Positions 1-64,000 of a DNA stretch of 64,000 nt are shown here, piece after piece. Position 1 is the stretch's first letter. Every line of letters starts with the position of its first letter. The stretch lies in the IMG/VR virus record IMGVR_UViG_3300033512_000271, one strand, 5' to 3'. The stretch comes from an uncultured virus (IMG/VR IMGVR_UViG_3300033512_000271) (lineage: Duplodnaviria > Heunggongvirae > Uroviricota > Caudoviricetes). The notes under the pieces were generated by a model. That model was not told where the DNA came from. It ran no database searches and saw only the letters and a list, made by a program, of their open reading frames with translations. The position numbers and the translations under genes are program-made.

Positions 1-252
1 GCAGATGGGATGCAGCAGGAGAATGTTGTGGTTGTGGACGATAAACCGTCTACAAATGCAATGACAGCACAGGCTGTTGGTGGAACTTCATTGTTTACTG
101 TGTATTATGTAAACATCGACGAGACCACACGCAGCTTCTTTGTGAGAGGTATGGGTGATTTTAATATACCCGGTTTTTCAAAATGCTCGACTCTGTATCT
201 GGGTCAATGTCGAACGTTGTCGCAGTGTGCACCATACCTCTTCGTGCCGTAA
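1..252 (+). CDS. hypothetical protein, probably 5'-truncated by the window edge; may be joined to 183..527 by a frameshift
   Basis: Frame is open from base 1 to TAA at 250-252 and overlaps the next ORF by 70 nt. Confidence 0.4.
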   Translation, partial: ADGMQQENVVVVDDKPSTNAMTAQAVGGTSLFTVYYVNIDETTRSFFVRGMGDFNIPGFSKCSTLYLGQCRTLSQCAPYLFVP

Positions 253-527
253 AACTGGATACACGTCATGGTGCTACACACGCCACAAACGGGGTTAAGT
301 TTTATGAAACTACAACGAGCATGGCTAGATTGCTGCTTTCAGCTTCAATAACATGTCTGCAAACATACTTTAGCGACATCACGAAAACATCCAATAATAG
401 GGGATGCGACTTATTTGCAGAAGATGAAATGGTTGGGTTATGCAAAGAATTTGTGGATGAACGAGAACGCATCTCTAAGTTCGCCTCTATGATGTTGCTA
501 CTCACGAGTGTGAATTTGGACGAGTAA
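183..527 (+). CDS. hypothetical protein (or C-terminal half of the preceding gene)
   Basis: 114-aa ORF; no clear Shine-Dalgarno (SD) before ATG 183. Confidence 0.45.
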   Translation: MLDSVSGSMSNVVAVCTIPLRAVKLDTRHGATHATNGVKFYETTTSMARLLLSASITCLQTYFSDITKTSNNRGCDLFAEDEMVGLCKEFVDERERISKFASMMLLLTSVNLDE

Positions 528-580
528 ATACATTGTGCTTGCACACGGATGTGTGGGCATATTCTACAGGAGGATTCAGC

Positions 581-754
581 ATGGCTAAGAATACAGGTCA
601 AGGCAGTCGGATTGGTTCTGTCAAGAATCGTACTCAGGTTCAGAGTTCTAAAACTGACAGAGCTGTAAAACGTGACCCATCGACTGGGGGATTTGTTAGT
701 ACCAACTCAAAGGCAGAGTCGCCAAAGACAAAGCCAACAAAGGAAATCAAATGA
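581..754 (+). CDS. small basic protein (57 aa, MAKNTGQGSRIGSVKNRTQV...KRDPSTGGF)
   Basis: Strong SD GGAGG before ATG 581; ATGA overlap with the next gene; resembles a short conserved bacterial hypothetical family (recalled, not searched). Confidence 0.75.
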   Translation: MAKNTGQGSRIGSVKNRTQVQSSKTDRAVKRDPSTGGFVSTNSKAESPKTKPTKEIK

Positions 755-2442
755 CAAGTGAAATCAGAAGTTTTACACAGGAGCAATTTGCAGGCAATCT
801 GGACAGCCTTTCTGGAGTAATGCGGGAGATGCTTGCTTCATTTATCTCTGGAGCAGCCTTGAATGGGGTGTTTATAAACAGAAATGACAGAGCAGTGCCC
901 ATGTATGTAAAGGCGTTTAATGTAACAACTGGGGCGAGTACCTCTGCCCCTGTTTGCAAACGACTGGGTGCTCCAACACTGGTTCTATCTGACGCACAGA
1001 ATGCAGCATTAAACTGGTTAAATAAGTTTTCTCATACGATGGGGGAAATCGAAGGTCAGGAGACATTCGATAAAGACGGGAAACGTGTGAAGGCTGCCTA
1101 TGATTTGGCTCAGGAGTTGTCAAGCACCTTAGATAAACTGGACACAAGTGAGTCAGAGTCGGCGGCAGATGCAATTGGGATTTCGTTGGATAAAATGAAG
1201 GCTAGGGATGCCGCATCTTTCGCAAAATTGAGTAATGGAGAGCCCCCCGCTTTATGGTATCTGACGGCTAGAGATGTGATGCCAATATTCATGTTGAACC
1301 ATTTGATACGTGCGTCTAAAAATGGAGAGGGAGTTCTTTCATCTGGAGTTTTTTCGTTCCCACGCCCATTTAAGGTGAACGCTGACGGTGTGTCAGGAAA
1401 TGACGGATTGACGTCTGAGCAGGACGCAGTTCCGTTTGTACTCACCATGCAAGAGATGTACTTTTTTGAGGAGTTTTTAAAGTACGCAAAATCTGAAGCA
1501 TTTTCCAACAGCATGCTTCCGGTAGTGTCGCTTCGCATATTGTCTGAATTTGCTGACGATGTTGCCAAGGTATGTGAGTACTTTAAGACACTGTCACCAT
1601 GTGATGTGTCATACCTGGTTATCTGGGTTTGTTGGTTGCGGGTGTGTGCGAAGTTCGTCTACAACAATCCAAGTCTATATGTGTTGGCTTCATCACGTGA
1701 GACTATTTCACACATTTGTTTAGAAATGGCTGATTTGATACGTGATAAGGGGATTAACCCATTCTCCACGAAGTTTATTGATGAAATTGGAGAATTTGGT
1801 ATCGAGATTGTTAAGGGAGGTTCTTTCAAAAACGGGTTGAAAGGCGCAGCAGATACAGACGAAAATATGTTCTATCAAGACGATTTCTACGAACATATTA
1901 TACCGAAGCCTCTGAGTGTACGAGTCTGCCTATGGAGTGAGCACTCCTTGTTTAAAGTGATAGCAGTCGCTGCCCTGAAAAGAAAGGGTGACAACATACC
2001 ATCACTACTCCTGTTCCACTCATACAAATTGTTTGCCACCCACAAAGAACTAACCATACCGTTTATCGAATCTGAGGGCGGGGATAGCATCGAAGGGTAC
2101 TTTGGCGGATTGGGTGCCACCCACAGTAGGTTTTGTACTTATGTAGTGGATAGTAAAGGAAAAGCCCACCCATTAGTAATTCCAGTGCCTATTGTAAAAC
2201 ATTTTGAAGGTAATCCAATTGGTAAGCCGAAATATCGCACATTATGGTCTCTTGGGCTATGTAGAATGATTGTGGCTACATCCGGCAACACTGAGTGTCT
2301 GATCGGCGATTATGCGGATGCCTACAACACCAGATACGATATTGAAAGTGTGTCGCCAAAAGAAGTCGCTGAACTGCTCCCATTCGTCAAAACATTTGTC
2401 GATTCAGCCAGAGTTGATTGCAGCACTTTTTCTTACGTTTGA
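751..2442 (+). CDS. hypothetical protein with possible degenerate Nudix (NudF-like) C-terminal domain
   Basis: 563-aa ORF. VIAVAAL..LLLFHSYK..ELTIP..EGGDS parallels the NudF AVAV..LLVRQYR..LEIP..PGE pattern, but the REUxEE box is absent. Confidence 0.55.
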   Translation: MTSEIRSFTQEQFAGNLDSLSGVMREMLASFISGAALNGVFINRNDRAVPMYVKAFNVTTGASTSAPVCKRLGAPTLVLSDAQNAALNWLNKFSHTMGEIEGQETFDKDGKRVKAAYDLAQELSSTLDKLDTSESESAADAIGISLDKMKARDAASFAKLSNGEPPALWYLTARDVMPIFMLNHLIRASKNGEGVLSSGVFSFPRPFKVNADGVSGNDGLTSEQDAVPFVLTMQEMYFFEEFLKYAKSEAFSNSMLPVVSLRILSEFADDVAKVCEYFKTLSPCDVSYLVIWVCWLRVCAKFVYNNPSLYVLASSRETISHICLEMADLIRDKGINPFSTKFIDEIGEFGIEIVKGGSFKNGLKGAADTDENMFYQDDFYEHIIPKPLSVRVCLWSEHSLFKVIAVAALKRKGDNIPSLLLFHSYKLFATHKELTIPFIESEGGDSIEGYFGGLGATHSRFCTYVVDSKGKAHPLVIPVPIVKHFEGNPIGKPKYRTLWSLGLCRMIVATSGNTECLIGDYADAYNTRYDIESVSPKEVAELLPFVKTFVDSARVDCSTFSYV

Positions 2443-2464
2443 TAACCAATCAGAGGGGACGTGA

Positions 2465-3256
2465 ATGAAACCATCATGTAGATTTACAGACATCACAACC
2501 CCAGCTCCAGACGTCTTGCTAGGCATCAATGAGTACAATATTGTATCCATACCGTCTGGAGTTGAGTTTTATGCGAAAGTTGGTAAAGAATTTGAGGTTG
2601 AGGTGGAGTTTCGTGATAAATACACGATGTTCCCAACTACATTTCGACCAAGGGAAACATCGCAGCTTGTGGTCGAACTCAAAAACCGTCTGAGTGCGCT
2701 AGTCAAACAGAGTTGTGAGATGGGTTTGACCAATAAAAGCCTAGCTGTCGCCCCTCCTGTATTCATTCATGGGGTAGTTAGATTCATGTCAGTCTTCTGG
2801 TCTGCATGTGAATTTAGATTCCAAAGCCACATTACAGATAAACTCAAATATAGACTTCACTACGCCGACACTCTTAGTGCGAAGATTCATGGGGAGTATT
2901 CGTTCTCAAACACCATGCAGATAGTTGTCATGGACATGGTGCACGAGAAACTAAATCTGGAACGAGGGTATATTCCTAGACGTGTGGAGGTGGAGAGGGT
3001 TGTGAGGTTTTTTAATGAGTTGGTTCTTATGACAGCCCCATCAAAGGTAGAGGGACGTCCTCGCATAGTAGTGCCTGAAGATGTGGTAATGACGGAATTA
3101 TTCACTGTGCCTAGAATTGTGGAGGTACAATGTGATACGGATTTCGTGGAGCAGGCGTCATTAGTGATGGAGGTGTTTCGTGTTTTGGGGAGTGAATGTA
3201 GAGGGCTACGATTCTACTCCAAGACAGATACTGGTGTGTTGGATGTATATGTGTAA
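2465..3256 (+). CDS. hypothetical protein, possible inactive ligase-type nucleotidyltransferase fold
   Basis: SD GAGGGG. FIHGVV, IVVMDMV and ECRGLRF occur in the order of ligase motifs III, IIIa and IV; no KxDG. Confidence 0.5.
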   Translation: MKPSCRFTDITTPAPDVLLGINEYNIVSIPSGVEFYAKVGKEFEVEVEFRDKYTMFPTTFRPRETSQLVVELKNRLSALVKQSCEMGLTNKSLAVAPPVFIHGVVRFMSVFWSACEFRFQSHITDKLKYRLHYADTLSAKIHGEYSFSNTMQIVVMDMVHEKLNLERGYIPRRVEVERVVRFFNELVLMTAPSKVEGRPRIVVPEDVVMTELFTVPRIVEVQCDTDFVEQASLVMEVFRVLGSECRGLRFYSKTDTGVLDVYV

Positions 3257-3281
3257 ATAGATGACGTAAATTAAATCAATC

Positions 3282-3342
3282 AACACGCCTCCCCGCTTCA
3301 GTTTGCAGTCTTGATACTCAGACTGTCACTGGCTGGCGTGTT
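3282..3342 (+). promoter_or_regulatory. long intergenic stem-loop upstream of mazG
   Basis: Outer stem AACACGCC/GGCGTGTT and inner stem GCAGTCT/AGACTGT; no U-tract. Confidence 0.6.
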
Positions 3343-3361
3343 ACAAACTAGAGGCGGTAAT

Positions 3362-4423
3362 GTGGAAACAACAGAAGTAGTAGAGACAACAGTATTGGAA
3401 ACAGGAAGTACAAGTTCGTGGATGGATAAGTTTTACGCAAACACATTGAAGTTTGCCCGTTACAAAGCGGATAGAGCATCATGGATACCAGAGCCGCAAA
3501 CGGATCCAGGGGAGTGGATGTATCTAGCATTGGCATTTATCGCAGAAGTGGATGAGGTATGCACCGCATTTCGTGACTACAACGAATCAGTTTTGGAAGG
3601 TTTCAATTCACACAAATGGATGTTTACAAGCCCACAGTTTCTGTTCGGCAGCGACGAGACTAAAGCGATCAAATTGTGGATTGAAGAGCACAAGGAGAGT
3701 GCTGAAAACGTCATCCTTGAGATGGGCGATGTTTTATGGCAGGCGGTACATTTGATATACCACCTTGATAGAGTCAGTGGCGGGGTTGACAATACCGCAA
3801 AATTGATTCTTGATGGTGTGGCGTTCGATAACAGATTGGTTGAGTGTAATTCTAACGTTGAGAAGAACGATTTCGGCGTGAAGTTGTGGAAGCATATTAT
3901 CACCAAGGAGTGGGATGAACAGTTGGCGAAGTATGCAACTTTGATGAAGACTGGCGGAGACGGAATCACTAATAAAAAGGCTTTGGCAGATGGCAGTCTT
4001 ATTCTAGCACTACAATCGCTCACCAGAGAGAACGGGTTGGTTGTCGATGATTTGACAAAAGGGATGGTTGGTTGTGGGCTTTTACGGACGATAGCAGGTT
4101 TTCCAGCAAAGTCGTGGTTGAAAGCCAACAAGCCAGTGAAGTCTGTTGATACACATATGGTACTACAGCAGTGCACACTCTCCAGTTCAGAGATTTTCAC
4201 AGTTCTAGGAGGAATAACATCAGTGTTTTTGAGAACACTCAAGATCATGCGTATGATCGACATGTTGTTCGTGAACGGCAAAGAGAACGGAATAGAAGAA
4301 ATCTTTTTACCGTATTTTGATCCAAAACCAAGAGAACTGGTGTTACAGGTGGTCAACGATCCAAATGCTGTAATGGAAGCTAATATACGCAAACTCGAAG
4401 GTCGGTACAAACCTACACATTAG
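3362..4423 (+). CDS. mazG: MazG-like NTP pyrophosphohydrolase with a large insertion
   Basis: ExxE (AEVDEV), ExxD (EMGDVLW) and C-terminal N-I-R-K-L-E-G-R-Y are typical of phage MazG; GTG start after GAGGCGG. Confidence 0.7.
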   Translation: METTEVVETTVLETGSTSSWMDKFYANTLKFARYKADRASWIPEPQTDPGEWMYLALAFIAEVDEVCTAFRDYNESVLEGFNSHKWMFTSPQFLFGSDETKAIKLWIEEHKESAENVILEMGDVLWQAVHLIYHLDRVSGGVDNTAKLILDGVAFDNRLVECNSNVEKNDFGVKLWKHIITKEWDEQLAKYATLMKTGGDGITNKKALADGSLILALQSLTRENGLVVDDLTKGMVGCGLLRTIAGFPAKSWLKANKPVKSVDTHMVLQQCTLSSSEIFTVLGGITSVFLRTLKIMRMIDMLFVNGKENGIEEIFLPYFDPKPRELVLQVVNDPNAVMEANIRKLEGRYKPTH

Positions 4424-4433
4424 AGAGGCTGTT

Positions 4434-5698
4434 ATGAAGAAGGACGTAGGTTCACAGGTGTTAGATGCAGGCGATGTTTTAGCCTTGAAGCGGTTGAGTG
4501 CGCCCAGTGTAGATGTGCTAGAAGCACACAAACCTGGGAAACTTGACTTGGCTGCAGCAAACGCTTTATGGAAAAGCAAAAGCAAATTGAGTATCCAACA
4601 CAAACTTGACGGATTTAGGGTGCAAGTTTTTGTCAAAATGCTTGGGGACGGTGGTTTTAAAATCAAAGTGGGCACGGGTTCGTGGAAGGTACTTCCGAAC
4701 AAATATGTGGTCAGCAGGGTTACTGATGCCATAGAGGCTGTCGTAAATTCAGATAATGCGATTAACATTCTGAAGCGGCTGCCAGTTGAAGATAGGGTGA
4801 TGTTGTTTGACGGGGAGATTGAGACATATACCCTAGACCAGCACAAGAAATGTACGTTTGATCCATTCTCTACAATACAGCAGAAGCTGACAACAGAAAA
4901 TGCGACAGATGTGGATTTCGTGTATTCTATGTTTGATGTTGTCAACATCAAGGGCTTTGACCCAGGGACGATGATGTATACGTTCAGCCCATACAGCGAG
5001 AGATTTGTTTTACTGCATAGTCTAGTAGAAAATCTCACTGTGTCGCCAGCCATAGCCATCAGCGATATAGAAAAAGTTGATTCATCAGATTTTGCATCTG
5101 GTGGCGATCTGTTGAAACATATACAGTGGATATATGATTCCATTGTCACAGCAAGTCCAAACCTTGAGGGGCTTGTAATCTGGAATCTCGATTCTTGTTA
5201 TCGGGCTAAACGGGCTGGCGTGAAAAATCCAACCCTGTTTAAATTGAAGCCGTTTGAGGATTCAGAGGCGATTATTGTAGATGTGGTACCGCTACAAAGA
5301 AACACAGCAAGTGCTGATACCATGCCCACTGGAAGGTCTCGTAAAAGCAGTCGCATGAACGACATGGTCGTAGATTACGAGCGGGTAGGGTCTTTAGTGG
5401 TTGTGAATATAAAAGGAGAAGAATTCAACATTGGGTCTGGATTCTCTGATGACAAACGGCTGGAGATGATGCGGCAACACCTGAAAGGGGATTGCGTGGG
5501 AACATCGTGAAATTCAAACATCAGGTGGTAGGCGCAAAATCAGCACCGAGACTTCCAATTTATCTCGATTTTAGAGATGCGTCTGATGTTGGTGGGGCGG
5601 AGTTGAGCGCACTGTTGCGTGAATATGTAAAATACATGGACACCCATTCAGCTTCTTCACCCGTATTGGATGAGCGGTTAGAAGGCATGGCGGCTTAA
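4434..5698 (+). CDS. lig: ATP-dependent DNA ligase, interrupted by a -1 frameshift near 5500 (ORFs 4434..5510 + 5492..5698)
   Basis: Motifs KLDGFR, FDGEI, MFDVV, EGLVI, KLKP and IGSGF are in the first frame; the OB-fold end IVKFKHQ..G..PRLPIYLDFR is in the -1 frame. Confidence 0.9.
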
Positions 5699-5720
5699 AA
5701 GACATTCAGCAGTTTCAAAC

Positions 5721-5744
5721 ACCCACCACACCTAGTTGGTGGGT
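5721..5744 (+). promoter_or_regulatory. intergenic hairpin
   Basis: 8-bp stem ACCCACCA/TGGTGGGT, loop CACCTAGT. Confidence 0.6.
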
Positions 5745-5769
5745 TTAAATCACAACAGTGAGGTATGGC

Positions 5770-8475
5770 ATGAAAACTCGTTTACTAGTGAAGACTGATC
5801 CAAGTATCCCTGAGTTGTTCGTAGGGGCTGAAGGGATAACCAGCGCAGATAACCACCTTCCATCTATACAATTGATGTGCAGCCACCTGTCGAGTGTGTT
5901 GGCGGTGGTGTCTAACCGGATTGTAGGACGGTTGAAAAATGAAGTGCTGGACAATCGCACGCTGGCACGAAGATTTTTGGTGGAGATTAATTCTCCTACA
6001 ATGTACGACGTGATTTGTACGTCTGCATTAAGAAGTTTGATCTCAGGTGCAGCAATGACATTCGACACAGAGGACTTAGAGGCTTGTCGTGTCGCAGCGT
6101 CAGAATATGCTGGATTCGATAATCTAATCATAGACGTCCATAAAAAGGGTTGGGTTTCGTATAAAGATAACGTGTTTGCCCACGATTTATTAGTGATGCG
6201 GAGCGTGGATCAGTGGTTTATTTCACTTGATGAAGGGTCGGTGAGACTGAATGTGCTAGAAGTGAAACGTGGTTCAGAAATTGGCAAAACGACTGAATTT
6301 CACGAATCATTCTCACCATTCAAAAAAGCCATGAGTGGGGAAGTCATTGCGAAGTTTGACTCGTTTGACGACATAGAAAACCTCCCTCTGGACACTCTGG
6401 ACAACCAATACATTTACACTAATGCTGTGTTTTTCAGTAAAAGAATGCGCAACCCAATAGTAACGACAGCCAATGTTGGGGATTTGACAGAATTCATGTT
6501 ATTGAACAGTGCCGACACTCCTGCACAAGTGGGAGAATTATACACAAAGGTTCTGTCGAGAACAAACAAGACTCACACTCCCAACACTTCGCTCAACCAC
6601 ACTATTGAAGCCAGACTTCATGACATGTTGTCGATGCCCTCAGCATTCATCAACTTCGTGATGTCGTCAAATGTCGCAGCAGAGATTGCTAGGGTTTTGT
6701 CAAATTCGACATCATTCAGACAGGAGGCACATTCCCTCGTTGCAGAAATTAACACATTGCTGAAGAGTGCCAACGATCCAGATGAAGAGACGGAATGGTC
6801 TCAGGCTGTTAGAGAGAAGTCAATCGGGTATTGCAGTGTAGAACGTTCCAGCAGCATTCCAGGAAAACCAACAGATGATGTTTACCCAACGAGTGTGAAT
6901 GACAAGACGATCAGAAAGTTTTATAGCTGGTTGAAGAGAGTGCGCTACTCTGCCAAATTTAGAGGTGGGTGGGCGTTGCGCAGACTGGCTGCTGAATACG
7001 GTGCATCAGCAAAAACAGCTACCCAATGGATGCTTAACCAGGGGTCACGTGATGAGAAGGTGTTGGGCGATCTAACAGAGGCTGGGATTAGAGCGACTAC
7101 AGACCAAGGAAATGCTGTGGTAACGAGTAGAATGTACATAATTCGCCGCTTTTGCGAGGACATGTACAACATTGCAAAGAGACTCCCTGAAGTGGATCAT
7201 AAAGGTAATCTGATAGACCAGGGGACAGCACAGTTTAAGGCTAAGTTGTATAAGCTGCTGGTCATGTCGCATGTTATGTATATGGCGCAATCAGTGCTCC
7301 GTGACATGTTATTCGACATGAGCAGACGGACAAAATACTCATGTACAGTGTATGAATCCTCAGTGATGATGTTAGCATTGGTGGCGACATTAAGAACATC
7401 GTGCCTAACAAATTCTTCTTCAACCTTACGGGCTGTGACAATAGAACTGGCGCAAGGATACTCTAGCGTGTCGCATAAGGTGGAGGAAATGATGTGGAGC
7501 AGCATGACTATCGAAAAATGGGATGCGATTTGCAGCAGATTTACAGACACTGGATACACAACATCTTTGTCGGTCAACAGTGTTTTAAATGCAAACAACT
7601 TCCAGGCGGCACAGTCGTTTTATGATGCAGCAGACAGTGAGTATGCCAGGTTTTTAAAAGATAAGTCAACAGGACGCATGTCTTACGTTGAACTGGCGAT
7701 GAAGCGGCGGGGTGGGATTATTAGACTAGACAGCGACGTGTGCCTGGCACTCAGATCGACCACTGCATACGCAAAAATCACTTCAGGAGTCGGGTTTGAA
7801 CAGGAGGATATTGACAGCATCTATTCAGAGCTTGCTGATGCACTTTCAGTGTACATGACTAAGCAAAATGACGCCTCTGTCATTGCAATGTTGGACATGT
7901 ATGTCAATAATTCTGGACTTAATGGTGCATTAGTATTTCTAAAGATGTTGTTGAAGGCTGCGGGTTACGACGTGGGCACTTTATCAAATGGTGAACTGGT
8001 CGATAAGCTGCTGAATGTGATCGTCGAAATTTTTGAGAGGGTCAAGAGGATCGGAAATTTGCCGCATCACGACGCAGTGACAGAATGGGCGGGATTTCGT
8101 TCCATCCCCCTTTACAGATTGTACTATACAGCTACGGAAATTATAGCCCCACCTTTGTCAGCCATGCTCGAAGAGAGTGGTGGCATAGTGACTCAGCGTG
8201 TTAAGGATCACGTCATCAAGGCTTGCCTCGACTACACCAACAAGGTTAGAGGCGACAGTTCTCTACCACCTATTAACGTTGATAGAATATCCACGATGAC
8301 CAAATCGCCAGTAACCACGCCTCTTTTCGTGATAAATGTAATGGATGGTATGGATGCTGTGGGCGATGCTCTGATGATCATTAAGGGTCTTCCAAACGAT
8401 GATAAGAAATACAAAACAGGCGTAACAATGGATTTCTTCAGAGGTGTGACCAGCATGGTAGTGTCAAACCATTAA
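5770..8475 (+). CDS. large hypothetical protein (~900 aa); possible N-terminal PD-(D/E)xK-like motif
   Basis: Long ORF; SD GAGGT before ATG 5770; HDLLV...LEVKRG is only a weak nuclease-like hint. Confidence 0.7.
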   Translation: MKTRLLVKTDPSIPELFVGAEGITSADNHLPSIQLMCSHLSSVLAVVSNRIVGRLKNEVLDNRTLARRFLVEINSPTMYDVICTSALRSLISGAAMTFDTEDLEACRVAASEYAGFDNLIIDVHKKGWVSYKDNVFAHDLLVMRSVDQWFISLDEGSVRLNVLEVKRGSEIGKTTEFHESFSPFKKAMSGEVIAKFDSFDDIENLPLDTLDNQYIYTNAVFFSKRMRNPIVTTANVGDLTEFMLLNSADTPAQVGELYTKVLSRTNKTHTPNTSLNHTIEARLHDMLSMPSAFINFVMSSNVAAEIARVLSNSTSFRQEAHSLVAEINTLLKSANDPDEETEWSQAVREKSIGYCSVERSSSIPGKPTDDVYPTSVNDKTIRKFYSWLKRVRYSAKFRGGWALRRLAAEYGASAKTATQWMLNQGSRDEKVLGDLTEAGIRATTDQGNAVVTSRMYIIRRFCEDMYNIAKRLPEVDHKGNLIDQGTAQFKAKLYKLLVMSHVMYMAQSVLRDMLFDMSRRTKYSCTVYESSVMMLALVATLRTSCLTNSSSTLRAVTIELAQGYSSVSHKVEEMMWSSMTIEKWDAICSRFTDTGYTTSLSVNSVLNANNFQAAQSFYDAADSEYARFLKDKSTGRMSYVELAMKRRGGIIRLDSDVCLALRSTTAYAKITSGVGFEQEDIDSIYSELADALSVYMTKQNDASVIAMLDMYVNNSGLNGALVFLKMLLKAAGYDVGTLSNGELVDKLLNVIVEIFERVKRIGNLPHHDAVTEWAGFRSIPLYRLYYTATEIIAPPLSAMLEESGGIVTQRVKDHVIKACLDYTNKVRGDSSLPPINVDRISTMTKSPVTTPLFVINVMDGMDAVGDALMIIKGLPNDDKKYKTGVTMDFFRGVTSMVVSNH

Positions 8476-8480
8476 TAACT

Positions 8481-8500
8481 TAGCTGCTTTCGGGCGGCTG
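8481..8500 (+). promoter_or_regulatory. TTCG-loop hairpin abutting the SD of the next gene
   Basis: TAGCTGCT-TTCG-GGCGGCTG (with G-U pairs), directly followed by the GGAGG SD. Confidence 0.5.
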
Positions 8501-8508
8501 GAGGAAAC

Positions 8509-9804
8509 ATGCAAGTTAGAATAAACACAACGGACTTTAAGCTAACAGAAGAGTTGTCGAAAATTCACGACGTTCTTGAGTGGGCTGCAACAGCTCTACG
8601 AATTCCCACATATCCGTGCAGTAGTATGGGTGGATTTGTTCCGAAAGGATTCACCTCCGGCTGCGTATTTATGAATGAGGCTGTAGACTGCATAGATATC
8701 GAAGTTGGTGGGAATGCGATAAATGGGCTATATCTTGCACACAACTCAGTCATTCAGGACTTATTATCCGAGGATGTAGAAATATCTGTTGATAGACGTG
8801 TGATCATCGAAGATTGTAAAGTGGAATGTGTTGTTAGGGATGGCGGTGATTGGAGAAACTTCAGATTCATTGGGGAACACGCCAAGTACATGGGATTGGT
8901 GACTGGGCTTCATGGGGGCGTCTTCATTGAAAAGGAGGCTGCTGAAGCGAAATTGGATAGAATTTATGGGGTCGACAGTGTAATCTCGCTTCTGGTGGGC
9001 AGTCTTGCGTACACACTGACATTGAGCAATTCTAGTGGAGTATTAGGCAGTTATCTGGTCATTGGTTTTGACACTACAGATGAATGTGATGCACTTCTCC
9101 ATTATTTGATGATGTGCGAGACTTGGGCATTGGGGGGATTGCCAGCACATATGAGACTCATTGACACATACTCGATGGTGCGTATTGTGCGTGATGAGTA
9201 TAACCTCCTAACGTCGTTTGTGGAGTCTGGAGAAATGTCTTCAGAATTTTTGGCTACTGTGATGGCTAATATATGGCTGAAACGGCTGACAGCAAAGAAT
9301 GACTCACCAATTATCGCCACATGGAGACAAATCTCGTATTATTTTGAACCGTCTAGTCATAGTATTTTTGGGACATTCAAGGAATGTGTTTCTGGGGACG
9401 TTGAGTATGTTTCAGAAGTGGCTTCGACTATTTCGATCAAGATAATTGGTGTTCAGGTCACTACTCTGGCTGGGGTAGCGATCCGCATGACACAAGACAA
9501 AAGGGCGTATTTGACCACAGATTTTAAACAACTGCTTTCGGCTTTCATCGCATCACATATTCTGCCATTCGTTGTCAGCGGTTTGAATACTGTTGCTGCG
9601 GCTAATGTGCCTTGGACATCCCTTCATGATTGCACTGTAGATGAATTCTTGACAACTCACTTGGCGTTAGTTGCACTTGATCAAGAGAGCGGGTTGATGG
9701 AGGCTGTGTACCAGTTGACATCACAAGAGAAGACGCTGGTTTTATCGGCTATAAAGGCTGAAGATTTGGCTAGGATGATGCCGTATAGCAACAGTGTGCA
9801 TTAG
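8509..9804 (+). CDS. hypothetical protein, possible degenerate Pol-beta-superfamily (RlaP-like) nucleotidyltransferase
   Basis: SD GGAGG. LLVGSLAYTLTLSNSS resembles the GS.AYG....SDxD motif but lacks the aspartates. Confidence 0.6.
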   Translation: MQVRINTTDFKLTEELSKIHDVLEWAATALRIPTYPCSSMGGFVPKGFTSGCVFMNEAVDCIDIEVGGNAINGLYLAHNSVIQDLLSEDVEISVDRRVIIEDCKVECVVRDGGDWRNFRFIGEHAKYMGLVTGLHGGVFIEKEAAEAKLDRIYGVDSVISLLVGSLAYTLTLSNSSGVLGSYLVIGFDTTDECDALLHYLMMCETWALGGLPAHMRLIDTYSMVRIVRDEYNLLTSFVESGEMSSEFLATVMANIWLKRLTAKNDSPIIATWRQISYYFEPSSHSIFGTFKECVSGDVEYVSEVASTISIKIIGVQVTTLAGVAIRMTQDKRAYLTTDFKQLLSAFIASHILPFVVSGLNTVAAANVPWTSLHDCTVDEFLTTHLALVALDQESGLMEAVYQLTSQEKTLVLSAIKAEDLARMMPYSNSVH

Positions 9805-9947
9805 GATTGGGACGGTTTTTGCGTATCGGTCGCAACGCCAACCTTACCATCGTGGTTGTACCTGGTGTCTGACGTGTAAATTATGATTGCCCCGATTCCA
9901 GTCAGGGCAATCATCAATCCAATCTCACAAATAATGGACTCAACCAA
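9801..9947 (-). CDS. possible small hydrophobic peptide (48 aa from TTG, or 37 aa from ATG 9914)
   Basis: Open minus frame LVESIICEIGLMIALTGIGAIIIYTSD...; its stop overlaps the stop of 8509..9804. Confidence 0.3.
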   Translation of the reverse strand: MVESIICEIGLMIALTGIGAIIIYTSDTRYNHDGKVGVATDTQKPSQS

Positions 9948-10009
9948 TAAAGTATAACTAAGTAAACCTAAGCCCAGGTAATCTCACGAGGATTAAACTG
10001 GAGGTATTT

Positions 10010-10038
10010 TTGTTGTCGTCCTAGGTTTGTTGTATAAT
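10010..10038 (+). promoter_or_regulatory. sigma70-like promoter
   Basis: TTGTTG-17 bp-TATAAT in an AT-rich intergenic region. Confidence 0.5.
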
Positions 10039-10073
10039 AGTGCCAATTACTCAGCTTTCCGTAATACTAATAA

Positions 10074-10101
10074 ACCACCCAGACGTCAAGTTCTGGGTGG
10101 T
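10074..10101 (+). promoter_or_regulatory. leader hairpin upstream of the helicase
   Basis: 10-bp stem ACCACCCAGA/TCTGGGTGGT. Confidence 0.6.
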
Positions 10102-10116
10102 CGAGAGATTTATAAT

Positions 10117-13100
10117 ATGGCAGTCACAGATAATACAATATCTTTAAATAAAGATGCAAGAAATATTTTTTCCGTTTGCATCCCCACAGGATACAGATTC
10201 GATGAATTCCACTTCTACTTTGACAAGCACGGCGACACAAGACCTGCTGATGTCATAACCACTGCTGCGAAATATTTCGATACTATCCCATACGACTTCG
10301 TTTCGTTTATGAACTCGTATTGCGATTTTCCAGGCGGCAACATCCACAAAATGCTGACAAAATGTGTTGGAAGATTGGCTGATTTAGACAGCCGTAAACC
10401 ATCGCCGAAAAATCTCGTGATTAATATGGCTGGCAAGGGTGCCGGCAAATCAGAGGCTGCATTGGAATACATTGAGGATCGAACTGGGTACAGTCGCAGA
10501 TGCATCATAGTGGCGCCTAGAAGAAACCTTGTAGAGCAGATAGCCTTAAATGAGAATGTTGTGTCTTTGTCTAATCTCGTCCACACACCCTCAGCACTTC
10601 ACGGTCAATTTTCGTTCACTGATGAGGATGAAATCTTCTACAGCGAGGATGACGATGAAGATGAGCCAATGCAGGTATTTCCAAGAAAGGACACAGAAAT
10701 CCTGAAGGCGAAGAAAAAGAAGGCAGTCTCTGCAAGAATAAAAGAGGCGATTGGAGAAGGGAGGTCAGTCTGCACCACGTTGTATTCACAGTCAGAATAT
10801 TCCAAGATGGTCATAGATGCGTACACCAAAGGAGTGTTCGATTTGGTGATTGAAGAGTGGTCAATGCTTGTGGAAGCACTTGAGCTTGCTTTTAAACACG
10901 CAGACCACGAAATGTTACGTGGGAATTTGAACAACGACAAGAGTGCCTACCCGATCCCGTTTTCCAGTGAGTTTGATTTATCGACGATTAGTACTGCTGG
11001 GAGATTACACAGTTTACTGAAACATCGTAATTTAAGAAACATCATTGTAAATGATGCTGACATGGATCGAAGAGCGTTTGGTGTACTCATGGACTTGATG
11101 GGGATGCGTCGAACCAAAATCGCCCAAACACACAAATACAGCACCAGATGCTATATTATCTATGGCGGGAATAAAGAGAAGGTTATTTGTAAAAGTTCTG
11201 GGATTGATGGTGAAGTGGTGGAGGTCGGTAAAAAGGCTCGTTTCGTCATGACATCAGACACACTTAGTCATAGAAAATCCAGAAAATCTGCAAAGAATAA
11301 AGCAGTGACGGCTGTGGATGCCGCTGTGTTTGAGATCGCTATGGTGTTGAACAGTGGGGGGAGAGTTATTTGTTATGTTCCCAACACATCATCGTGGAGC
11401 GTATTAAATGCGGAATTGTCAGAGCTATGCGATAAGTATCAAGACGTACACCCACTATTCATCGATAAAACCAAAATGTCGCTGTCCAGGATTATCGGGG
11501 GGTCGTTGCAAGATGATATAAAGATGTCGAGACTAGTGTGTCACACTACTACTATCACGACAGGGACATCAATTCTCCCAGAAGGCATTAAAGGTGCTGT
11601 GAGTTTCGACTTAGGTGTTTATTTTGTAGCCCCATTTAAAGGGATGTATGACAAAACAAATGCCCCAGAAGATTTTGTGACTCCAACAGCCCTGACACAG
11701 ATGGTTGGGAGAGATAGAACTGCGCACAACGTTTTGATTGTGGCTGGAATCGAGTCTACTAAACATCATTCTGTGTATAGGGCATATGAAAATGTCGACG
11801 TGCATAACCAATACAAACATTACACAGTAACGATGCTGCAGGCGTTGATGGGTGGGATGTACACGTACAATATGACCCGTGATGATTTTTTCGCCGATGC
11901 TAACGAAACGGAGAGCATGTTTAGTGGGAAGAGAAATCATTTCGAGTCCACCAGAGAGGGTGTCGCATACATAGTAGAGACCCAACGATTGATAAATGTT
12001 GGTACTGACAAGTTTGTTAGCGGTCGGCAGTTCGAGACTATTTACAAGAGTAAGTGCAAGATTATGTATGGGATGATGAAAGTCATTCCAACATTTTCCA
12101 AGGGCAGCGAGAATTGCCTGCCAGAATCTTACGAATTGTTGACAGAGTTGGCGGATGCGTTTGCGGATTTGCATAACCAAGTTGGATACTACAAGGATTT
12201 TTCAGCGATAAATGGGATGGTGGAAAAGTTGTACCCAACCCCAAGAACTGGGAAAGAGATGTTGGAGAAATGGCAAAATGATGTGATTAAAATCCTGACC
12301 CTTGACGGATTCGATGTTAAGCAGTTGACATCTGGCGAGTATGTGTACGATGTCGAGGAAATAGGAAGACGTATGGGTGATGGAGACACCAATTTAAAAA
12401 AAAAGTGGAAAGATGGGCATCAAGCGATGGTGCTGGACAGCGTCTTACGAAACGATGGGCAGTGTCTTGAGTTAGCTGGAATTGGGGTACTCTCGGAAAG
12501 TAATAGTGAGGTGATAAAGGGGGTAGAACTTGATCATGTCTGGGAGTTCCCTAAACAAGATTTTGAGAACTTGCGTAATGTGTCGGAAGAGTATATTGAG
12601 GGTGCGACAGGGTTGCCAGAGAGTCCAGAGTTTGTGCTAGGGAGACTCAACTCAATTTTCAAGGCAAATGATTCTTGGTGTGGTAACAAAAGTGGGGGGT
12701 TTCAGGCATTTTTGGCGCAGTTGATGGTGCTGGAGTTGGTAAATCCCCTGTGGTGGGATAATAAAGAAGTTCTCATGAAATTATCAGCGGGGGTTATGCC
12801 AGCGACATCGTTTGCAGCGATGGTAGAGGGACGTGGGGTATTCAGGGCGTTGACTAAACATATGTTTAAGATTCCAACACATTTCGACAGAGGGTTGCGG
12901 GATTTAGCCGTAGCACTGTATAACGATGGGAGAACAAAGCGGCAAAGAGTTGTGGAGTCTTTTGATGATTTACGGAACAGGAATGTAGTGGATTCTACAA
13001 AGATTTTACTATCGCAAATTTTGGACAAAGTTTCAGCAGAACGGTACGTGATGTCTTCGGCATATGTTGGAATGTTTGACAGCACAAAAGTTAAGGCTGA

Positions 13101-13314
13101 TATGGTGGCTGAGGTGCAGTTAGGTCGTGTTGATACTGGGTATAGTGCAAGTGTGTTGGATTTAATATCGTTTTTAATGTTGAAGATTGTTCTCCATACG
13201 GAGTACAAAATAGACATACATGTCGTTAAAAGTGTTTCGACGTCAACCCAAGTGAAATGTGGGTGTCACATAGTGACCTCCAGTGCTCTTGAAAAATTAA
13301 TTAAGTTACTATGA
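10117..13314 (+). CDS. SF2 helicase, replication origin-binding (UL9-like) type
   Basis: AGKGAGKS, APRRNL, LVIEEW (DE-type motif), NDAD, TTTITTGTSI and QMVGRDR. Confidence 0.75.
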   Translation: MAVTDNTISLNKDARNIFSVCIPTGYRFDEFHFYFDKHGDTRPADVITTAAKYFDTIPYDFVSFMNSYCDFPGGNIHKMLTKCVGRLADLDSRKPSPKNLVINMAGKGAGKSEAALEYIEDRTGYSRRCIIVAPRRNLVEQIALNENVVSLSNLVHTPSALHGQFSFTDEDEIFYSEDDDEDEPMQVFPRKDTEILKAKKKKAVSARIKEAIGEGRSVCTTLYSQSEYSKMVIDAYTKGVFDLVIEEWSMLVEALELAFKHADHEMLRGNLNNDKSAYPIPFSSEFDLSTISTAGRLHSLLKHRNLRNIIVNDADMDRRAFGVLMDLMGMRRTKIAQTHKYSTRCYIIYGGNKEKVICKSSGIDGEVVEVGKKARFVMTSDTLSHRKSRKSAKNKAVTAVDAAVFEIAMVLNSGGRVICYVPNTSSWSVLNAELSELCDKYQDVHPLFIDKTKMSLSRIIGGSLQDDIKMSRLVCHTTTITTGTSILPEGIKGAVSFDLGVYFVAPFKGMYDKTNAPEDFVTPTALTQMVGRDRTAHNVLIVAGIESTKHHSVYRAYENVDVHNQYKHYTVTMLQALMGGMYTYNMTRDDFFADANETESMFSGKRNHFESTREGVAYIVETQRLINVGTDKFVSGRQFETIYKSKCKIMYGMMKVIPTFSKGSENCLPESYELLTELADAFADLHNQVGYYKDFSAINGMVEKLYPTPRTGKEMLEKWQNDVIKILTLDGFDVKQLTSGEYVYDVEEIGRRMGDGDTNLKKKWKDGHQAMVLDSVLRNDGQCLELAGIGVLSESNSEVIKGVELDHVWEFPKQDFENLRNVSEEYIEGATGLPESPEFVLGRLNSIFKANDSWCGNKSGGFQAFLAQLMVLELVNPLWWDNKEVLMKLSAGVMPATSFAAMVEGRGVFRALTKHMFKIPTHFDRGLRDLAVALYNDGRTKRQRVVESFDDLRNRNVVDSTKILLSQILDKVSAERYVMSSAYVGMFDSTKVKADMVAEVQLGRVDTGYSASVLDLISFLMLKIVLHTEYKIDIHVVKSVSTSTQVKCGCHIVTSSALEKLIKLL

Positions 13315-15968
13315 GTGGATTGACTATGACAAGTGTACCGAGTTTAAAAATTAGTGACGTAATCAAAAGTCTATTTGTTGCGTGGGGGACTAACGGCACA
13401 GCTTCTAGGACAGCCCAATCAGAACGTGTTTATCCCGGCACGTTGGAGTGGTACACGAATACAGCGTGCGCCACCGCTGGAAATGCACAAGAGGCACATA
13501 TGCTGCTGAACTCAAGACTGGTGGAAGACGGGTTCGTTATCAAGAATGGGTACGTGATAGACATGCTTGACTCAGCCACCAAAATCTCCACGCAAAAATC
13601 TACAGTCCCACGCCTTACAGAAGAGGAACTGCGGAACTCACAGTTGTCTACGGCTGCTGTGAATAGAACAAATGCTACAGAATCTGTGTATTCGATATTG
13701 TTTTCACGCAGTTTGACTGTAAAACTGCGAGTCAGAAATGGGGCTGCTATTTTTAAAGGGGGGAAATCCACAGACGATGTGATGGCAGTGACATTCGACA
13801 ATCCTTTTGTAGTGTCCAGATGGGATGCTACGAGTATTTCTAATGATTTGGTTGTCCAAATCTTGCGCCCTGTTCCACAGGGAACCGAGGATGGGTCTAT
13901 CAAATACGAAGTGATCTCAAATGATGTGGTGAGCCTGTCTGATCCAGAGGGCAAATGTGTTGGGTTTGTGCGTGAAGTTATCTTACCAATGCTCGTAAAA
14001 TTGTGCATACGTTGGAACAATCTGTGCACAGTCGCATCCAATAAACTGGTCACAGCCCGTTCAGATTTCTTCTATAGATTTTATCCACTCAGCAAAATTG
14101 CGAAAGGAGACGTACAGGCGTGGAGTAAAGTCGAGATTGTTGAGCATTTATCGATTGCTGCAGCACGTTACACCGGCATGTTAGATAAGCTCACGTCTGA
14201 CGAAGCTCTCTCGAAAGTTCCAATGGCGAACGCACTCCCCAACTACGTGAAGGCTGTTGCAGAGTCGTGGGCTGTCAAATCACCACAAAAACAGAGAAAA
14301 CAGACTGTCGTCAAACAATTCAACACGTTCCCAAGAATGTCAGGTCATGGGGAGGTCATCCTATCCGCCCCTGTAGTACGTTCGTTGACAATCGCAGAAC
14401 TGCTACAGATGCTAGAAGACGGCTCATTAATAGTACCAGATTTTCAACGGCATTTCGTGTGGAAAGCGACAGATATGCGACAATTTATTGTTGACATATT
14501 GGCGAGCAATGGGGACGAGTTTGTCACTGATTTCTTCACAATCGGAGTCGAAGTTGAGTCACGTGATGAAGCAGGCTTGGGCTATTTAGAACACACTGTG
14601 GATTCAGATTCTTCCATGAAGCTGCTGATTAACGGGCTTCAACGCCTCAGTACAGCCCAGAGTTTTGTAAACAACACATTGGCGTTACCTCCAGAGAGTT
14701 TCGGGACTGTAATGGGAGATGTGGAGATTCATCAACTTAAACAGTTGTTGGAAGATTTGAAACAGGGCGGCGGTTCCAAAGGCGTGGCACGCATTAAGTT
14801 CAACACCTTACCAACCTACATGCAGGAGCGTTTCCTAGGCACTAAAATGCCAGTGGTGTTTAGAGCCGGCGATCATATAGCATTGGGTGGGTTGTTCACA
14901 AGATTAAACTTAGGCAAACCTTTGCTGACGAGCCAGAAGATGTTCAGTCCAGCAACGTTCGGAGCATGGTTTGGTGTGCTGAAGAAGTTCATTATTGATA
15001 GTAAATTGTTCGGCATGACATTCCCAGCACCGAGTAAAACAGCATCACCAGAACGCATTGCCGCAGTATCAGAAGCAAAACTTTTGAATATGGTGGCATC
15101 GTATTTTGGAACATTTTCTGGAGAACCCTCTGCGGATATGACAGCTATTGTTGCTAAACTGCTGCGCAACAACACTGAAGACGATGCGGAGATGTTTGTA
15201 TCCATCATGAACAACATGTTAGATTACGTGTTTGAAGTGGACTGCGACACACAGGTATTTAACGAAGTGGTAACAAAGAACGATAAGGTGCTTTCCATGA
15301 ATCGTTGGTGCATGGCAACACCCGGTTGGTATCGTTGGGTGATGTTTGTACGATTCTCCACAGCGTTCATTACTGTGTTGAAGAATTTTGCAGAAACTTC
15401 AGGCGGGAAATATGACATAACCAAATCGTGGAAGACAGAGTTCCCGTTCATCTATGAACAGCGTGAAAAGGTCGCTGCGTGCATTAACGCTATGGTGAAT
15501 AACGGAGTACAGACAACTTGGGATAGTGTCAGCAAGAAGCTCATTAATTCAACACCGTCGAAAGGTCAGTCCACCGGTCAGCGGGTGTTGTCTGACACAT
15601 TTGCTACACATCTGAAACCACTGGCTCTCCCATTTAACGATGAAGACCATTGGAAGTCGTTTGTGGATGCGATGGAGCTTCCAGCATATTCCATCTCCGA
15701 TTCAGCTAGTACAGATTTCCCGCTGGACGATTACGCAACGTATGTTATGTCTGTTGCTGAGGATACAGATACCAGCGTGTTGGAAACAATAGCGTCGGTT
15801 AAACTTAATGAATTTTCCTACCGATTTATTACTGGCGGTAACGAAGATACATGCTTAAGAATAATGCAAGACATACCAACAAATGTTGGAGAACACACAA
15901 ATGGCTCTGCTGTACACATCGCCCTTCACCGCTATTTCAATCTAGTAGTGTTCGGGCTGGTGGTATAA
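13311..15968 (+). CDS. DUF262 (ParB-like/GmrS-N) domain protein
   Basis: PDFQRHFVW, INGLQRLST and FTRLNLGKPL match the three DUF262 signature blocks. Confidence 0.75.
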   Translation: MSGLTMTSVPSLKISDVIKSLFVAWGTNGTASRTAQSERVYPGTLEWYTNTACATAGNAQEAHMLLNSRLVEDGFVIKNGYVIDMLDSATKISTQKSTVPRLTEEELRNSQLSTAAVNRTNATESVYSILFSRSLTVKLRVRNGAAIFKGGKSTDDVMAVTFDNPFVVSRWDATSISNDLVVQILRPVPQGTEDGSIKYEVISNDVVSLSDPEGKCVGFVREVILPMLVKLCIRWNNLCTVASNKLVTARSDFFYRFYPLSKIAKGDVQAWSKVEIVEHLSIAAARYTGMLDKLTSDEALSKVPMANALPNYVKAVAESWAVKSPQKQRKQTVVKQFNTFPRMSGHGEVILSAPVVRSLTIAELLQMLEDGSLIVPDFQRHFVWKATDMRQFIVDILASNGDEFVTDFFTIGVEVESRDEAGLGYLEHTVDSDSSMKLLINGLQRLSTAQSFVNNTLALPPESFGTVMGDVEIHQLKQLLEDLKQGGGSKGVARIKFNTLPTYMQERFLGTKMPVVFRAGDHIALGGLFTRLNLGKPLLTSQKMFSPATFGAWFGVLKKFIIDSKLFGMTFPAPSKTASPERIAAVSEAKLLNMVASYFGTFSGEPSADMTAIVAKLLRNNTEDDAEMFVSIMNNMLDYVFEVDCDTQVFNEVVTKNDKVLSMNRWCMATPGWYRWVMFVRFSTAFITVLKNFAETSGGKYDITKSWKTEFPFIYEQREKVAACINAMVNNGVQTTWDSVSKKLINSTPSKGQSTGQRVLSDTFATHLKPLALPFNDEDHWKSFVDAMELPAYSISDSASTDFPLDDYATYVMSVAEDTDTSVLETIASVKLNEFSYRFITGGNEDTCLRIMQDIPTNVGEHTNGSAVHIALHRYFNLVVFGLVV

Positions 15969-16002
15969 TGTTGATAAATAGACACACAATTTAGGCGTTA
16001 AG

Positions 16003-16785
16003 ATGACATCACGGCAATTGTACGAACTCTTAATTGGCGTGGCTGACGATGTTGGAAGCATTGGGGCGATATCCTATGAAGAATTTTGCATAGCAAATAG
16101 TATAAGCGATGCGTCTGACGTATCCCGTGTAGAACATGTTAAACAAGACTACCTGCTCAACTCTGTTGATCCAGGTATTCTTGTCGGTCTCTATACAGAC
16201 GTCATGCCTGATGTTATCCAATTGATGACTATGGTAAACACGGAAGTGGTAGAGCCGGGACATCCCACAATCTCAACACTCGATGGGAATATTGTACGGG
16301 ATGTGTCGGAATATCGTGGCTTAGACTCCCTAGTAGTATTCGAGGGACCTGAGATTTTACTCCAATCATTTATACCAGCGTTTTTCAGCGACGTCCATGT
16401 AGTTGATTTTTTCACAAAATACTTCCATGAGGATGTGCGTGGAGAAGTAGCAACCAAGTCTTTAATTTCACATTGCGAAAAGAGAACTGAGAACATCGTC
16501 TGGGTGATGCTTGATGACAGACATCCATACTGGACTTCTTCGTATAGTGGGGACGCACAGATGTCGAACATGATTGTTGGTGGGAACACATCTCGTGTGG
16601 TGGCAAGGTATATTGAAGTAAGTGAGTATTTAGCCGCTTGGGATTCTAGTAGATCAAAGATTCGTATCGGCAGAGCAATAGAAATGTTGGAAAAATTATA
16701 CACCTACTATAACAGTGAGTGTTACACACTGTTCAACGTTATTTCAGAGTTAAAGGACAAATTGGATGGAAGAACAATCAAATAA
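16003..16785 (+). CDS. hypothetical protein, possible degenerate dNMP/thymidylate kinase
   Basis: VVFEGP and MLDDRHPYWTSSY resemble the kinase blocks, but there is no GK; directly upstream of nrdA. Confidence 0.55.
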   Translation: MTSRQLYELLIGVADDVGSIGAISYEEFCIANSISDASDVSRVEHVKQDYLLNSVDPGILVGLYTDVMPDVIQLMTMVNTEVVEPGHPTISTLDGNIVRDVSEYRGLDSLVVFEGPEILLQSFIPAFFSDVHVVDFFTKYFHEDVRGEVATKSLISHCEKRTENIVWVMLDDRHPYWTSSYSGDAQMSNMIVGGNTSRVVARYIEVSEYLAAWDSSRSKIRIGRAIEMLEKLYTYYNSECYTLFNVISELKDKLDGRTIK

Positions 16786-19700
16786 TGCACGCACAATCCT
16801 ACTCGCCGCTGTTAATAGTGCGATCATTGAAATCAGGTCTATCATGGAGATCGTCAAAGATACGCACGCATTGCGATTGCGACGGCAGCAGGGGTTGCCA
16901 CGCTCGACCTTCATTAATACGCTACTAGAACAGCGTGGTGAGTTTATGCCCTACGGGAAGCCATCGTCGGAGGATTTGGTGGACTACGCCTACAGACAGT
17001 ATGTCCCATTCAATCATCGGTGCGTAGAGGCGTACACCACAAGAGGCATCAGGCTATCACGTGCGTTCAAGGAAGCAACCAAACACGCTCAGGGGACGTC
17101 GTTCAAAGACTTGAGAGCATTGTCACACGATGTGAACGCTCTCGCTGAACATCAACCAGAAATGACATTCCTAGCAAGTTTGTTGCTGATGTCTGTTGTT
17201 GGGGCTGAGGTTAGTAAAAATCGTGAATCTTTACCAAAAATCGGCTCGGTCTATCATGCTGATCTGTTTGATTACTCAGATACTGATATTTCTGATTCGA
17301 TTGTTCAGTTGCTCTCAAACAGCCCAACTATTGATGGACAGCCCCTGTCGTCTATCGATTTTCACGTGGCTGAAAATTTTCACAATGGTGCAAACAAAAT
17401 TTTACTCAGAAAAGTTCTACTTCCGACATTCTTCCATGCTTGTTTGAGAAGCGGGTTGACGTATGAGGATGTAGTTGGTGAGTTCCAACAGCGCACAGAT
17501 TTGTCCAGATTCATCAATAGTTTGTTCAATTATGTTGTTGCGACTCAGGCGGTGTGCGTGCTGTACACGGATGATAGATTTCTGGCAGGGTTTGGGAATG
17601 TTAGACCGCCGCACTCTGGTTTTGCATTGAATTTTATTTATCAATCAGCGAAATCAATGGAAGCTGTTGTACTACACTCAGCAAGAAATCCATATCCCAG
17701 CAGTGCTGGGGAACTCAAGATAAAAGTTTTATGTGAAACTCATGGCGAGTACATCGGAAGAATGGCGAAGGGGGTTGAGTATTTTTCAAAATGTGGGGCG
17801 AACGCTCATCTGAGAAACGGTGGCGATCTTCCGAATGGTCTCGCTCCAATGTATTTGTCCCATGTGTTTGCGAAACATATTGGTAGTGGCGATCCAAATC
17901 CTGAAGGGTTTGTGGGCAAGTGCATTGAGAAGAATGAGTTAGCCAACGGGGGGCGTATATGCAACACTTTAGTATGGTTGATTGGCGGTATGTACGTGAT
18001 GCCATCTACCCCGATGACGTATGCAACAGGTCTGTTTAAACCTAAGTATGACAGCACAGGCACAAAACCAATAGGAAAGACTCCAATATCGTCAAGTGTC
18101 TCATGCTTTCTGACCAGTGTTTCAGATTCAAGTGAGGGGATTGGCGGGATGATGGATAGCAGTTGCAAATATTCGTCAGGAGGCGGAGGGATGTCGCATT
18201 ACATGGGAGGCATTCGGGCTGGTGGAAGTCCCATATCAAAGGGAGGATTTTCCCCCACAGTGATCGAGTACGCCCACCCACTCCACGCAGTCGGACCGTA
18301 TGTGAATCAGGGCAGTCGTCGAGCTACGTCAATTTTGATTTCATTACCCATACACCACCTAGATGTCAAGCATCTAATGGAGATTCATAAACCTAGAGCT
18401 TCTAAATCGTCGTTGTTTTCCATTTACTCAAGCGTTGTGATTTCTGACGGGTTCATGGAATGTGTGAAACGGGGTGGTAAGTGGTTGTTGCTTTCACCAT
18501 CATTTTATGATCGTGAACGGACATATGAGTTTCGGAATACACCAGAAGATGAGTTGATGCACATCAAAGACGTGTTGTGCGGCATGCACAACAAGTATGG
18601 ATTTGATATTCATAACTATGTGAAGACGCACAACCTATTCACACCAGAGTACTATGATGCAAGACACAACGACAAATATCGCGCACTGATTGAGTTGGCA
18701 GATGAGCATGAAGATGTGTTTTTGGCGATCACTGGGGCACATGGAAGTTTTGCATTGGTGAACGCTGTGGAGTTAATGCAGAGTATTGCAGCATCGATGA
18801 TGCAGTTTTCAAAACCTTGGTTGGTGTTTGGCGACAATTTCAACAGATCATACCCATTGGTGTTCAGCATTCCGTCATCAAACTTATGTACCGAGATAAA
18901 AACTCCGTTTTTCTCATCTGAGAATAAATTTGAAGGGCTGGAGGGGAGACAGTTGGATGCCACATGTGTGTTGTCTAACATAAACATGGAGGGTATGGGC
19001 GATGTAGTGGATGGTGTAGAGTACATGCACTTAGATTTATTAGCATACACTGCTATGGTGTGTACCGATCTGCTAAATGCTGTGACGTTCGGCAATAAGT
19101 ACCCAGCCAAGGACAATCTGATAACAGCATTCGGTCTTAGACCGATTGGGATTGGGACGTTTGGTATGCAAGAACTGATGTGGAAGATGGGATTGGGATT
19201 TTCAGACATACAATCACTTGAGAAGAAACTCAAGCTCAGATTTGTAATTAATGCTGCAGCGATTTCGAGATCACTAGCCCTGAATGTTGAGGCAGCACGT
19301 CAGAACATTCCAAACTTTGAGGATGTATTCAAGATCAATGACGTTGATGGCGTGTGCTCACGTAGGGGGACAACAGCATTTAAAGGGGCTACTTACACCA
19401 CTTTGGCACAGCACCCAGAATCATCAATGACCTACGAGATTGACAAGGCACTGGTTAATTTGGAAGCAGAGATCACTCTTGGCGATTGTAAACGGTTCAT
19501 GAATCGATGGGTAAAGGGCGCATTAGGCAGAACATTGAACTCAGTATTGACTTCATGTCAGCCAACGGCAAGCTCGTCGAAGGTTGCTGGGGTGACAGCC
19601 GATCTGCCAGTGAAGTTCTATTTCCCAGCGATTGACACTGTGTCATCTCGTGCAGGCGTCAGAGTGGAGTTTTATATCATCGAAGCATTGAGAGAAGCTG

Positions 19701-20155
19701 GATATGTGTCTTCCGATATCAAGAAGATCATTCAGTTTATCAAAAATTCAGGTGGGACACTCGCAGGACTTAGTGCGGAGTTTCGTGATGAAGACGACAC
19801 GACCGGGATCAACAGTGCCTTAGAGAAGATAGAAAAAATATTTAAAACTGGGTTTGAGATTGACCAGAGTGTGTTGATAGCCAACACAGTAGCAGCACAA
19901 CATTGTGTGTCCCAGACCATTAGTCACGACACGTATATGCCAAGAGGTTCTACTGGTGATGATGTGTGGGAAAACATAATGACGTGCCACAGGGAAGGTG
20001 TCAACACCATGTATTACGTCTACACACAAGGGGCTGGAGATTTACACGAAAGTGCACGTGACCTGTCCACCATTCATGACATAACAGAAGGTGAAGATGT
20101 AGAAGAAGTGAAGCAGTGCTTAATCGACGATCCCTCTTGCGAGGCTTGTCAATAA
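16766..20155 (+). CDS. nrdA: ribonucleotide reductase class Ia alpha subunit
   Basis: SCFL, SNLCTEI, CVLSNIN, PTASSS, MYY and C-terminal CEACQ. Confidence 0.95.
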   Translation: MEEQSNNARTILLAAVNSAIIEIRSIMEIVKDTHALRLRRQQGLPRSTFINTLLEQRGEFMPYGKPSSEDLVDYAYRQYVPFNHRCVEAYTTRGIRLSRAFKEATKHAQGTSFKDLRALSHDVNALAEHQPEMTFLASLLLMSVVGAEVSKNRESLPKIGSVYHADLFDYSDTDISDSIVQLLSNSPTIDGQPLSSIDFHVAENFHNGANKILLRKVLLPTFFHACLRSGLTYEDVVGEFQQRTDLSRFINSLFNYVVATQAVCVLYTDDRFLAGFGNVRPPHSGFALNFIYQSAKSMEAVVLHSARNPYPSSAGELKIKVLCETHGEYIGRMAKGVEYFSKCGANAHLRNGGDLPNGLAPMYLSHVFAKHIGSGDPNPEGFVGKCIEKNELANGGRICNTLVWLIGGMYVMPSTPMTYATGLFKPKYDSTGTKPIGKTPISSSVSCFLTSVSDSSEGIGGMMDSSCKYSSGGGGMSHYMGGIRAGGSPISKGGFSPTVIEYAHPLHAVGPYVNQGSRRATSILISLPIHHLDVKHLMEIHKPRASKSSLFSIYSSVVISDGFMECVKRGGKWLLLSPSFYDRERTYEFRNTPEDELMHIKDVLCGMHNKYGFDIHNYVKTHNLFTPEYYDARHNDKYRALIELADEHEDVFLAITGAHGSFALVNAVELMQSIAASMMQFSKPWLVFGDNFNRSYPLVFSIPSSNLCTEIKTPFFSSENKFEGLEGRQLDATCVLSNINMEGMGDVVDGVEYMHLDLLAYTAMVCTDLLNAVTFGNKYPAKDNLITAFGLRPIGIGTFGMQELMWKMGLGFSDIQSLEKKLKLRFVINAAAISRSLALNVEAARQNIPNFEDVFKINDVDGVCSRRGTTAFKGATYTTLAQHPESSMTYEIDKALVNLEAEITLGDCKRFMNRWVKGALGRTLNSVLTSCQPTASSSKVAGVTADLPVKFYFPAIDTVSSRAGVRVEFYIIEALREAGYVSSDIKKIIQFIKNSGGTLAGLSAEFRDEDDTTGINSALEKIEKIFKTGFEIDQSVLIANTVAAQHCVSQTISHDTYMPRGSTGDDVWENIMTCHREGVNTMYYVYTQGAGDLHESARDLSTIHDITEGEDVEEVKQCLIDDPSCEACQ

Positions 20156-20160
20156 TCAAC

Positions 20161-20183
20161 AGGGGGACGATCTCCCCCTTTTT
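20161..20183 (+). terminator. intrinsic terminator after nrdA
   Basis: AGGGGGA/TCCCCCT stem followed by a T run. Confidence 0.7.
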
Positions 20184-20197
20184 CAATAGGATGGAAT

Positions 20198-21136
20198 ATG
20201 CAAACTGTAAAATTTAAGGCGTCTGAACATGTCCCCATGCCTGGGTATAAGTGGGCTATTGCAATTCTTTCTGCGTTCACCATAGGTTGTATGGTGGTCG
20301 ATTCGATGGTTGGTGCAATTTATGTCAATCTGAGTATCGAGTGGAATACGAGTCTGATGGCACCATTTCGGCTAAGTATGCTGCTATTTGCGTCTGTGGC
20401 GATATATTTAGTCAACCGTTATATCGTCATGTTTAAGACAACATATGCACATCCATTTTTGGTGATGTGTGCAGTGAAGAGTGCGTTCAATACCACTGAC
20501 TACGCAGTTTATCTGAACAAGTTTATCTATGGAGTCACCCAGAAAGGAGATAGAGTGGATAGCGGAGTGGTTGTATCAACACCACAGAATGGGGTGGTGT
20601 TGTGCGACAGTGTGGTAGACCTTTACCTGAAAGAACATTGTTCAAAAAGTCGTGGGAAGGGTGTCAGAGAAGACATCAACCAGAAATTGAATGGCATCAA
20701 CTACTTAATGGCGGTTGTTGGATTGCCACTTGCTATGACCATTCTCTCTTTATGTGGGATGTTGATCTATGCGGCGGTTGGAGAAAATGGTAGCAACTAC
20801 GCCATTGTGGTGGTAATTGCTCTATTTTTAATGACTTGGTATCTGAGCTTGGATTTAAGAACCGTACAATGGCTGTCTGTGCTATTTGCGTTTAAAAATC
20901 GATACGACCACTTTATTGAAGAGGCGTTCGACGGGTTGGCTGTTGCCAAAATGGTGCAGAATGCGAAAGATGCAGAAAGTCTCGCTGCTGTCAACTCCAT
21001 TGTACTCAAGCAATACAGATATGTTGTAGACCTGAAATACAGATTCCTCAGTGACATATTATGGATTGTGGCACTGGTGTTTGTGGGCGGCATCTTGCCT
21101 TATGTGGCAGCGGCAGTAGCAGTGGCGATGGGGTGA
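20198..21136 (+). CDS. multi-pass membrane protein
   Basis: About five hydrophobic segments in 312 aa. Confidence 0.7.
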   Translation: MQTVKFKASEHVPMPGYKWAIAILSAFTIGCMVVDSMVGAIYVNLSIEWNTSLMAPFRLSMLLFASVAIYLVNRYIVMFKTTYAHPFLVMCAVKSAFNTTDYAVYLNKFIYGVTQKGDRVDSGVVVSTPQNGVVLCDSVVDLYLKEHCSKSRGKGVREDINQKLNGINYLMAVVGLPLAMTILSLCGMLIYAAVGENGSNYAIVVVIALFLMTWYLSLDLRTVQWLSVLFAFKNRYDHFIEEAFDGLAVAKMVQNAKDAESLAAVNSIVLKQYRYVVDLKYRFLSDILWIVALVFVGGILPYVAAAVAVAMG

Positions 21137-21429
21137 TGATATCATCGATCTACGCAAGCTCCGGTAAATATTTGAAAGTGTCAAGAGCCTATCGAAACTT
21201 GTTGACAGCACTACTTGAAGAACGTTTGGAAGGGAACGAATCACCATTGGAGAAGTTCTCAAAAAACATTTGTGTAGTGCTGCATTCATGTGACCTGGAC
21301 GCTGGGTGGGCTGAAGTGACGTTTAGCGTAAGGGAAAACGTAGATAGGAGTGGCAGACGATATAAAATAATCCCGATCAATCATGACTATTATAGGACGT
21401 GTGTGAAATGGAACCGGAAGAAAAGATAA
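21136..21429 (+). CDS. hypothetical protein
   Basis: TGATG coupling to the upstream gene. Confidence 0.55.
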   Translation: MISSIYASSGKYLKVSRAYRNLLTALLEERLEGNESPLEKFSKNICVVLHSCDLDAGWAEVTFSVRENVDRSGRRYKIIPINHDYYRTCVKWNRKKR

Positions 21430-22310
21430 CGCTTGGTGAGACCAACCTCAAATTGAGGATTTATAGATTAAAGTTTGGATCGTCACCCGCACAGATTAGG
21501 TTGTACGTCTTCTCGATAGTCAGCAATGACCAGAGCCATCTAAACGAAGTGTCAGCACATTTTGTCACGGCTTTAGCATACTCGATAGACTATATGAGAA
21601 AAATACATGGGGTGCGGAGGGACTATGGGGTGGATATTGGTGACATTGTGTTGGACGGCTATCACGAAGTGCCCATCCCTTTTTCACGTGAAGTAAGGGG
21701 TTCTCACGAAGAGTCTGTAGAGTGCCAAATGGGTTGTTACAAGAAGTACACATCAATACTAATTAGTATGCTACAACCAGATGTCCCAGGGTTTTTGATG
21801 GTGGATTATTTTGAAAGCAACGAGTTGTGGGGAAAGTGTAGACTGATAGGGGCTATGCTGAGAAGATTCACACAACCAAATTTCAGTGTCCTGACCTTTG
21901 CAACAGCCCCATTGAAAGGAGTGTCATCTAACTTAGAGGAGATGTCGAAGGCTGTGTTGACCAGGTTTTTACATCCTCCTCCAGAGTTAGAAAGTTGGGA
22001 ATATGTGTCAAAAGTTGGGAAATATGCATGGCTAGGAAAGTTTAGCAATCCTATATTCTACCTATTCTTCTTCATGTTGGTGTATATACCTCTTGATCTA
22101 ATTCGGGTGTTCAGGATTATGGCTGCATTGAAAAGCGAGCCGCCAGACTATCCATCGTTGTTAGATAGACATTCGTTTTTGCGGGAGGTTGTAAAGGATA
22201 AATGTGTGTTTTTGTGGAAGGGTATCCACAGTAACGTAGTCCCTATTAAATCATCAGATAAAAAAAGGAATCATGACGATGCTGACTTATTATTTAGTCA
22301 ATGGCAGTGA
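21408..22310 (+). CDS. hypothetical protein with a C-terminal hydrophobic helix; weak GNAT-like resemblance
   Basis: AGGA SD; IFYLFFFMLVYIPL is a transmembrane-like segment. Confidence 0.6.
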   Translation: MEPEEKITLGETNLKLRIYRLKFGSSPAQIRLYVFSIVSNDQSHLNEVSAHFVTALAYSIDYMRKIHGVRRDYGVDIGDIVLDGYHEVPIPFSREVRGSHEESVECQMGCYKKYTSILISMLQPDVPGFLMVDYFESNELWGKCRLIGAMLRRFTQPNFSVLTFATAPLKGVSSNLEEMSKAVLTRFLHPPPELESWEYVSKVGKYAWLGKFSNPIFYLFFFMLVYIPLDLIRVFRIMAALKSEPPDYPSLLDRHSFLREVVKDKCVFLWKGIHSNVVPIKSSDKKRNHDDADLLFSQWQ

Positions 22311-24756
22311 TGGCAGTTCGGCGGTTGGGGCGTTTAAGACTTTTTTTGGCGTGAAGAATGTGGGTGATGTGTTCCCCAAAAGTTCTGGAAGTGTGAAATT
22401 CAACACTGATTTTCAGATAGAGCGTTTACGAAGACTCATTCTGTTGGTAAATGAGATGTACAAAAACGGACGCCCATTCAACATCTCATTACACAACCCT
22501 CTGCGCAGCGGGATGGATGAGATGTACCAATTGAAGGGTAGTTTTAAAAATCTCTACACTGAACTTCAAAGCAATCCAAACGTAACCCATAGGTTGGATG
22601 TGCTGGCTGAGGAGTTTTTTAAGCCGCTCTTAAATGGTGGCAAGCGGAGTGGAAAGGTGGTAGAACCATGCCATACTGGTAACTCGTTTGTATTAAACCA
22701 CATCTCCAATGTGCTTACAGAAGCACTCGCAGAGGGATACATGTCCTCGGACGTATATGCGTCTTCGGATATTGTGCAAAAGGTCGTTCTCGAAATCAAG
22801 TTGGCGATTGACGCATGCCACGAGGTGATCTGGTATAAACACGCTGTCGACTCATTGTTAGATGTGGCGCAAAAACTCAAGATGTGTTTGAGTGCAAAAG
22901 CATATGAGACCAAGCATGAAATGACAGATGAAGAGACTAGACTGGCGTATGGGCGGATAAATACTACAACCAAGTTTGAGAATCTTGCCACTGGATGTGA
23001 AATTGTACGACATGCTATTAAAACACCCGGCATATTGACAGATGATGAGCTTGGGGTGTTGTTGGGTCTGTACTCGTTTTCTAGCAAGGGTGGGCAGTGG
23101 CGTTCACACGAGTTGATAATGCTAGAATCACTGGCTTCTAAGTTGAAAGATATTTTTGCTCTGTACGGCAGTAATGTTCTAGCCGATCCGTTTAAACACA
23201 TTCGCAACGTCGTTGACACTTTTCTCCCGAATCGCCTGTCAGGGCATAAGGAAAACATACTTCTGGGGGTCAGAAGTGTAGAATTGATGTATGGGTATAC
23301 CCAGTGCACGCCAGTTTCACTAGAGGAGAAAAAGGCTATAGAAGATTACAACGCCTCCTCTCACAAAGATGGGGGTGTGAGATGGGGGAATAAAACTTTC
23401 ATGCCTGTGACAGAAAGAGTCGTGTCGTACATGGGATACCACACGCTTGCAGACATCATTGCACAGAGACCTCAGTCTTCAGAACGTAGATTTGTACTAA
23501 ATGGTCTGACGTCCAAGTACCCATGTGAGTGCTGGGAAGGTAGTCTACAACAGTTTCTCAGAATGGCTGGGAATGCTGGAGAGAAGGTTGTGCCAAATGT
23601 AATTCAGTGTACAGAGAACAAGGATGGCAGTCTAACACCCTTATCTGGACATCATCTTATTGAGCTTGTGCGTGGTGTTTGCGATGGTGGGGCGGATGAT
23701 AATATGACGTCTCCTGGAGCTGGAGGGACAAGCAGATATGTCGATGTGTTTGGAAGTGCATTGGAGAGTTGCTGCCCAATGCACACAAAAATATCTCGGT
23801 GGAATATTGGCAGACAACTCACAGCAATTGTCGGGGAAGTTGTAAAAGAGGGCGCACAGAAGATACGACACACCAACATAATCAAACGTGTGCACCTCTC
23901 TCAAATGTTGGAACGCTCATCAATTCTTGATCTAATTGTGCCAGTAATCGCCACGAAAGTTCCTCAATCAGGCGATGTGAATTTGGTTCAATTCAACAAG
24001 ACAGGCGATGAGGTGACATCATACAACGACATAGATACCACAGACATGTATAGCAAGTATCTGAAATACATCAGGGGAAGTTATGATGGAGGTCAATTAA
24101 TGTTGGAGATGTTGGGTTTCACATCGTCGCTTACTGGTTTGGGTGCTGCGGACACAACTATGAGAGCAAGATTGAAGTCGAGATTTAACGAGTGGCTTGC
24201 CAAAGTCATGGGGAAGTTTGCCAAGGTGTACGAGGATCAAGAGATTCTGCGTATAGACGTGATCAAATCCATTCTGGCGGTTAAAGAGGCTGTCAAGAGA
24301 TTCTCAGTACAGGCGAATCTTTCGGACGACAACGCCGAGATCGTGTACAAGAAACTATTAGTACCTCCACAGGTACGCTATAGTATAGAATCACCAATCA
24401 GACTCATGTCTGCTTCAAGTTGCATTCCACCTCCGTCTAATAATATTGTGGGGGTGGATATATTGACAGTGTACGACTATAAATTAATATCCCTAGTAGT
24501 TGCTATACTGCTCCAACATTTAGAGTTTAACCCAAGCTCTGACACACACAACGAAGAAGACACTGCACGGGAAGTGAACGAGGCATTGGATCGTTTGGGT
24601 GTAGTGCAGGCGATAGTGGACAATATGTCTCCAGTTTATACGTTTGGCGGCACAAAAGGTGGCAAAGGTGGTAAGCTAAGACTGAAGCAGACCCCCATAG
24701 TGACCGTCGACTCATCTGACACAATTTCGTACTTGAGCCACATATTCGATATCTAA
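22273..24756 (+). CDS. large hypothetical protein with a probable degenerate DUF262-like domain
   Basis: PQSSERRFVL, PLSGHHLIELV and VQFNKTGDEVT occur in DUF262 order. Confidence 0.6.
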   Translation: MTMLTYYLVNGSDGSSAVGAFKTFFGVKNVGDVFPKSSGSVKFNTDFQIERLRRLILLVNEMYKNGRPFNISLHNPLRSGMDEMYQLKGSFKNLYTELQSNPNVTHRLDVLAEEFFKPLLNGGKRSGKVVEPCHTGNSFVLNHISNVLTEALAEGYMSSDVYASSDIVQKVVLEIKLAIDACHEVIWYKHAVDSLLDVAQKLKMCLSAKAYETKHEMTDEETRLAYGRINTTTKFENLATGCEIVRHAIKTPGILTDDELGVLLGLYSFSSKGGQWRSHELIMLESLASKLKDIFALYGSNVLADPFKHIRNVVDTFLPNRLSGHKENILLGVRSVELMYGYTQCTPVSLEEKKAIEDYNASSHKDGGVRWGNKTFMPVTERVVSYMGYHTLADIIAQRPQSSERRFVLNGLTSKYPCECWEGSLQQFLRMAGNAGEKVVPNVIQCTENKDGSLTPLSGHHLIELVRGVCDGGADDNMTSPGAGGTSRYVDVFGSALESCCPMHTKISRWNIGRQLTAIVGEVVKEGAQKIRHTNIIKRVHLSQMLERSSILDLIVPVIATKVPQSGDVNLVQFNKTGDEVTSYNDIDTTDMYSKYLKYIRGSYDGGQLMLEMLGFTSSLTGLGAADTTMRARLKSRFNEWLAKVMGKFAKVYEDQEILRIDVIKSILAVKEAVKRFSVQANLSDDNAEIVYKKLLVPPQVRYSIESPIRLMSASSCIPPPSNNIVGVDILTVYDYKLISLVVAILLQHLEFNPSSDTHNEEDTAREVNEALDRLGVVQAIVDNMSPVYTFGGTKGGKGGKLRLKQTPIVTVDSSDTISYLSHIFDI

Positions 24757-24798
24757 CACAAACCAACCCTGCCTAGAGTGGGGGGTCAAGGACGTAAC

Positions 24799-26112
24799 AT
24801 GATTTATCAAAAAGGCGTGCCATTTTCATCAAATTCGATTCCACAGAATGTCAAATTCTTGGACCACATCCTTGCGCAATTTTTTGCAGAACTATGGGTA
24901 CGACATTCAATCGACATAGGGGTGAAGATAACCTCCCCGAAGAAACTGCACATAGTTATTACATCATTCAATGAATGCCCAGATGCGCTTAATAAAGCCT
25001 ATCGCAAGGTGTCAGATGTGAATCCACACGCAAGCGTCTTTACGGTAAGCCTCAGAACTATGCTGCAAGTAGGTTCAGATAAACAAGCAGAATCTATGGC
25101 AATGCTAGGAGTTATTGTGCATGGGTTGAATTTCAATCTGACAAAAGCCGTGCAGAAGGTTGGGGTAAAATCAGAACGTGTGTTATTGGAGTTGAACAAC
25201 GCAGTTCGCACAGCATCGAAAATGATTAGACTTGTTTGGGTAGATGATAAAGAGATGTTCGAGATGCTATCAGTCTATGTGAAATACGTCGTAAGACGCA
25301 CATACGCCCCATTTTGGAACACCATTCTGGTCGAACGGTACATTCATATGTCTGGATTTTTGGGACAGATTGAAAGTGGGCGGGAGAATGTCTCTGAGGA
25401 CATGCGTGGGTTCTTGAACGACTATGATCGTACACTCCTGCGTTGTATGACAGCCAAACTCGTCATGCTGATGACAACACCGCCGAAAATTGAAAGACTG
25501 CAAGGGCTTTTATCCAACACACGCTATGCGCCAGTCGACATCACTACAATGTTTCGTGTGATGGATTTGTGGGGAGAGGAGAAGAATCAGTTCAAAACAA
25601 GATTGCGAACCGCTACATTTAACACATTCACTAAGTACCCGTCAGTGAAGCAGGAGATCGCAGAACACGCCAAGCTGATTGTTAGAAAAGCATCTGTCAC
25701 AGGGAGTGGGGTGCCGGAATTGGCTTTGGCGGCAAGGGTTTCAGAACAAGGAAAAGCCAATCAACTCATTAACGGCGGCAATGAGGTGGTGATTGCCTCA
25801 TTGCTGGCATTAGGACACTATAAGAAGTACAAAAGCTATTACGTCACATTAATATCAACAGCCTTGGTGATCGCCGCCGATTCTTTTTGCACCAGCCATA
25901 CAAAATATGGGGTGCGGTCTAGGTTAGTGCGGCAGTTGCGGAGAATAGTGCAGTCTAAGTCAGTGCTGATATTTGAACAGAGTGGAAAATTCAACACGGC
26001 AACTACGAAAGTACCGCCGATTACTTGCATCGGTGAGTATTATGATTTTGACCTGTTTGAGCTGGGAAGTCGCATCGACCTCAAGGATTTGTTAAAACAA
26101 AAGGTCATTTGA
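24799..26112 (+). CDS. hypothetical protein
   Basis: Long ORF; AAGGA SD before ATG 24799. Confidence 0.65.
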   Translation: MIYQKGVPFSSNSIPQNVKFLDHILAQFFAELWVRHSIDIGVKITSPKKLHIVITSFNECPDALNKAYRKVSDVNPHASVFTVSLRTMLQVGSDKQAESMAMLGVIVHGLNFNLTKAVQKVGVKSERVLLELNNAVRTASKMIRLVWVDDKEMFEMLSVYVKYVVRRTYAPFWNTILVERYIHMSGFLGQIESGRENVSEDMRGFLNDYDRTLLRCMTAKLVMLMTTPPKIERLQGLLSNTRYAPVDITTMFRVMDLWGEEKNQFKTRLRTATFNTFTKYPSVKQEIAEHAKLIVRKASVTGSGVPELALAARVSEQGKANQLINGGNEVVIASLLALGHYKKYKSYYVTLISTALVIAADSFCTSHTKYGVRSRLVRQLRRIVQSKSVLIFEQSGKFNTATTKVPPITCIGEYYDFDLFELGSRIDLKDLLKQKVI

Positions 26113-26813
26113 TGGACACTGATAAAGGGATCATTTTAATTCACAGTTTGGGCAGTTTGCAACCAGGGCTTGCGGCATTGATCTTGGGCAACGTGGTCAG
26201 CCTAGTGACCAACCAAGCCGGTGTTGTGAATATTAGAGCACGGATGATAGAGGGAAGTTCAATCAGTTGTTGGTATAACGAACTATTTGAAGGGCTGTCA
26301 AAAGATGATGCTCATTTAAAGTTTTTGATAAACAGAAATGTAGAGGTCTATCCAAACGAGGTAGACCACGATGAATGTCTCTCGAACAGGGTGCTCAGAG
26401 ACGATTATGAACTTGGGGCACATAAACTACAACTGGCAGGCGGGAGAAGCTGGGCAGAAGGGGTGAGTAGTGGTGCAGTTGATAGATTGTACTGCCGTTT
26501 TATGGCAACCAAAAGAGCCATGCTAGGCTCAGTGGATATAAACGCAGCAACAAGTTTGATACTTCTAGGCAATCCTTCGTTGTTTAATGAGACAGATGAA
26601 TTAACCAAGACATACATGTCCACTGTATGGCGGTACATCGACGGGTTTGGTGTGGACTCTTTTGAATTTGTCGACACATCACCTCTAGGATTGGTCCGTC
26701 GTGGGGTGCCAGCTTCAGCGGTATTTGGGGATAGAATTAGGATAGGGAGGAGAAAGCCTCCCAACAAATGCAAGGATGCTTCAGTGGCGGACGTGTTGCT
26801 ATCAACTAATTAA
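26112..26813 (+). CDS. possible degenerate DnaC/IstB-like AAA+ helicase loader
   Basis: KGIILIHSLGSLQPGLAALI at the Walker A position and SLILLGNP at the Walker B position; two genes upstream of dnaB. Confidence 0.5.
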   Translation: MDTDKGIILIHSLGSLQPGLAALILGNVVSLVTNQAGVVNIRARMIEGSSISCWYNELFEGLSKDDAHLKFLINRNVEVYPNEVDHDECLSNRVLRDDYELGAHKLQLAGGRSWAEGVSSGAVDRLYCRFMATKRAMLGSVDINAATSLILLGNPSLFNETDELTKTYMSTVWRYIDGFGVDSFEFVDTSPLGLVRRGVPASAVFGDRIRIGRRKPPNKCKDASVADVLLSTN

Positions 26814-26824
26814 ATGGGGGAAGT

Positions 26825-27193
26825 ATGTCAGAGAACGAAATCGATTGTATGCATTGGTTTACACAAACTGCCATAAATTATGCAGAAGACAAACCAACAC
26901 CCTGCCATTTTGGTTTTGGCGACGATTGTGGAATCTACATGAATGTGGAAATGGCTGGGCTGCTGGAAAAAATGGTGGCGGCTCTCAGATTTAAGGATAT
27001 GGAAACAGCCACAAAAGCTCACGACGAGATTCGCCACCTCTTATTTGTGCGGTTCGTGGAAAAGTTTTCGTACATGGGTCAGGGATACGCAGAGTGTTTG
27101 GCTAGACAGCATGCGAGTTTGGGACACTGGCACGCAGCCTATGGCATTCGCAGAGTGCTTGAACTCAATAGATTGGTGAAAGTGAGATCATGA
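26825..27193 (+). CDS. hypothetical protein
   Basis: 122-aa ORF with a GGGGG SD-like run. Confidence 0.6.
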   Translation: MSENEIDCMHWFTQTAINYAEDKPTPCHFGFGDDCGIYMNVEMAGLLEKMVAALRFKDMETATKAHDEIRHLLFVRFVEKFSYMGQGYAECLARQHASLGHWHAAYGIRRVLELNRLVKVRS

Positions 27194-27194
27194 C

Positions 27195-28775
27195 GTGAAC
27201 AGTGCCACCCTAACTAAAGCAGTGGTGGGTAGGTTGTTAAAATCTCCCACATTTTTCAATGTCTATGGACCCCAATTAAGGAAATTGGGTAAATTTTCAG
27301 ACAGTGGGATGCAAAAACTGCTTACAGTACTGGACACATACAGAAGGAACGGGGCAACAATCACATCCGAGAACTTTCGTTCAGTCCTGCCGGCAGACAT
27401 TTTGAGAGTCATAACTGGAATTGGGGTAAGCGATGACACTACGCTAGATGATGAAACATTGGTATCGCTGTACCTTCGATCCCAGATGAGTGCTGTGCTA
27501 AATAGATTGACAATTGATGTTCAGGTGAACAACGACTACTTTGGAAAGAAGTGGACAACCCTGATCGATGCCTTTTCTACTGCATCAAAAATATCAGAAA
27601 AAACTCTGACGAGCGACATGTATGGTGGGGAGGCGTATCTTACTCAGTCGGTACAACAAGTTTATAACGAAGCTGCGGCTATGGCTGCCGAGAGAGCTTC
27701 TGGGAGAGGATACACATCAGGCATTCAGGTGTTGGATGAGTGCAAGATAATACCACGAAGACGTGATATATTCTTAGTGATTGGTCACATGAACTCTGGT
27801 AAGTCGTATTTCCTGGATAACATTGCAGTCAAAAATGCAGAGAGGGGTCATGTGGTGATCGTGTATACCCTAGAGATGACGCACGTAGATCGACTGATGC
27901 GCATTGAACAGATGTTGACCACATCAGTTCAAGACTCTGTAGATTTGGTGTATGGGGTTGGTCAACATGAAATCGTCAGTCGGAAGACTAACTGGAGTCT
28001 GCCTAGACATGCATTAAGAAGACGGGCAGTTGAAGGTTATAGTGGGTTCATAAAACTGAAAGGTGCTGTAGAGGGGAAAAGTTTCCTTGGAGTAACTGGC
28101 AGCATGGTGAATGATGATGGTACTGTCAACCAAGATGTTCGTAAACTTTCTGAATTATCTCGAATCCCGTTTCTGGAAAGCGGGGGCGATGTATTTGTAA
28201 AGGCTGGAACAATCGGGGAAACTACAATAGCGGATGTCGCAGAGACTATTCAAAATGTCAGGGCGACAGGCAGAGAAGTGAGCATGGTGATTCTCGACTA
28301 CTCAGCATTAATGAGTTCGGGAAATCGTGACCTTGATCAGAATTACAACGATAGGCTCTCTAAAGTTAGTCTTCAGTTTAAAGACTTAGTGCAGAAGTTC
28401 AATATTGCTGGAGTTAATTGCCATCAAGCGAATGATGAGGCAACTTCTGTCACCAAAAAAGCAGGGTTTGGTGGACAACAGCAGCAAAAGCAGGCGTCTG
28501 TGTACAGTGTGTGTGGCATTAAGTTGCTACGACCGATTATCGCCACCAATCATATCTTCGGGGCAAAGTCATTGGCAAATGATGCTGCTTTAGCGATTGG
28601 ATTAAACACGACCAATCCACCAGGGGACGGGCTTGTTATTAATGAATTGCGGTCAAGAAATAGTGGAAGAAATCAGTCAATGTGGTTTCTGAAACTAGGG
28701 CTTCCTGCAAAATACGTGATCTATGCCAACACAATATACCCGTATGAGGAGAAAGAGGATGGTGATGGAAAGTAG
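27195..28775 (+). CDS. dnaB: DnaB-like replicative (SF4) helicase
   Basis: GHMNSGKS, YTLEM, ILDY, HQAN and RSRN. Confidence 0.88.
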   Translation: MNSATLTKAVVGRLLKSPTFFNVYGPQLRKLGKFSDSGMQKLLTVLDTYRRNGATITSENFRSVLPADILRVITGIGVSDDTTLDDETLVSLYLRSQMSAVLNRLTIDVQVNNDYFGKKWTTLIDAFSTASKISEKTLTSDMYGGEAYLTQSVQQVYNEAAAMAAERASGRGYTSGIQVLDECKIIPRRRDIFLVIGHMNSGKSYFLDNIAVKNAERGHVVIVYTLEMTHVDRLMRIEQMLTTSVQDSVDLVYGVGQHEIVSRKTNWSLPRHALRRRAVEGYSGFIKLKGAVEGKSFLGVTGSMVNDDGTVNQDVRKLSELSRIPFLESGGDVFVKAGTIGETTIADVAETIQNVRATGREVSMVILDYSALMSSGNRDLDQNYNDRLSKVSLQFKDLVQKFNIAGVNCHQANDEATSVTKKAGFGGQQQQKQASVYSVCGIKLLRPIIATNHIFGAKSLANDAALAIGLNTTNPPGDGLVINELRSRNSGRNQSMWFLKLGLPAKYVIYANTIYPYEEKEDGDGK

Positions 28776-29283
28776 AGTGTTTATCCTACACCCGTATGAG
28801 AATAGACATAGACAGTACACACGGTCTGTGTCTAGGCTAAAGTTAGTCACGGTGCTAAACGATGTCCTAGGTGAACAGCAGCCATTCCACATTGTGGGGC
28901 TGTCATTAGATGCCACATTTACAAATACTCCTATGCATAACATGTGGAAATCGTACAAGAGAACATTGGAAACCATTGTTGGGGCGGGAGGTGTGGAATA
29001 CTTAGAACTAGAACGTAGCGATGTTGACTTAGCAGCCCAATCTTACAACAGAGAGATGGGTGCTGTATGGGGCAAATCACTACAGTTGGCTGAACCATTT
29101 TCAATAAACGACAGCCACTTGTTTATTTTATTCACAGCGATGATTGAAAAGTACAAGCCTGAGCACGTTATCGATGTCTGTTTGGGGAAGAAGGATGCAT
29201 ACAGTGATGTGGCACGGGTGCTCAACGCAAGGTTACACGGAGGTGTCAGACTTTCACAGGTGGATTTAAGTAGAATCGCTTAA
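28765..29283 (+). CDS. hypothetical protein, weak YspA/SLOG-like resemblance
   Basis: MIEKYKPEHVI segment; GAGG SD. Confidence 0.55.
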   Translation: MESRVFILHPYENRHRQYTRSVSRLKLVTVLNDVLGEQQPFHIVGLSLDATFTNTPMHNMWKSYKRTLETIVGAGGVEYLELERSDVDLAAQSYNREMGAVWGKSLQLAEPFSINDSHLFILFTAMIEKYKPEHVIDVCLGKKDAYSDVARVLNARLHGGVRLSQVDLSRIA

Positions 29284-29313
29284 CATTCATTTAACTCAAT
29301 TTAGGAGACAGAT

Positions 29314-29784
29314 GTGTCACTCAAGGGATTAACTTTAGAACAGTTTAAAGAAGCATTTCAGAATTTTGACCTGATGTTTACGTTCAACAACCTCGATGGG
29401 GAATGTGTCAATGCTACGGGAATAAGCTCTGTCCTCACAACGATTTTGGATGAGGAGCAGAAGGGATACGAGATGTACTATTTCTCAGAAACACTAAACT
29501 CGCTTTGCGAAATCGTGGAGAGTGGGGGTACTGTTTGCAAAGACGAAGACGGGGACGTGTCTTGCGAAGACTGGGGGCGTAAGGTTTGCAGAAAAAATAC
29601 TGATCCACAAATCATGTATGATGCAGAACACACGCAACAGTTCGTTGACGAGCAGCTCACTCGTGATGAACAGTTTGCCATACTCTTGGAATTTACAGAA
29701 CAGTTCGTCACGGAAGTGTCGATCACGATTGATCTTGAACAGGCGCAAGGATACTTACGTCAAATACAGGTGGAATCGGAATGA
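29314..29784 (+). CDS. acidic hypothetical protein
   Basis: AGGAG SD and GTG start. Confidence 0.7.
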   Translation: MSLKGLTLEQFKEAFQNFDLMFTFNNLDGECVNATGISSVLTTILDEEQKGYEMYYFSETLNSLCEIVESGGTVCKDEDGDVSCEDWGRKVCRKNTDPQIMYDAEHTQQFVDEQLTRDEQFAILLEFTEQFVTEVSITIDLEQAQGYLRQIQVESE

Positions 29785-29942
29785 AACAGATCAAGGTCAT
29801 GGCACGTACAGTCAATGTCGGCTCAGATGTTTTTGACATTATCGAAGTTGAGGATGATGCGATTGAGGAGGGGATGGAAGCCGAAGCTAAAGAAACTGCC
29901 TTCGATAGTTTAATAGAGTGTAATTGGGAAGTGGTCGAATAA
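29781..29942 (+). CDS. small acidic phage protein (53 aa; not in ORF track)
   Basis: MKQIKVMARTVNVGSDVFDIIEVEDDAIEEGMEAEAKETAFDSLIECNWEVVE; ATGA overlap upstream and abuts the next ATG. Confidence 0.7.
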   Translation: MKQIKVMARTVNVGSDVFDIIEVEDDAIEEGMEAEAKETAFDSLIECNWEVVE

Positions 29943-31478
29943 ATGTCATACATCGACTTCATATCCGACCCTGACGCAGTGGACGAAATATTATCGATGG
30001 CTGAGTTTGAAATCAAACCAGATTCACGCAAACAATTAGAAGCCATCGCATATATAGTCTTCAATGCCATACGTGGCGAGTCGACACTACTCGGATTGGG
30101 AACAGGGGCTGGTAAAACGTTCATAGCTTTGACAGCGATGAAAATTTTACGGGGTATTGGTGTGATTGGAAAAAAAACCCTGTTCCTGTTGCCTAACACA
30201 AATGCGACCACAAACATAGTAAAAGAGGTTGTGAAGTTTTACCCAGAACTTAAAGTGTTCAATCTCCGACCTGCTCACGGCATGATGTGTTTTACTGAGG
30301 AGTATGACATTGTCGTGAGTACTTATGCAACGCTATTTCAGTCATCCTCGTTATTGAAGAGTGATGGAAAGGGGAGTGTAGGAGGAAATCTCCTGCTGTT
30401 GCGAGCAGCAGCAGACTACATCGTGGCGGATGAAGTGCACAATTGTGCTGGTCAGGATTCACAAAGATTCGTTGGGATCGACCAAGTTGTAAATGGGGTC
30501 AATCGTACCGACGAAAAGAAATTGATTCTAGCTATGTCTGGAACACTTGTGACAGCAGACAAGAGGTTGGACAACATCTGGGCACCGATGAAGCTGGTTG
30601 ATGGTGGGACTTCTCTGGGGCGGAGGTATATAGACTTTGTAGAGGACACCCGACTGTTTAAGCAGACAGTAATACAGATCGGGAAACCCGGAAAAGGGTG
30701 GCGACCGACCACAAAAAAATACACAGCTAAGAGCGGGACTAAAGCCTATGTTGAAAGAGCTATTAGCGAGTACTTTATCAACTACGATCTTGAAAAAAAG
30801 GAGCGAAGCGGGGGAATGTCGATTCGTAAAATCAACATCGACATGTCATTCAAGGTACAGTATAGGCATATGGAAAGAAGGGAGGTATACACATCACAGT
30901 CTTCTATGGAGTCTAAATCAATAGTTTTACAGCAGTTGATGCAACTAAATTCTGGCTTCATGTATGTTAAAGAACATGGGGTGAATGCGAACAGCTTTTG
31001 TTACCGAGACAGTAATAAAGCTATCTACCTAGAAACCCATATCAGGGAATGGTTATCAGAGACGGAGGGGAAAGTACTTATTTTCCATAACTTCGTTGAA
31101 TGTGGGAATCTAATCGACACGGCGTGCAGGAATGCTGGAGTTGAGGCATTGAGAATGGATTCGAGTATGGGGCAGCAGGAGAAACTGGAGATGCGAGAGG
31201 ATTTCGTGTCGTCTAACACCTGCAGAATATTAATCCTCCCATACAGAATTGGGGCTGAGTCTTTGAATTTCACAAAAACTGGCGAAGGGATAGTGGTGCA
31301 GGGGATCGTGTGCTTCGACGCAATATTTGAGGAGACATTATTTTTCCAGGCACTGGGTAGAGCAGATCGTCTTGGGCAGAAGAGAAAGACGTGGTGTAAG
31401 TTTTTAAGCGGTGGTAACGAGGAGAACAAATGGTTTGATGAAGTAATCTCAAACCTATCGTATTCCCTAGAAACGTAG
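29943..31478 (+). CDS. SNF2-like SF2 helicase
   Basis: GTGAGKT, DEVH, MSGT, VLIF, GAESLN and QALGRADRLGQ. Confidence 0.88.
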   Translation: MSYIDFISDPDAVDEILSMAEFEIKPDSRKQLEAIAYIVFNAIRGESTLLGLGTGAGKTFIALTAMKILRGIGVIGKKTLFLLPNTNATTNIVKEVVKFYPELKVFNLRPAHGMMCFTEEYDIVVSTYATLFQSSSLLKSDGKGSVGGNLLLLRAAADYIVADEVHNCAGQDSQRFVGIDQVVNGVNRTDEKKLILAMSGTLVTADKRLDNIWAPMKLVDGGTSLGRRYIDFVEDTRLFKQTVIQIGKPGKGWRPTTKKYTAKSGTKAYVERAISEYFINYDLEKKERSGGMSIRKINIDMSFKVQYRHMERREVYTSQSSMESKSIVLQQLMQLNSGFMYVKEHGVNANSFCYRDSNKAIYLETHIREWLSETEGKVLIFHNFVECGNLIDTACRNAGVEALRMDSSMGQQEKLEMREDFVSSNTCRILILPYRIGAESLNFTKTGEGIVVQGIVCFDAIFEETLFFQALGRADRLGQKRKTWCKFLSGGNEENKWFDEVISNLSYSLET

Positions 31479-31491
31479 ATTTGGTGTGCAA

Positions 31492-31623
31492 ATGAGTATT
31501 GAGTTATTGGCTGTGGAAGGGTCTTATCTGGGGACGGTGCTTGTAGCCACTCTCAGTGATGTGTTTCGTGCTGGATTTCCCCAAACTCACATTTTGGAAT
31601 TGAGACAGAAACCTAGAGGTTGA
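31492..31623 (+). CDS. possible 43-aa protein
   Basis: Short open frame filling the gap between the helicase and the polymerase. Confidence 0.35.
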   Translation: MSIELLAVEGSYLGTVLVATLSDVFRAGFPQTHILELRQKPRG

Positions 31624-31625
31624 AT

Positions 31626-34600
31626 ATGCAATCGCAAGACGTTTTAATTAAGGCGTTGGACATTATGGGGGTAGATTATCGTGTCGATGCACAACCTCCA
31701 CAAAACATCCGTGTGGACTGTCCCTCTGAAACATGTAGGTATGAACACGGTAAGTACCACATGAACATCAAGTTCGGCGACAAAGGCAAGGTCTTAGACG
31801 GGACATACCATTGCTGGGCGTGCCATGCCAAGGGTAAAAAATTTCTAGCTGACATAGGTAAATTGTACAACGGGGTGGTCAGCGAGAGTGTAATAGCGAC
31901 AGTTCAGGAAGGCGTGGCAGCAGACGTAGTATCTTCTGAGAAGTTGGATGGATCATCTTTTGAGAATCTTGGAGATTTTAAATTGATGGCATCCTATAAG
32001 GATGTGTTCGGTTCGCATGGGGATCCGGATTACGCACGATACTTTGACGTGCTAGGGATAGCCAGAGATGTGGACGGGGTGTGGTATGTGGCAAAGAAGA
32101 TTTCTGGAGTAGGCTCTATAGTGATTGGAGTGTCCTCAAGATTTGCAATGTTTGGACACCATTTCATAGGTGAGGCTCTAAAGTATCGTAAGCGAGACAT
32201 CGTGTATGTCTCAGATTTGACAGAAGCCATCGAATACAATGTCAACAACTTCTTCACCTCAGATTCGTGCGCAGTTTACATAGACCCAACCAAGGATGCA
32301 GACGGAGTCTATCGAGTGCTTGGTGAACATGGGTTAAAGTTCAGACTGGGCGAGGGTGATGTCGAGGCATTGGCTGAAGTCAAACTTGAAGCATCGGTGC
32401 GGGATGATGCCCTCAAATTCGTGAAATCCCTGTTCCCGTTGGAGCCGCACACATACAACTCAGATGCACAGTTAGTAGAGGCATTACTTAGACCTATGGT
32501 GTTTGGGGTGTTAAACACTGACGACCTGTCAGAATATGTTGAGCTATTGACTAAGATGGAACCACTGCCAGATGTCCCACGTTCTATGTTTGTCATTGGA
32601 GACGTTGTGAACACGTCCATGTTTATCGGAAAAGAGGATTTTTCTGTAAATGTGTTTAATATTGATACAGAGACAGAGGTAACAAAGTCTCAGTGCAAAG
32701 ACGGCATTGTTGTGTCGTACTCAAAAGCCATGCTAGATCGTCTACTTTTGTCTCTTGAGATGATGTCTTGGGGGGACATGATTGTTGCTGTTGGCGAAGG
32801 GTGTGGGGTGCTGAACTCCGTAATCGATGAACCAATGATAGCAAACTACAATAGGAAAGAACGAAAACCATTATTTGCGACGTGCAACTGGTTGCACACA
32901 GTCCATGTGAAAGGGGTGATGTTCAAGGTGATGATTGTGCCAACAACGAAGGTAGTGTCGCCCTTCATTAATCCATCAGGGTCTGAAAACTATCTTACAA
33001 AATACACAAACACAGTATACACAGACCTCTTCCTGAAAGCGTTGAGACAGGCGTATGTTGTGTACACTAAGTTCTACACAAGATTGCACAAAATTGTCGA
33101 CACAACGATACTGAATGAGTTTAACATGCTGACTGGGGTCAAATGCTACTTTGAGGTAACAGATGAACTAATTGACAGGGTGTCGGACTTTTGTAGAGAC
33201 AGGGTGGTAGGTGTTGACATTGAAGCAACACACTTAAATCCGTACAGAGGCGCAGAGATAGGATATAAATTGATAAGTATAGCGGTAAGTGACGGGGTGG
33301 AGTCCATCTCTGTGTGGCTCGTAGATCAGGAGCTTACAGAAGATTTGCTGCTGGGAATTTTCATGAACAGTGGGAAGATGGTTTTCCATAACGCAGCATT
33401 CGATATACGAGTATTGATGTACTTGTATCCATCAATTAAGGATGTACTGCTGGAGTGTCCACATAAGTTGGAAGACACTGGCGGTATAGCGTTAGCGTTC
33501 AATCTCCACCCAGAGAACAACAGTAATGCTGCAACTCGCACTACGAGTTTGAACAAACTGACTAAAATGTTGTTTGGGCTATACATTAAAGATTCGTTCG
33601 CCCATGTTGATAGAGAAAAGATGTGGAAGTATCTGGACTCTGGGTATGTAGATAAATACGTTGTTTTGCTATATAACGGTGGTGACTCTAAGTGGACGGC
33701 GTTGGCGTTTAAGTTGATGCAGATGGCTGTCGGCGGGAAGAACATGCTCAATACCCCAGAGTACATTCATTATCGCAGACGGATGGAGATAGTAGTTGCG
33801 TGCTCTGTCATGTCCAACTATGGTATCCCAGTATCTGTGGACGGTATTATTAATAAAGGAAATGCGTTAAAACGTGAAGCCGTTCGCATAGAAAAATTCA
33901 TCGAAGAACACCCTTTAGTGTTAGCATTTCTTGAATCTCCAGAAGGGGAGAAGTGCGCTGGCGGGTTTAATACTGGGTCGTCAGTTGTCAGACACAGGTT
34001 TGCTGTGGAGTATTTAGGTCTTCAGGACCCAACTAAACAGGAGGTGAAGGCGCATGGAAACTCGAAGGCAGGGGTGTGGAAGTTTCACTGCGATAACAAT
34101 GGTGCGGACGATCCAATTCTAACGATGGCTTCTGAGGTGTTTGGGGCGATTGTAGAACTTGGTCAATGTCTGAGCCCACTTAGAACACTGATCCTACCTT
34201 TTAGAAATGTACTTGTTGATATATTCAAGGATGCCCCACACAGGCTGGCTGAGATCGAATTCTTTGATCCTGGGTATTTGGACGAGGTTAAGTTGGGGAA
34301 AGTTATAGGCTCGCAGAATGATGGGTTGGATTTCTTTTCAGAGGATGATTCGGCATACGATTATGAAAACGACGCATACGACGTTATTGGTGGTAAAATG
34401 GCTGACTTCTACCACATTACAACGTATGACAGAGCTTTGGGAGTCTTACGAATCCACACCTCATTTAAGGTGTTAGGAGCTACAGTGTCAGAGCGTATCG
34501 CTTCATCACCGAACGTTCAAAACATCTCACCAGAGATGCGTGAGATATTCGAGACTCCCAAGGGACAAGTGTATTGTGCATGTGATTGTGGTGGTGCAGA

Positions 34601-35363
34601 CGTCACCATAGCCGCAGCCCTGTACAACGACACACGGCTGCTGGACATGTTGTGGAATGATGGCGACGTTCACAGAGAAGCCACTATAATGTTACTAGAA
34701 TGTACTAAAGGAAGACCTGACGACGTAGAAGCAAGGTTCAGAGCTGAACATTCAGAAGTTGAGACACGTGAAGAAGTTATCCACAAGTTGCGCAAGAAGA
34801 TCAAAGGCAACGTTGTCTTTGCAACAATTTATGGCAGTCACCCTGAACAGATGCGAGCCACATTAGACCTGACCCCAGAGTCGTTCGCCGAATTCCTCCC
34901 ACTGAAAGCAAAGTTGTTAGGTGGGATTGAGGACGGACATGAGCGGATGTTGAACCAAGTTAAGACCCAAGGGTATTTTCTTGATCCATTCTCCCAAACT
35001 AAACTGCGTGGCGATTTTTCGAGAAACCAGTTTTTCAACATTCCAGTTCAGGGCGGGACTGCTAAATGGGCTAACTCGACACTACTCCCATTGATCAAGG
35101 CTGGAGTACAGTTGGTCAATATTATCCACGACGAGCCATTTGCGGTTGAAGTTGAAGAGAAGGCGGACAGTACAGTCAGATTTATGGCTAAGACATTGGT
35201 TACTAGCTTATTCAAGGATTACCCACATTTGGATGGAAGAATGCCTCTCAAAGCTGAGGGATTCATTTCTAATCGTTGGGATAATTTAAAACATGAAGTT
35301 TACGTGGTGGATTCATCTACGAACTATGGATACACGAGACGAAAGAAGGGTAAGAGGGCATAG
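31626..35363 (+). CDS. polA: family A DNA polymerase with 3'-5' exonuclease and N-terminal primase-type zinc finger plus degenerate TOPRIM/UDG-like domains
   Basis: Exo motifs DIEAT, HNAAFD and YNGGD; RIASSPNVQNI; motif A DCGGAD, motif B RKKIK..F...YG, motif C IHDE; N-terminal CP..C..H....CWAC. Confidence 0.92.
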   Translation: MQSQDVLIKALDIMGVDYRVDAQPPQNIRVDCPSETCRYEHGKYHMNIKFGDKGKVLDGTYHCWACHAKGKKFLADIGKLYNGVVSESVIATVQEGVAADVVSSEKLDGSSFENLGDFKLMASYKDVFGSHGDPDYARYFDVLGIARDVDGVWYVAKKISGVGSIVIGVSSRFAMFGHHFIGEALKYRKRDIVYVSDLTEAIEYNVNNFFTSDSCAVYIDPTKDADGVYRVLGEHGLKFRLGEGDVEALAEVKLEASVRDDALKFVKSLFPLEPHTYNSDAQLVEALLRPMVFGVLNTDDLSEYVELLTKMEPLPDVPRSMFVIGDVVNTSMFIGKEDFSVNVFNIDTETEVTKSQCKDGIVVSYSKAMLDRLLLSLEMMSWGDMIVAVGEGCGVLNSVIDEPMIANYNRKERKPLFATCNWLHTVHVKGVMFKVMIVPTTKVVSPFINPSGSENYLTKYTNTVYTDLFLKALRQAYVVYTKFYTRLHKIVDTTILNEFNMLTGVKCYFEVTDELIDRVSDFCRDRVVGVDIEATHLNPYRGAEIGYKLISIAVSDGVESISVWLVDQELTEDLLLGIFMNSGKMVFHNAAFDIRVLMYLYPSIKDVLLECPHKLEDTGGIALAFNLHPENNSNAATRTTSLNKLTKMLFGLYIKDSFAHVDREKMWKYLDSGYVDKYVVLLYNGGDSKWTALAFKLMQMAVGGKNMLNTPEYIHYRRRMEIVVACSVMSNYGIPVSVDGIINKGNALKREAVRIEKFIEEHPLVLAFLESPEGEKCAGGFNTGSSVVRHRFAVEYLGLQDPTKQEVKAHGNSKAGVWKFHCDNNGADDPILTMASEVFGAIVELGQCLSPLRTLILPFRNVLVDIFKDAPHRLAEIEFFDPGYLDEVKLGKVIGSQNDGLDFFSEDDSAYDYENDAYDVIGGKMADFYHITTYDRALGVLRIHTSFKVLGATVSERIASSPNVQNISPEMREIFETPKGQVYCACDCGGADVTIAAALYNDTRLLDMLWNDGDVHREATIMLLECTKGRPDDVEARFRAEHSEVETREEVIHKLRKKIKGNVVFATIYGSHPEQMRATLDLTPESFAEFLPLKAKLLGGIEDGHERMLNQVKTQGYFLDPFSQTKLRGDFSRNQFFNIPVQGGTAKWANSTLLPLIKAGVQLVNIIHDEPFAVEVEEKADSTVRFMAKTLVTSLFKDYPHLDGRMPLKAEGFISNRWDNLKHEVYVVDSSTNYGYTRRKKGKRA

Positions 35364-36165
35364 CGAGTTACGCCTATTCAACAACACCCATTTAGAGGTA
35401 GTGTCGATTGGGACGGAAACGGTGTCTATCCTAACCGTTCCAATCTCACTCCCATCTTATAGGATAGGAGGAAAACTTGTTAGAAAGACACGTGAACACT
35501 GGAAGCTATCACCCTATATGTACATCGAGGCGTACTGGGCAGATGGCATGTCGAAATGGATTCTCGATAATGGATATTTCCATCTGAAGAATTCGTATAA
35601 CGTTCACATGATTCCAAAAGAATTCACTGACTCGCCATTATTCACATATGACAAGGAGGATGATTTTTTATATGGTGATGTATTGAACGGAGAAGGGATG
35701 AGCGGTGTTACGAAGATGTCTGTCGTACTTGTATGTGGGATTGAGGTGAGATTCAATGGTAGGGTGTACGCACCTGTAGAATGTGAAATGGTTCCCAAAC
35801 TGTTTATGTTTCAATCCACATTGTACGACAGAAGAGTAAAAGTGATAACAGACAAGACGTATGAGTTCACTGGAGTGTCTATCGCAGACTCTATGGTGTC
35901 GATCCACAACCCCACAATAATAACAGCAATACCTGGCAACAGGGTGATTAGTATCGGAAACCTGGCATCTATCAGAGATACAGTAGGGATGGATGTGCAC
36001 AAGGTGTTCAGTAGGGAAGCCTCACAACCTCCACGAAGTGAGCTGTTATTCTATCGGATGTTACTGGGTTACGCAGTCAACGAGATGTATGATGTGAATT
36101 TGTATGAAAATCTTAATATTTTTAGTAAACAAGAAACCAAAATCGCAGTATCAACCATAAGTTAG
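35326..36165 (+). CDS. hypothetical protein
   Basis: Long ORF overlapping the polA end; start uncertain. Confidence 0.6.
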   Translation: MDTRDERRVRGHSELRLFNNTHLEVVSIGTETVSILTVPISLPSYRIGGKLVRKTREHWKLSPYMYIEAYWADGMSKWILDNGYFHLKNSYNVHMIPKEFTDSPLFTYDKEDDFLYGDVLNGEGMSGVTKMSVVLVCGIEVRFNGRVYAPVECEMVPKLFMFQSTLYDRRVKVITDKTYEFTGVSIADSMVSIHNPTIITAIPGNRVISIGNLASIRDTVGMDVHKVFSREASQPPRSELLFYRMLLGYAVNEMYDVNLYENLNIFSKQETKIAVSTIS

Positions 36166-36178
36166 ACAAGAGGAAATT

Positions 36179-38002
36179 GTGATGACAGACATTTTCGACA
36201 GTAGTGTTTCACTAGACGAAGTTAATATCGAAGCGATGTTTGATGTGGCTGGAAGCGTTATCACCGCTGTAAAAAGAGAAAGCGTCGAGCGTTGCTTACG
36301 CCCAGACATGGGTAACGGCGCAAAGATTGTGCAGTTAAGCCAATCTGAACTCCAATTGCTCTTCATTCCGGGCGGCATAGCGTACTACACTGCCCCAGGA
36401 ACAGTGACCCCACTGCTGACCCCATCTGGTGGAAAGATTTTACGTGAATCCAACTCTATCCAGAGTCATGTGCTTGTTGAGAATGTTTACGACGGCGGTT
36501 CTCGTTCCAGAGTCAATGTGGCTGGGGCTAACGCAACACGGGTAGATTTATCCATGAAGGGTGCTATCCAAGTAGCAGTGTATCACGGTGAAGTGTTCTC
36601 AGAGTACTCAGCCATTCAAGCTGCTTTGATGATGTCTCCCACATCTGTGGCATCAATGGTGGTGGCAAATGTATTGGGTGGTTGGAAAAAACGCTTTGTC
36701 CCAGTGCCGGGGTCAAATCCACCCAAAAATGAAATACACCCATTAGCCGATGGATTTAACACTTCCACAGACGTTGTTTGCTACGTCCTTAATGCAAATG
36801 CGGCGTTCAATGCAAATAGTGTGACACTGACTGGGTATCCTTTGGCTGGGGCACGAGTGGTCGATGATGAAGTGCTCACTGATACGTTGATTAATGTATT
36901 TCGTGTTGCGGATTTTAGATTCATGCCAGCATACAATGCGGCTGCACAAGCACAGTCCCAACACGGGAGTAAGGTGTCAGCTTTTTGTAACTTACAATCG
37001 TTATATCTGACTAATGTGTCGGTTGGGTCGTTGGCTTCCAAAAAGTATGAGCATGACGGGTCAATTGACCCAGCCACAGTGTCTGTGTCATTTAAACAAT
37101 TGCAAATGCAGACAGCGTCATTTACGGCGATTTCAGGAAGCACAAATACTATGACTGGCATGGAGTTGATGAAGCGTATCGCAGCCAATGCCGCAAAGTA
37201 CCCATTGCCAGAAAACATTCAGTATCTGACAGAGGTAGAAGATTTCAGTCGGGCAATGCATTTGCTGTCCATGCAAGAGTCGTCATACCCAGGTGTTATT
37301 GATCGGTTCGTGGACGGGTTGGCACGAGAGGTGGATTCTCGTGAAGCAAGAGTGTACGAAGCTGGTCTGGCTGCCGGGCTGTCTCGTAATGATATTAAAG
37401 CGGTGTTGGAAAAGCCAATCTTTTTAAACAGACGCGATTTGGTCAAAGCCAAGTCTGACCGCAAATCCAATGCCGGTGAAAGTGTTAGCTCTGGGACAGC
37501 CCAGTTTGACAAGGCATCCATCGAAAAAATGAATGCGACGATGACGCCTGCCGCTGTGGTTTCCCCAGTTGTTGCGCCAACCACTGTTCCTCAAAAGACC
37601 GTAGAATCAGGAGGATTGTCTCCAAAGGACTTAAAAAATGCACTCACATCATTAAAAGTTGGCGGTGATAAGCTGGATAGCTCTTGGGGCGCATTTAAGG
37701 ATGAGTTGGAGGGCATGGAAGCTGCATACTTGGGCGACAATCAGGCACTGATCAAGCAGTATGGAAACCAATATTCAATTGGGTACGTCAAGCTCATACA
37801 GACTGTTACAAGAGAAGGTCATTCCGACTTAGTTGCAACAGCAGAAGCTCCGAAGCGTGGGAGCATGTTGACTGTGGGGGGTGTGACTCTGTTCATCCCA
37901 TCTGCTATGACAGGCGTAGAAGACGTTGTGAGCCTAAAAGACTCAATTGAAGACTTGTTGGAAGACGGCGGGGTTCTCGTAGAAGGCGGAGAAATCTTAT
38001 GA
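36179..38002 (+). CDS. hypothetical protein, possibly a gp32-like ssDNA-binding protein
   Basis: GAGGA SD; lies between pol and recA; A/P/T-rich linker and acidic C-terminus. The function call is weak. Confidence 0.55.
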   Translation: MMTDIFDSSVSLDEVNIEAMFDVAGSVITAVKRESVERCLRPDMGNGAKIVQLSQSELQLLFIPGGIAYYTAPGTVTPLLTPSGGKILRESNSIQSHVLVENVYDGGSRSRVNVAGANATRVDLSMKGAIQVAVYHGEVFSEYSAIQAALMMSPTSVASMVVANVLGGWKKRFVPVPGSNPPKNEIHPLADGFNTSTDVVCYVLNANAAFNANSVTLTGYPLAGARVVDDEVLTDTLINVFRVADFRFMPAYNAAAQAQSQHGSKVSAFCNLQSLYLTNVSVGSLASKKYEHDGSIDPATVSVSFKQLQMQTASFTAISGSTNTMTGMELMKRIAANAAKYPLPENIQYLTEVEDFSRAMHLLSMQESSYPGVIDRFVDGLAREVDSREARVYEAGLAAGLSRNDIKAVLEKPIFLNRRDLVKAKSDRKSNAGESVSSGTAQFDKASIEKMNATMTPAAVVSPVVAPTTVPQKTVESGGLSPKDLKNALTSLKVGGDKLDSSWGAFKDELEGMEAAYLGDNQALIKQYGNQYSIGYVKLIQTVTREGHSDLVATAEAPKRGSMLTVGGVTLFIPSAMTGVEDVVSLKDSIEDLLEDGGVLVEGGEIL

Positions 38003-38907
38003 CAGTATTAGTGATGTATAGCAAACCTGACGCAATCGAATTGTACTGCCCAGGCGGTAAAAAAAGTCTGCTATCGGTTTCATATGCTGTGGCAGATACT
38101 AGAACGATGGTTGGTAATAGCGCAGTCGGTTGTGATCAGCGAGACAAGGTGCATTGTATCAGATTTGAACGAACCAGCATGAAAGAAGTCATTCTTGGAT
38201 TTGATGTGCTTGTGTCTGGATGTGGTGCTGCGCCTATGTGCGACAAAGTGATCAAAGTGGTTGACGATGTCGTGTACTCCATAGCCAACACCATGCCGTT
38301 GGGGCGTGGGGGAGACGTTCGGTATGCGCAACATTCACTCTACACGTCATTGAGCAATGCGTATGAAAAGGAAATGGGTGAATTGAACAGACTTGCTTCA
38401 ACCACTAGCAAGTATCTTGCAGCCATTGATTATCAAGTCGTAGTGACTTTCGGCGAGTACATGGTGATGTTCACACAGCACGGGATGGTGGATTTTAAAA
38501 AACCCTACACCATCTCGAATGAGATTAAGAGTCCAGTCATGTTTTTTGGCGGGGCTGCAAGAATGCAGGCTAAAGCTGCTTGGAACGCTTACAACAGACA
38601 TACGAGATTTCCTTCACATTTCACCCCACCAGCACCAGTTGTCACGTATTCAGCGGAACTGAAGGACGTATTGCCAGCACTCATAATGCATCTACAGAGT
38701 GAGTACGTCGACATGTTTAAGGTTATGGCGTTCTCTGTATTCGATGCCGAGCCTGATGCTGTTGGACCAAACATGTCTTATTACATCTCAGTGATGTTGG
38801 AGAGTAAGAATACATCTCTGTTGATGTACGGCAGAACGGACGGCATGCCGCTAACCAACGCTGACGAGTTATTCAGCGATCTTGATGGGGCGGCACGTTT
38901 GGCATAA
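37999..38907 (+). CDS. HslV/proteasome-beta-like Ntn peptidase
   Basis: N-terminal M-T-V-L-V, AVADTRT.VG.......KV, VSGCG and FGGAA..A.AA follow the Ntn protease pattern. Confidence 0.6.
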   Translation: MTVLVMYSKPDAIELYCPGGKKSLLSVSYAVADTRTMVGNSAVGCDQRDKVHCIRFERTSMKEVILGFDVLVSGCGAAPMCDKVIKVVDDVVYSIANTMPLGRGGDVRYAQHSLYTSLSNAYEKEMGELNRLASTTSKYLAAIDYQVVVTFGEYMVMFTQHGMVDFKKPYTISNEIKSPVMFFGGAARMQAKAAWNAYNRHTRFPSHFTPPAPVVTYSAELKDVLPALIMHLQSEYVDMFKVMAFSVFDAEPDAVGPNMSYYISVMLESKNTSLLMYGRTDGMPLTNADELFSDLDGAARLA

Positions 38908-38919
38908 CACGTTGTAATA

Positions 38920-38950
38920 GATAGTCACGGTGTGTAGCGTCGTGACTATC
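38920..38950 (+). promoter_or_regulatory. intergenic hairpin
   Basis: GATAGTCACG/CGTGACTATC, extended by G-U pairs. Confidence 0.6.
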
Positions 38951-38969
38951 CATAAATCGAGACAGTAAA

Positions 38970-39344
38970 ATGACAATTTACATCATTAGTGTTGACAAAG
39001 AATTAACAGAAGCTGATGCCACTGAACTAGATTTAGAGAACGGAAACTGCCCAGAGTCGCAGATTCGTGGAGTGCATATCTGGTCTGCTGACAAGGATGG
39101 GGGGAAACAGTTTCATAAGATTTTGTCTGAAGTGCTTAACGTAGATGCTTCTTTGTTAAGTTTTTCCAGAGTAAACGGGAGTCAGTTGGCACAGGCGTTT
39201 TGTAAGTACGTGACAACTGAGGAGGTTGCGCCAGCATCTTGGGATAACCAATGGGGCGAATGTACGCTGAGGCTAGTGAATGCAGTGATAGCTGCCAATT
39301 GGAAAAAGTACCCACTTCGTTACATCTATTACATCAAAATGTGA
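38970..39344 (+). CDS. hypothetical protein
   Basis: 124-aa ORF. Confidence 0.65.
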   Translation: MTIYIISVDKELTEADATELDLENGNCPESQIRGVHIWSADKDGGKQFHKILSEVLNVDASLLSFSRVNGSQLAQAFCKYVTTEEVAPASWDNQWGECTLRLVNAVIAANWKKYPLRYIYYIKM

Positions 39345-39351
39345 GAATTAA

Positions 39352-40713
39352 ATGGAAACACAGTCATTGAAATCAGATATGCGGTTCGAGATAGTCGAGA
39401 CTATGGGTATGCCAACAGACTCGATGATCGCTTTTGCGGCACGAGTGTCTCATGGCGGAAGCTCTGCTGTCAGAACAGACTATAATTTGGTGAAGGCGTT
39501 ACGGGATAGCGATCACTTCTCCCCTTTCTCGCACATCAATTTTTCACTATTCATTAATTGCAGGTCAGAATGGGAACGCAACTCTCCAGTGTTGGTTGCG
39601 GTAAAAAAGTATCTGTTGGGAGGGCTGCATACTAAATATGGTGGACATGAGTTGTACGAGTCACCATTTTCACTGATGAGGAATGTTGGTGGCGGGCATG
39701 TTGGGCTGATGCGGCTATCGTTAATCCATCTTTTGAAGCTGTTAGAACATACTAGTTTTGGTAGTATGTACACGACAAGTGGTGGAGGAATTGTACCTCA
39801 TGGGTATTGTGATTTCCCACAAACAGCACCACACGAGGCATGCGACATACATGATGAGAGGTTTGCGGTATGGTACATCCCAAGACTCATTGCCAGAAAA
39901 ATTCTTGATGGCAGCGATGTTGGGTATGCGTTTATTGACAAGAACTCTGCCATCCGTGAGGAGCTTAATGGGTATGTCAAAGAGTTAGACTCATCCACAT
40001 TCGGCTATGATGAGAGCATGTCGATCAGATTAAACACATGCAACAAGGCGTTCTTAGGAGGACATCATTCCAGCAAGTCTGAGAAAATGGTAATCTGGGC
40101 ATCAGATGTGAAAACACCAAATGTGTTGATGCCCACAGACTACAACACGCTGGGCTTCATCCAAACAACCGCTTTAGATCAAATGCAGACTGTGACGTTT
40201 AAGGTGGATAATATGCCACTTTACATCGCGAATCAGTTTTTGAGACATCGGAGAGGCGTGTGTGTAAGTCAAATGTCAGGTCGATACTCAAGTTTTGGCA
40301 CGTTTGTAGGGGACGATGAGGGAGTAGGTTTGTTGAAAACTTGGCTAGACTTAGATACGTGGAGGGTTACTGCTCGTAAGGCTGACGCTCGTGCAGCCCC
40401 ACTAGTGGATTGGTCGGAAGAAAATGCTGCAGTGGCACGTCAGGGCGTTATTGATGGGATGAATCATGTGTTGATGAACGCAATATTGTTGGAAAGTCGG
40501 TGCGGTGTAGCCAAGGAATGTGTGAGAGAAGTGCTTCCTTTGGGGGCGCATACCAAGATGGTGATAACTATGACTATGGAAGCTGTCAAGCGTGTTGTTG
40601 GGCTGCGGGGCGACGATATGGCGCAAAAGGAATGGGGAACATTTGTTGAGTTTTTAACAGGAGTGTTGATTAAACATGATGAGATGTACTATGGTTCAGA
40701 GGGGAGCGAATAA
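39352..40713 (+). CDS. thyX: flavin-dependent thymidylate synthase with a large insertion
   Basis: AARVS, HFSPF, QFLRHRRGVCVSQMSGRY, AKECVREVLP and LR...AQKEW. Confidence 0.9.
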   Translation: METQSLKSDMRFEIVETMGMPTDSMIAFAARVSHGGSSAVRTDYNLVKALRDSDHFSPFSHINFSLFINCRSEWERNSPVLVAVKKYLLGGLHTKYGGHELYESPFSLMRNVGGGHVGLMRLSLIHLLKLLEHTSFGSMYTTSGGGIVPHGYCDFPQTAPHEACDIHDERFAVWYIPRLIARKILDGSDVGYAFIDKNSAIREELNGYVKELDSSTFGYDESMSIRLNTCNKAFLGGHHSSKSEKMVIWASDVKTPNVLMPTDYNTLGFIQTTALDQMQTVTFKVDNMPLYIANQFLRHRRGVCVSQMSGRYSSFGTFVGDDEGVGLLKTWLDLDTWRVTARKADARAAPLVDWSEENAAVARQGVIDGMNHVLMNAILLESRCGVAKECVREVLPLGAHTKMVITMTMEAVKRVVGLRGDDMAQKEWGTFVEFLTGVLIKHDEMYYGSEGSE

Positions 40714-42209
40714 TGGCTGCGAAAAGTAAAAGTTCAGGCGATGCAGTACAGGCGTTGTTGGAAAGTGAGGTGAGTGATTTGTCTGAAGAGGATGCTGCGA
40801 GTATCCTGGCGGGTATGAGAGTCGATGACGATAGTGTGGATGGCGGGGTGGTTGGTCTAGGTGTTGGAGGACGTGGCGAAGAGACGCTGAACAATTACTC
40901 AAGCCAATCGTCAATCGGTGTGCCGCCGATAAAAATACTTGCTGCCTCTCCACAACACACTTTTTCATTTTCTCCATTGCTGGATGTTTATGGAGTGACC
41001 CCGTCCCCTGGGAGATGGTACATTATACACGGGATGAAGGGCACTGGGAAAACTGCAGCATGCGTTGGGATGGCTCACATGCTGATATTTCAAAAATACC
41101 TATTTTCCGACTTTGAACCACAGGTAGTGTATTTCGATACTGAGGGTGGGTTTGATCCTAACAGAACTTCTGCCCTGTCATCCCCGTCATCCCTATACCC
41201 ACTACGGCAAGGGGATTTCATTAAACATACTAAGGTATATTCCCCTTATTCATACCAAGGCAGCCACAAAATCTCAACGATCCAGGCATTGATACTTGAA
41301 GAGTTGGGGGCTACATCCGAAGAGGCAAAGGACATCGGGGATTCTGATCTTGATGAAGACGGCACTCCTCGTGAAAAACTCAAGACTGTAGCTGCATTGA
41401 TCGCTATGGTCAAACGTGCTGTGAAGAAGAGCAAAGGCAAACTACCTCGTAGACTGTTTGTTATTGACTCGTTTGCAGGGGCTGACGACACAGTGGAATT
41501 GGCATTGTTGGATAAACCAACTTACATGGTGCCTGCTAAATACAAACTCATTGGGGTGATGTTCAAACAGTTACAATACGTCCTTCACGCAATGAACGCT
41601 TCTGTGATAATGATCGACTGGGATGTGACAAATGTTAATAAGGCTAACATCTATTCACCAGACACGACACATGGCGGTGCGGCATCTACAAAGTACATGG
41701 GAAACCACATTGTAGGCATGTCGACTCGCAAATCAGAAGATATAGTCAAACTGGTTGCCAAAGAAAAAGAGCTTGCTGGAAGAATTGTGCGGCTGGCAAT
41801 TGAAAAATCAAGATGCGCTAGAAACACAGTATTACCAGCCCAATATATGTTCAATGTGGGTTTTAGCAAAACACTGACCTTTATGTACTACATGACCGCC
41901 CATTGGAGTCCAGAGTATCGTGAGTTGATTATGGAGTCATTGCGTGAAGTAATGGGCAAATTTGACGTTGATTTGGCGGCTGTGACCAGTGGGAAGACAG
42001 GCGACTTTAAGAATAAGTTGGTCAAGGCATTCATTCAAGCTGCGACAAACAATGCCAGAGCGATAACTGCCGCAAGAGCTAGTGGTGGTGACGATTTGCC
42101 CCACATGCTGCTGACGCACGAACTGTACTTGGAGATGCTCACACTGTTGGAGTATGTCGCCAAGGATGTGGAAGCTGCTGTATTCTCAGATGATTTGTGC
42201 CTGTCATAG
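40713..42209 (+). CDS. recA: RecA/UvsX-like recombinase
   Basis: GMKGTGKT, YFDTEG, VIDS, HGG and KSR. Confidence 0.85.
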   Translation: MAAKSKSSGDAVQALLESEVSDLSEEDAASILAGMRVDDDSVDGGVVGLGVGGRGEETLNNYSSQSSIGVPPIKILAASPQHTFSFSPLLDVYGVTPSPGRWYIIHGMKGTGKTAACVGMAHMLIFQKYLFSDFEPQVVYFDTEGGFDPNRTSALSSPSSLYPLRQGDFIKHTKVYSPYSYQGSHKISTIQALILEELGATSEEAKDIGDSDLDEDGTPREKLKTVAALIAMVKRAVKKSKGKLPRRLFVIDSFAGADDTVELALLDKPTYMVPAKYKLIGVMFKQLQYVLHAMNASVIMIDWDVTNVNKANIYSPDTTHGGAASTKYMGNHIVGMSTRKSEDIVKLVAKEKELAGRIVRLAIEKSRCARNTVLPAQYMFNVGFSKTLTFMYYMTAHWSPEYRELIMESLREVMGKFDVDLAAVTSGKTGDFKNKLVKAFIQAATNNARAITAARASGGDDLPHMLLTHELYLEMLTLLEYVAKDVEAAVFSDDLCLS

Positions 42210-42215
42210 CCAATC

Positions 42216-42253
42216 ACAGTATCAAATCGGTAGACATATCGGTTCGATACTGT
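42216..42253 (+). terminator. stem-loop after recA
   Basis: ACAGTATC/GATACTGT plus an inner AATCGGT/ATCGGTT stem; no U-tract. Confidence 0.5.
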
Positions 42254-42282
42254 AAACTCATACCATTCAGTTACAGAAAAGT

Positions 42283-42311
42283 TTGACTAGTCCACCTATA
42301 TAAAATATAAT
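42283..42311 (+). promoter_or_regulatory. strong sigma70-type promoter for the HU pair
   Basis: TTGACT-17 bp-TATAAT with an A-rich upstream tract. Confidence 0.8.
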
Positions 42312-42375
42312 CAGCCAGTGTCGTAGAGACAACGGTAAACAGGTTGCCGATTCAACCTAGAGCAGGGGAAATATT

Positions 42376-42828
42376 GTGACTATTGACGAAATCGTCGAGG
42401 AAGAAGGGGACACACAAAACAAAGTGTTCATGGCTGATTTGGTAAAGAGTGTACAGAGAGCTGTGCAAGAGTCCGGGCTGTTTCCAGATGTCAAAATTAC
42501 AAAAAAGATGGCTCTTGAAATCATTGAAGCCCTTGATCCACATTCCTTTATCTTACACACGATCAAAAAACGGAAGGCTGAACATCAACCCACAGAAATT
42601 GACGGCATCAGTTTAACCCTCCCGAAAGTTGGGCGGTACTCATTTGTTAAACGCAAAGAGCCTAAAATGGTCTGGTCTTTTAAAGACAGTAAACGTATTC
42701 CAAACCCAAACTTTGAAGAGAGCGGGAACGCTGGATATCGCCCTGCGTATTCTTGTCTGAAAACCCATCGTTTTGAAGCAACCCGCAAATTACCGCCCCT
42801 CAGCCCACAAGAAGAGGAAGGAGAATAA
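42376..42828 (+). CDS. HU/IHF-like DNA-binding protein 1
   Basis: DLVKSV..ITKKMALEII..LTLPKVGRYSFVKRK. Confidence 0.7.
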   Translation: MTIDEIVEEEGDTQNKVFMADLVKSVQRAVQESGLFPDVKITKKMALEIIEALDPHSFILHTIKKRKAEHQPTEIDGISLTLPKVGRYSFVKRKEPKMVWSFKDSKRIPNPNFEESGNAGYRPAYSCLKTHRFEATRKLPPLSPQEEEGE

Positions 42829-42829
42829 C

Positions 42830-43204
42830 ATGCCGTTTTCTACTACACCTGAAGTTAGAGTCTCACTCCTAGACTACATGGAATACGTCGAAGACGTATT
42901 GGTGCGGATCACTGGTCGCTTCCCAGAGAAAACGTCAGAAAGCGGGTTGCGGAAGATTGCATTTGCTGCACAGCCTGCGGTGCTTGTGCGTGACAAATTT
43001 GTGGAAACATTCGGTGGGGTCGACACGATCTTGATTAAAGGGCTGGGCAGCTTCTCTGTGCACGAAGAGTTCATCCCTAAGCAACATTACGACATCAATA
43101 AAGGACAGGTTGTTCCAACAGTCCTGCGCAAACCTGCATTCAAACTGAACTTTCATCCATCCAAGAAGTCTCGTGTCACACCTGACGGGGATTTCGAGCA
43201 GTAA
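42830..43204 (+). CDS. HU/IHF-like DNA-binding protein 2
   Basis: ILIKGLGSFSV....YDINKGQ...KLNFHPSK; GGAG SD. Confidence 0.7.
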   Translation: MPFSTTPEVRVSLLDYMEYVEDVLVRITGRFPEKTSESGLRKIAFAAQPAVLVRDKFVETFGGVDTILIKGLGSFSVHEEFIPKQHYDINKGQVVPTVLRKPAFKLNFHPSKKSRVTPDGDFEQ

Positions 43205-43238
43205 ATCAATAGCAAATCAACAGTTCTGTTTAACAATC

Positions 43239-43272
43239 AACACCACCACGACAACCATAGTCTGGTGGTGTT
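43239..43272 (+). promoter_or_regulatory. leader hairpin upstream of sbcC
   Basis: 10-bp stem AACACCACCA/TGGTGGTGTT. Confidence 0.6.
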
Positions 43273-43288
43273 TAATTATGGGGGAAAC

Positions 43289-45268
43289 ATGGGAACATTA
43301 AATACAGTTGTTTTGAACTCGATCAAGGAAGCGGTGGCGTATAAAATGTCGACAGACGTAGCACTGGAGCATATTCTCAGTGAGATTGCAAAGGCTAGGA
43401 AAATTGACAGTAGTTTGAGACTGTCCGACGCACCGCTGGAAGGTGTAGCTGAGAACCTTTTTCCCGAAGTGGACCAAGACAGTTTTGGGCTTATAAAATT
43501 TGAACTAACAGGAAGTGTTAAATGCCTGGCGTCACTGGAAATCCCGTTTAACAGCGGCGATGTCGGGTTCAACGGTTTGGTGATTTACGGAGAACCTGGC
43601 ACCGGGAAGACCTCCCTAGTTGATTTGATTAAGCTGTCTATGGTCGGGGGAGCCTCCCCAAAGAAGGTGGTAGTTGACGGTGTTCCGAGAGAGCCGTTCA
43701 AAAAAGTTGTTATGAGAACAACACATGGGGATAGCACTAACACAACACCACTGTACCCCAGTTTCGGCACTGCGTTCATTTCAGAGGATATTGAACTACA
43801 AACCGTGACACGGGAAGCCTTGAAGAAACTAGCCACCGCATCAGCGCACAAGGACTTTTTGGAAATTACCAAAGCACTCACGACGTTAAAGACTGGTTGT
43901 AACAAGATGTTGGCTGGGTTTGAGGTGTCAGAGCAGGTGCGAGCCAGATATGACAAAACTGTAATGGGGATGGTTGGGGTGCATAATGACGATTTCAAGA
44001 GGATGAATGACATCGGATGTGTGGTTAGTAGAAGCATTGATGCATGCTCCAAGGCGATTGGGGAAGCCACTGCGCACACATCTGCTCCAACACTGGGGAG
44101 TTACGGCGTCCTTCTTTCCGCAAAATCAGTTTCAGGACACCCAGATTGGTTGACCAACATCACCAAACACGTCGACAGCATCTTAGAATTCATAATGGGC
44201 GACTCGTTCAGAAGCATTGATTTCAATTATGCGCCTCGTGAAGGGTCTACTACCTATCCGTCATTTAATGTGGCTATCGTCACAAATGATGCTGGAATGG
44301 TTGGGTGGTACTATAATGGATTTAAGGAAGCTGTCTTGACGTTGGGTAACATTCTAAAGTCGATATCCGCCGCCCCATCAGACGCATCTAGCATTGGCGG
44401 CGAGTTGGTGAGTGAGGACGGTGCATTGGTCAAATTGCGCACCATCGATAGTTATTGTGATGTGGTGATGAATCGCATGGCGTGGGGGGAAGACTCTGAG
44501 AAATGTTTTGTGTGTGGACAGCAACTCGAACACGACAGTGTGTCAAGAGTGGACGATATGTTCGCCAGAGCCACGATGTCTAAATCGAAACTGACAAAGA
44601 CAGTTAGTGAGATGGTGTCACTGCTAGAACTCATAGGTGGATTCTTGGATGTAGTGTCGAAGGCGGGGGTGCACGCCATAAAAATGGATGATAGCGTGCG
44701 GCGAGACTGGTCAATGAGAGATGAGGTCTACGACATAACGTTCGGCAGGGATGCAGAATCAGTGACAAAAAGGGCTGACCTGCATGTCATTCTGGCTGTG
44801 TTGGAATCAATCTCCGATGCAATTGGATTAAAGGTGAACGGCGTAGTGTCTTCAATGGTGGACATTGTCAACGAGATACTTCGTGAAGAGTTCTCAGACC
44901 TCCCGTTAGTGAAACGTGGGGTTGTTCTGATAAATTCCATGACGATAGAGGATGTTCCCACATACGGTATCATCATTTGTGACCCTACAGGCAACAGAAT
45001 AGCCTCGTCCCAGATTTCTACAGGAGAGAGCGCAGTGATCAGAGCTCTGCTCCAAATAGCGGCTGTGTCTGTAATCAATGGGAACTCGTTTATATGTGTT
45101 GACGGGTCATTTAATCCTGTACCAGATAACTACGTGGTAAAATTGGTTGATTGCTTGGCGCACAAAATGAAATTCAAAAATATTGTTGTGACAACCAATC
45201 GCTCTTGGGTACAAACAACGCTCAAATATAAATTCAAGACATTCAGTCCAGTCTATTTACCACTTTAG
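43289..45268 (+). CDS. sbcC: SbcC/Rad50 (gp46)-like ABC ATPase
   Basis: GEPGTGKT, zinc hook CFVCGQ, signature ISTGE, Walker B-like ICVDG. Confidence 0.8.
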   Translation: MGTLNTVVLNSIKEAVAYKMSTDVALEHILSEIAKARKIDSSLRLSDAPLEGVAENLFPEVDQDSFGLIKFELTGSVKCLASLEIPFNSGDVGFNGLVIYGEPGTGKTSLVDLIKLSMVGGASPKKVVVDGVPREPFKKVVMRTTHGDSTNTTPLYPSFGTAFISEDIELQTVTREALKKLATASAHKDFLEITKALTTLKTGCNKMLAGFEVSEQVRARYDKTVMGMVGVHNDDFKRMNDIGCVVSRSIDACSKAIGEATAHTSAPTLGSYGVLLSAKSVSGHPDWLTNITKHVDSILEFIMGDSFRSIDFNYAPREGSTTYPSFNVAIVTNDAGMVGWYYNGFKEAVLTLGNILKSISAAPSDASSIGGELVSEDGALVKLRTIDSYCDVVMNRMAWGEDSEKCFVCGQQLEHDSVSRVDDMFARATMSKSKLTKTVSEMVSLLELIGGFLDVVSKAGVHAIKMDDSVRRDWSMRDEVYDITFGRDAESVTKRADLHVILAVLESISDAIGLKVNGVVSSMVDIVNEILREEFSDLPLVKRGVVLINSMTIEDVPTYGIIICDPTGNRIASSQISTGESAVIRALLQIAAVSVINGNSFICVDGSFNPVPDNYVVKLVDCLAHKMKFKNIVVTTNRSWVQTTLKYKFKTFSPVYLPL

Positions 45269-45278
45269 AGAGACTCAC

Positions 45279-46208
45279 ATGAAAGGTCCACTAACGCCTG
45301 ATGAAGCGGAGGAGAGATACCTCAAAGCGTATCTAAAAGTTTCAACCTCTGCAATTGGTAAAGAGTTCGATACCCTAGTCGAACAGTTGTTGGATGATGT
45401 AGCTTCTGTCACCCGCGACCCTACTGACGTCGCCGTAGGTTCTCCGACGTACAGAAAGATATTGTCACAATTTCAAAAATCCATATCTCAATCGTTGGTG
45501 GAGCTTAAAGAAATAGTAATTACTAACATGCAAGCAGTATCAGTCGATACAATAGAAATGTACTCCAAGAGAGGCGTGGCTATCCCATCTATACCAAAGA
45601 AATCTTTGGCTGGAAAGATTGTTGTGGCTGGAGACATGGCTGCAGCGGTTGCGATCACCCAGTATGGGGCTAAGTTAAAACAGGCAGCTTCTACAGCCTT
45701 GACGAGAGGGATAAATGCTGGGAAGTATTCCGTTCTTCAGGACACTATGCGAAAGATGTTGATTCAGGAGGAGCGGAGATGGAAAATGCTACAGGGAAAT
45801 GCAACTTCAGGTACGATGAATTACGTGGAAGGACGGGTAGCTTCAAAAAATCCAAGTATTATGGGGTGGCAAATCCTTCATGCCACATTTGAAAACTCGT
45901 GTATAAGATGTACGGCTTTGAATGGGACAAAGTATAAGGCTGGGACTGGACCGTTTCTTCCGATGCACGGGCATTGTCGATGCTACTACACATATGTCGC
46001 CATCGAGCCTGTTGGGGATAGAAAGTCTCTAGGAAAAGTTTTCAATCTAAAGTCTCCGACTATCAGAAAGATGTTTGGTGTAAAGACCCTGAAACTCCTA
46101 GACTCAGGAAAGGTGTCTATTGCAGATATTTTGCAACCGATACTAAACAGCGATGGAAGAATTGTAGATGTCAATGTCGCAACACTACGGGAGTTGCTAC
46201 AAAAATGA
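45279..46208 (+). CDS. head morphogenesis protein (SPP1 gp7/Mu F family)
   Basis: C-terminal CIRCTALNG...PMHGHCRC. Confidence 0.85.
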   Translation: MKGPLTPDEAEERYLKAYLKVSTSAIGKEFDTLVEQLLDDVASVTRDPTDVAVGSPTYRKILSQFQKSISQSLVELKEIVITNMQAVSVDTIEMYSKRGVAIPSIPKKSLAGKIVVAGDMAAAVAITQYGAKLKQAASTALTRGINAGKYSVLQDTMRKMLIQEERRWKMLQGNATSGTMNYVEGRVASKNPSIMGWQILHATFENSCIRCTALNGTKYKAGTGPFLPMHGHCRCYYTYVAIEPVGDRKSLGKVFNLKSPTIRKMFGVKTLKLLDSGKVSIADILQPILNSDGRIVDVNVATLRELLQK

Positions 46209-46666
46209 GCCAGCGAGGATTTAGATTCGGAAGAATTCGTAAGATGATTACGGATACAAAACTAAGAGCAGCCAGAGCTGCATACGACATGGCATTAAAA
46301 GCTGCACAAGACATAGTGGACAACATGCCAGTCGATACAGGGAGGGCTCAGAGCTCTGTTAGGGTTTCCATTGGACGACCTAAGTATGCTTCTGGTCTCG
46401 ATTTCAGTCGTAAGGTTCATGCAGACAATTTCAAAGCACCAAAAGACGGGAAGTTTAAGGTCTACATCACGGTTGGTGTTGAGTATGCAGGAATGTTGGA
46501 GTATGGGTTGTACTCGAATCCAGGACAACCACATTACAGCAGCAAAAAGATAGGAATAGTATTGAGGCAGGCAGGTTCTGGATGGATGGTGATACGAACA
46601 ACGCCACAGGGGTTTAGCAATAGAGCACCTCGTGGAATCTTAAATTTTTACACGGACAATTTATAG
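46205..46666 (+). CDS. neck/tail-completion protein (HK97 gp10-like)
   Basis: PVDTGRA..S, EYAGMLEYG and GFS.RAP.G. Confidence 0.8.
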   Translation: MSQRGFRFGRIRKMITDTKLRAARAAYDMALKAAQDIVDNMPVDTGRAQSSVRVSIGRPKYASGLDFSRKVHADNFKAPKDGKFKVYITVGVEYAGMLEYGLYSNPGQPHYSSKKIGIVLRQAGSGWMVIRTTPQGFSNRAPRGILNFYTDNL

Positions 46667-47838
46667 TGACCTCAGAAATTGCATTTGAAGCCCCAGCAAA
46701 TTTATTCAACTTAAATGGACCACATAACAAAAATGGTTCAGCCCTCCACCTAGCGTTTTTTGGCAGAGGCTACGATCCAAAGATCATAGTCCCGGTACGA
46801 TTTCCGCAATGGATCGAACTGCGGCAGCAACAATTAGCGAATCATTGGATTCCAGAAGAAGTGCAGATGGATGTGGATAGAGGTGAACTTAGTCGACTGG
46901 ATGAAGAGACATTCAGAGCATACAAGTTGATGCTATCATACTTGAACGCCTCTGACATGGGGGTGCCTGGGTATTTGTGCCAAGTCACATCCACTGTAGT
47001 TACTTCAGGCGAATTGATCATGTTCTTCCTCCGTCAGAATGAAGAGGAGGCTATCCATGTTCAGTCTTACCGTTGGATGTTAGAACACTTCCCGGCATCT
47101 GTGGAAGAGCAGACAGATATGTTGATGCTGGCGAACAGAACCCCGTCGTTCATCAATATGCTGAACTGGAACATCAATCACCTGAGATCGTTAAAGCCGA
47201 TGTTGGATGCATGGTGTTCAGAGGAGTCTGAATCTTCATTCTCATTGGGCATCAAAGAGACCGCAGTCAAAGAGTTGTACACGGCGATGGCATCGTTTCT
47301 GATGTTCGAGTATGTGTTTTTCCCAGCAGGGTTCACGATATTTTTTGCAATCAGATCGTTGGGCGGTAAACTGGCTGGCACAGACGCAATATTTCGCTAC
47401 ATCATGCGAGACGAGTTTATACACGCTAGAAATACAATTGTGTGCATGCAGCAGTTGGTGGAGGAGAATCCAACCATTCTTACAAAGTCGTTCATCAGAG
47501 AAGTTACCAAGACTATCGGCGACGAGGCGTATGCACTTCAGGAGCGTGTGGCTGAAGATTTATTTGAAGGAAGTGTTCTGGGAGGGGCTTTTACGAAGGA
47601 AGAGTATCTTGCACATGTGCATTACTTAATCCTCAAAGCAAAAGCCGATGTGTTGGGCGACAGTGGTAAAGTTATCAAACAATCATCAATCTTGTCTGGG
47701 TGGTTGCGTTCTTACTATACGACTGCGTTAGAAACAAACTTCTTTGAAGTTAAGTCCAATGCGTACACTAACTCAGCAGTAGTTTTTTCCTCAAATAAAC
47801 CAAATCCCCGTAGCCCAAAAATCGGGTTCACTTCATGA
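46666..47838 (+). CDS. nrdB: ribonucleotide reductase class Ia beta subunit
   Basis: W.PEE, SD, EEAIH..SY (radical Tyr), FE...F, RDE.IH and NFFE...Y. Confidence 0.95.
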   Translation: MTSEIAFEAPANLFNLNGPHNKNGSALHLAFFGRGYDPKIIVPVRFPQWIELRQQQLANHWIPEEVQMDVDRGELSRLDEETFRAYKLMLSYLNASDMGVPGYLCQVTSTVVTSGELIMFFLRQNEEEAIHVQSYRWMLEHFPASVEEQTDMLMLANRTPSFINMLNWNINHLRSLKPMLDAWCSEESESSFSLGIKETAVKELYTAMASFLMFEYVFFPAGFTIFFAIRSLGGKLAGTDAIFRYIMRDEFIHARNTIVCMQQLVEENPTILTKSFIREVTKTIGDEAYALQERVAEDLFEGSVLGGAFTKEEYLAHVHYLILKAKADVLGDSGKVIKQSSILSGWLRSYYTTALETNFFEVKSNAYTNSAVVFSSNKPNPRSPKIGFTS

Positions 47839-48359
47839 TAACATCTAGTGCCAAGAACAAGGGGAGAAGACTTCAACTAACAGTGTGTGATTACATCCGT
47901 GAAACATTTCCACACCTGACTGAGAATGATGTTAGGTCTGCTTCTGCTGGACAGACTGGGGTCGACGTTTTGTTATCAGAAGCTGCATTGGAGGTGTTCC
48001 CGTTTGCGGTGGAATGTAAAAATGTTGAAACCGTTACGATCCCTAAATTCTGGAGGCAGGCGACACAGAACTCCTCAAACTACATACCGTTGTTGGTGGT
48101 AAAGAGTAATCGGAAGAGTCCAGTGTGTGTGCTGGGATTTGATGACTTCTGCGCTATTTTTGATATAACTACAGTAGTGTTCCAAGTACGGAAAGCAATA
48201 TCAGATGTTATAATCGAAGATTGTGCACCCAATAACAACTTAACGACAGCAGTGGTCTCCCAAAAATCGCTGCTTGTGATGACTCCAATAAATGGATTTT
48301 TCGAGAGAATACGAAATGTCAATCAACAAGAATTGCAAAAACTGCGGCGGATACTCTAA
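47835..48359 (+). CDS. Holliday junction resolvase (Hjc-like PD-(D/E)xK)
   Basis: SAKNKGRRLQ..G..GVDVLLS..FPFAVECKN..W.QA..N. Confidence 0.85.
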   Translation: MITSSAKNKGRRLQLTVCDYIRETFPHLTENDVRSASAGQTGVDVLLSEAALEVFPFAVECKNVETVTIPKFWRQATQNSSNYIPLLVVKSNRKSPVCVLGFDDFCAIFDITTVVFQVRKAISDVIIEDCAPNNNLTTAVVSQKSLLVMTPINGFFERIRNVNQQELQKLRRIL

Positions 48360-48585
48360 GACATATGGTGAGTGCCGCAGATTCCTTGTGGAGGGTACCA
48401 CTTCACGCCAGGCGCGAGGAAAAGTGCAGGGCGATCATACATGCGACGCATGGGGTCAGTCTCAGGGTAATACTTTTATCACTGGGATCGCTTTGGCATG
48501 CACCTTACGCAGTAACGTTTTATTCACTAAAGTAAAAAACCTAAAAAATTATAGGTTGGCTGATGAACAAGAAATTAGAAAATGA
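48316..48585 (+). CDS. small Cys-rich (zinc-binding) phage protein
   Basis: CKNC..GECRR..TCDAW. Confidence 0.6.
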   Translation: MSINKNCKNCGGYSKTYGECRRFLVEGTTSRQARGKVQGDHTCDAWGQSQGNTFITGIALACTLRSNVLFTKVKNLKNYRLADEQEIRK

Positions 48586-49564
48586 GTGGGGAGTTATACA
48601 GGCAAATCCGTATTATCGGCTGAGTGATGAACACGGGGATATGTTCCTCAACGTGTTGTGCGAAAGTCCGAACTGGTACGAGATAGTTCCGAACTTTTGC
48701 AGATCACATGTCCTGTCCTACTTGGCAAGATTGGAGAGAAAAACCCCAGAGGTTGCTGATGACTACCGTAAGATTAACGTGTACATGTACACGCTATTGC
48801 GGAAGGTTATGGACGCCAACCTTCAACTCTCGCCAGATGGAGAGACTGTGGACGAGAAGGCAATAGTGGCAGTGTGTATGGCTGTTGCATCGAAGATGGG
48901 GGTGAGAACGTTCGGGAGTGCCCTGCCATTTCTCACTGGGACACCAAGCCGATTGACTAGAGTAAATAACGAACACACCGCAGCGTTTATTTCAACACTT
49001 CTCGGTGGAAATAATGTCTATATGTGGTTGGCTGCGTACCTGACATGGCTGCAACGGGAGCGAGTGGTATTTAATCCACACATGGAACAGTTTAGAGAAT
49101 CCGTATTGTCATGTACTGAGATCGTTGGTCTTCCGTATATCTTAAGCAAAGGCATGGGTGTGTCTATGAGAGCTCATGACACGTTGAACCTGTCAGCATT
49201 TTGGTATCACAAGCAATCGAGTGCAGGACCGAACACGCAACTTTCAACTACCCAGAAGAGTCTGTTTGGTATTTTGATGGGAGCGTCTATTGAAGAGTCC
49301 AAACACAGGGTGTATGAATTGAATGGTTTTAAAGATTTTAAAATTGTGGAAGATGTTTACGCCAAGCATGCAACAAGATCATGTCCAGAAGTGGAACACA
49401 AAATTGTAGATGAAAACACAGACAATGAGTACAGCATGGAGATTCTGTTGGGCGACGAGGCTGGTTGTGACGACACTTACAACTTGTTAGACTTCATTAA
49501 TAAGCTGGGCAGCGTAGTTGACAACCCACTGTTCTCCTATAAAATGAAATATCACACAGCATAA
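48563..49564 (+). CDS. hypothetical protein
   Basis: 333-aa ORF. Confidence 0.7.
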   Translation: MNKKLENEWGVIQANPYYRLSDEHGDMFLNVLCESPNWYEIVPNFCRSHVLSYLARLERKTPEVADDYRKINVYMYTLLRKVMDANLQLSPDGETVDEKAIVAVCMAVASKMGVRTFGSALPFLTGTPSRLTRVNNEHTAAFISTLLGGNNVYMWLAAYLTWLQRERVVFNPHMEQFRESVLSCTEIVGLPYILSKGMGVSMRAHDTLNLSAFWYHKQSSAGPNTQLSTTQKSLFGILMGASIEESKHRVYELNGFKDFKIVEDVYAKHATRSCPEVEHKIVDENTDNEYSMEILLGDEAGCDDTYNLLDFINKLGSVVDNPLFSYKMKYHTA

Positions 49565-49604
49565 TGCTAGTTATTAACTGACTATACATGGGCGGGCGCA
49601 GGAT

Positions 49605-50528
49605 ATGGGTGACACAAGACCAACGAAAGTGAAAGCGGGCGTGATTGGGGGCTCTAGCCCACCCCCTTTAGATAAGAAGGAAGGCGGCTCTGATATTGCT
49701 GCTGAAGCTGTAGAAACCAGTGGGGATGTGGAGGTGCAGAAACTGACAGGGGAACGTTATGTGACTGAAAACATAGTTCCTATTGCAATCAGAACGGCTG
49801 TTCGGTTCCTCAACTACATGCACCCAGTATTTACGACCGGTTTTATAACAGATACTGGAGATAATCCTGAGAGATATCCTTTAGAAGAGCCGGCGTGCAA
49901 CCCATTTTTGTTGGCTGAAGTGGCGCAGACCAAGGTAGATTTGGAGCATGCTGAGTATCGCGAGGATGTTAAGGCATTCTTTGTGAATCTTGAGGACGTT
50001 TTTGTAATGTGCGCTTCTCCACTCCACTTCTTCGTTGATGAGGAGGACGAACACCTCTTTGTGGCGCACGTGGATGGTAATGGGGCGTATGGCAGGGCAG
50101 AAGTGACGTCCAAAATAATAAATGAGAAACACAAGGTGTATTCGTTAAAACACGGGCATGGTGACAAGGTGAGATTCGCCACCCCACAAGATGACCTCTC
50201 TTCAGCAAAAGTGCTACCAGGCTCGTTGATGGGGTGTATTGTGTCAATCGGAGTTCGTGGAGCGCAGATAGGGGATAACTATTCATCTCTGGCTTTATTG
50301 AAAGTCAGTAATGTGGTCTCTATCCCTAATACCACGTTGGTGGAGATATCTGGAGTTCTGTTGAAAAAGAGAAAACTGGTCAACAGAATGTGTCGCAGAG
50401 AGTTCGACGGGTCTCCAGATGTGTGTCAGGCAGATGGCGAGTGGGTCACTTTAATTCATGGTTGCGTTAGGAAACAGGTACATCCTCCTCATCAGCATGC
50501 ACAACAGCGGAGAGTTCTTCTTCACTGA
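49605..50528 (+). CDS. hypothetical protein
   Basis: 307-aa ORF; its 3' end overlaps the convergent gene by 62 nt. Confidence 0.65.
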   Translation: MGDTRPTKVKAGVIGGSSPPPLDKKEGGSDIAAEAVETSGDVEVQKLTGERYVTENIVPIAIRTAVRFLNYMHPVFTTGFITDTGDNPERYPLEEPACNPFLLAEVAQTKVDLEHAEYREDVKAFFVNLEDVFVMCASPLHFFVDEEDEHLFVAHVDGNGAYGRAEVTSKIINEKHKVYSLKHGHGDKVRFATPQDDLSSAKVLPGSLMGCIVSIGVRGAQIGDNYSSLALLKVSNVVSIPNTTLVEISGVLLKKRKLVNRMCRREFDGSPDVCQADGEWVTLIHGCVRKQVHPPHQHAQQRRVLLH

Positions 50529-50982
50529 AAATTTGCAGACCATCCAAGAGCAGGTCGAGAGCCTGTTTAGCTTGTTCGTGACTATCCTTTTGACCAATCT
50601 TAACCCGTGTCGATTCTATTCGACATAATGTGTTAGCAAGATCGGTCATCACAGCCACCCTAGAGTCTGGCTTCTCCTCTGTTATGACCAGATGTACTTT
50701 CCCACTTCCGGTGGCTTTTTCATCTACCTGTAAAGCCACCCCGGAAGCATCGTCAATTAGAGTGTATCCACCCCCGGTCTTGGGTTTGGCTTTAGAGTGT
50801 GTGAGTACCATTGTTTCTATTCTTTTAGGTATATTATTCAGACCTTCCTGAACCGCCGCCTCGTGAATGAATTGTCTAAATATTACCTCAGACACAACTT
50901 GTAATGGGGTGCTGGTTTTTAGTAGTTCAGTTATATCATCTGAGTCTCCTCCAATTTTTAAATATGAGGGTAACATTGACAT
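50467..50982 (-). CDS. hypothetical protein, candidate terminase small subunit
   Basis: AAGGA SD before ATG 50982; same strand as and close to terL; size fits. Function is inferred from context. Confidence 0.55.
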   Translation of the reverse strand: MSMLPSYLKIGGDSDDITELLKTSTPLQVVSEVIFRQFIHEAAVQEGLNNIPKRIETMVLTHSKAKPKTGGGYTLIDDASGVALQVDEKATGSGKVHLVITEEKPDSRVAVMTDLANTLCRIESTRVKIGQKDSHEQAKQALDLLLDGLQIFSEEELSAVVHADEEDVPVS

Positions 50983-50994
50983 GGTGGCTTCCTT

Positions 50995-51351
50995 ATGAAT
51001 TCTTTTTTTGTTGAAGTGAATGATGCACACATTGGCTCAATTGAAGTTCGCACACATCGTCAGATGTCACAGACTGCACTGGAGACTGTTGTAAGAGAAA
51101 TGCTCAGTTTCTATAATAACTTTCATCCCGATGACGACCTAAAAGTCGTGCCGCCTTTTCGCAGAAAAAAAGGCAGTACAAATGCTTACGTTTTTGACAA
51201 ACCATTTGGCAACTTATATGCCGCAGCAATGGCGTTAAAAGGAATCGTAGGTGCGTGGGAACACAGACCGATCTCACTCACATCTATTCCAGAACAAGAA
51301 GTCATGAATATTTTATCAGACAAGGAATGTTGTGAAATTATTATCTCCTGA
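50995..51351 (+). CDS. hypothetical protein
   Basis: 118-aa ORF between the two minus-strand genes; no SD visible. Confidence 0.5.
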   Translation: MNSFFVEVNDAHIGSIEVRTHRQMSQTALETVVREMLSFYNNFHPDDDLKVVPPFRRKKGSTNAYVFDKPFGNLYAAAMALKGIVGAWEHRPISLTSIPEQEVMNILSDKECCEIIIS

Positions 51352-52728
51352 ACGATGTTCATTGACCTTGTGACCGAATCTATTGTGTGCCAGGTATCCC
51401 AATGCATCTGAGATGTGTGTCAATTCTTTAGAGTATTTTTTATTGATTCCACCGTTCGGGTCTAATTGTACGTTCTCCAAATCTTTGATTAGAAATTTAC
51501 AATTTTTCGACACAAACAATCGGCGAACACCCATGTGGTTGCACAGTCTAGCATTCAACGTGGTGACTCGACTCTGCTCTCTTGGGTTGGCGCCCTTGAG
51601 AGGCATGATAAGTTCTGTATTCGGCATTTTATGGCGAATGACGTTCTCAATAATATCATAGTCATTACCTTCTGTCTGCGATGTATGACGACTATATCCA
51701 GTCAAATCCCCATGCACGTTGATTCTCGATATTCCAAATTTAGCATATTTGTCTGCAAAAGATGCAGCCAACTTTAACGTGTTGCCGTATTTAGGTAGAA
51801 CAACCTCGTCGATGATAAAAGTGTGGTCGTCATCGAACGTCTGTCCAACAACACACACGCTAGGTTCTACGTTGAAGTCGAAAGATATGTCTAATGGGAG
51901 GTTAGTATCTAATTGGGGAGGTTCGTGATAGATGTTAGCTTCAGAAAAAGCGTAATATGCCAGATTACTGCCAGCAATAAATTCACCTTGATACTCTCTT
52001 CTAAATGTTTCTGGGTCTAACTCTCTTCTCGCCGCTGCTATTAAGTCTGGTGGAAGAACAGAACTGCTATGCCATGAGAATGCAGACCATACTTTCGGGT
52101 CTTCTGTCAGGGCATGTTCAAACAGTCTCTTGTAGTGCATCCCACCACGTTCTGGAACTCCCAAGATGTCCACATATCCTCTAGTATTTTCAAGGGCAGG
52201 ACGGATGTTGTTATCCCATGCTTCAGGTTTCAAGTTTCCAAATTCGTCAACGATGCCGCCAACGTAGGACTTGCCTTCAAATCTGAACGGTTTATCGAGA
52301 CCGAATAGTTTAACAACCGCACCATTCACCAATCGTATAACAAGCTCTGTTTCATTTGGGCTGCCGATTAGGATCGATTCGGGGAACAATGCCTTCAACT
52401 TATCCCAATAGATTAATTTGACTTGTTCATGCGTGGGTGCGATGACAAAAAACATCTTCTCGTGATTGTTATAGGGCAGCATCATCATTCGCAGCACCAG
52501 TCTTCTGGAAGCTATCTCAGACTTACCACTACGTCTACCGGCATGGACTATGTTAAATCGCGACACACTGTTAAAGAATTTTATCTGTATTCTGTGTGGG
52601 TTGAATTTTATGGTGGGAGAGAATGACGGCACCGATAACAACTTCTTGTTCGGAAGTAGAGGTTTAGTCCAGTAAGGGGGGTTAATCTCCCAAACAGATT
52701 TAATCTTTGGTAGTGGTTCTTGAAGCAT
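51316..52728 (-). CDS. terL: terminase large subunit
   Basis: AGRRSGKS, IAPT, IVDE, SFDFN and HISDALGY. ATG 52728 is preferred because TTG 52800 lies upstream of the predicted transcription start. Confidence 0.93.
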   Translation of the reverse strand: MLQEPLPKIKSVWEINPPYWTKPLLPNKKLLSVPSFSPTIKFNPHRIQIKFFNSVSRFNIVHAGRRSGKSEIASRRLVLRMMMLPYNNHEKMFFVIAPTHEQVKLIYWDKLKALFPESILIGSPNETELVIRLVNGAVVKLFGLDKPFRFEGKSYVGGIVDEFGNLKPEAWDNNIRPALENTRGYVDILGVPERGGMHYKRLFEHALTEDPKVWSAFSWHSSSVLPPDLIAAARRELDPETFRREYQGEFIAGSNLAYYAFSEANIYHEPPQLDTNLPLDISFDFNVEPSVCVVGQTFDDDHTFIIDEVVLPKYGNTLKLAASFADKYAKFGISRINVHGDLTGYSRHTSQTEGNDYDIIENVIRHKMPNTELIMPLKGANPREQSRVTTLNARLCNHMGVRRLFVSKNCKFLIKDLENVQLDPNGGINKKYSKELTHISDALGYLAHNRFGHKVNEHRSGDNNFTTFLV

Positions 52729-52758
52729 TGTTCTTTGATTCCAATGGCATAGAAATAT

Positions 52759-52788
52759 TTTACAAAGTTGAATAAGGTGTGGTACGAT
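52759..52788 (+). promoter_or_regulatory. sigma70 promoter with extended -10, for the tape measure gene
   Basis: TTTACA-18 bp-TACGAT, with TGn immediately before the -10. Confidence 0.6.
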
Positions 52789-52802
52789 ATGCTTACCCAA
52801 TT

Positions 52803-52831
52803 ATCATAGTCTAGGTCACATCTTATGTCAA
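52803..52831 (-). promoter_or_regulatory. sigma70 promoter for terL
   Basis: Minus-strand TTGACA-17 bp-TATGAT; the -35 overlaps the tape measure ATG. Confidence 0.75.
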
Positions 52832-55800
52832 ATCCAGAAGAACGAGGCGTAGTAGTCGTTACAGCAGATACCTCACAGGTTGATGCACTATCCAAATCAC
52901 TTACTGAGTTGGAAGCGGCGTCTGATAGTAGCACTGCTGCGGCGGATGCTCTAATCACCAAGTTGAAAAAATTAAGTGAGGCTACTCGTGAGAATGCCAA
53001 GGCACAAGAAAAGCAGATAACATTCATTCAAGCACTGGATAAAATGTCGTCAGGCAGTCCTTTTGACAAGATGTTCAAGGGAATGGACAAGATGACCTCT
53101 ATGCTGGGTAGAACAAATGATTTGTTGGGTAAGATGACGTCATCTACAGACGCCTTCAACAAATCTACATCAGCAAGTGCATCAATTATCTCAACCAACA
53201 AGAACGTTGTCTCACAAGCAGCCGTCGCCCAAACTGCGTACCAGGTTTCTGTGAAAAAGACTACCTCTGATGTTGGCGGTATGTCGTCTGCGGTAGCTTC
53301 AGCCACCCAGAATATTGGGGCAGCATCATTAATTGTGGCTAACGCTGTGGTGAATTTTGACACATTCACTGACACAGTGCAGACGTTAAGTCTAGCAATG
53401 ATTGCAGCGTCGGCTGCTTCAAGAGCTGGTGGGTCAGCTACAGGGGCTGCTGTCACAGCAATGACAGCGGGGCTGAATTATGGGATGAACTTCGCATACC
53501 TGGCTATTTTAAAATTCGTTGGGGTTCTTGGAGTGTTGGGAACTGCAGCTATTGCAGCTACAGGATACGTCACAACATTCGTGACTGCCATGTCGTCGAT
53601 GAATGCGGCATCCTTTGTGGCGATGCTCAAGTCGATAGCAATAGGATTGCAGGGGATCACTGTCTCTTCCGCAATATCTTTCCTCACCTCTTTACCAGGC
53701 ATGTTCGCAAGAACAGCCATGTCAGCAAAATCTCTAGCGTCAACTTCGTTTCGCTCATTCATTGACGGCATTAAAGAAATACACGTAGAAGCCAAAAAAT
53801 CTTCTAGCGGGTCTTCGTCTGAATTTTTAAAACTGATAGACACGATCACTCTTCTTACCCGTGCGGCTGTAGGTTTCCACATTATCACCAGTTCCATTTC
53901 TGCATTGAGAGAGATGGTGTGGAAGACAGGCGTCGAGTTTGAAGGTCTGATGACCAAAGTCAGGGCAATCGCATTCTCAGACATTGGCACTAGCGTAGAA
54001 GAGATAACACAAGCCCAGACAGAGTTCAGCAAACTCCAAACAGAAGCAAGAAATGTAGCAAAAACTACTATTGCTTCAGCGTCGGATACCGCTAAGGTAC
54101 TCTACACATTCGCATTAGCTGGTTACTCTGCAATGAGAATGGTGGCTGCGTTGGGACCAGTTATCAAAGGGGCTATAGCCACAGCTACAGACTTTTCTTT
54201 AATGTCGACAGCGTTTTCAGATTTGTTCAGTGCTTTCCATTTGGAAGCAGAGCAGTCTGCATGGTTTGTCGACATGCTGGCTTATGCAGTAAATAAAGCC
54301 AACCAAGAAATACGAGACCTATACGAAGGGATGAAGTACGCTGCCCCAGTCTTCCAGTCCCTGTTTGGACAGATGGATGGTGGTAAAGCGGCTGTTTATG
54401 ATCTCACAACGTCGGTTATGTTGTTGGCTAACCAAGCTATCAAAGGCAGTAATGCCGGCACTGCGTTGAGAGCTATCGTCTTAAAATTAGTGTCTCCTAT
54501 GAAAATGGGAGCCAAGGTTGCCGAAGAGCTTGGTGTTGCATTCGAGGACATGCGGTTAGCCCAATTAGCAGACGAAGGGTACGCAGCTTCCTTAGCCCTA
54601 AAAGAGCTTGGGGTCGACACCATGAATACCGTAGGGAACATGCTACCATTCAGAGACATTCTGACACAACTCTCTTCTGCACTCCTACCGACCATTAAAT
54701 TGACAAATTTGTTGGTTGATGCACAGGGCAGATATGTCAAACAGATTAAAGACTCCAAGGGCAGAGTAATCCGCACTAAAGTGTTGACTGAGGAAGAAGT
54801 TAGCACTGAAATGAAATTTGGTCAGCAAAAACAGATGGGGCAGTCAATAGGGAACGCAAAAGCGGCTGCTTATTTGAGAAAGCTGGGAGGCATTGAGTCG
54901 GCAACTGCATTCACTATTTTGGTTAAAGAGAACCAACAGTTTGTGGATGCGAGTGGTAAGAAGTTGATGTCCTCTTTCGATAGACTTCGGAACGACCTCA
55001 AGACGAAAGCTGTCGGTACTGTGGATAAGATGTACAACGCTATGGTGCAGTCGCTTGAAGCTAAGATGAAGTTAGTCAACTCCCAGCTTGAAGAGATCGG
55101 GATTTCTGTTTATGAGGGAATAAAACCGCTATTCCATTTACTGATCGACCAGTACAACACCTTTCTCGGCTTGGTGATAAACGCACTCCAAGCTGTGGGT
55201 AAGTTCACAAGCATGTTGGCTGGAGCGTTTGAGCCGCTGTTGAACTGGGTATCTGCGATTGCAGCCCCACTGATTCAGTTAGTTGGTTTAATTGCCTCGA
55301 TAGCAGCAGCATTTGTTGTTTGGACAACGGTGGCAGCACTTGTCGAAGTGACTCTTACTGGGATATCGTTGGCAGCCACATATCTTGCACCAGCCTTAGT
55401 TAATGTTGTGGTCGGTCTGGGATTAGTGTCTGGCGGTATGTTGACGTTGACTGGTGGGATATTGGCGGTCATAGCCGTGTTCCAAATTTTCAACAAGGAT
55501 ACGTTGGGCGGGTTGGTACAGGTGTTAAAAGCCACAATGTACATAGCCGCCACTGCGATCTTCACATTCTCAGAAGCATTCATCGAATCGTTTTCGTCTG
55601 CCTCCTCTGCAGTAAGCGGTGTGGTGGACGTGTTTTATGAACTTCTGAATGCAATCGGAGTCCTTCCCGCAATTAATTCAACTGTTAGTATGATGAACTC
55701 ACTGTTCACTGAGACAGGCGAGGTTAGTGTCGGGTTCAAGAATGTCTTGGTAGATATTGGGTACTACTCTAGTATTGCTGGTGGGATGTTGGGCGGTGTT

Positions 55801-58800
55801 TTAAGTGCGGCGATTCATGGGTTGATCATTTTGTTGACGCCCGTGACTACCCTGCTCTCCATGTTTGGAAGTGTGATAATAAATTTCAGCTCACTGTTGC
55901 GTGGGATGCCAAGTGATGCCACAACGTTCGGCAAGTCTGTAAGTTCTGTATTTGGAGGAATTTATGAGGCAGCAGCATGGACGTACACTGAAATAGATTC
56001 GATTGTACAGGGGATATACTCGCTGTTCTCATCACTGAAAGACGATATCGAATTTATCTGGGAAGACTTGTCTTCCAACTCTCTATTCGATAGTGTGATC
56101 GAGGGTATTGATGCTGTCAAGCAGGCATGGGCGTCGTTTACGAGCGGGATGCAAGGGACAGAAGTAGGCTCTATCTCTGCGATGTTTGGTAGTTTGGCTG
56201 AAGACTCTTCCATGATTGTGGGAGTGCTATTGGACGAACTGGAAATAGCGTTTGGTCAGGTGGGGATTGCTCTCTTCAATGTGTTTGACGCCCCATTGAA
56301 AGCTGTGTACAAATTCTTCAACGAGATATTTAGCCTATTCAGACAATTCACAGGCATGATCAGTCTAACTGACATAGCCCCGATTTTTGAATCACAACAA
56401 GCTCCCGAAGCACAATCAGAGTCACAAAATCAGGGCGGTGCAGCATCCAAACAACCATCAGCCATCACAAGTTTCTATAAATCAGGAGATGTGCTTGCAT
56501 CAGGTACTGCGTTTGTAACAACATTCGCAGGTGGAGTCATGGCAGGGCTGGGGTATTTAATCTCAGTCATAGAATTTGTGACTAGCAGCATTGACGCATA
56601 CTTCCCACACTCTCCAGCTAAAGTCGGTCCACTTGGAGAGCTAGATACTTCTGGTGAATCTTTAATCACGACATTCATGAAGGGTGTCTATGATGCTGCG
56701 ACACAGGCAGATTTTAGTGGGCTGACCACATGGGCAGGCAGATTCTTTGTTGTGGTAGAAACCGTTGTAGGTGGCATTAAAGAAAGACTGTCAGGAATGT
56801 TCGATATCACGTTTAGTGATGTTGCGTCTAGCATACAAAACCTGGTTCTTCCTGAAGCCCAAGCATCACAAACTAGCGGTGTTGAAAACAAACAGACAAC
56901 CCTGACGCCTGGACAATCACACCCAGTGTTCCTGCCACCTGTGGGACTTCTGGACAAGGTGACTGAGAACTTTAAAGCCAAACATCCTGGCGTGTTAGAT
57001 GTAGCAGTTGAAGTGCAGAGCGATTTGTCTGATTACATCTTCTCCCTCGACAACCAACTCAGAAAAGTTGGCTCACAATTCGTTGGTATGTGGGAAGATT
57101 TAGTAGGGTTTGTTGGATATGTTATTCAATCAGTGATCGACTTGTTGGCACAGCCTGCACAAGGGAGCGAGGTGTTTAAGACTTTAGCATTCGAGCCAGC
57201 AACAGCTATCCAAGATGTGGAACTGTGGTTGAGTGCAAGATTTCATGACATCTCTATGTGGATGGATGGTCTCTATGAATCCATGAAAGATTCCACAACG
57301 TTTTTAATATCCAACATCCCGTCGTTGTCTGGTGTGCTGACATCCTCATGGGTGAGTGCCCAGATCAGCAGTTTGTCTGGATGGTTTAACACGTTCTACA
57401 ACAGAATCGGTGATGCCTATACGTTCTTGTTCAATGGCATAGCATCTTTAGAACTGGACGGCTTAGGGGATAACATAACACTCATAGCCTCTACGTGGGC
57501 ATCAAACATTCAAGATGCCGCTGCCATGCTGGAACGGGCATACTTATGGTTGAAAGACAAATTCTCTGGACTGATGGGGTATGTGAATGGTTGGCTGTCA
57601 CCCTCTTCTACCCCCAGCCCCTCTTCTACCCCCAGCCCTTCTACTACACCAGCCAGTAGTTTTGGTAAAGCAGATGTCCCATCTGCACTCCCTGTATTTG
57701 AGAAGTTTAAGAGCTCTGTTTCGTTTGACGGTAGATTGCCTAACAATGTGCTGAACAGTCCGTTTGTGATGAAGGGATACAAGCCCCAAGAAAATGTCAC
57801 AGACACACAGATCAACAAGGCGGCAAGTGCAATCAAAACAGCAATTGCGGATGGTGCTGTATCACTGACATCGTTCCCTCAAGACATTCAAGATGCTTTG
57901 GGTGGGAAAGAAGGGAAGTCTATGGTGGAAGCCCTTCGTAATAATGCCGCAGTCACAGTGAAATACAGTCATCAGAAGGACGCAGCAGACGCCACTCTAC
58001 GAAGCCAGAGCAAGTTTAATACGTTTGGCGGTGCTCTCGATTCTATCGCCAACCCGGAGATGTTCTCCACTGGGTTGAGCAAAGAGAAAGACATTCAGCA
58101 AAAGCATCTGTCCTTCATCATAGATGTTGACCCGTTGACGTATTTCTTGTACGCAGTAGAGAAGGGGTTCGTGCAACTGGGTGTGATGTGGCACACTCAT
58201 GTAACACAAAGAATAACCGATACGTTTGGTAGTGATAGTTGGCTGTCACAGGGATTTGAGGCATTCGATGCATTTTTCGGGTGGGTGTTGGGTGCAGCGT
58301 TGAAGATAGCAGTGCCTGTGGCAAGGCTAATTGGTTCTACGTTCCAGACAGCACTGGGTATCATCGAATTAACGTTCTTTGATATCTTTGAAACAATAGT
58401 GACGGGTGGGGCTAAGATATTCGCAAGTTTGTTCAAGATTTTTGTGGTGGACATAACCAGTGTCGGGATGTCGCTATATAACATATTTGGGGGTTTGATT
58501 GGGGCTGTGGGTCATGTGTTTTCTGCAATAGCAGCGGTATTCACAATGGACATAGCTGGTGCAGCATCCCACATGAGTCTGGCATTCCAAGATGTGCTGT
58601 CTTCACTGTATCATGTCGGCAAGGGGATTTTGGCACTGTTCTACCCAGGTATTGCAGATGCTATTTCTGGGGTTATTTCTGGAGTGTTGGACATAGTGGT
58701 TGGGGTGGGACGTGCGGGGGCTGAGTTTTATCTGATGATGGGTGGGTTGCTCAACATGAAGGTGTTGATGATCCAGTTGGGTGCTGTCTGGTACGATTTC

Positions 58801-61800
58801 ATGTTACGGGCAGATTTAGTGCGGAAGATATTCGATGCACTTGGGAACATGACAGCAACTACGATACGGCTGTTTGAAAAACTGGTCGGGATAGATATTT
58901 CCAAGCTGTGGAAGGGTTTTGTCAACATCATCTCTTCGATGAAACACCTCCTCTCCGCAGTGAGTAAAATCTACGAAGCCATCAAAGCCCTGATTGTAGA
59001 AATGTTCTTGATGTTTAAGGGCACTGTGCAAGTTTTGGCGATTCTTCCAGTTGTCGGTAAATTTTTCAGAGACGTGGATGTTCAGTTGGCACAGATGGCT
59101 AATAAACGTGCTATGGTGATGGAAGTGGATTTACTTCCAAGAACCAATGCACAGAAGTTTATTGAAGCCTCCCAAGATGCTATACACGCATCTAAAGTGT
59201 ATGGTGTGAAAGAAGCCGGGGCTTTAGCCGCAATGGGGTACTCTAAGACAAGATCAATCGATCCAGAGTACACGACAGAATCAAAATACGATACAAGACG
59301 TGCCCCCAAGTTTGCCCCGCATACGGACTTGAAGGAGTTATCTCGACAACAATTGACCGTGATAAACCGGTTCGAGAAACTCAAGAGTGCTTCATCAGTT
59401 GTTGGCGCAGAAATGAGAGCCGCACAAATTACATTTCTTGAAAAAGCTGTGAGGTGGAATGCAACACTGGTCAGCATGGCTGTGACAGCCTCCCAAGCAT
59501 TCAGAATGTACTTTAGAGAATTTTTAGATTTCATGGCAATGGTTTTCCCTAAATCGAAATCATTGTTCACCAGTTTTGCGGCAGCCATTGACAAACAGTT
59601 GGTGGGATTTGAGAGAGCAGCTTCAGCAATCTTGTTCTTTAACACAGGGCTTTCGACTACGGCAGGTAGAATGTACGCCGTAAGTGCTGTAAATAAAGCT
59701 CTTGCGTCTACGTTGAGTATGATCGCCTCTGCTGCTCGTATGGCAGGTAGTGCTGTCATGACTCTACTCCACCCCTTCATTTATTTGAAGGATACTGTTA
59801 AATATTTGAACGTCACACTTGGCACATCGCTGTCCACGATAATGATGGCTATCACTGCGGTGGCATCATTCACAGAGTACTACGACAGATTATTGTCATT
59901 CTCAGACACCATAAAAGTGTACGTGGGAATCATCATGCAGCCATTTGAATCAATGGCTGAGGGCATGTATGTTCTCGATCACCTGTTGACATCCACAGAG
60001 ACCTCTGAAAAAGCTGCTGTCAGCTTCCTTGCTGGATTTGTAGCGTTCCTGTCTATGGCGTTGTTGCCCATGAATCTGTTTGTTCTTGGGCTTATGACGT
60101 TATTCACCGTAATCAATATCAAACCAGAAATAGCGTCAGTAATCTACATGTTCTTCAAGAACTTTGGCAACTGGTCAGACGACGCCACGAGCTCCATTAG
60201 TTCATTGGGCGGGGTTATGTCTGGGTTTGTTAATGTGACTGGACAGGCTTTTATTGGGTTTTTTACAATGCTGATGTCGGTGATAACAGGGACAATTAAT
60301 GCAGTGACATCACTGTCCTCATTGATCAGTACCGGGCTGTCATCTAACTTGTCCAATACTCTGGAGGTGGGTAGTGCGGGGGATTCCTTCTCTACAATGG
60401 CTGGTAAACGCTCGAATGTGGATTCATCAGTATGGAAAACAGAGTTTAGTGCCAGACTGAAAGGTATGCGTGATTTTGCAAAATCGTTTGGAGAGTCTGA
60501 CGATTCCAGTTTGAACCTTCTTCCCGGCATGTCAATAACTGTGGCTGACGTGAAGAAGGCGTTAGATTTCTCTGCCGTCAAACATGTAATGCCAGATTTC
60601 TTTAAGGAATACACAGGGGAGATACGGAGACTGGACGACGCCAGCATTAAAGACAGACTTCAGTCAAACGTAGATAGGGGGCGTAAAACTAGGAAGTCGA
60701 CGGACAGTGGCGTAAATAGTCTGGATCAAAACGCCATGAATGTCGACAGAATGGAGACGGCATCAAAAGACGTGGTGGAAGTTCTCAGCAGAACTCCAGT
60801 TAAAATATTCGATGCTAACGTTACAGATAACGTAGGATTTTTCGCAAGTACGTTGAGTAAGTTGAATGAAGCACTGTTTTCTGTCTACACTGGAATGCAG
60901 AAATTCAAATTAGTAGACTTTTCTGTGGCTCTGATCGGGATCGGTGTGCTTGTGTTGGCATTGACTGGTAGTATTGGGATGCTAGGGTTTGGTATAGGAG
61001 GGGCGGTATTTATCGCCACTGCAGCAATAGCAACTTTAGGGCAAGTTATTGCTCGTATGAATGATGTGTTTAAGTCCGCAAACAATTCCAAAGAGTTTTT
61101 GGAAGGATACATCCCGATGCTATCACTATTGGGTGCGGCGGTTGGTGTGGTGCTTCCATTTCTATTCGGTATGAATGCGGTTATGTTGGGAATTGGGCTT
61201 ACCATAACCACTGTGAGTTTAACATTCGGATTGTTGATGTCCTATGTCGATAAGTTGTCCCTCTCTTTTGAGAGCATGGGACAAGCACTCGGCATTGGCT
61301 TTAAACTTATGGAAAGAAACCCATTTACAGCTTTCGCTGAATCCATCTTTTATATAAACAGTGCCATATCCCAATTTGTGGGTGCTAAGATTTTTGCAGC
61401 TATTGACTGGGCTGCCCCAACTGTCGGGATACAAGCAACCACCCTAGCTGTTGTTGGTATGGTAGCTGCGTTATCCTATCTCACAATACCAGCCACAGTA
61501 ATCTTACCATCTGTTGTGCTTGGGTTTTCATTGTTGGGCGTAGCAGTGACCGCAGTGTCATTCACAGTGTATAACGCAAGTAAGATGCTTGATCTATCAT
61601 TCAGAGATATCCAAAGCTCCATTGAAGGGTTGAGAGAGGTGGAAGTGTTTGGTTTGGTTGTGCTACAAGCTGTTTCTGTGATGGCAGCGTTTGCAGCACT
61701 ATCAGCAGGATTTACCCCTCTAGGGATTGCCACAGCCATTGCTGTGGTTGCGTTTGACATGATGGCTACATCGTTGGCTTTATTGGCTGTACAAATCAAC

Positions 61801-64000
61801 ACAATAGGCGACAGTAATGCAGGAAGCTCTATTTCAGTTTTCGGATACGCTATCTCCCAACTCTTAGACACCTTTAGATACCTGTTTGATATCATCTATT
61901 CGTTGAAAAACGAAATGCTGACCATCGGTGCTGTGGTGTTAAACATGCCCGTTATTGGTCTAGTAGCCAACATCTACAGAACATTGGTAGAGTTTCGTGG
62001 AGTACTCTATGAATTCGCTGACAATGTGGTGATGGTGTTTGGCGATTACACAGTAGGGCTGGCAGATGCAGAAGATGCAACACAGAGTTTTGGAAGAACG
62101 TTGATCTACATCTTCGCAGGGGTCTTGATAGCTATTGGTCTTATATCGTCCCCGTTGTACTTGCTCGCAGGAACTGTAACGGCGGTCGGGGCTTCAGTCT
62201 CGTCTGCATCTGTGTTTGTCGGTAGTGGGCTTGCCACCATTTCGGGGGCAGTGACCAACGCTACTACAAGCATGTTACTGCTTACCTCCACGTTCAAAGA
62301 GTCGTTGTTGGTGGCATTCCTCACCCCTATGAACGTGTTAAGTCTGTTCTTATCACTGATCACTACGTTCCAAGAGAAGATCGCATCAGTGCACAAAGCC
62401 CTGCTGGACTTCATTGCAGACATCACTGGTCAACGGAATATGGTTGTCAAGATGGAGTATGAGCCGCAAATACTCACTAAGAAGAAAGATACAGACGGCA
62501 ATCAAATAGTCGCCGACAGAACTACTCTGGGCAACACCCCATTGACACAAGCAGACATCACCTCAATGGGTGCTACTGGCAGACAGCAACAGAACAAGAT
62601 TGATACCCAGAATGCGTTTGCCAAGGATGCTGTCTCAGGGAACACTGCAGATAAATTCATCGTAGGGCTGACTGGGTTGACTCGTGAAATCCCCAATAGT
62701 ATTGAGAGAATAAAAGATTCAGCGACCAAAGCAACTGTGTACACCCCACCACTATCAGCTTTAGCAGCGATTACAAACACAGTGATGGCTGGGCGGACAT
62801 TGGGAGAAGGGCAGGAATTGGTATTAGTTGAAAAGTACACTGAATTGACTGGGGCTTCCACCAAGTTCATGACGCTGATATACGTCCTCATAGGGGCTGC
62901 CCTGCTTTTATTAGCAGCTTTCATAAAGGTCAGAATATCAGTGATGATGATGGAAGCTAAGGCGTTGGGTGAATTCAATGCGTTTAAAGCACAGCACACT
63001 GGAATCAAGAAGGGCAAGATCAAGCCTAAGTCATTAGCCAATGATGATGAACTGTCGTCAGAAGATTTTGTTATGTCTGGTACATTCAACGAATACTCCA
63101 GAAACGGTAAGCCAGTGTCAAAGATTGGTAGCTCAACTATCGACACTTTGTCCCATGCAGATGCTACTAAAGAGTATATGGCATATGTGAAATCCAATAA
63201 GACGGATTTGGTTGGGAAGAGTGATTGGATGAAGTTGCAGGTCAGTAAACTACGTGCTGAAAATGAGAAGCTGTCTACCATGACTTCTGAGTTTAAAGAG
63301 TCTGGTGGAATGGACTTGGAGTTCGTTGATAAAAGACTCGCAGTGCTGAAAGAGAAGGCTGGGGATTTAAAAGGCAAACACAACGCATATCAAGGAAGTA
63401 TTGATGAAGTGGTTAGGACTGTGTCGAAGTTAGAAGCTGAGGAGGAGAAGTTAAAAGCGAAGATCGACAAGTATCGGGGCATGCCTAAATTAAACGCACG
63501 TCAGAAAGACTCGTATTCTACAGCCCAACAGTCTTTAGAAGGTACTAAAGAACGGTTGAGTTACAACAAGGCGTTGATTAATAGGTTGCGTCAAGAAAAC
63601 AAAACAGCACTCATTGAAACCGAGGATGCTTACCAACGTCAAGAGATTGAGGTGAAGCAGTACGAAGACCTTCGCAAGAAGTTGATCAAAGGGAAAACTG
63701 TATCGGAGGCAGACATAAGTAAGAACATGTCTACCAACAGCGAGAAGATATTCCAGTACGAAGACTATCTCAAGAGACATTCCGCCACATCAGGTGGACA
63801 GTCGTTAGTGCAAATGTCTCTCAACAACATCAAGAGAGAAGGATACACTGAGGAAGACATAAACAATACACTGCGTTCTTCTAAACTGAACAACGCAAAA
63901 GTTAGCCCAAAGATTTTTTCACTCAAGTCCATGATGTCGTTTGGCACACTTGGGGACAATGTGTCACCACATGCTCTGAACTTATTCAAGCTCAACAAGT
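52825..64000 (+). CDS. tail tape measure protein (TP901/PhageMin_Tail type), at least 3,725 aa, 3'-truncated by the window; absent from ORF track
   Basis: Frame from ATG 52825 is open wherever read, including the last line. Motifs FEGLMTKVRAI, TTIASASDTA..LAG, MKYAAPV, LANQAIKGSNAGTALR and PHSPAKVGPL. Confidence 0.92.
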   Translation, partial: MSNPEERGVVVVTADTSQVDALSKSLTELEAASDSSTAAADALITKLKKLSEATRENAKAQEKQITFIQALDKMSSGSPFDKMFKGMDKMTSMLGRTNDLLGKMTSSTDAFNKSTSASASIISTNKNVVSQAAVAQTAYQVSVKKTTSDVGGMSSAVASATQNIGAASLIVANAVVNFDTFTDTVQTLSLAMIAASAASRAGGSATGAAVTAMTAGLNYGMNFAYLAILKFVGVLGVLGTAAIAATGYVTTFVTAMSSMNAASFVAMLKSIAIGLQGITVSSAISFLTSLPGMFARTAMSAKSLASTSFRSFIDGIKEIHVEAKKSSSGSSSEFLKLIDTITLLTRAAVGFHIITSSISALREMVWKTGVEFEGLMTKVRAIAFSDIGTSVEEITQAQTEFSKLQTEARNVAKTTIASASDTAKVLYTFALAGYSAMRMVAALGPVIKGAIATATDFSLMSTAFSDLFSAFHLEAEQSAWFVDMLAYAVNKANQEIRDLYEGMKYAAPVFQSLFGQMDGGKAAVYDLTTSVMLLANQAIKGSNAGTALRAIVLKLVSPMKMGAKVAEELGVAFEDMRLAQLADEGYAASLALKELGVDTMNTVGNMLPFRDILTQLSSALLPTIKLTNLLVDAQGRYVKQIKDSKGRVIRTKVLTEEEVSTEMKFGQQKQMGQSIGNAKAAAYLRKLGGIESATAFTILVKENQQFVDASGKKLMSSFDRLRNDLKTKAVGTVDKMYNAMVQSLEAKMKLVNSQLEEIGISVYEGIKPLFHLLIDQYNTFLGLVINALQAVGKFTSMLAGAFEPLLNWVSAIAAPLIQLVGLIASIAAAFVVWTTVAALVEVTLTGISLAATYLAPALVNVVVGLGLVSGGMLTLTGGILAVIAVFQIFNKDTLGGLVQVLKATMYIAATAIFTFSEAFIESFSSASSAVSGVVDVFYELLNAIGVLPAINSTVSMMNSLFTETGEVSVGFKNVLVDIGYYSSIAGGMLGGVLSAAIHGLIILLTPVTTLLSMFGSVIINFSSLLRGMPSDATTFGKSVSSVFGGIYEAAAWTYTEIDSIVQGIYSLFSSLKDDIEFIWEDLSSNSLFDSVIEGIDAVKQAWASFTSGMQGTEVGSISAMFGSLAEDSSMIVGVLLDELEIAFGQVGIALFNVFDAPLKAVYKFFNEIFSLFRQFTGMISLTDIAPIFESQQAPEAQSESQNQGGAASKQPSAITSFYKSGDVLASGTAFVTTFAGGVMAGLGYLISVIEFVTSSIDAYFPHSPAKVGPLGELDTSGESLITTFMKGVYDAATQADFSGLTTWAGRFFVVVETVVGGIKERLSGMFDITFSDVASSIQNLVLPEAQASQTSGVENKQTTLTPGQSHPVFLPPVGLLDKVTENFKAKHPGVLDVAVEVQSDLSDYIFSLDNQLRKVGSQFVGMWEDLVGFVGYVIQSVIDLLAQPAQGSEVFKTLAFEPATAIQDVELWLSARFHDISMWMDGLYESMKDSTTFLISNIPSLSGVLTSSWVSAQISSLSGWFNTFYNRIGDAYTFLFNGIASLELDGLGDNITLIASTWASNIQDAAAMLERAYLWLKDKFSGLMGYVNGWLSPSSTPSPSSTPSPSTTPASSFGKADVPSALPVFEKFKSSVSFDGRLPNNVLNSPFVMKGYKPQENVTDTQINKAASAIKTAIADGAVSLTSFPQDIQDALGGKEGKSMVEALRNNAAVTVKYSHQKDAADATLRSQSKFNTFGGALDSIANPEMFSTGLSKEKDIQQKHLSFIIDVDPLTYFLYAVEKGFVQLGVMWHTHVTQRITDTFGSDSWLSQGFEAFDAFFGWVLGAALKIAVPVARLIGSTFQTALGIIELTFFDIFETIVTGGAKIFASLFKIFVVDITSVGMSLYNIFGGLIGAVGHVFSAIAAVFTMDIAGAASHMSLAFQDVLSSLYHVGKGILALFYPGIADAISGVISGVLDIVVGVGRAGAEFYLMMGGLLNMKVLMIQLGAVWYDFMLRADLVRKIFDALGNMTATTIRLFEKLVGIDISKLWKGFVNIISSMKHLLSAVSKIYEAIKALIVEMFLMFKGTVQVLAILPVVGKFFRDVDVQLAQMANKRAMVMEVDLLPRTNAQKFIEASQDAIHASKVYGVKEAGALAAMGYSKTRSIDPEYTTESKYDTRRAPKFAPHTDLKELSRQQLTVINRFEKLKSASSVVGAEMRAAQITFLEKAVRWNATLVSMAVTASQAFRMYFREFLDFMAMVFPKSKSLFTSFAAAIDKQLVGFERAASAILFFNTGLSTTAGRMYAVSAVNKALASTLSMIASAARMAGSAVMTLLHPFIYLKDTVKYLNVTLGTSLSTIMMAITAVASFTEYYDRLLSFSDTIKVYVGIIMQPFESMAEGMYVLDHLLTSTETSEKAAVSFLAGFVAFLSMALLPMNLFVLGLMTLFTVINIKPEIASVIYMFFKNFGNWSDDATSSISSLGGVMSGFVNVTGQAFIGFFTMLMSVITGTINAVTSLSSLISTGLSSNLSNTLEVGSAGDSFSTMAGKRSNVDSSVWKTEFSARLKGMRDFAKSFGESDDSSLNLLPGMSITVADVKKALDFSAVKHVMPDFFKEYTGEIRRLDDASIKDRLQSNVDRGRKTRKSTDSGVNSLDQNAMNVDRMETASKDVVEVLSRTPVKIFDANVTDNVGFFASTLSKLNEALFSVYTGMQKFKLVDFSVALIGIGVLVLALTGSIGMLGFGIGGAVFIATAAIATLGQVIARMNDVFKSANNSKEFLEGYIPMLSLLGAAVGVVLPFLFGMNAVMLGIGLTITTVSLTFGLLMSYVDKLSLSFESMGQALGIGFKLMERNPFTAFAESIFYINSAISQFVGAKIFAAIDWAAPTVGIQATTLAVVGMVAALSYLTIPATVILPSVVLGFSLLGVAVTAVSFTVYNASKMLDLSFRDIQSSIEGLREVEVFGLVVLQAVSVMAAFAALSAGFTPLGIATAIAVVAFDMMATSLALLAVQINTIGDSNAGSSISVFGYAISQLLDTFRYLFDIIYSLKNEMLTIGAVVLNMPVIGLVANIYRTLVEFRGVLYEFADNVVMVFGDYTVGLADAEDATQSFGRTLIYIFAGVLIAIGLISSPLYLLAGTVTAVGASVSSASVFVGSGLATISGAVTNATTSMLLLTSTFKESLLVAFLTPMNVLSLFLSLITTFQEKIASVHKALLDFIADITGQRNMVVKMEYEPQILTKKKDTDGNQIVADRTTLGNTPLTQADITSMGATGRQQQNKIDTQNAFAKDAVSGNTADKFIVGLTGLTREIPNSIERIKDSATKATVYTPPLSALAAITNTVMAGRTLGEGQELVLVEKYTELTGASTKFMTLIYVLIGAALLLLAAFIKVRISVMMMEAKALGEFNAFKAQHTGIKKGKIKPKSLANDDELSSEDFVMSGTFNEYSRNGKPVSKIGSSTIDTLSHADATKEYMAYVKSNKTDLVGKSDWMKLQVSKLRAENEKLSTMTSEFKESGGMDLEFVDKRLAVLKEKAGDLKGKHNAYQGSIDEVVRTVSKLEAEEEKLKAKIDKYRGMPKLNARQKDSYSTAQQSLEGTKERLSYNKALINRLRQENKTALIETEDAYQRQEIEVKQYEDLRKKLIKGKTVSEADISKNMSTNSEKIFQYEDYLKRHSATSGGQSLVQMSLNNIKREGYTEEDINNTLRSSKLNNAKVSPKIFSLKSMMSFGTLGDNVSPHALNLFKLNK
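57601..57654 (+). repeat. 18-bp tandem repeat inside the tape measure gene (PSSTPS x2 plus degenerate PSTTPA)
   Basis: CCCTCTTCTACCCCCAGC twice, then a degenerate third copy. Confidence 0.85.

Follow-up and report, generated by a model that had tools for sequence, protein, structure and literature searches.

A primase-like zinc ribbon and an Ala–Asp steric gate in a family A DNA polymerase from a rare lineage of uncultured phages

To our knowledge, a glutamate steric gate is regarded as near-universal in family A DNA polymerases. The window analysed here, a 64,000-nucleotide stretch of DNA from an uncultured virus of the Caudoviricetes, encodes a polymerase of this family with aspartate at the gate and a metal site at its N terminus, which raises the question whether such an enzyme tolerates ribonucleotides or even lays down its own primers, as the original prediction had proposed. 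The ORF (Table 1) scores 52 bits with Pfam DNA_pol_A (PF00476; cut-off 34.3, E 7.1e-14) and matches phrog_17 of PHROGs (E 1.8e-37); the exonuclease profile DNA_pol_A_exo1 reaches 23.5 bits, just short of its cut-off of 23.6. Across all nine family members both Pfam profiles match, with best E-values of 1.6e-22 (DNA_pol_A) and 7.7e-9 (exo1). Counted from its ATG, the protein has 1245 residues in five parts: a zinc-binding domain, a domain 2, a UDG-like domain, a 3'-5' exonuclease and the family A polymerase. This ATG, already taken as the start in the earlier reading, is the most likely one and is preceded by AGAGG 6 nt upstream; the ORF listing begins two codons before it, at TTG. Both helicases, DnaB-like and SF2, are separate genes upstream, the SF2 gene adjoining the polymerase gene, and no helicase family was matched by Pfam within the polymerase ORF or in the nine members. 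The best explanation is a family A replicase with proofreading, encoded by a lineage of uncultured phages that is rare: the protein is represented by 5 clusters among 1.84 billion in public data.

Table 1. Coordinates of the polymerase gene, its parts and the helicase genes upstream
Feature	Positions	Strand	Basis or remark
DnaB-like replicative helicase gene	27195..28775	+	phrog_19 E 3.1e-23; Pfam DnaB_C E 1.1e-9
SF2 helicase gene	29943..31478	+	phrog_62 E 1.8e-40; Pfam ResIII, DEAD, Helicase_C
Whole gene, 1245-aa fusion protein	31626..35363	+	ORF listing, Pfam, PHROGs, relatives
Primase-type zinc-binding domain, residues 1-85	31626..31880	+	invariant Cys, fold, profile
Predicted Zn ligands C32; C37; C63; C66	31719-31721; 31734-31736; 31812-31814; 31821-31823	+	
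Domain 2, residues ~115-316	31968..32573	+	possibly decayed primase catalytic (RPD/TOPRIM) domain
Domain 3, alpha/beta, residues ~317-500	32574..33125	+	joint hhalign, UdgX fold match
3'-5' proofreading exonuclease	33162..33779	+	Pfam exo1, motif residues
Exo I DIE; Exo II HNAAFD; Exo III YNGGD	33216-33224; 33387-33404; 33672-33686		
Palm and fingers with motifs TGR, A, B, 6, C	34407..35363	+	Pfam DNA_pol_A residues 944-1221 (TTG numbering), motif table
Motif A DCGGADVT	34584..34607	+	translation, alignments; catalytic Asp987
Motif B (O-helix) RKKIKGNVVFATIYG, R..K..F..YG	34791..34835	+	R, K, F, Y, G invariant 9/9
Motif C HDE	35127..35135	+	invariant in 9 relatives

Translation bears out the earlier reading of motif A, in which the gate codon is GAC (34599-34601), encoding Asp992. 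A phmmer search against PDB sequences aligns CDCGGADVTIAA of the query with LDYSQIELRVLA of Taq polymerase; because this alignment pairs them, Asp992 is assigned to the steric-gate place of Taq E615, and Ala991–Asp992 replace the canonical Ile–Glu. The aspartate is invariant in all nine known full-length relatives (1245-1297 aa, 33-81% identity, the same single ORF), so that the glutamate of Taq E615 and Klenow E710 is found in none of them, and alignment of these homologues shows it always together with the zinc-ribbon fusion. Among 115 other PolAs examined, the gate residue is Glu in 114 and Gln in one; the nearest outgroup, the UDG-PolAs, keeps Glu in 3/3. Motif A as a whole is remodelled in the lineage, from D[YF]GQIE.R to D.G.AD..., with the Gly at its third position common to the fusion family and the UDG-PolAs. 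That these features reflect faulty sequencing or assembly, an ORF of chimeric origin or a pseudogene is next to impossible: no point in favour was found, nine relatives have the same single ORF with the same motif, and motif A is identical in contigs from runs X2 and X3 (two further studies), so the GAC codon is not an error. A ~95% relative in run X5 differs within motif A by two changes, both synonymous; over 601 nt, the ~95% strain variant shows 18 synonymous versus 6 non-synonymous codon changes.

The other polymerase and exonuclease motifs had been described as intact, and for the key residues this holds. D987, H1168-D1169-E1170 and R1056/K1060/F1065/Y1069 (ATG numbering) are invariant in 9/9, as are the key residues of Exo I-III. 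The spacing of motif B, however, is non-canonical, with K-x4-F one residue longer than the usual K-x3-F. This longer spacing is common to three UDG-PolAs, those of Edwardsiella phage vB_EpM_ZHS (ZHS), Vibrio phage VP06 (a Mardecavirus) and the phage L018, whereas position 4 of motif B is Tyr in the fusion family and Phe in these sister enzymes.

At the N terminus, a CHC2-like zinc finger had been predicted. A metal site of primase type is indeed there, but its pattern is Cys4: C32, C37, C63 and C66 (C-x4-C...C-x2-C) are invariant in nine sequences, and the His preceding C63 is Lys in one relative. Over residues 1-83 the model has the same fold as the zinc-binding domains of DnaG, T7 gp4, T4 gp61 and Twinkle (VIA-align, Z 8.3 to 5.9), with Twinkle 7t8c/7t8b at Z 8.3/8.1 (rmsd 2.2, 64 aa), T4 gp61 8dvf_H at Z 7.4 and DnaG 1d0q at Z 5.9, a Z of ~8 being near the level often reached by models without a clear match. 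Foldseek returns Twinkle for all three of its best matches (E 2.5e-4 to 6.8e-4). By hhalign, the domain pairs with the L018 primase at Prob 71.5-76.5% and E 2-4e-5, a modest profile match (Prob 71-76%, pairwise E about 1e-5), and Pfam Zn_ribbon_DnaG has no match in the fusion protein family. Judged by predicted fold and by profile, the zinc ribbon is related to primase zinc-binding domains. Unlike the ribbons of those primases, which have CHC2 ligands and stand before RPD/TOPRIM and helicase parts, the one here is fused to a polymerase and is followed by no recognisable catalytic domain. Mean identity among the relatives is 39% in the zinc-binding domain versus 20% in domain 2, and retention of the former under selection is the best explanation.

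The remainder of the protein points to the UDG-PolAs. The best tblastn matches among 50,697 phage records are UDG-PolAs, with a UDG domain by Pfam, and the UDG-exo-PolAs of VP06, ZHS and the UDG-PolA group described in PMC10201439 are the closest relatives. In the tree, the fusion family stands beside ZHS and VP06 with an SH-aLRT of 94, a sister grouping for which the branches are long and the support value is unstarred; the stem branch of the family is itself long, at 2.04 changes per site. A C-terminal SS.NYG tail is common to the family and VP06. Domain 3 is probably what remains of the UDG-like domain in these enzymes: joined to the exonuclease, it gives Prob 99.1% and E 5.7e-19 in hhalign against the UDG and exonuclease of VP06/ZHS/L018. 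With the default threshold this alignment extends back to residue ~380, within the UDG domain's second half. The best fold match for residues 318-485 is UdgX (Z 6.1/6.0). Domain 3 by itself against UDG by itself gives a Prob of 0.35%, and Pfam UDG has no match to the fusion family. The UDG-PolAs are 818-884 aa long, with an Ile–Glu gate, Phe at position 4 of motif B and a Pfam-detectable UDG domain, whereas the fusion family has ~320 extra N-terminal residues, the Ala–Asp gate, Tyr at position 4 and no detectable UDG signature.

Gene order suggests where the extra residues came from. The UDG-PolA phages have a separate DnaG-type primase gene together with annotated clamp and clamp-loader genes; in VP06 and L018 the order is DnaB, SNF2 helicase, DnaG-type primase (377 and 334 aa) and UDG-PolA. 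In the window and in its relative L004 the order is DnaB-like, SF2 helicase and the fused ORF. The separate primase gene of the syntenic relatives is missing here, which, with the zinc-ribbon-bearing N-terminal extension of the polymerase, points to a primase-polymerase gene fusion. Most likely, a DnaG-type primase gene would have fused to the 5' end of the adjoining UDG-exo-PolA gene. The annotation of ZHS also lists 7-deazaguanine pathway genes and a nucleoside 2-deoxyribosyltransferase adjoining its polymerase.

What, then, primes replication in these phages? As had been stated earlier, no separate primase is recognisable by profile searches in the 64-kb window, with ~25 kb of the phage genome lying outside it. 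DnaG/AEP primase families were unmatched by 43 ORFs of at least 100 aa (PHROGs and Pfam, E<=0.001), primase families by 27 ORFs without a clear family (Pfam, E<=1), and primases of PHROGs at E<=0.5 by 19 window ORFs, the N-terminal piece and 9 ORFs of L004. No AEP family is among the Pfam and PHROG profile matches of the polymerase or the scanned window ORFs. A profile of the sister-clade primases, run against six-frame window ORFs of at least 60 aa, found nothing beyond the zinc ribbon of the polymerase itself (E 0.0076).

These results invite the idea of a true primase-polymerase, in which domain 2 would be a very diverged but active RPD/TOPRIM or other catalytic fold that makes primers jointly with the zinc ribbon, and the C-terminal polymerase would extend them in cis. 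The window without a recognisable primase, the missing gene of the syntenic relatives, the conserved zinc-binding domain and the retention of domain 2 at similar length in 9/9 members all fit it, as does a weak fold hint of domain 2, solely to T7 gp4 primase (1nui/6n9x, Z 4.1, 113-114 residues aligned); fusions of PolA with primases are also known, namely PfPREX and AEP-PolA (PMC10201439). We nevertheless consider it improbable. Residues ~115-316 have no Pfam or PHROG match in any of nine members, no primase family, Toprim and DNAG_N included, is matched in the nine by Pfam at E<=5, and hhalign finds no resemblance between the profiles of domain 2 and of the catalytic part of the L018/VP06 primases (Prob 0.05%). 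The alignment of nine members contains no conserved EGxxD or DxD in this segment, motifs readily seen in both sister primases, those of L018 and VP06, and its conservation is the lowest of the whole protein (7/202 columns invariant). Modelled by itself, domain 2 has a pLDDT of 55 and a best Z of 3.8.

Self-priming, as originally proposed, is thus unsupported, because the TOPRIM core is unrecognisable, the acidic motifs are unconserved and the segment is the fastest evolving; what is found is a primase zinc-binding domain only. A version in which primer synthesis moved from a lost TOPRIM centre to the PolA active site strikes us as very improbable. In it, template and initiating nucleotide would be held by the ribbon, chains would start with ribonucleotides in the wider Ala–Asp pocket, and the enzyme would work somewhat like the related single-subunit RNA polymerases, which initiate de novo. 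It would fit the unrecognisable primase core, the lack of another recognisable primase in 64 kb, and a ribbon and a gate change that are each invariant and appeared on one branch.

Taking the observed architecture, conservation, relatives and synteny together, we lean slightly towards a fused primase finger that serves as a template/primer grip, with primers made elsewhere and a remodelled gate in a replicative PolA. We envision that the retained zinc-binding domain probably holds on to either a short primer or template in single-stranded form, and that it probably passes template/primer within one protein to the polymerase active site. Since the primase catalytic core is unrecognisable and fast evolving, the primers would be made elsewhere, either by a phage protein that escapes recognition or by host DnaG, which the DnaB-like helicase of the phage would recruit. 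A finger that merely hands off, together with a 64-kb window in which no primase is seen, would leave the primer source unexplained.

For the gate, the smaller Ala–Asp pair, lying beneath the sugar, should leave more room around the 2' position. The E615D change increases rNTP use by Taq. Taq E615 tolerates Asp, and I614 and E615 touch the dNTP, according to PMC4215692 and PMC7863901. By analogy with engineered Taq variants, tolerance of ribonucleotides or modified nucleotides is plausible and a reasonable inference, and we put the odds at about even that the enzyme discriminates measurably less well against ribonucleotides or 2'-modified nucleotides; the extrapolation from single Taq mutants is weak because the entire motif A is remodelled, and compensation elsewhere could bring back normal sugar selection. 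Such compensated drift, with the loop, the Tyr at position 4 and the longer O-helix rebuilding a normal steric gate and sugar selection remaining ordinary, appears rather unlikely. The long stem branch is in keeping with it, exclusion of rNTPs is to be expected when a dsDNA phage replicates with a proofreading enzyme, and the pairing of Tyr with Asp here and of Phe with Glu in the sisters suggests co-variation of an interacting pair. Asp is nevertheless one methylene shorter, the adjoining Ile is also reduced to Ala, and the invariance of both Ala and Asp across 33% identity argues for a selected property, not drift.

A different reading of the Ala–Asp gate is adaptation to a non-canonical nucleotide pool, with a modified base or sugar in the phage DNA and a pocket reshaped so that the modified dNTP fits. 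Phages SPO1, SP-10 and SP-15, which have UDG-PolAs, replace thymine with modified uracil (PMC10201439), ZHS has the genes near its polymerase mentioned above, and the window encodes an extended ThyX, a weak MazG-like match and a GmrSD_N/DUF262 protein. This support is circumstantial and no modification enzyme was identified within the window; moreover, the sister UDG-PolAs retain Glu, and known base modifications lie in the major groove, well away from the 2' pocket. We regard this adaptation as quite unlikely.

Returning to the grip with primers made elsewhere, its parts have counterparts in known systems. In engineered Taq/Klentaq I614/E615 variants the same two positions were made smaller; according to reviews, these are laboratory mutants, mostly E615G, that make short RNA stretches only (PMC9738464, PMC4215692, PMC6158600). 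The Ala–Asp pair here is, by contrast, natural and invariant, and the remainder of motif A in this proofreading replicase has changed as well. Mycobacterium smegmatis DinB2 likewise represents a natural clade with a non-canonical steric gate, but it is a Y-family repair enzyme in which Leu replaces the aromatic gate and which is shown to use rNTPs (PMC4176160), whereas such use is no more than plausible here. As in apicoplast PfPREX and the bacterial AEP-PolA fusions, a primase-derived part is N-terminal to PolA. PfPREX is a TOPRIM primase-helicase-exo-PolA, whereas the protein here has no fused helicase; PfPREX and AEP-PolA have recognisable catalytic primase domains (Hot Spring 1 cluster), whereas the zinc ribbon is the sole recognisable primase part here, on a polymerase that descends from UDG-PolAs. 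The order primase zinc ribbon, domain 2, UDG remnant, exonuclease and polymerase is absent from the N-terminal PolA fusions in the available part of the 2023 reclassification (Czernecki et al., PMC10201439, also the source for PfPREX and AEP-PolA).

A natural clade of proofreading replicases with a fixed Ala–Asp pair is a ready-made experiment on the importance of the gate in vivo, and it may serve as a scaffold from which to develop enzymes that take ribo- or 2'-modified nucleotides. Set beside syntenic relatives with a separate primase gene, the architecture captures rather clearly a probable fusion of a primase gene with a polymerase gene and makes the primer source in these phages a testable question. 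The replication module resembles that of the UDG-PolA phages also in its order, with DnaB, SF2 helicase and, further on, the polymerase, ThyX and a RecA-like protein. The ThyX of the window has an N-terminal extension of ~270 aa; the MazG-like match is weak, and the GmrSD_N/DUF262 protein is encoded in the same window.

The polymerase ORF is numbered here from its ATG, because AGAGG lies 6 nt upstream of this codon and the database copy of the protein, P0002, is 1245 aa long; tool numbering, from the TTG, equals ATG numbering + 2. In Pfam, DNA_pol_A scores 52 bits against a cut-off of 34.3, the 3′–5′ exonuclease scores 23.5 bits against 23.6, and PHROGs assigns residues 515-1226 to phrog_17, DNA polymerase. 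The original prediction had placed an Asp at the steric gate within a deviant motif A, and this is confirmed by translation and by a phmmer search against PDB sequences, where CDCGGADVTIAA of the window protein is aligned with Taq LDYSQIELRVLA; therefore, Asp987 is the catalytic Asp, and Ala991-Asp992 stand in place of Taq Ile614-Glu615. The remaining catalytic motifs are intact, as first proposed: the exonuclease DIE, HNAAFD and YNGGD, the R, K, F, Y and G of motif B, and the HDE of motif C are all invariant in the nine-sequence alignment of the family. Judged from these sequences, the window polymerase is a functional, proofreading polymerase on which purifying selection acts.

Features of the fused polymerase, in window nucleotides or in residues from the ATG; mean identity and invariant columns refer to five divergent family members
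Feature	Position	Strand	Basis	Mean identity	Invariant columns
Polymerase ORF	31620 (TTG) or 31626 (ATG) to 35363	+	ORF listing		
Motif A, DCGGADVT	34584-34607 (Asp codon GAC, 34599-34601)	+	translation		
Predicted zinc-binding domain (zinc ribbon)	residues 1-83		fold matches to primase zinc-binding domains	39%	15/85
Domain 2	residues ~115-316		fold hints to T7 gp4 primase fragment only, Z 4.1	20%	7/202
Probable UDG-like alpha/beta domain	residues ~317-500		joint hhalign with exonuclease, and UdgX fold match		
Exonuclease				48%	51/206
Polymerase				42%	55/297

The gate Asp is genuine and a character of the clade. Motif A is identical to that of the window in contigs from two further sequencing runs belonging to two further studies (X2 and X3), and in a ~95% variant from run X5 only two synonymous sites differ within it, and of its codon changes over the 601 nt compared 18 are synonymous and 6 non-synonymous; a sequence error in the GAC codon is ruled out. 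Relatives were gathered by a word-indexed search, a metagenome contig scan and an exhaustive profile search with the N-terminal 520 residues against 1.84 billion representatives, giving nine distinct full-length relatives in total (1245-1297 aa, 33-81% identical) and no shorter or split forms among them. The family is sharply delimited in the word-indexed search (E<=1e-95, the next PolA at 3.9e-12). All nine aligned members carry the gate Asp, and motif A, reading DCGGADVT, DLGGADIT, DCGAADVS or DSGQADVR, also keeps its catalytic Asp, Gly and Ala without exception. Among 123 proteins compared, Asp occupies the gate in 8 family rows, which include the window protein twice (P0001 and P0002), and the other 115 comprise 114 with Glu and one with Gln. 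The latter, P0052, is an 883-aa bacterial-type Pol I with the motif A DYSQIQLR.

The family is rare: the exhaustive search returned 5 representative clusters in 1.84 billion, together with a weakly matching 130-aa zinc-ribbon protein, P0126. No relative was found in IMG/VR viral contigs scanned with a 3-sequence alignment, and a scan with the 9-sequence alignment recovered no family member, only L018, an IMG/VR locus encoding a UDG-PolA. The GTDB genome contigs yielded no relative either, hence no prophage copy there and no clue to the host. DNA nearly identical to window 33600-35400 occurs in runs X1-X4, labelled microbial mat metagenome and stemming from several studies; the run with the ~95% variant of this segment, X5, is labelled wastewater metagenome and is an RNA-Seq library marked as probably DNA.

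Both gate residues are smaller in the family (Ala-Asp versus Ile-Glu), and the position of Taq Tyr611 is taken by Cys, Leu or Ser; the sugar pocket is probably wider. Patel & Loeb 2000b reportedly found that E615D itself increases rNTP incorporation in Taq. Since the whole motif A loop is remodelled, however, a serious if unlikely alternative is that the loop compensates for the smaller gate and restores ordinary sugar selection. Changes at the gate and its neighbour turn up repeatedly among variants able to use rNTPs or 2′-modified NTPs (PMC9738464, PMC6158600). In the 2023 reclassification of PolAs into 19 clusters (PMC10201439) the gate is the conserved position A2; a literature search found no paper that reports a natural Asp-gate PolA in its title. 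For work on the steric gate, the family is a natural experiment.

The N-terminal 510 residues are far less readily placed. Pfam finds no family here in the nine members at E<=5 and nothing relevant for N-terminal pieces at E<=10; the N-terminal profile has no meaningful counterpart among PDB sequences, the ESM Atlas gave no usable match, and tblastn with residues 1-320 against 50,697 phage records gave none at E<=10. An AlphaFold2 model based on all nine members, of only moderate quality with a mean pLDDT of 64.6, divides the region into three parts. In fold comparisons, the first of these resembles Twinkle (Z 8.3 and 8.1, rmsd 2.2, 64 residues), T4 gp61 in the primosome (Z 7.4) and the Bacillus DnaG zinc-binding domain (Z 5.9), values near the level that models often reach without a clear match, and the three best Foldseek chains are all Twinkle (E 2.5e-4 to 6.8e-4). 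Because several independent primase domains top the list for the same 80 residues, we read the modelled segment as a primase zinc-binding domain. The proposal of a CHC2-like finger thus stands as to its primase type and fails as to its ligands: every member has Cys at 32, 37, 63 and 66, but the His that precedes Cys63 varies, which indicates a Cys4 site rather than CHC2. The stand-alone protein P0126 bears a ribbon resembling the family finger (…CPAC…HCWVCGFKGRS…; E 7e-4 in the exhaustive search) and matches Pfam Zn_ribbon_DnaG weakly (E 0.057).

The third part probably represents the remnant of a UDG-like domain. Aligned by hhalign together with the exonuclease, it matches the UDG and exonuclease of L018 and of two phages, Vibrio phage VP06 and Edwardsiella phage vB_EpM_ZHS (hereafter ZHS), with Prob 99.1% and E 5.7e-19, the alignment at the default threshold reaching back to about residue 380, in the second half of the UDG domain; UdgX is its best fold match (Z 6.1). 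When this part was compared alone with UDG domain profiles, hhalign gave no match (Prob 0.35%).

The same three sources provide the closest relatives outside the family. Only 6 of the 50,697 phage records gave tblastn matches, the best being ZHS and VP06 with its kin, and the polymerases of these phages and of L018 are fusions of the UDG-exo-PolA type, 818-884 aa long. Like the family, and unlike canonical Pol I rows, the UDG-PolAs of ZHS, VP06 and L018 have a motif B that is one residue longer (K-x4-F) and a motif A whose third residue is Gly; the VP06 C-terminal tail is also held in common (SSTQYGHVR versus SSTNYGYTRR). They differ in carrying D[YF]GQIE[FA]R and a Phe at motif B position 4, where the family has the Ala-Asp gate and a Tyr. 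In a 29-row tree, comprising ZHS, VP06, P0102, 18 other PolAs and eight of the nine family members (P0007, nearly identical to P0006, was omitted), the family forms a clade with support of 100 on a stem of 2.04 changes per site and adjoins ZHS and VP06 (SH-aLRT 94); because of these long branches, we take the placement as tentative. Under midpoint rooting, P0125 branches earliest within the family, and its DSGQADVR is the family motif closest to the UDG-PolA pattern. The company of UDG-PolAs (PMC10201439 and the annotation of ZHS) is circumstantial support for regarding the Ala-Asp gate as an adaptation to modified nucleotides, an explanation that we consider improbable.

Gene order suggests where the additional N-terminal sequence came from. 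In VP06, DnaB and an SNF2 helicase are followed by a hypothetical gene and a 377-aa primase of DnaG type; after several more genes, one of them annotated as a clamp, come the UDG-PolA, ThyX, an annotated clamp loader and RecA. In L018, DnaB and an SNF2 helicase precede a primase of 334 aa (Pfam DNAG_N, E 4.4e-5), and beyond several ORFs lie the UDG-PolA and then an AAA+ protein bearing a DNA pol III delta-type domain. The TOPRIM strings EGxxD and D-[EA]-x are clear in both primases. In the window and in L004, the locus of a 33% relative, a DnaB-like gene and an SF2 helicase are followed directly by the long polymerase ORF and later by ThyX and a RecA/UvsX-like gene. The extra length of the family polymerase, ~320 residues, is the size of a VP06/L018-type primase. 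By hhalign, the match between the family N-terminal profile and the L018 primase is confined to the zinc-binding domain (columns 9-85 versus 10-78, Prob 71.5-76.5%, pairwise E 2-4e-5), and a profile of the L018 and VP06 primases, run against all six-frame window ORFs of at least 60 aa, has residues 30-69 of the polymerase ORF as its sole match (E 0.0076). Most simply, these data are read as the fusion of an adjacent primase gene to the UDG-PolA gene, and the family would represent a primase–polymerase fusion caught in the act. N-terminal PolA fusions in the 2023 reclassification include a 5′–3′ exonuclease, an SF2 helicase, an AEP primase-polymerase, a TOPRIM primase-helicase (PREX) and a family 4 UDG (PMC10201439). 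The ZHS product annotated as 'DNA primase' (ZHS_74, 20111-21676 of its locus L020) has the strings GTGKT and DESH and looks like a helicase of the SNF2/SF2 kind. It failed to align with the primases of L018 and VP06, its label may be wrong, and it was left out of the profile of the primase catalytic part, built from these two.

On whether the fused polymerase still primes, the evidence weighs against a self-priming enzyme. The model of domain 2 alone is too poor for use (pLDDT 55, best Z 3.8); by profile, this domain does not resemble the catalytic part of the primases of L018 and VP06 (hhalign Prob 0.05%), and the nine-sequence alignment holds no conserved counterpart of the primase acidic motifs. 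Nowhere in the protein is conservation lower than in domain 2, which evolves fastest, and catalytic cores seldom evolve faster than the regions around them. On the other side, as originally noted, no standalone primase is recognisable by family and profile searches among the window ORFs scanned (64 kb of an 89,220-base contig, the longest with P0002), and several large ORFs lack an assignment. Weighing the evidence against domain 2 with this absence of another recognisable primase, we hold an active primase in cis to be unlikely. We prefer a scheme in which the zinc ribbon would be retained for a DNA- or primer-handling role, with primers supplied by the DnaG of the host or by a protein so far unrecognised.

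A regex scan of 28 window ORFs found no TOPRIM EGxxD string; the AEP motif strings that it returned (two D.D, one D.D..G and one C..C) are short enough for chance. Large ORFs without a significant Pfam or PHROG family lie at 5758-8475 (905 aa), 10027-13314 (1095 aa, with a faint DEAD/ResIII match at the N-terminus only), 22273-24756 (827 aa) and 751-2442 (563 aa); each might conceal a part in replication, priming included.

Downstream of the polymerase, two unassigned ORFs, 35293-36165 (290 aa, overlapping the polymerase 3′ end by 71 nt) and 36179-38002 (607 aa), are both conserved in L004 and in L002, the locus of another relative. They could be processivity partners, since in the sister phages genes annotated as clamp and clamp loader adjoin the polymerase and none was recognised in the window. 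Extensions without a family match also occur in ThyX (39352-40713; ~270 aa at the N-terminus, Pfam Thy1 at residues 278-428) and in the ribonucleotide reductase large subunit (16766-20155, 1129 aa; ~400 aa at the N-terminus). An 885-aa protein (13311-15968) with GmrSD_N (DUF262), a domain named for type IV restriction enzymes, is encoded within this phage replication and nucleotide-metabolism region.
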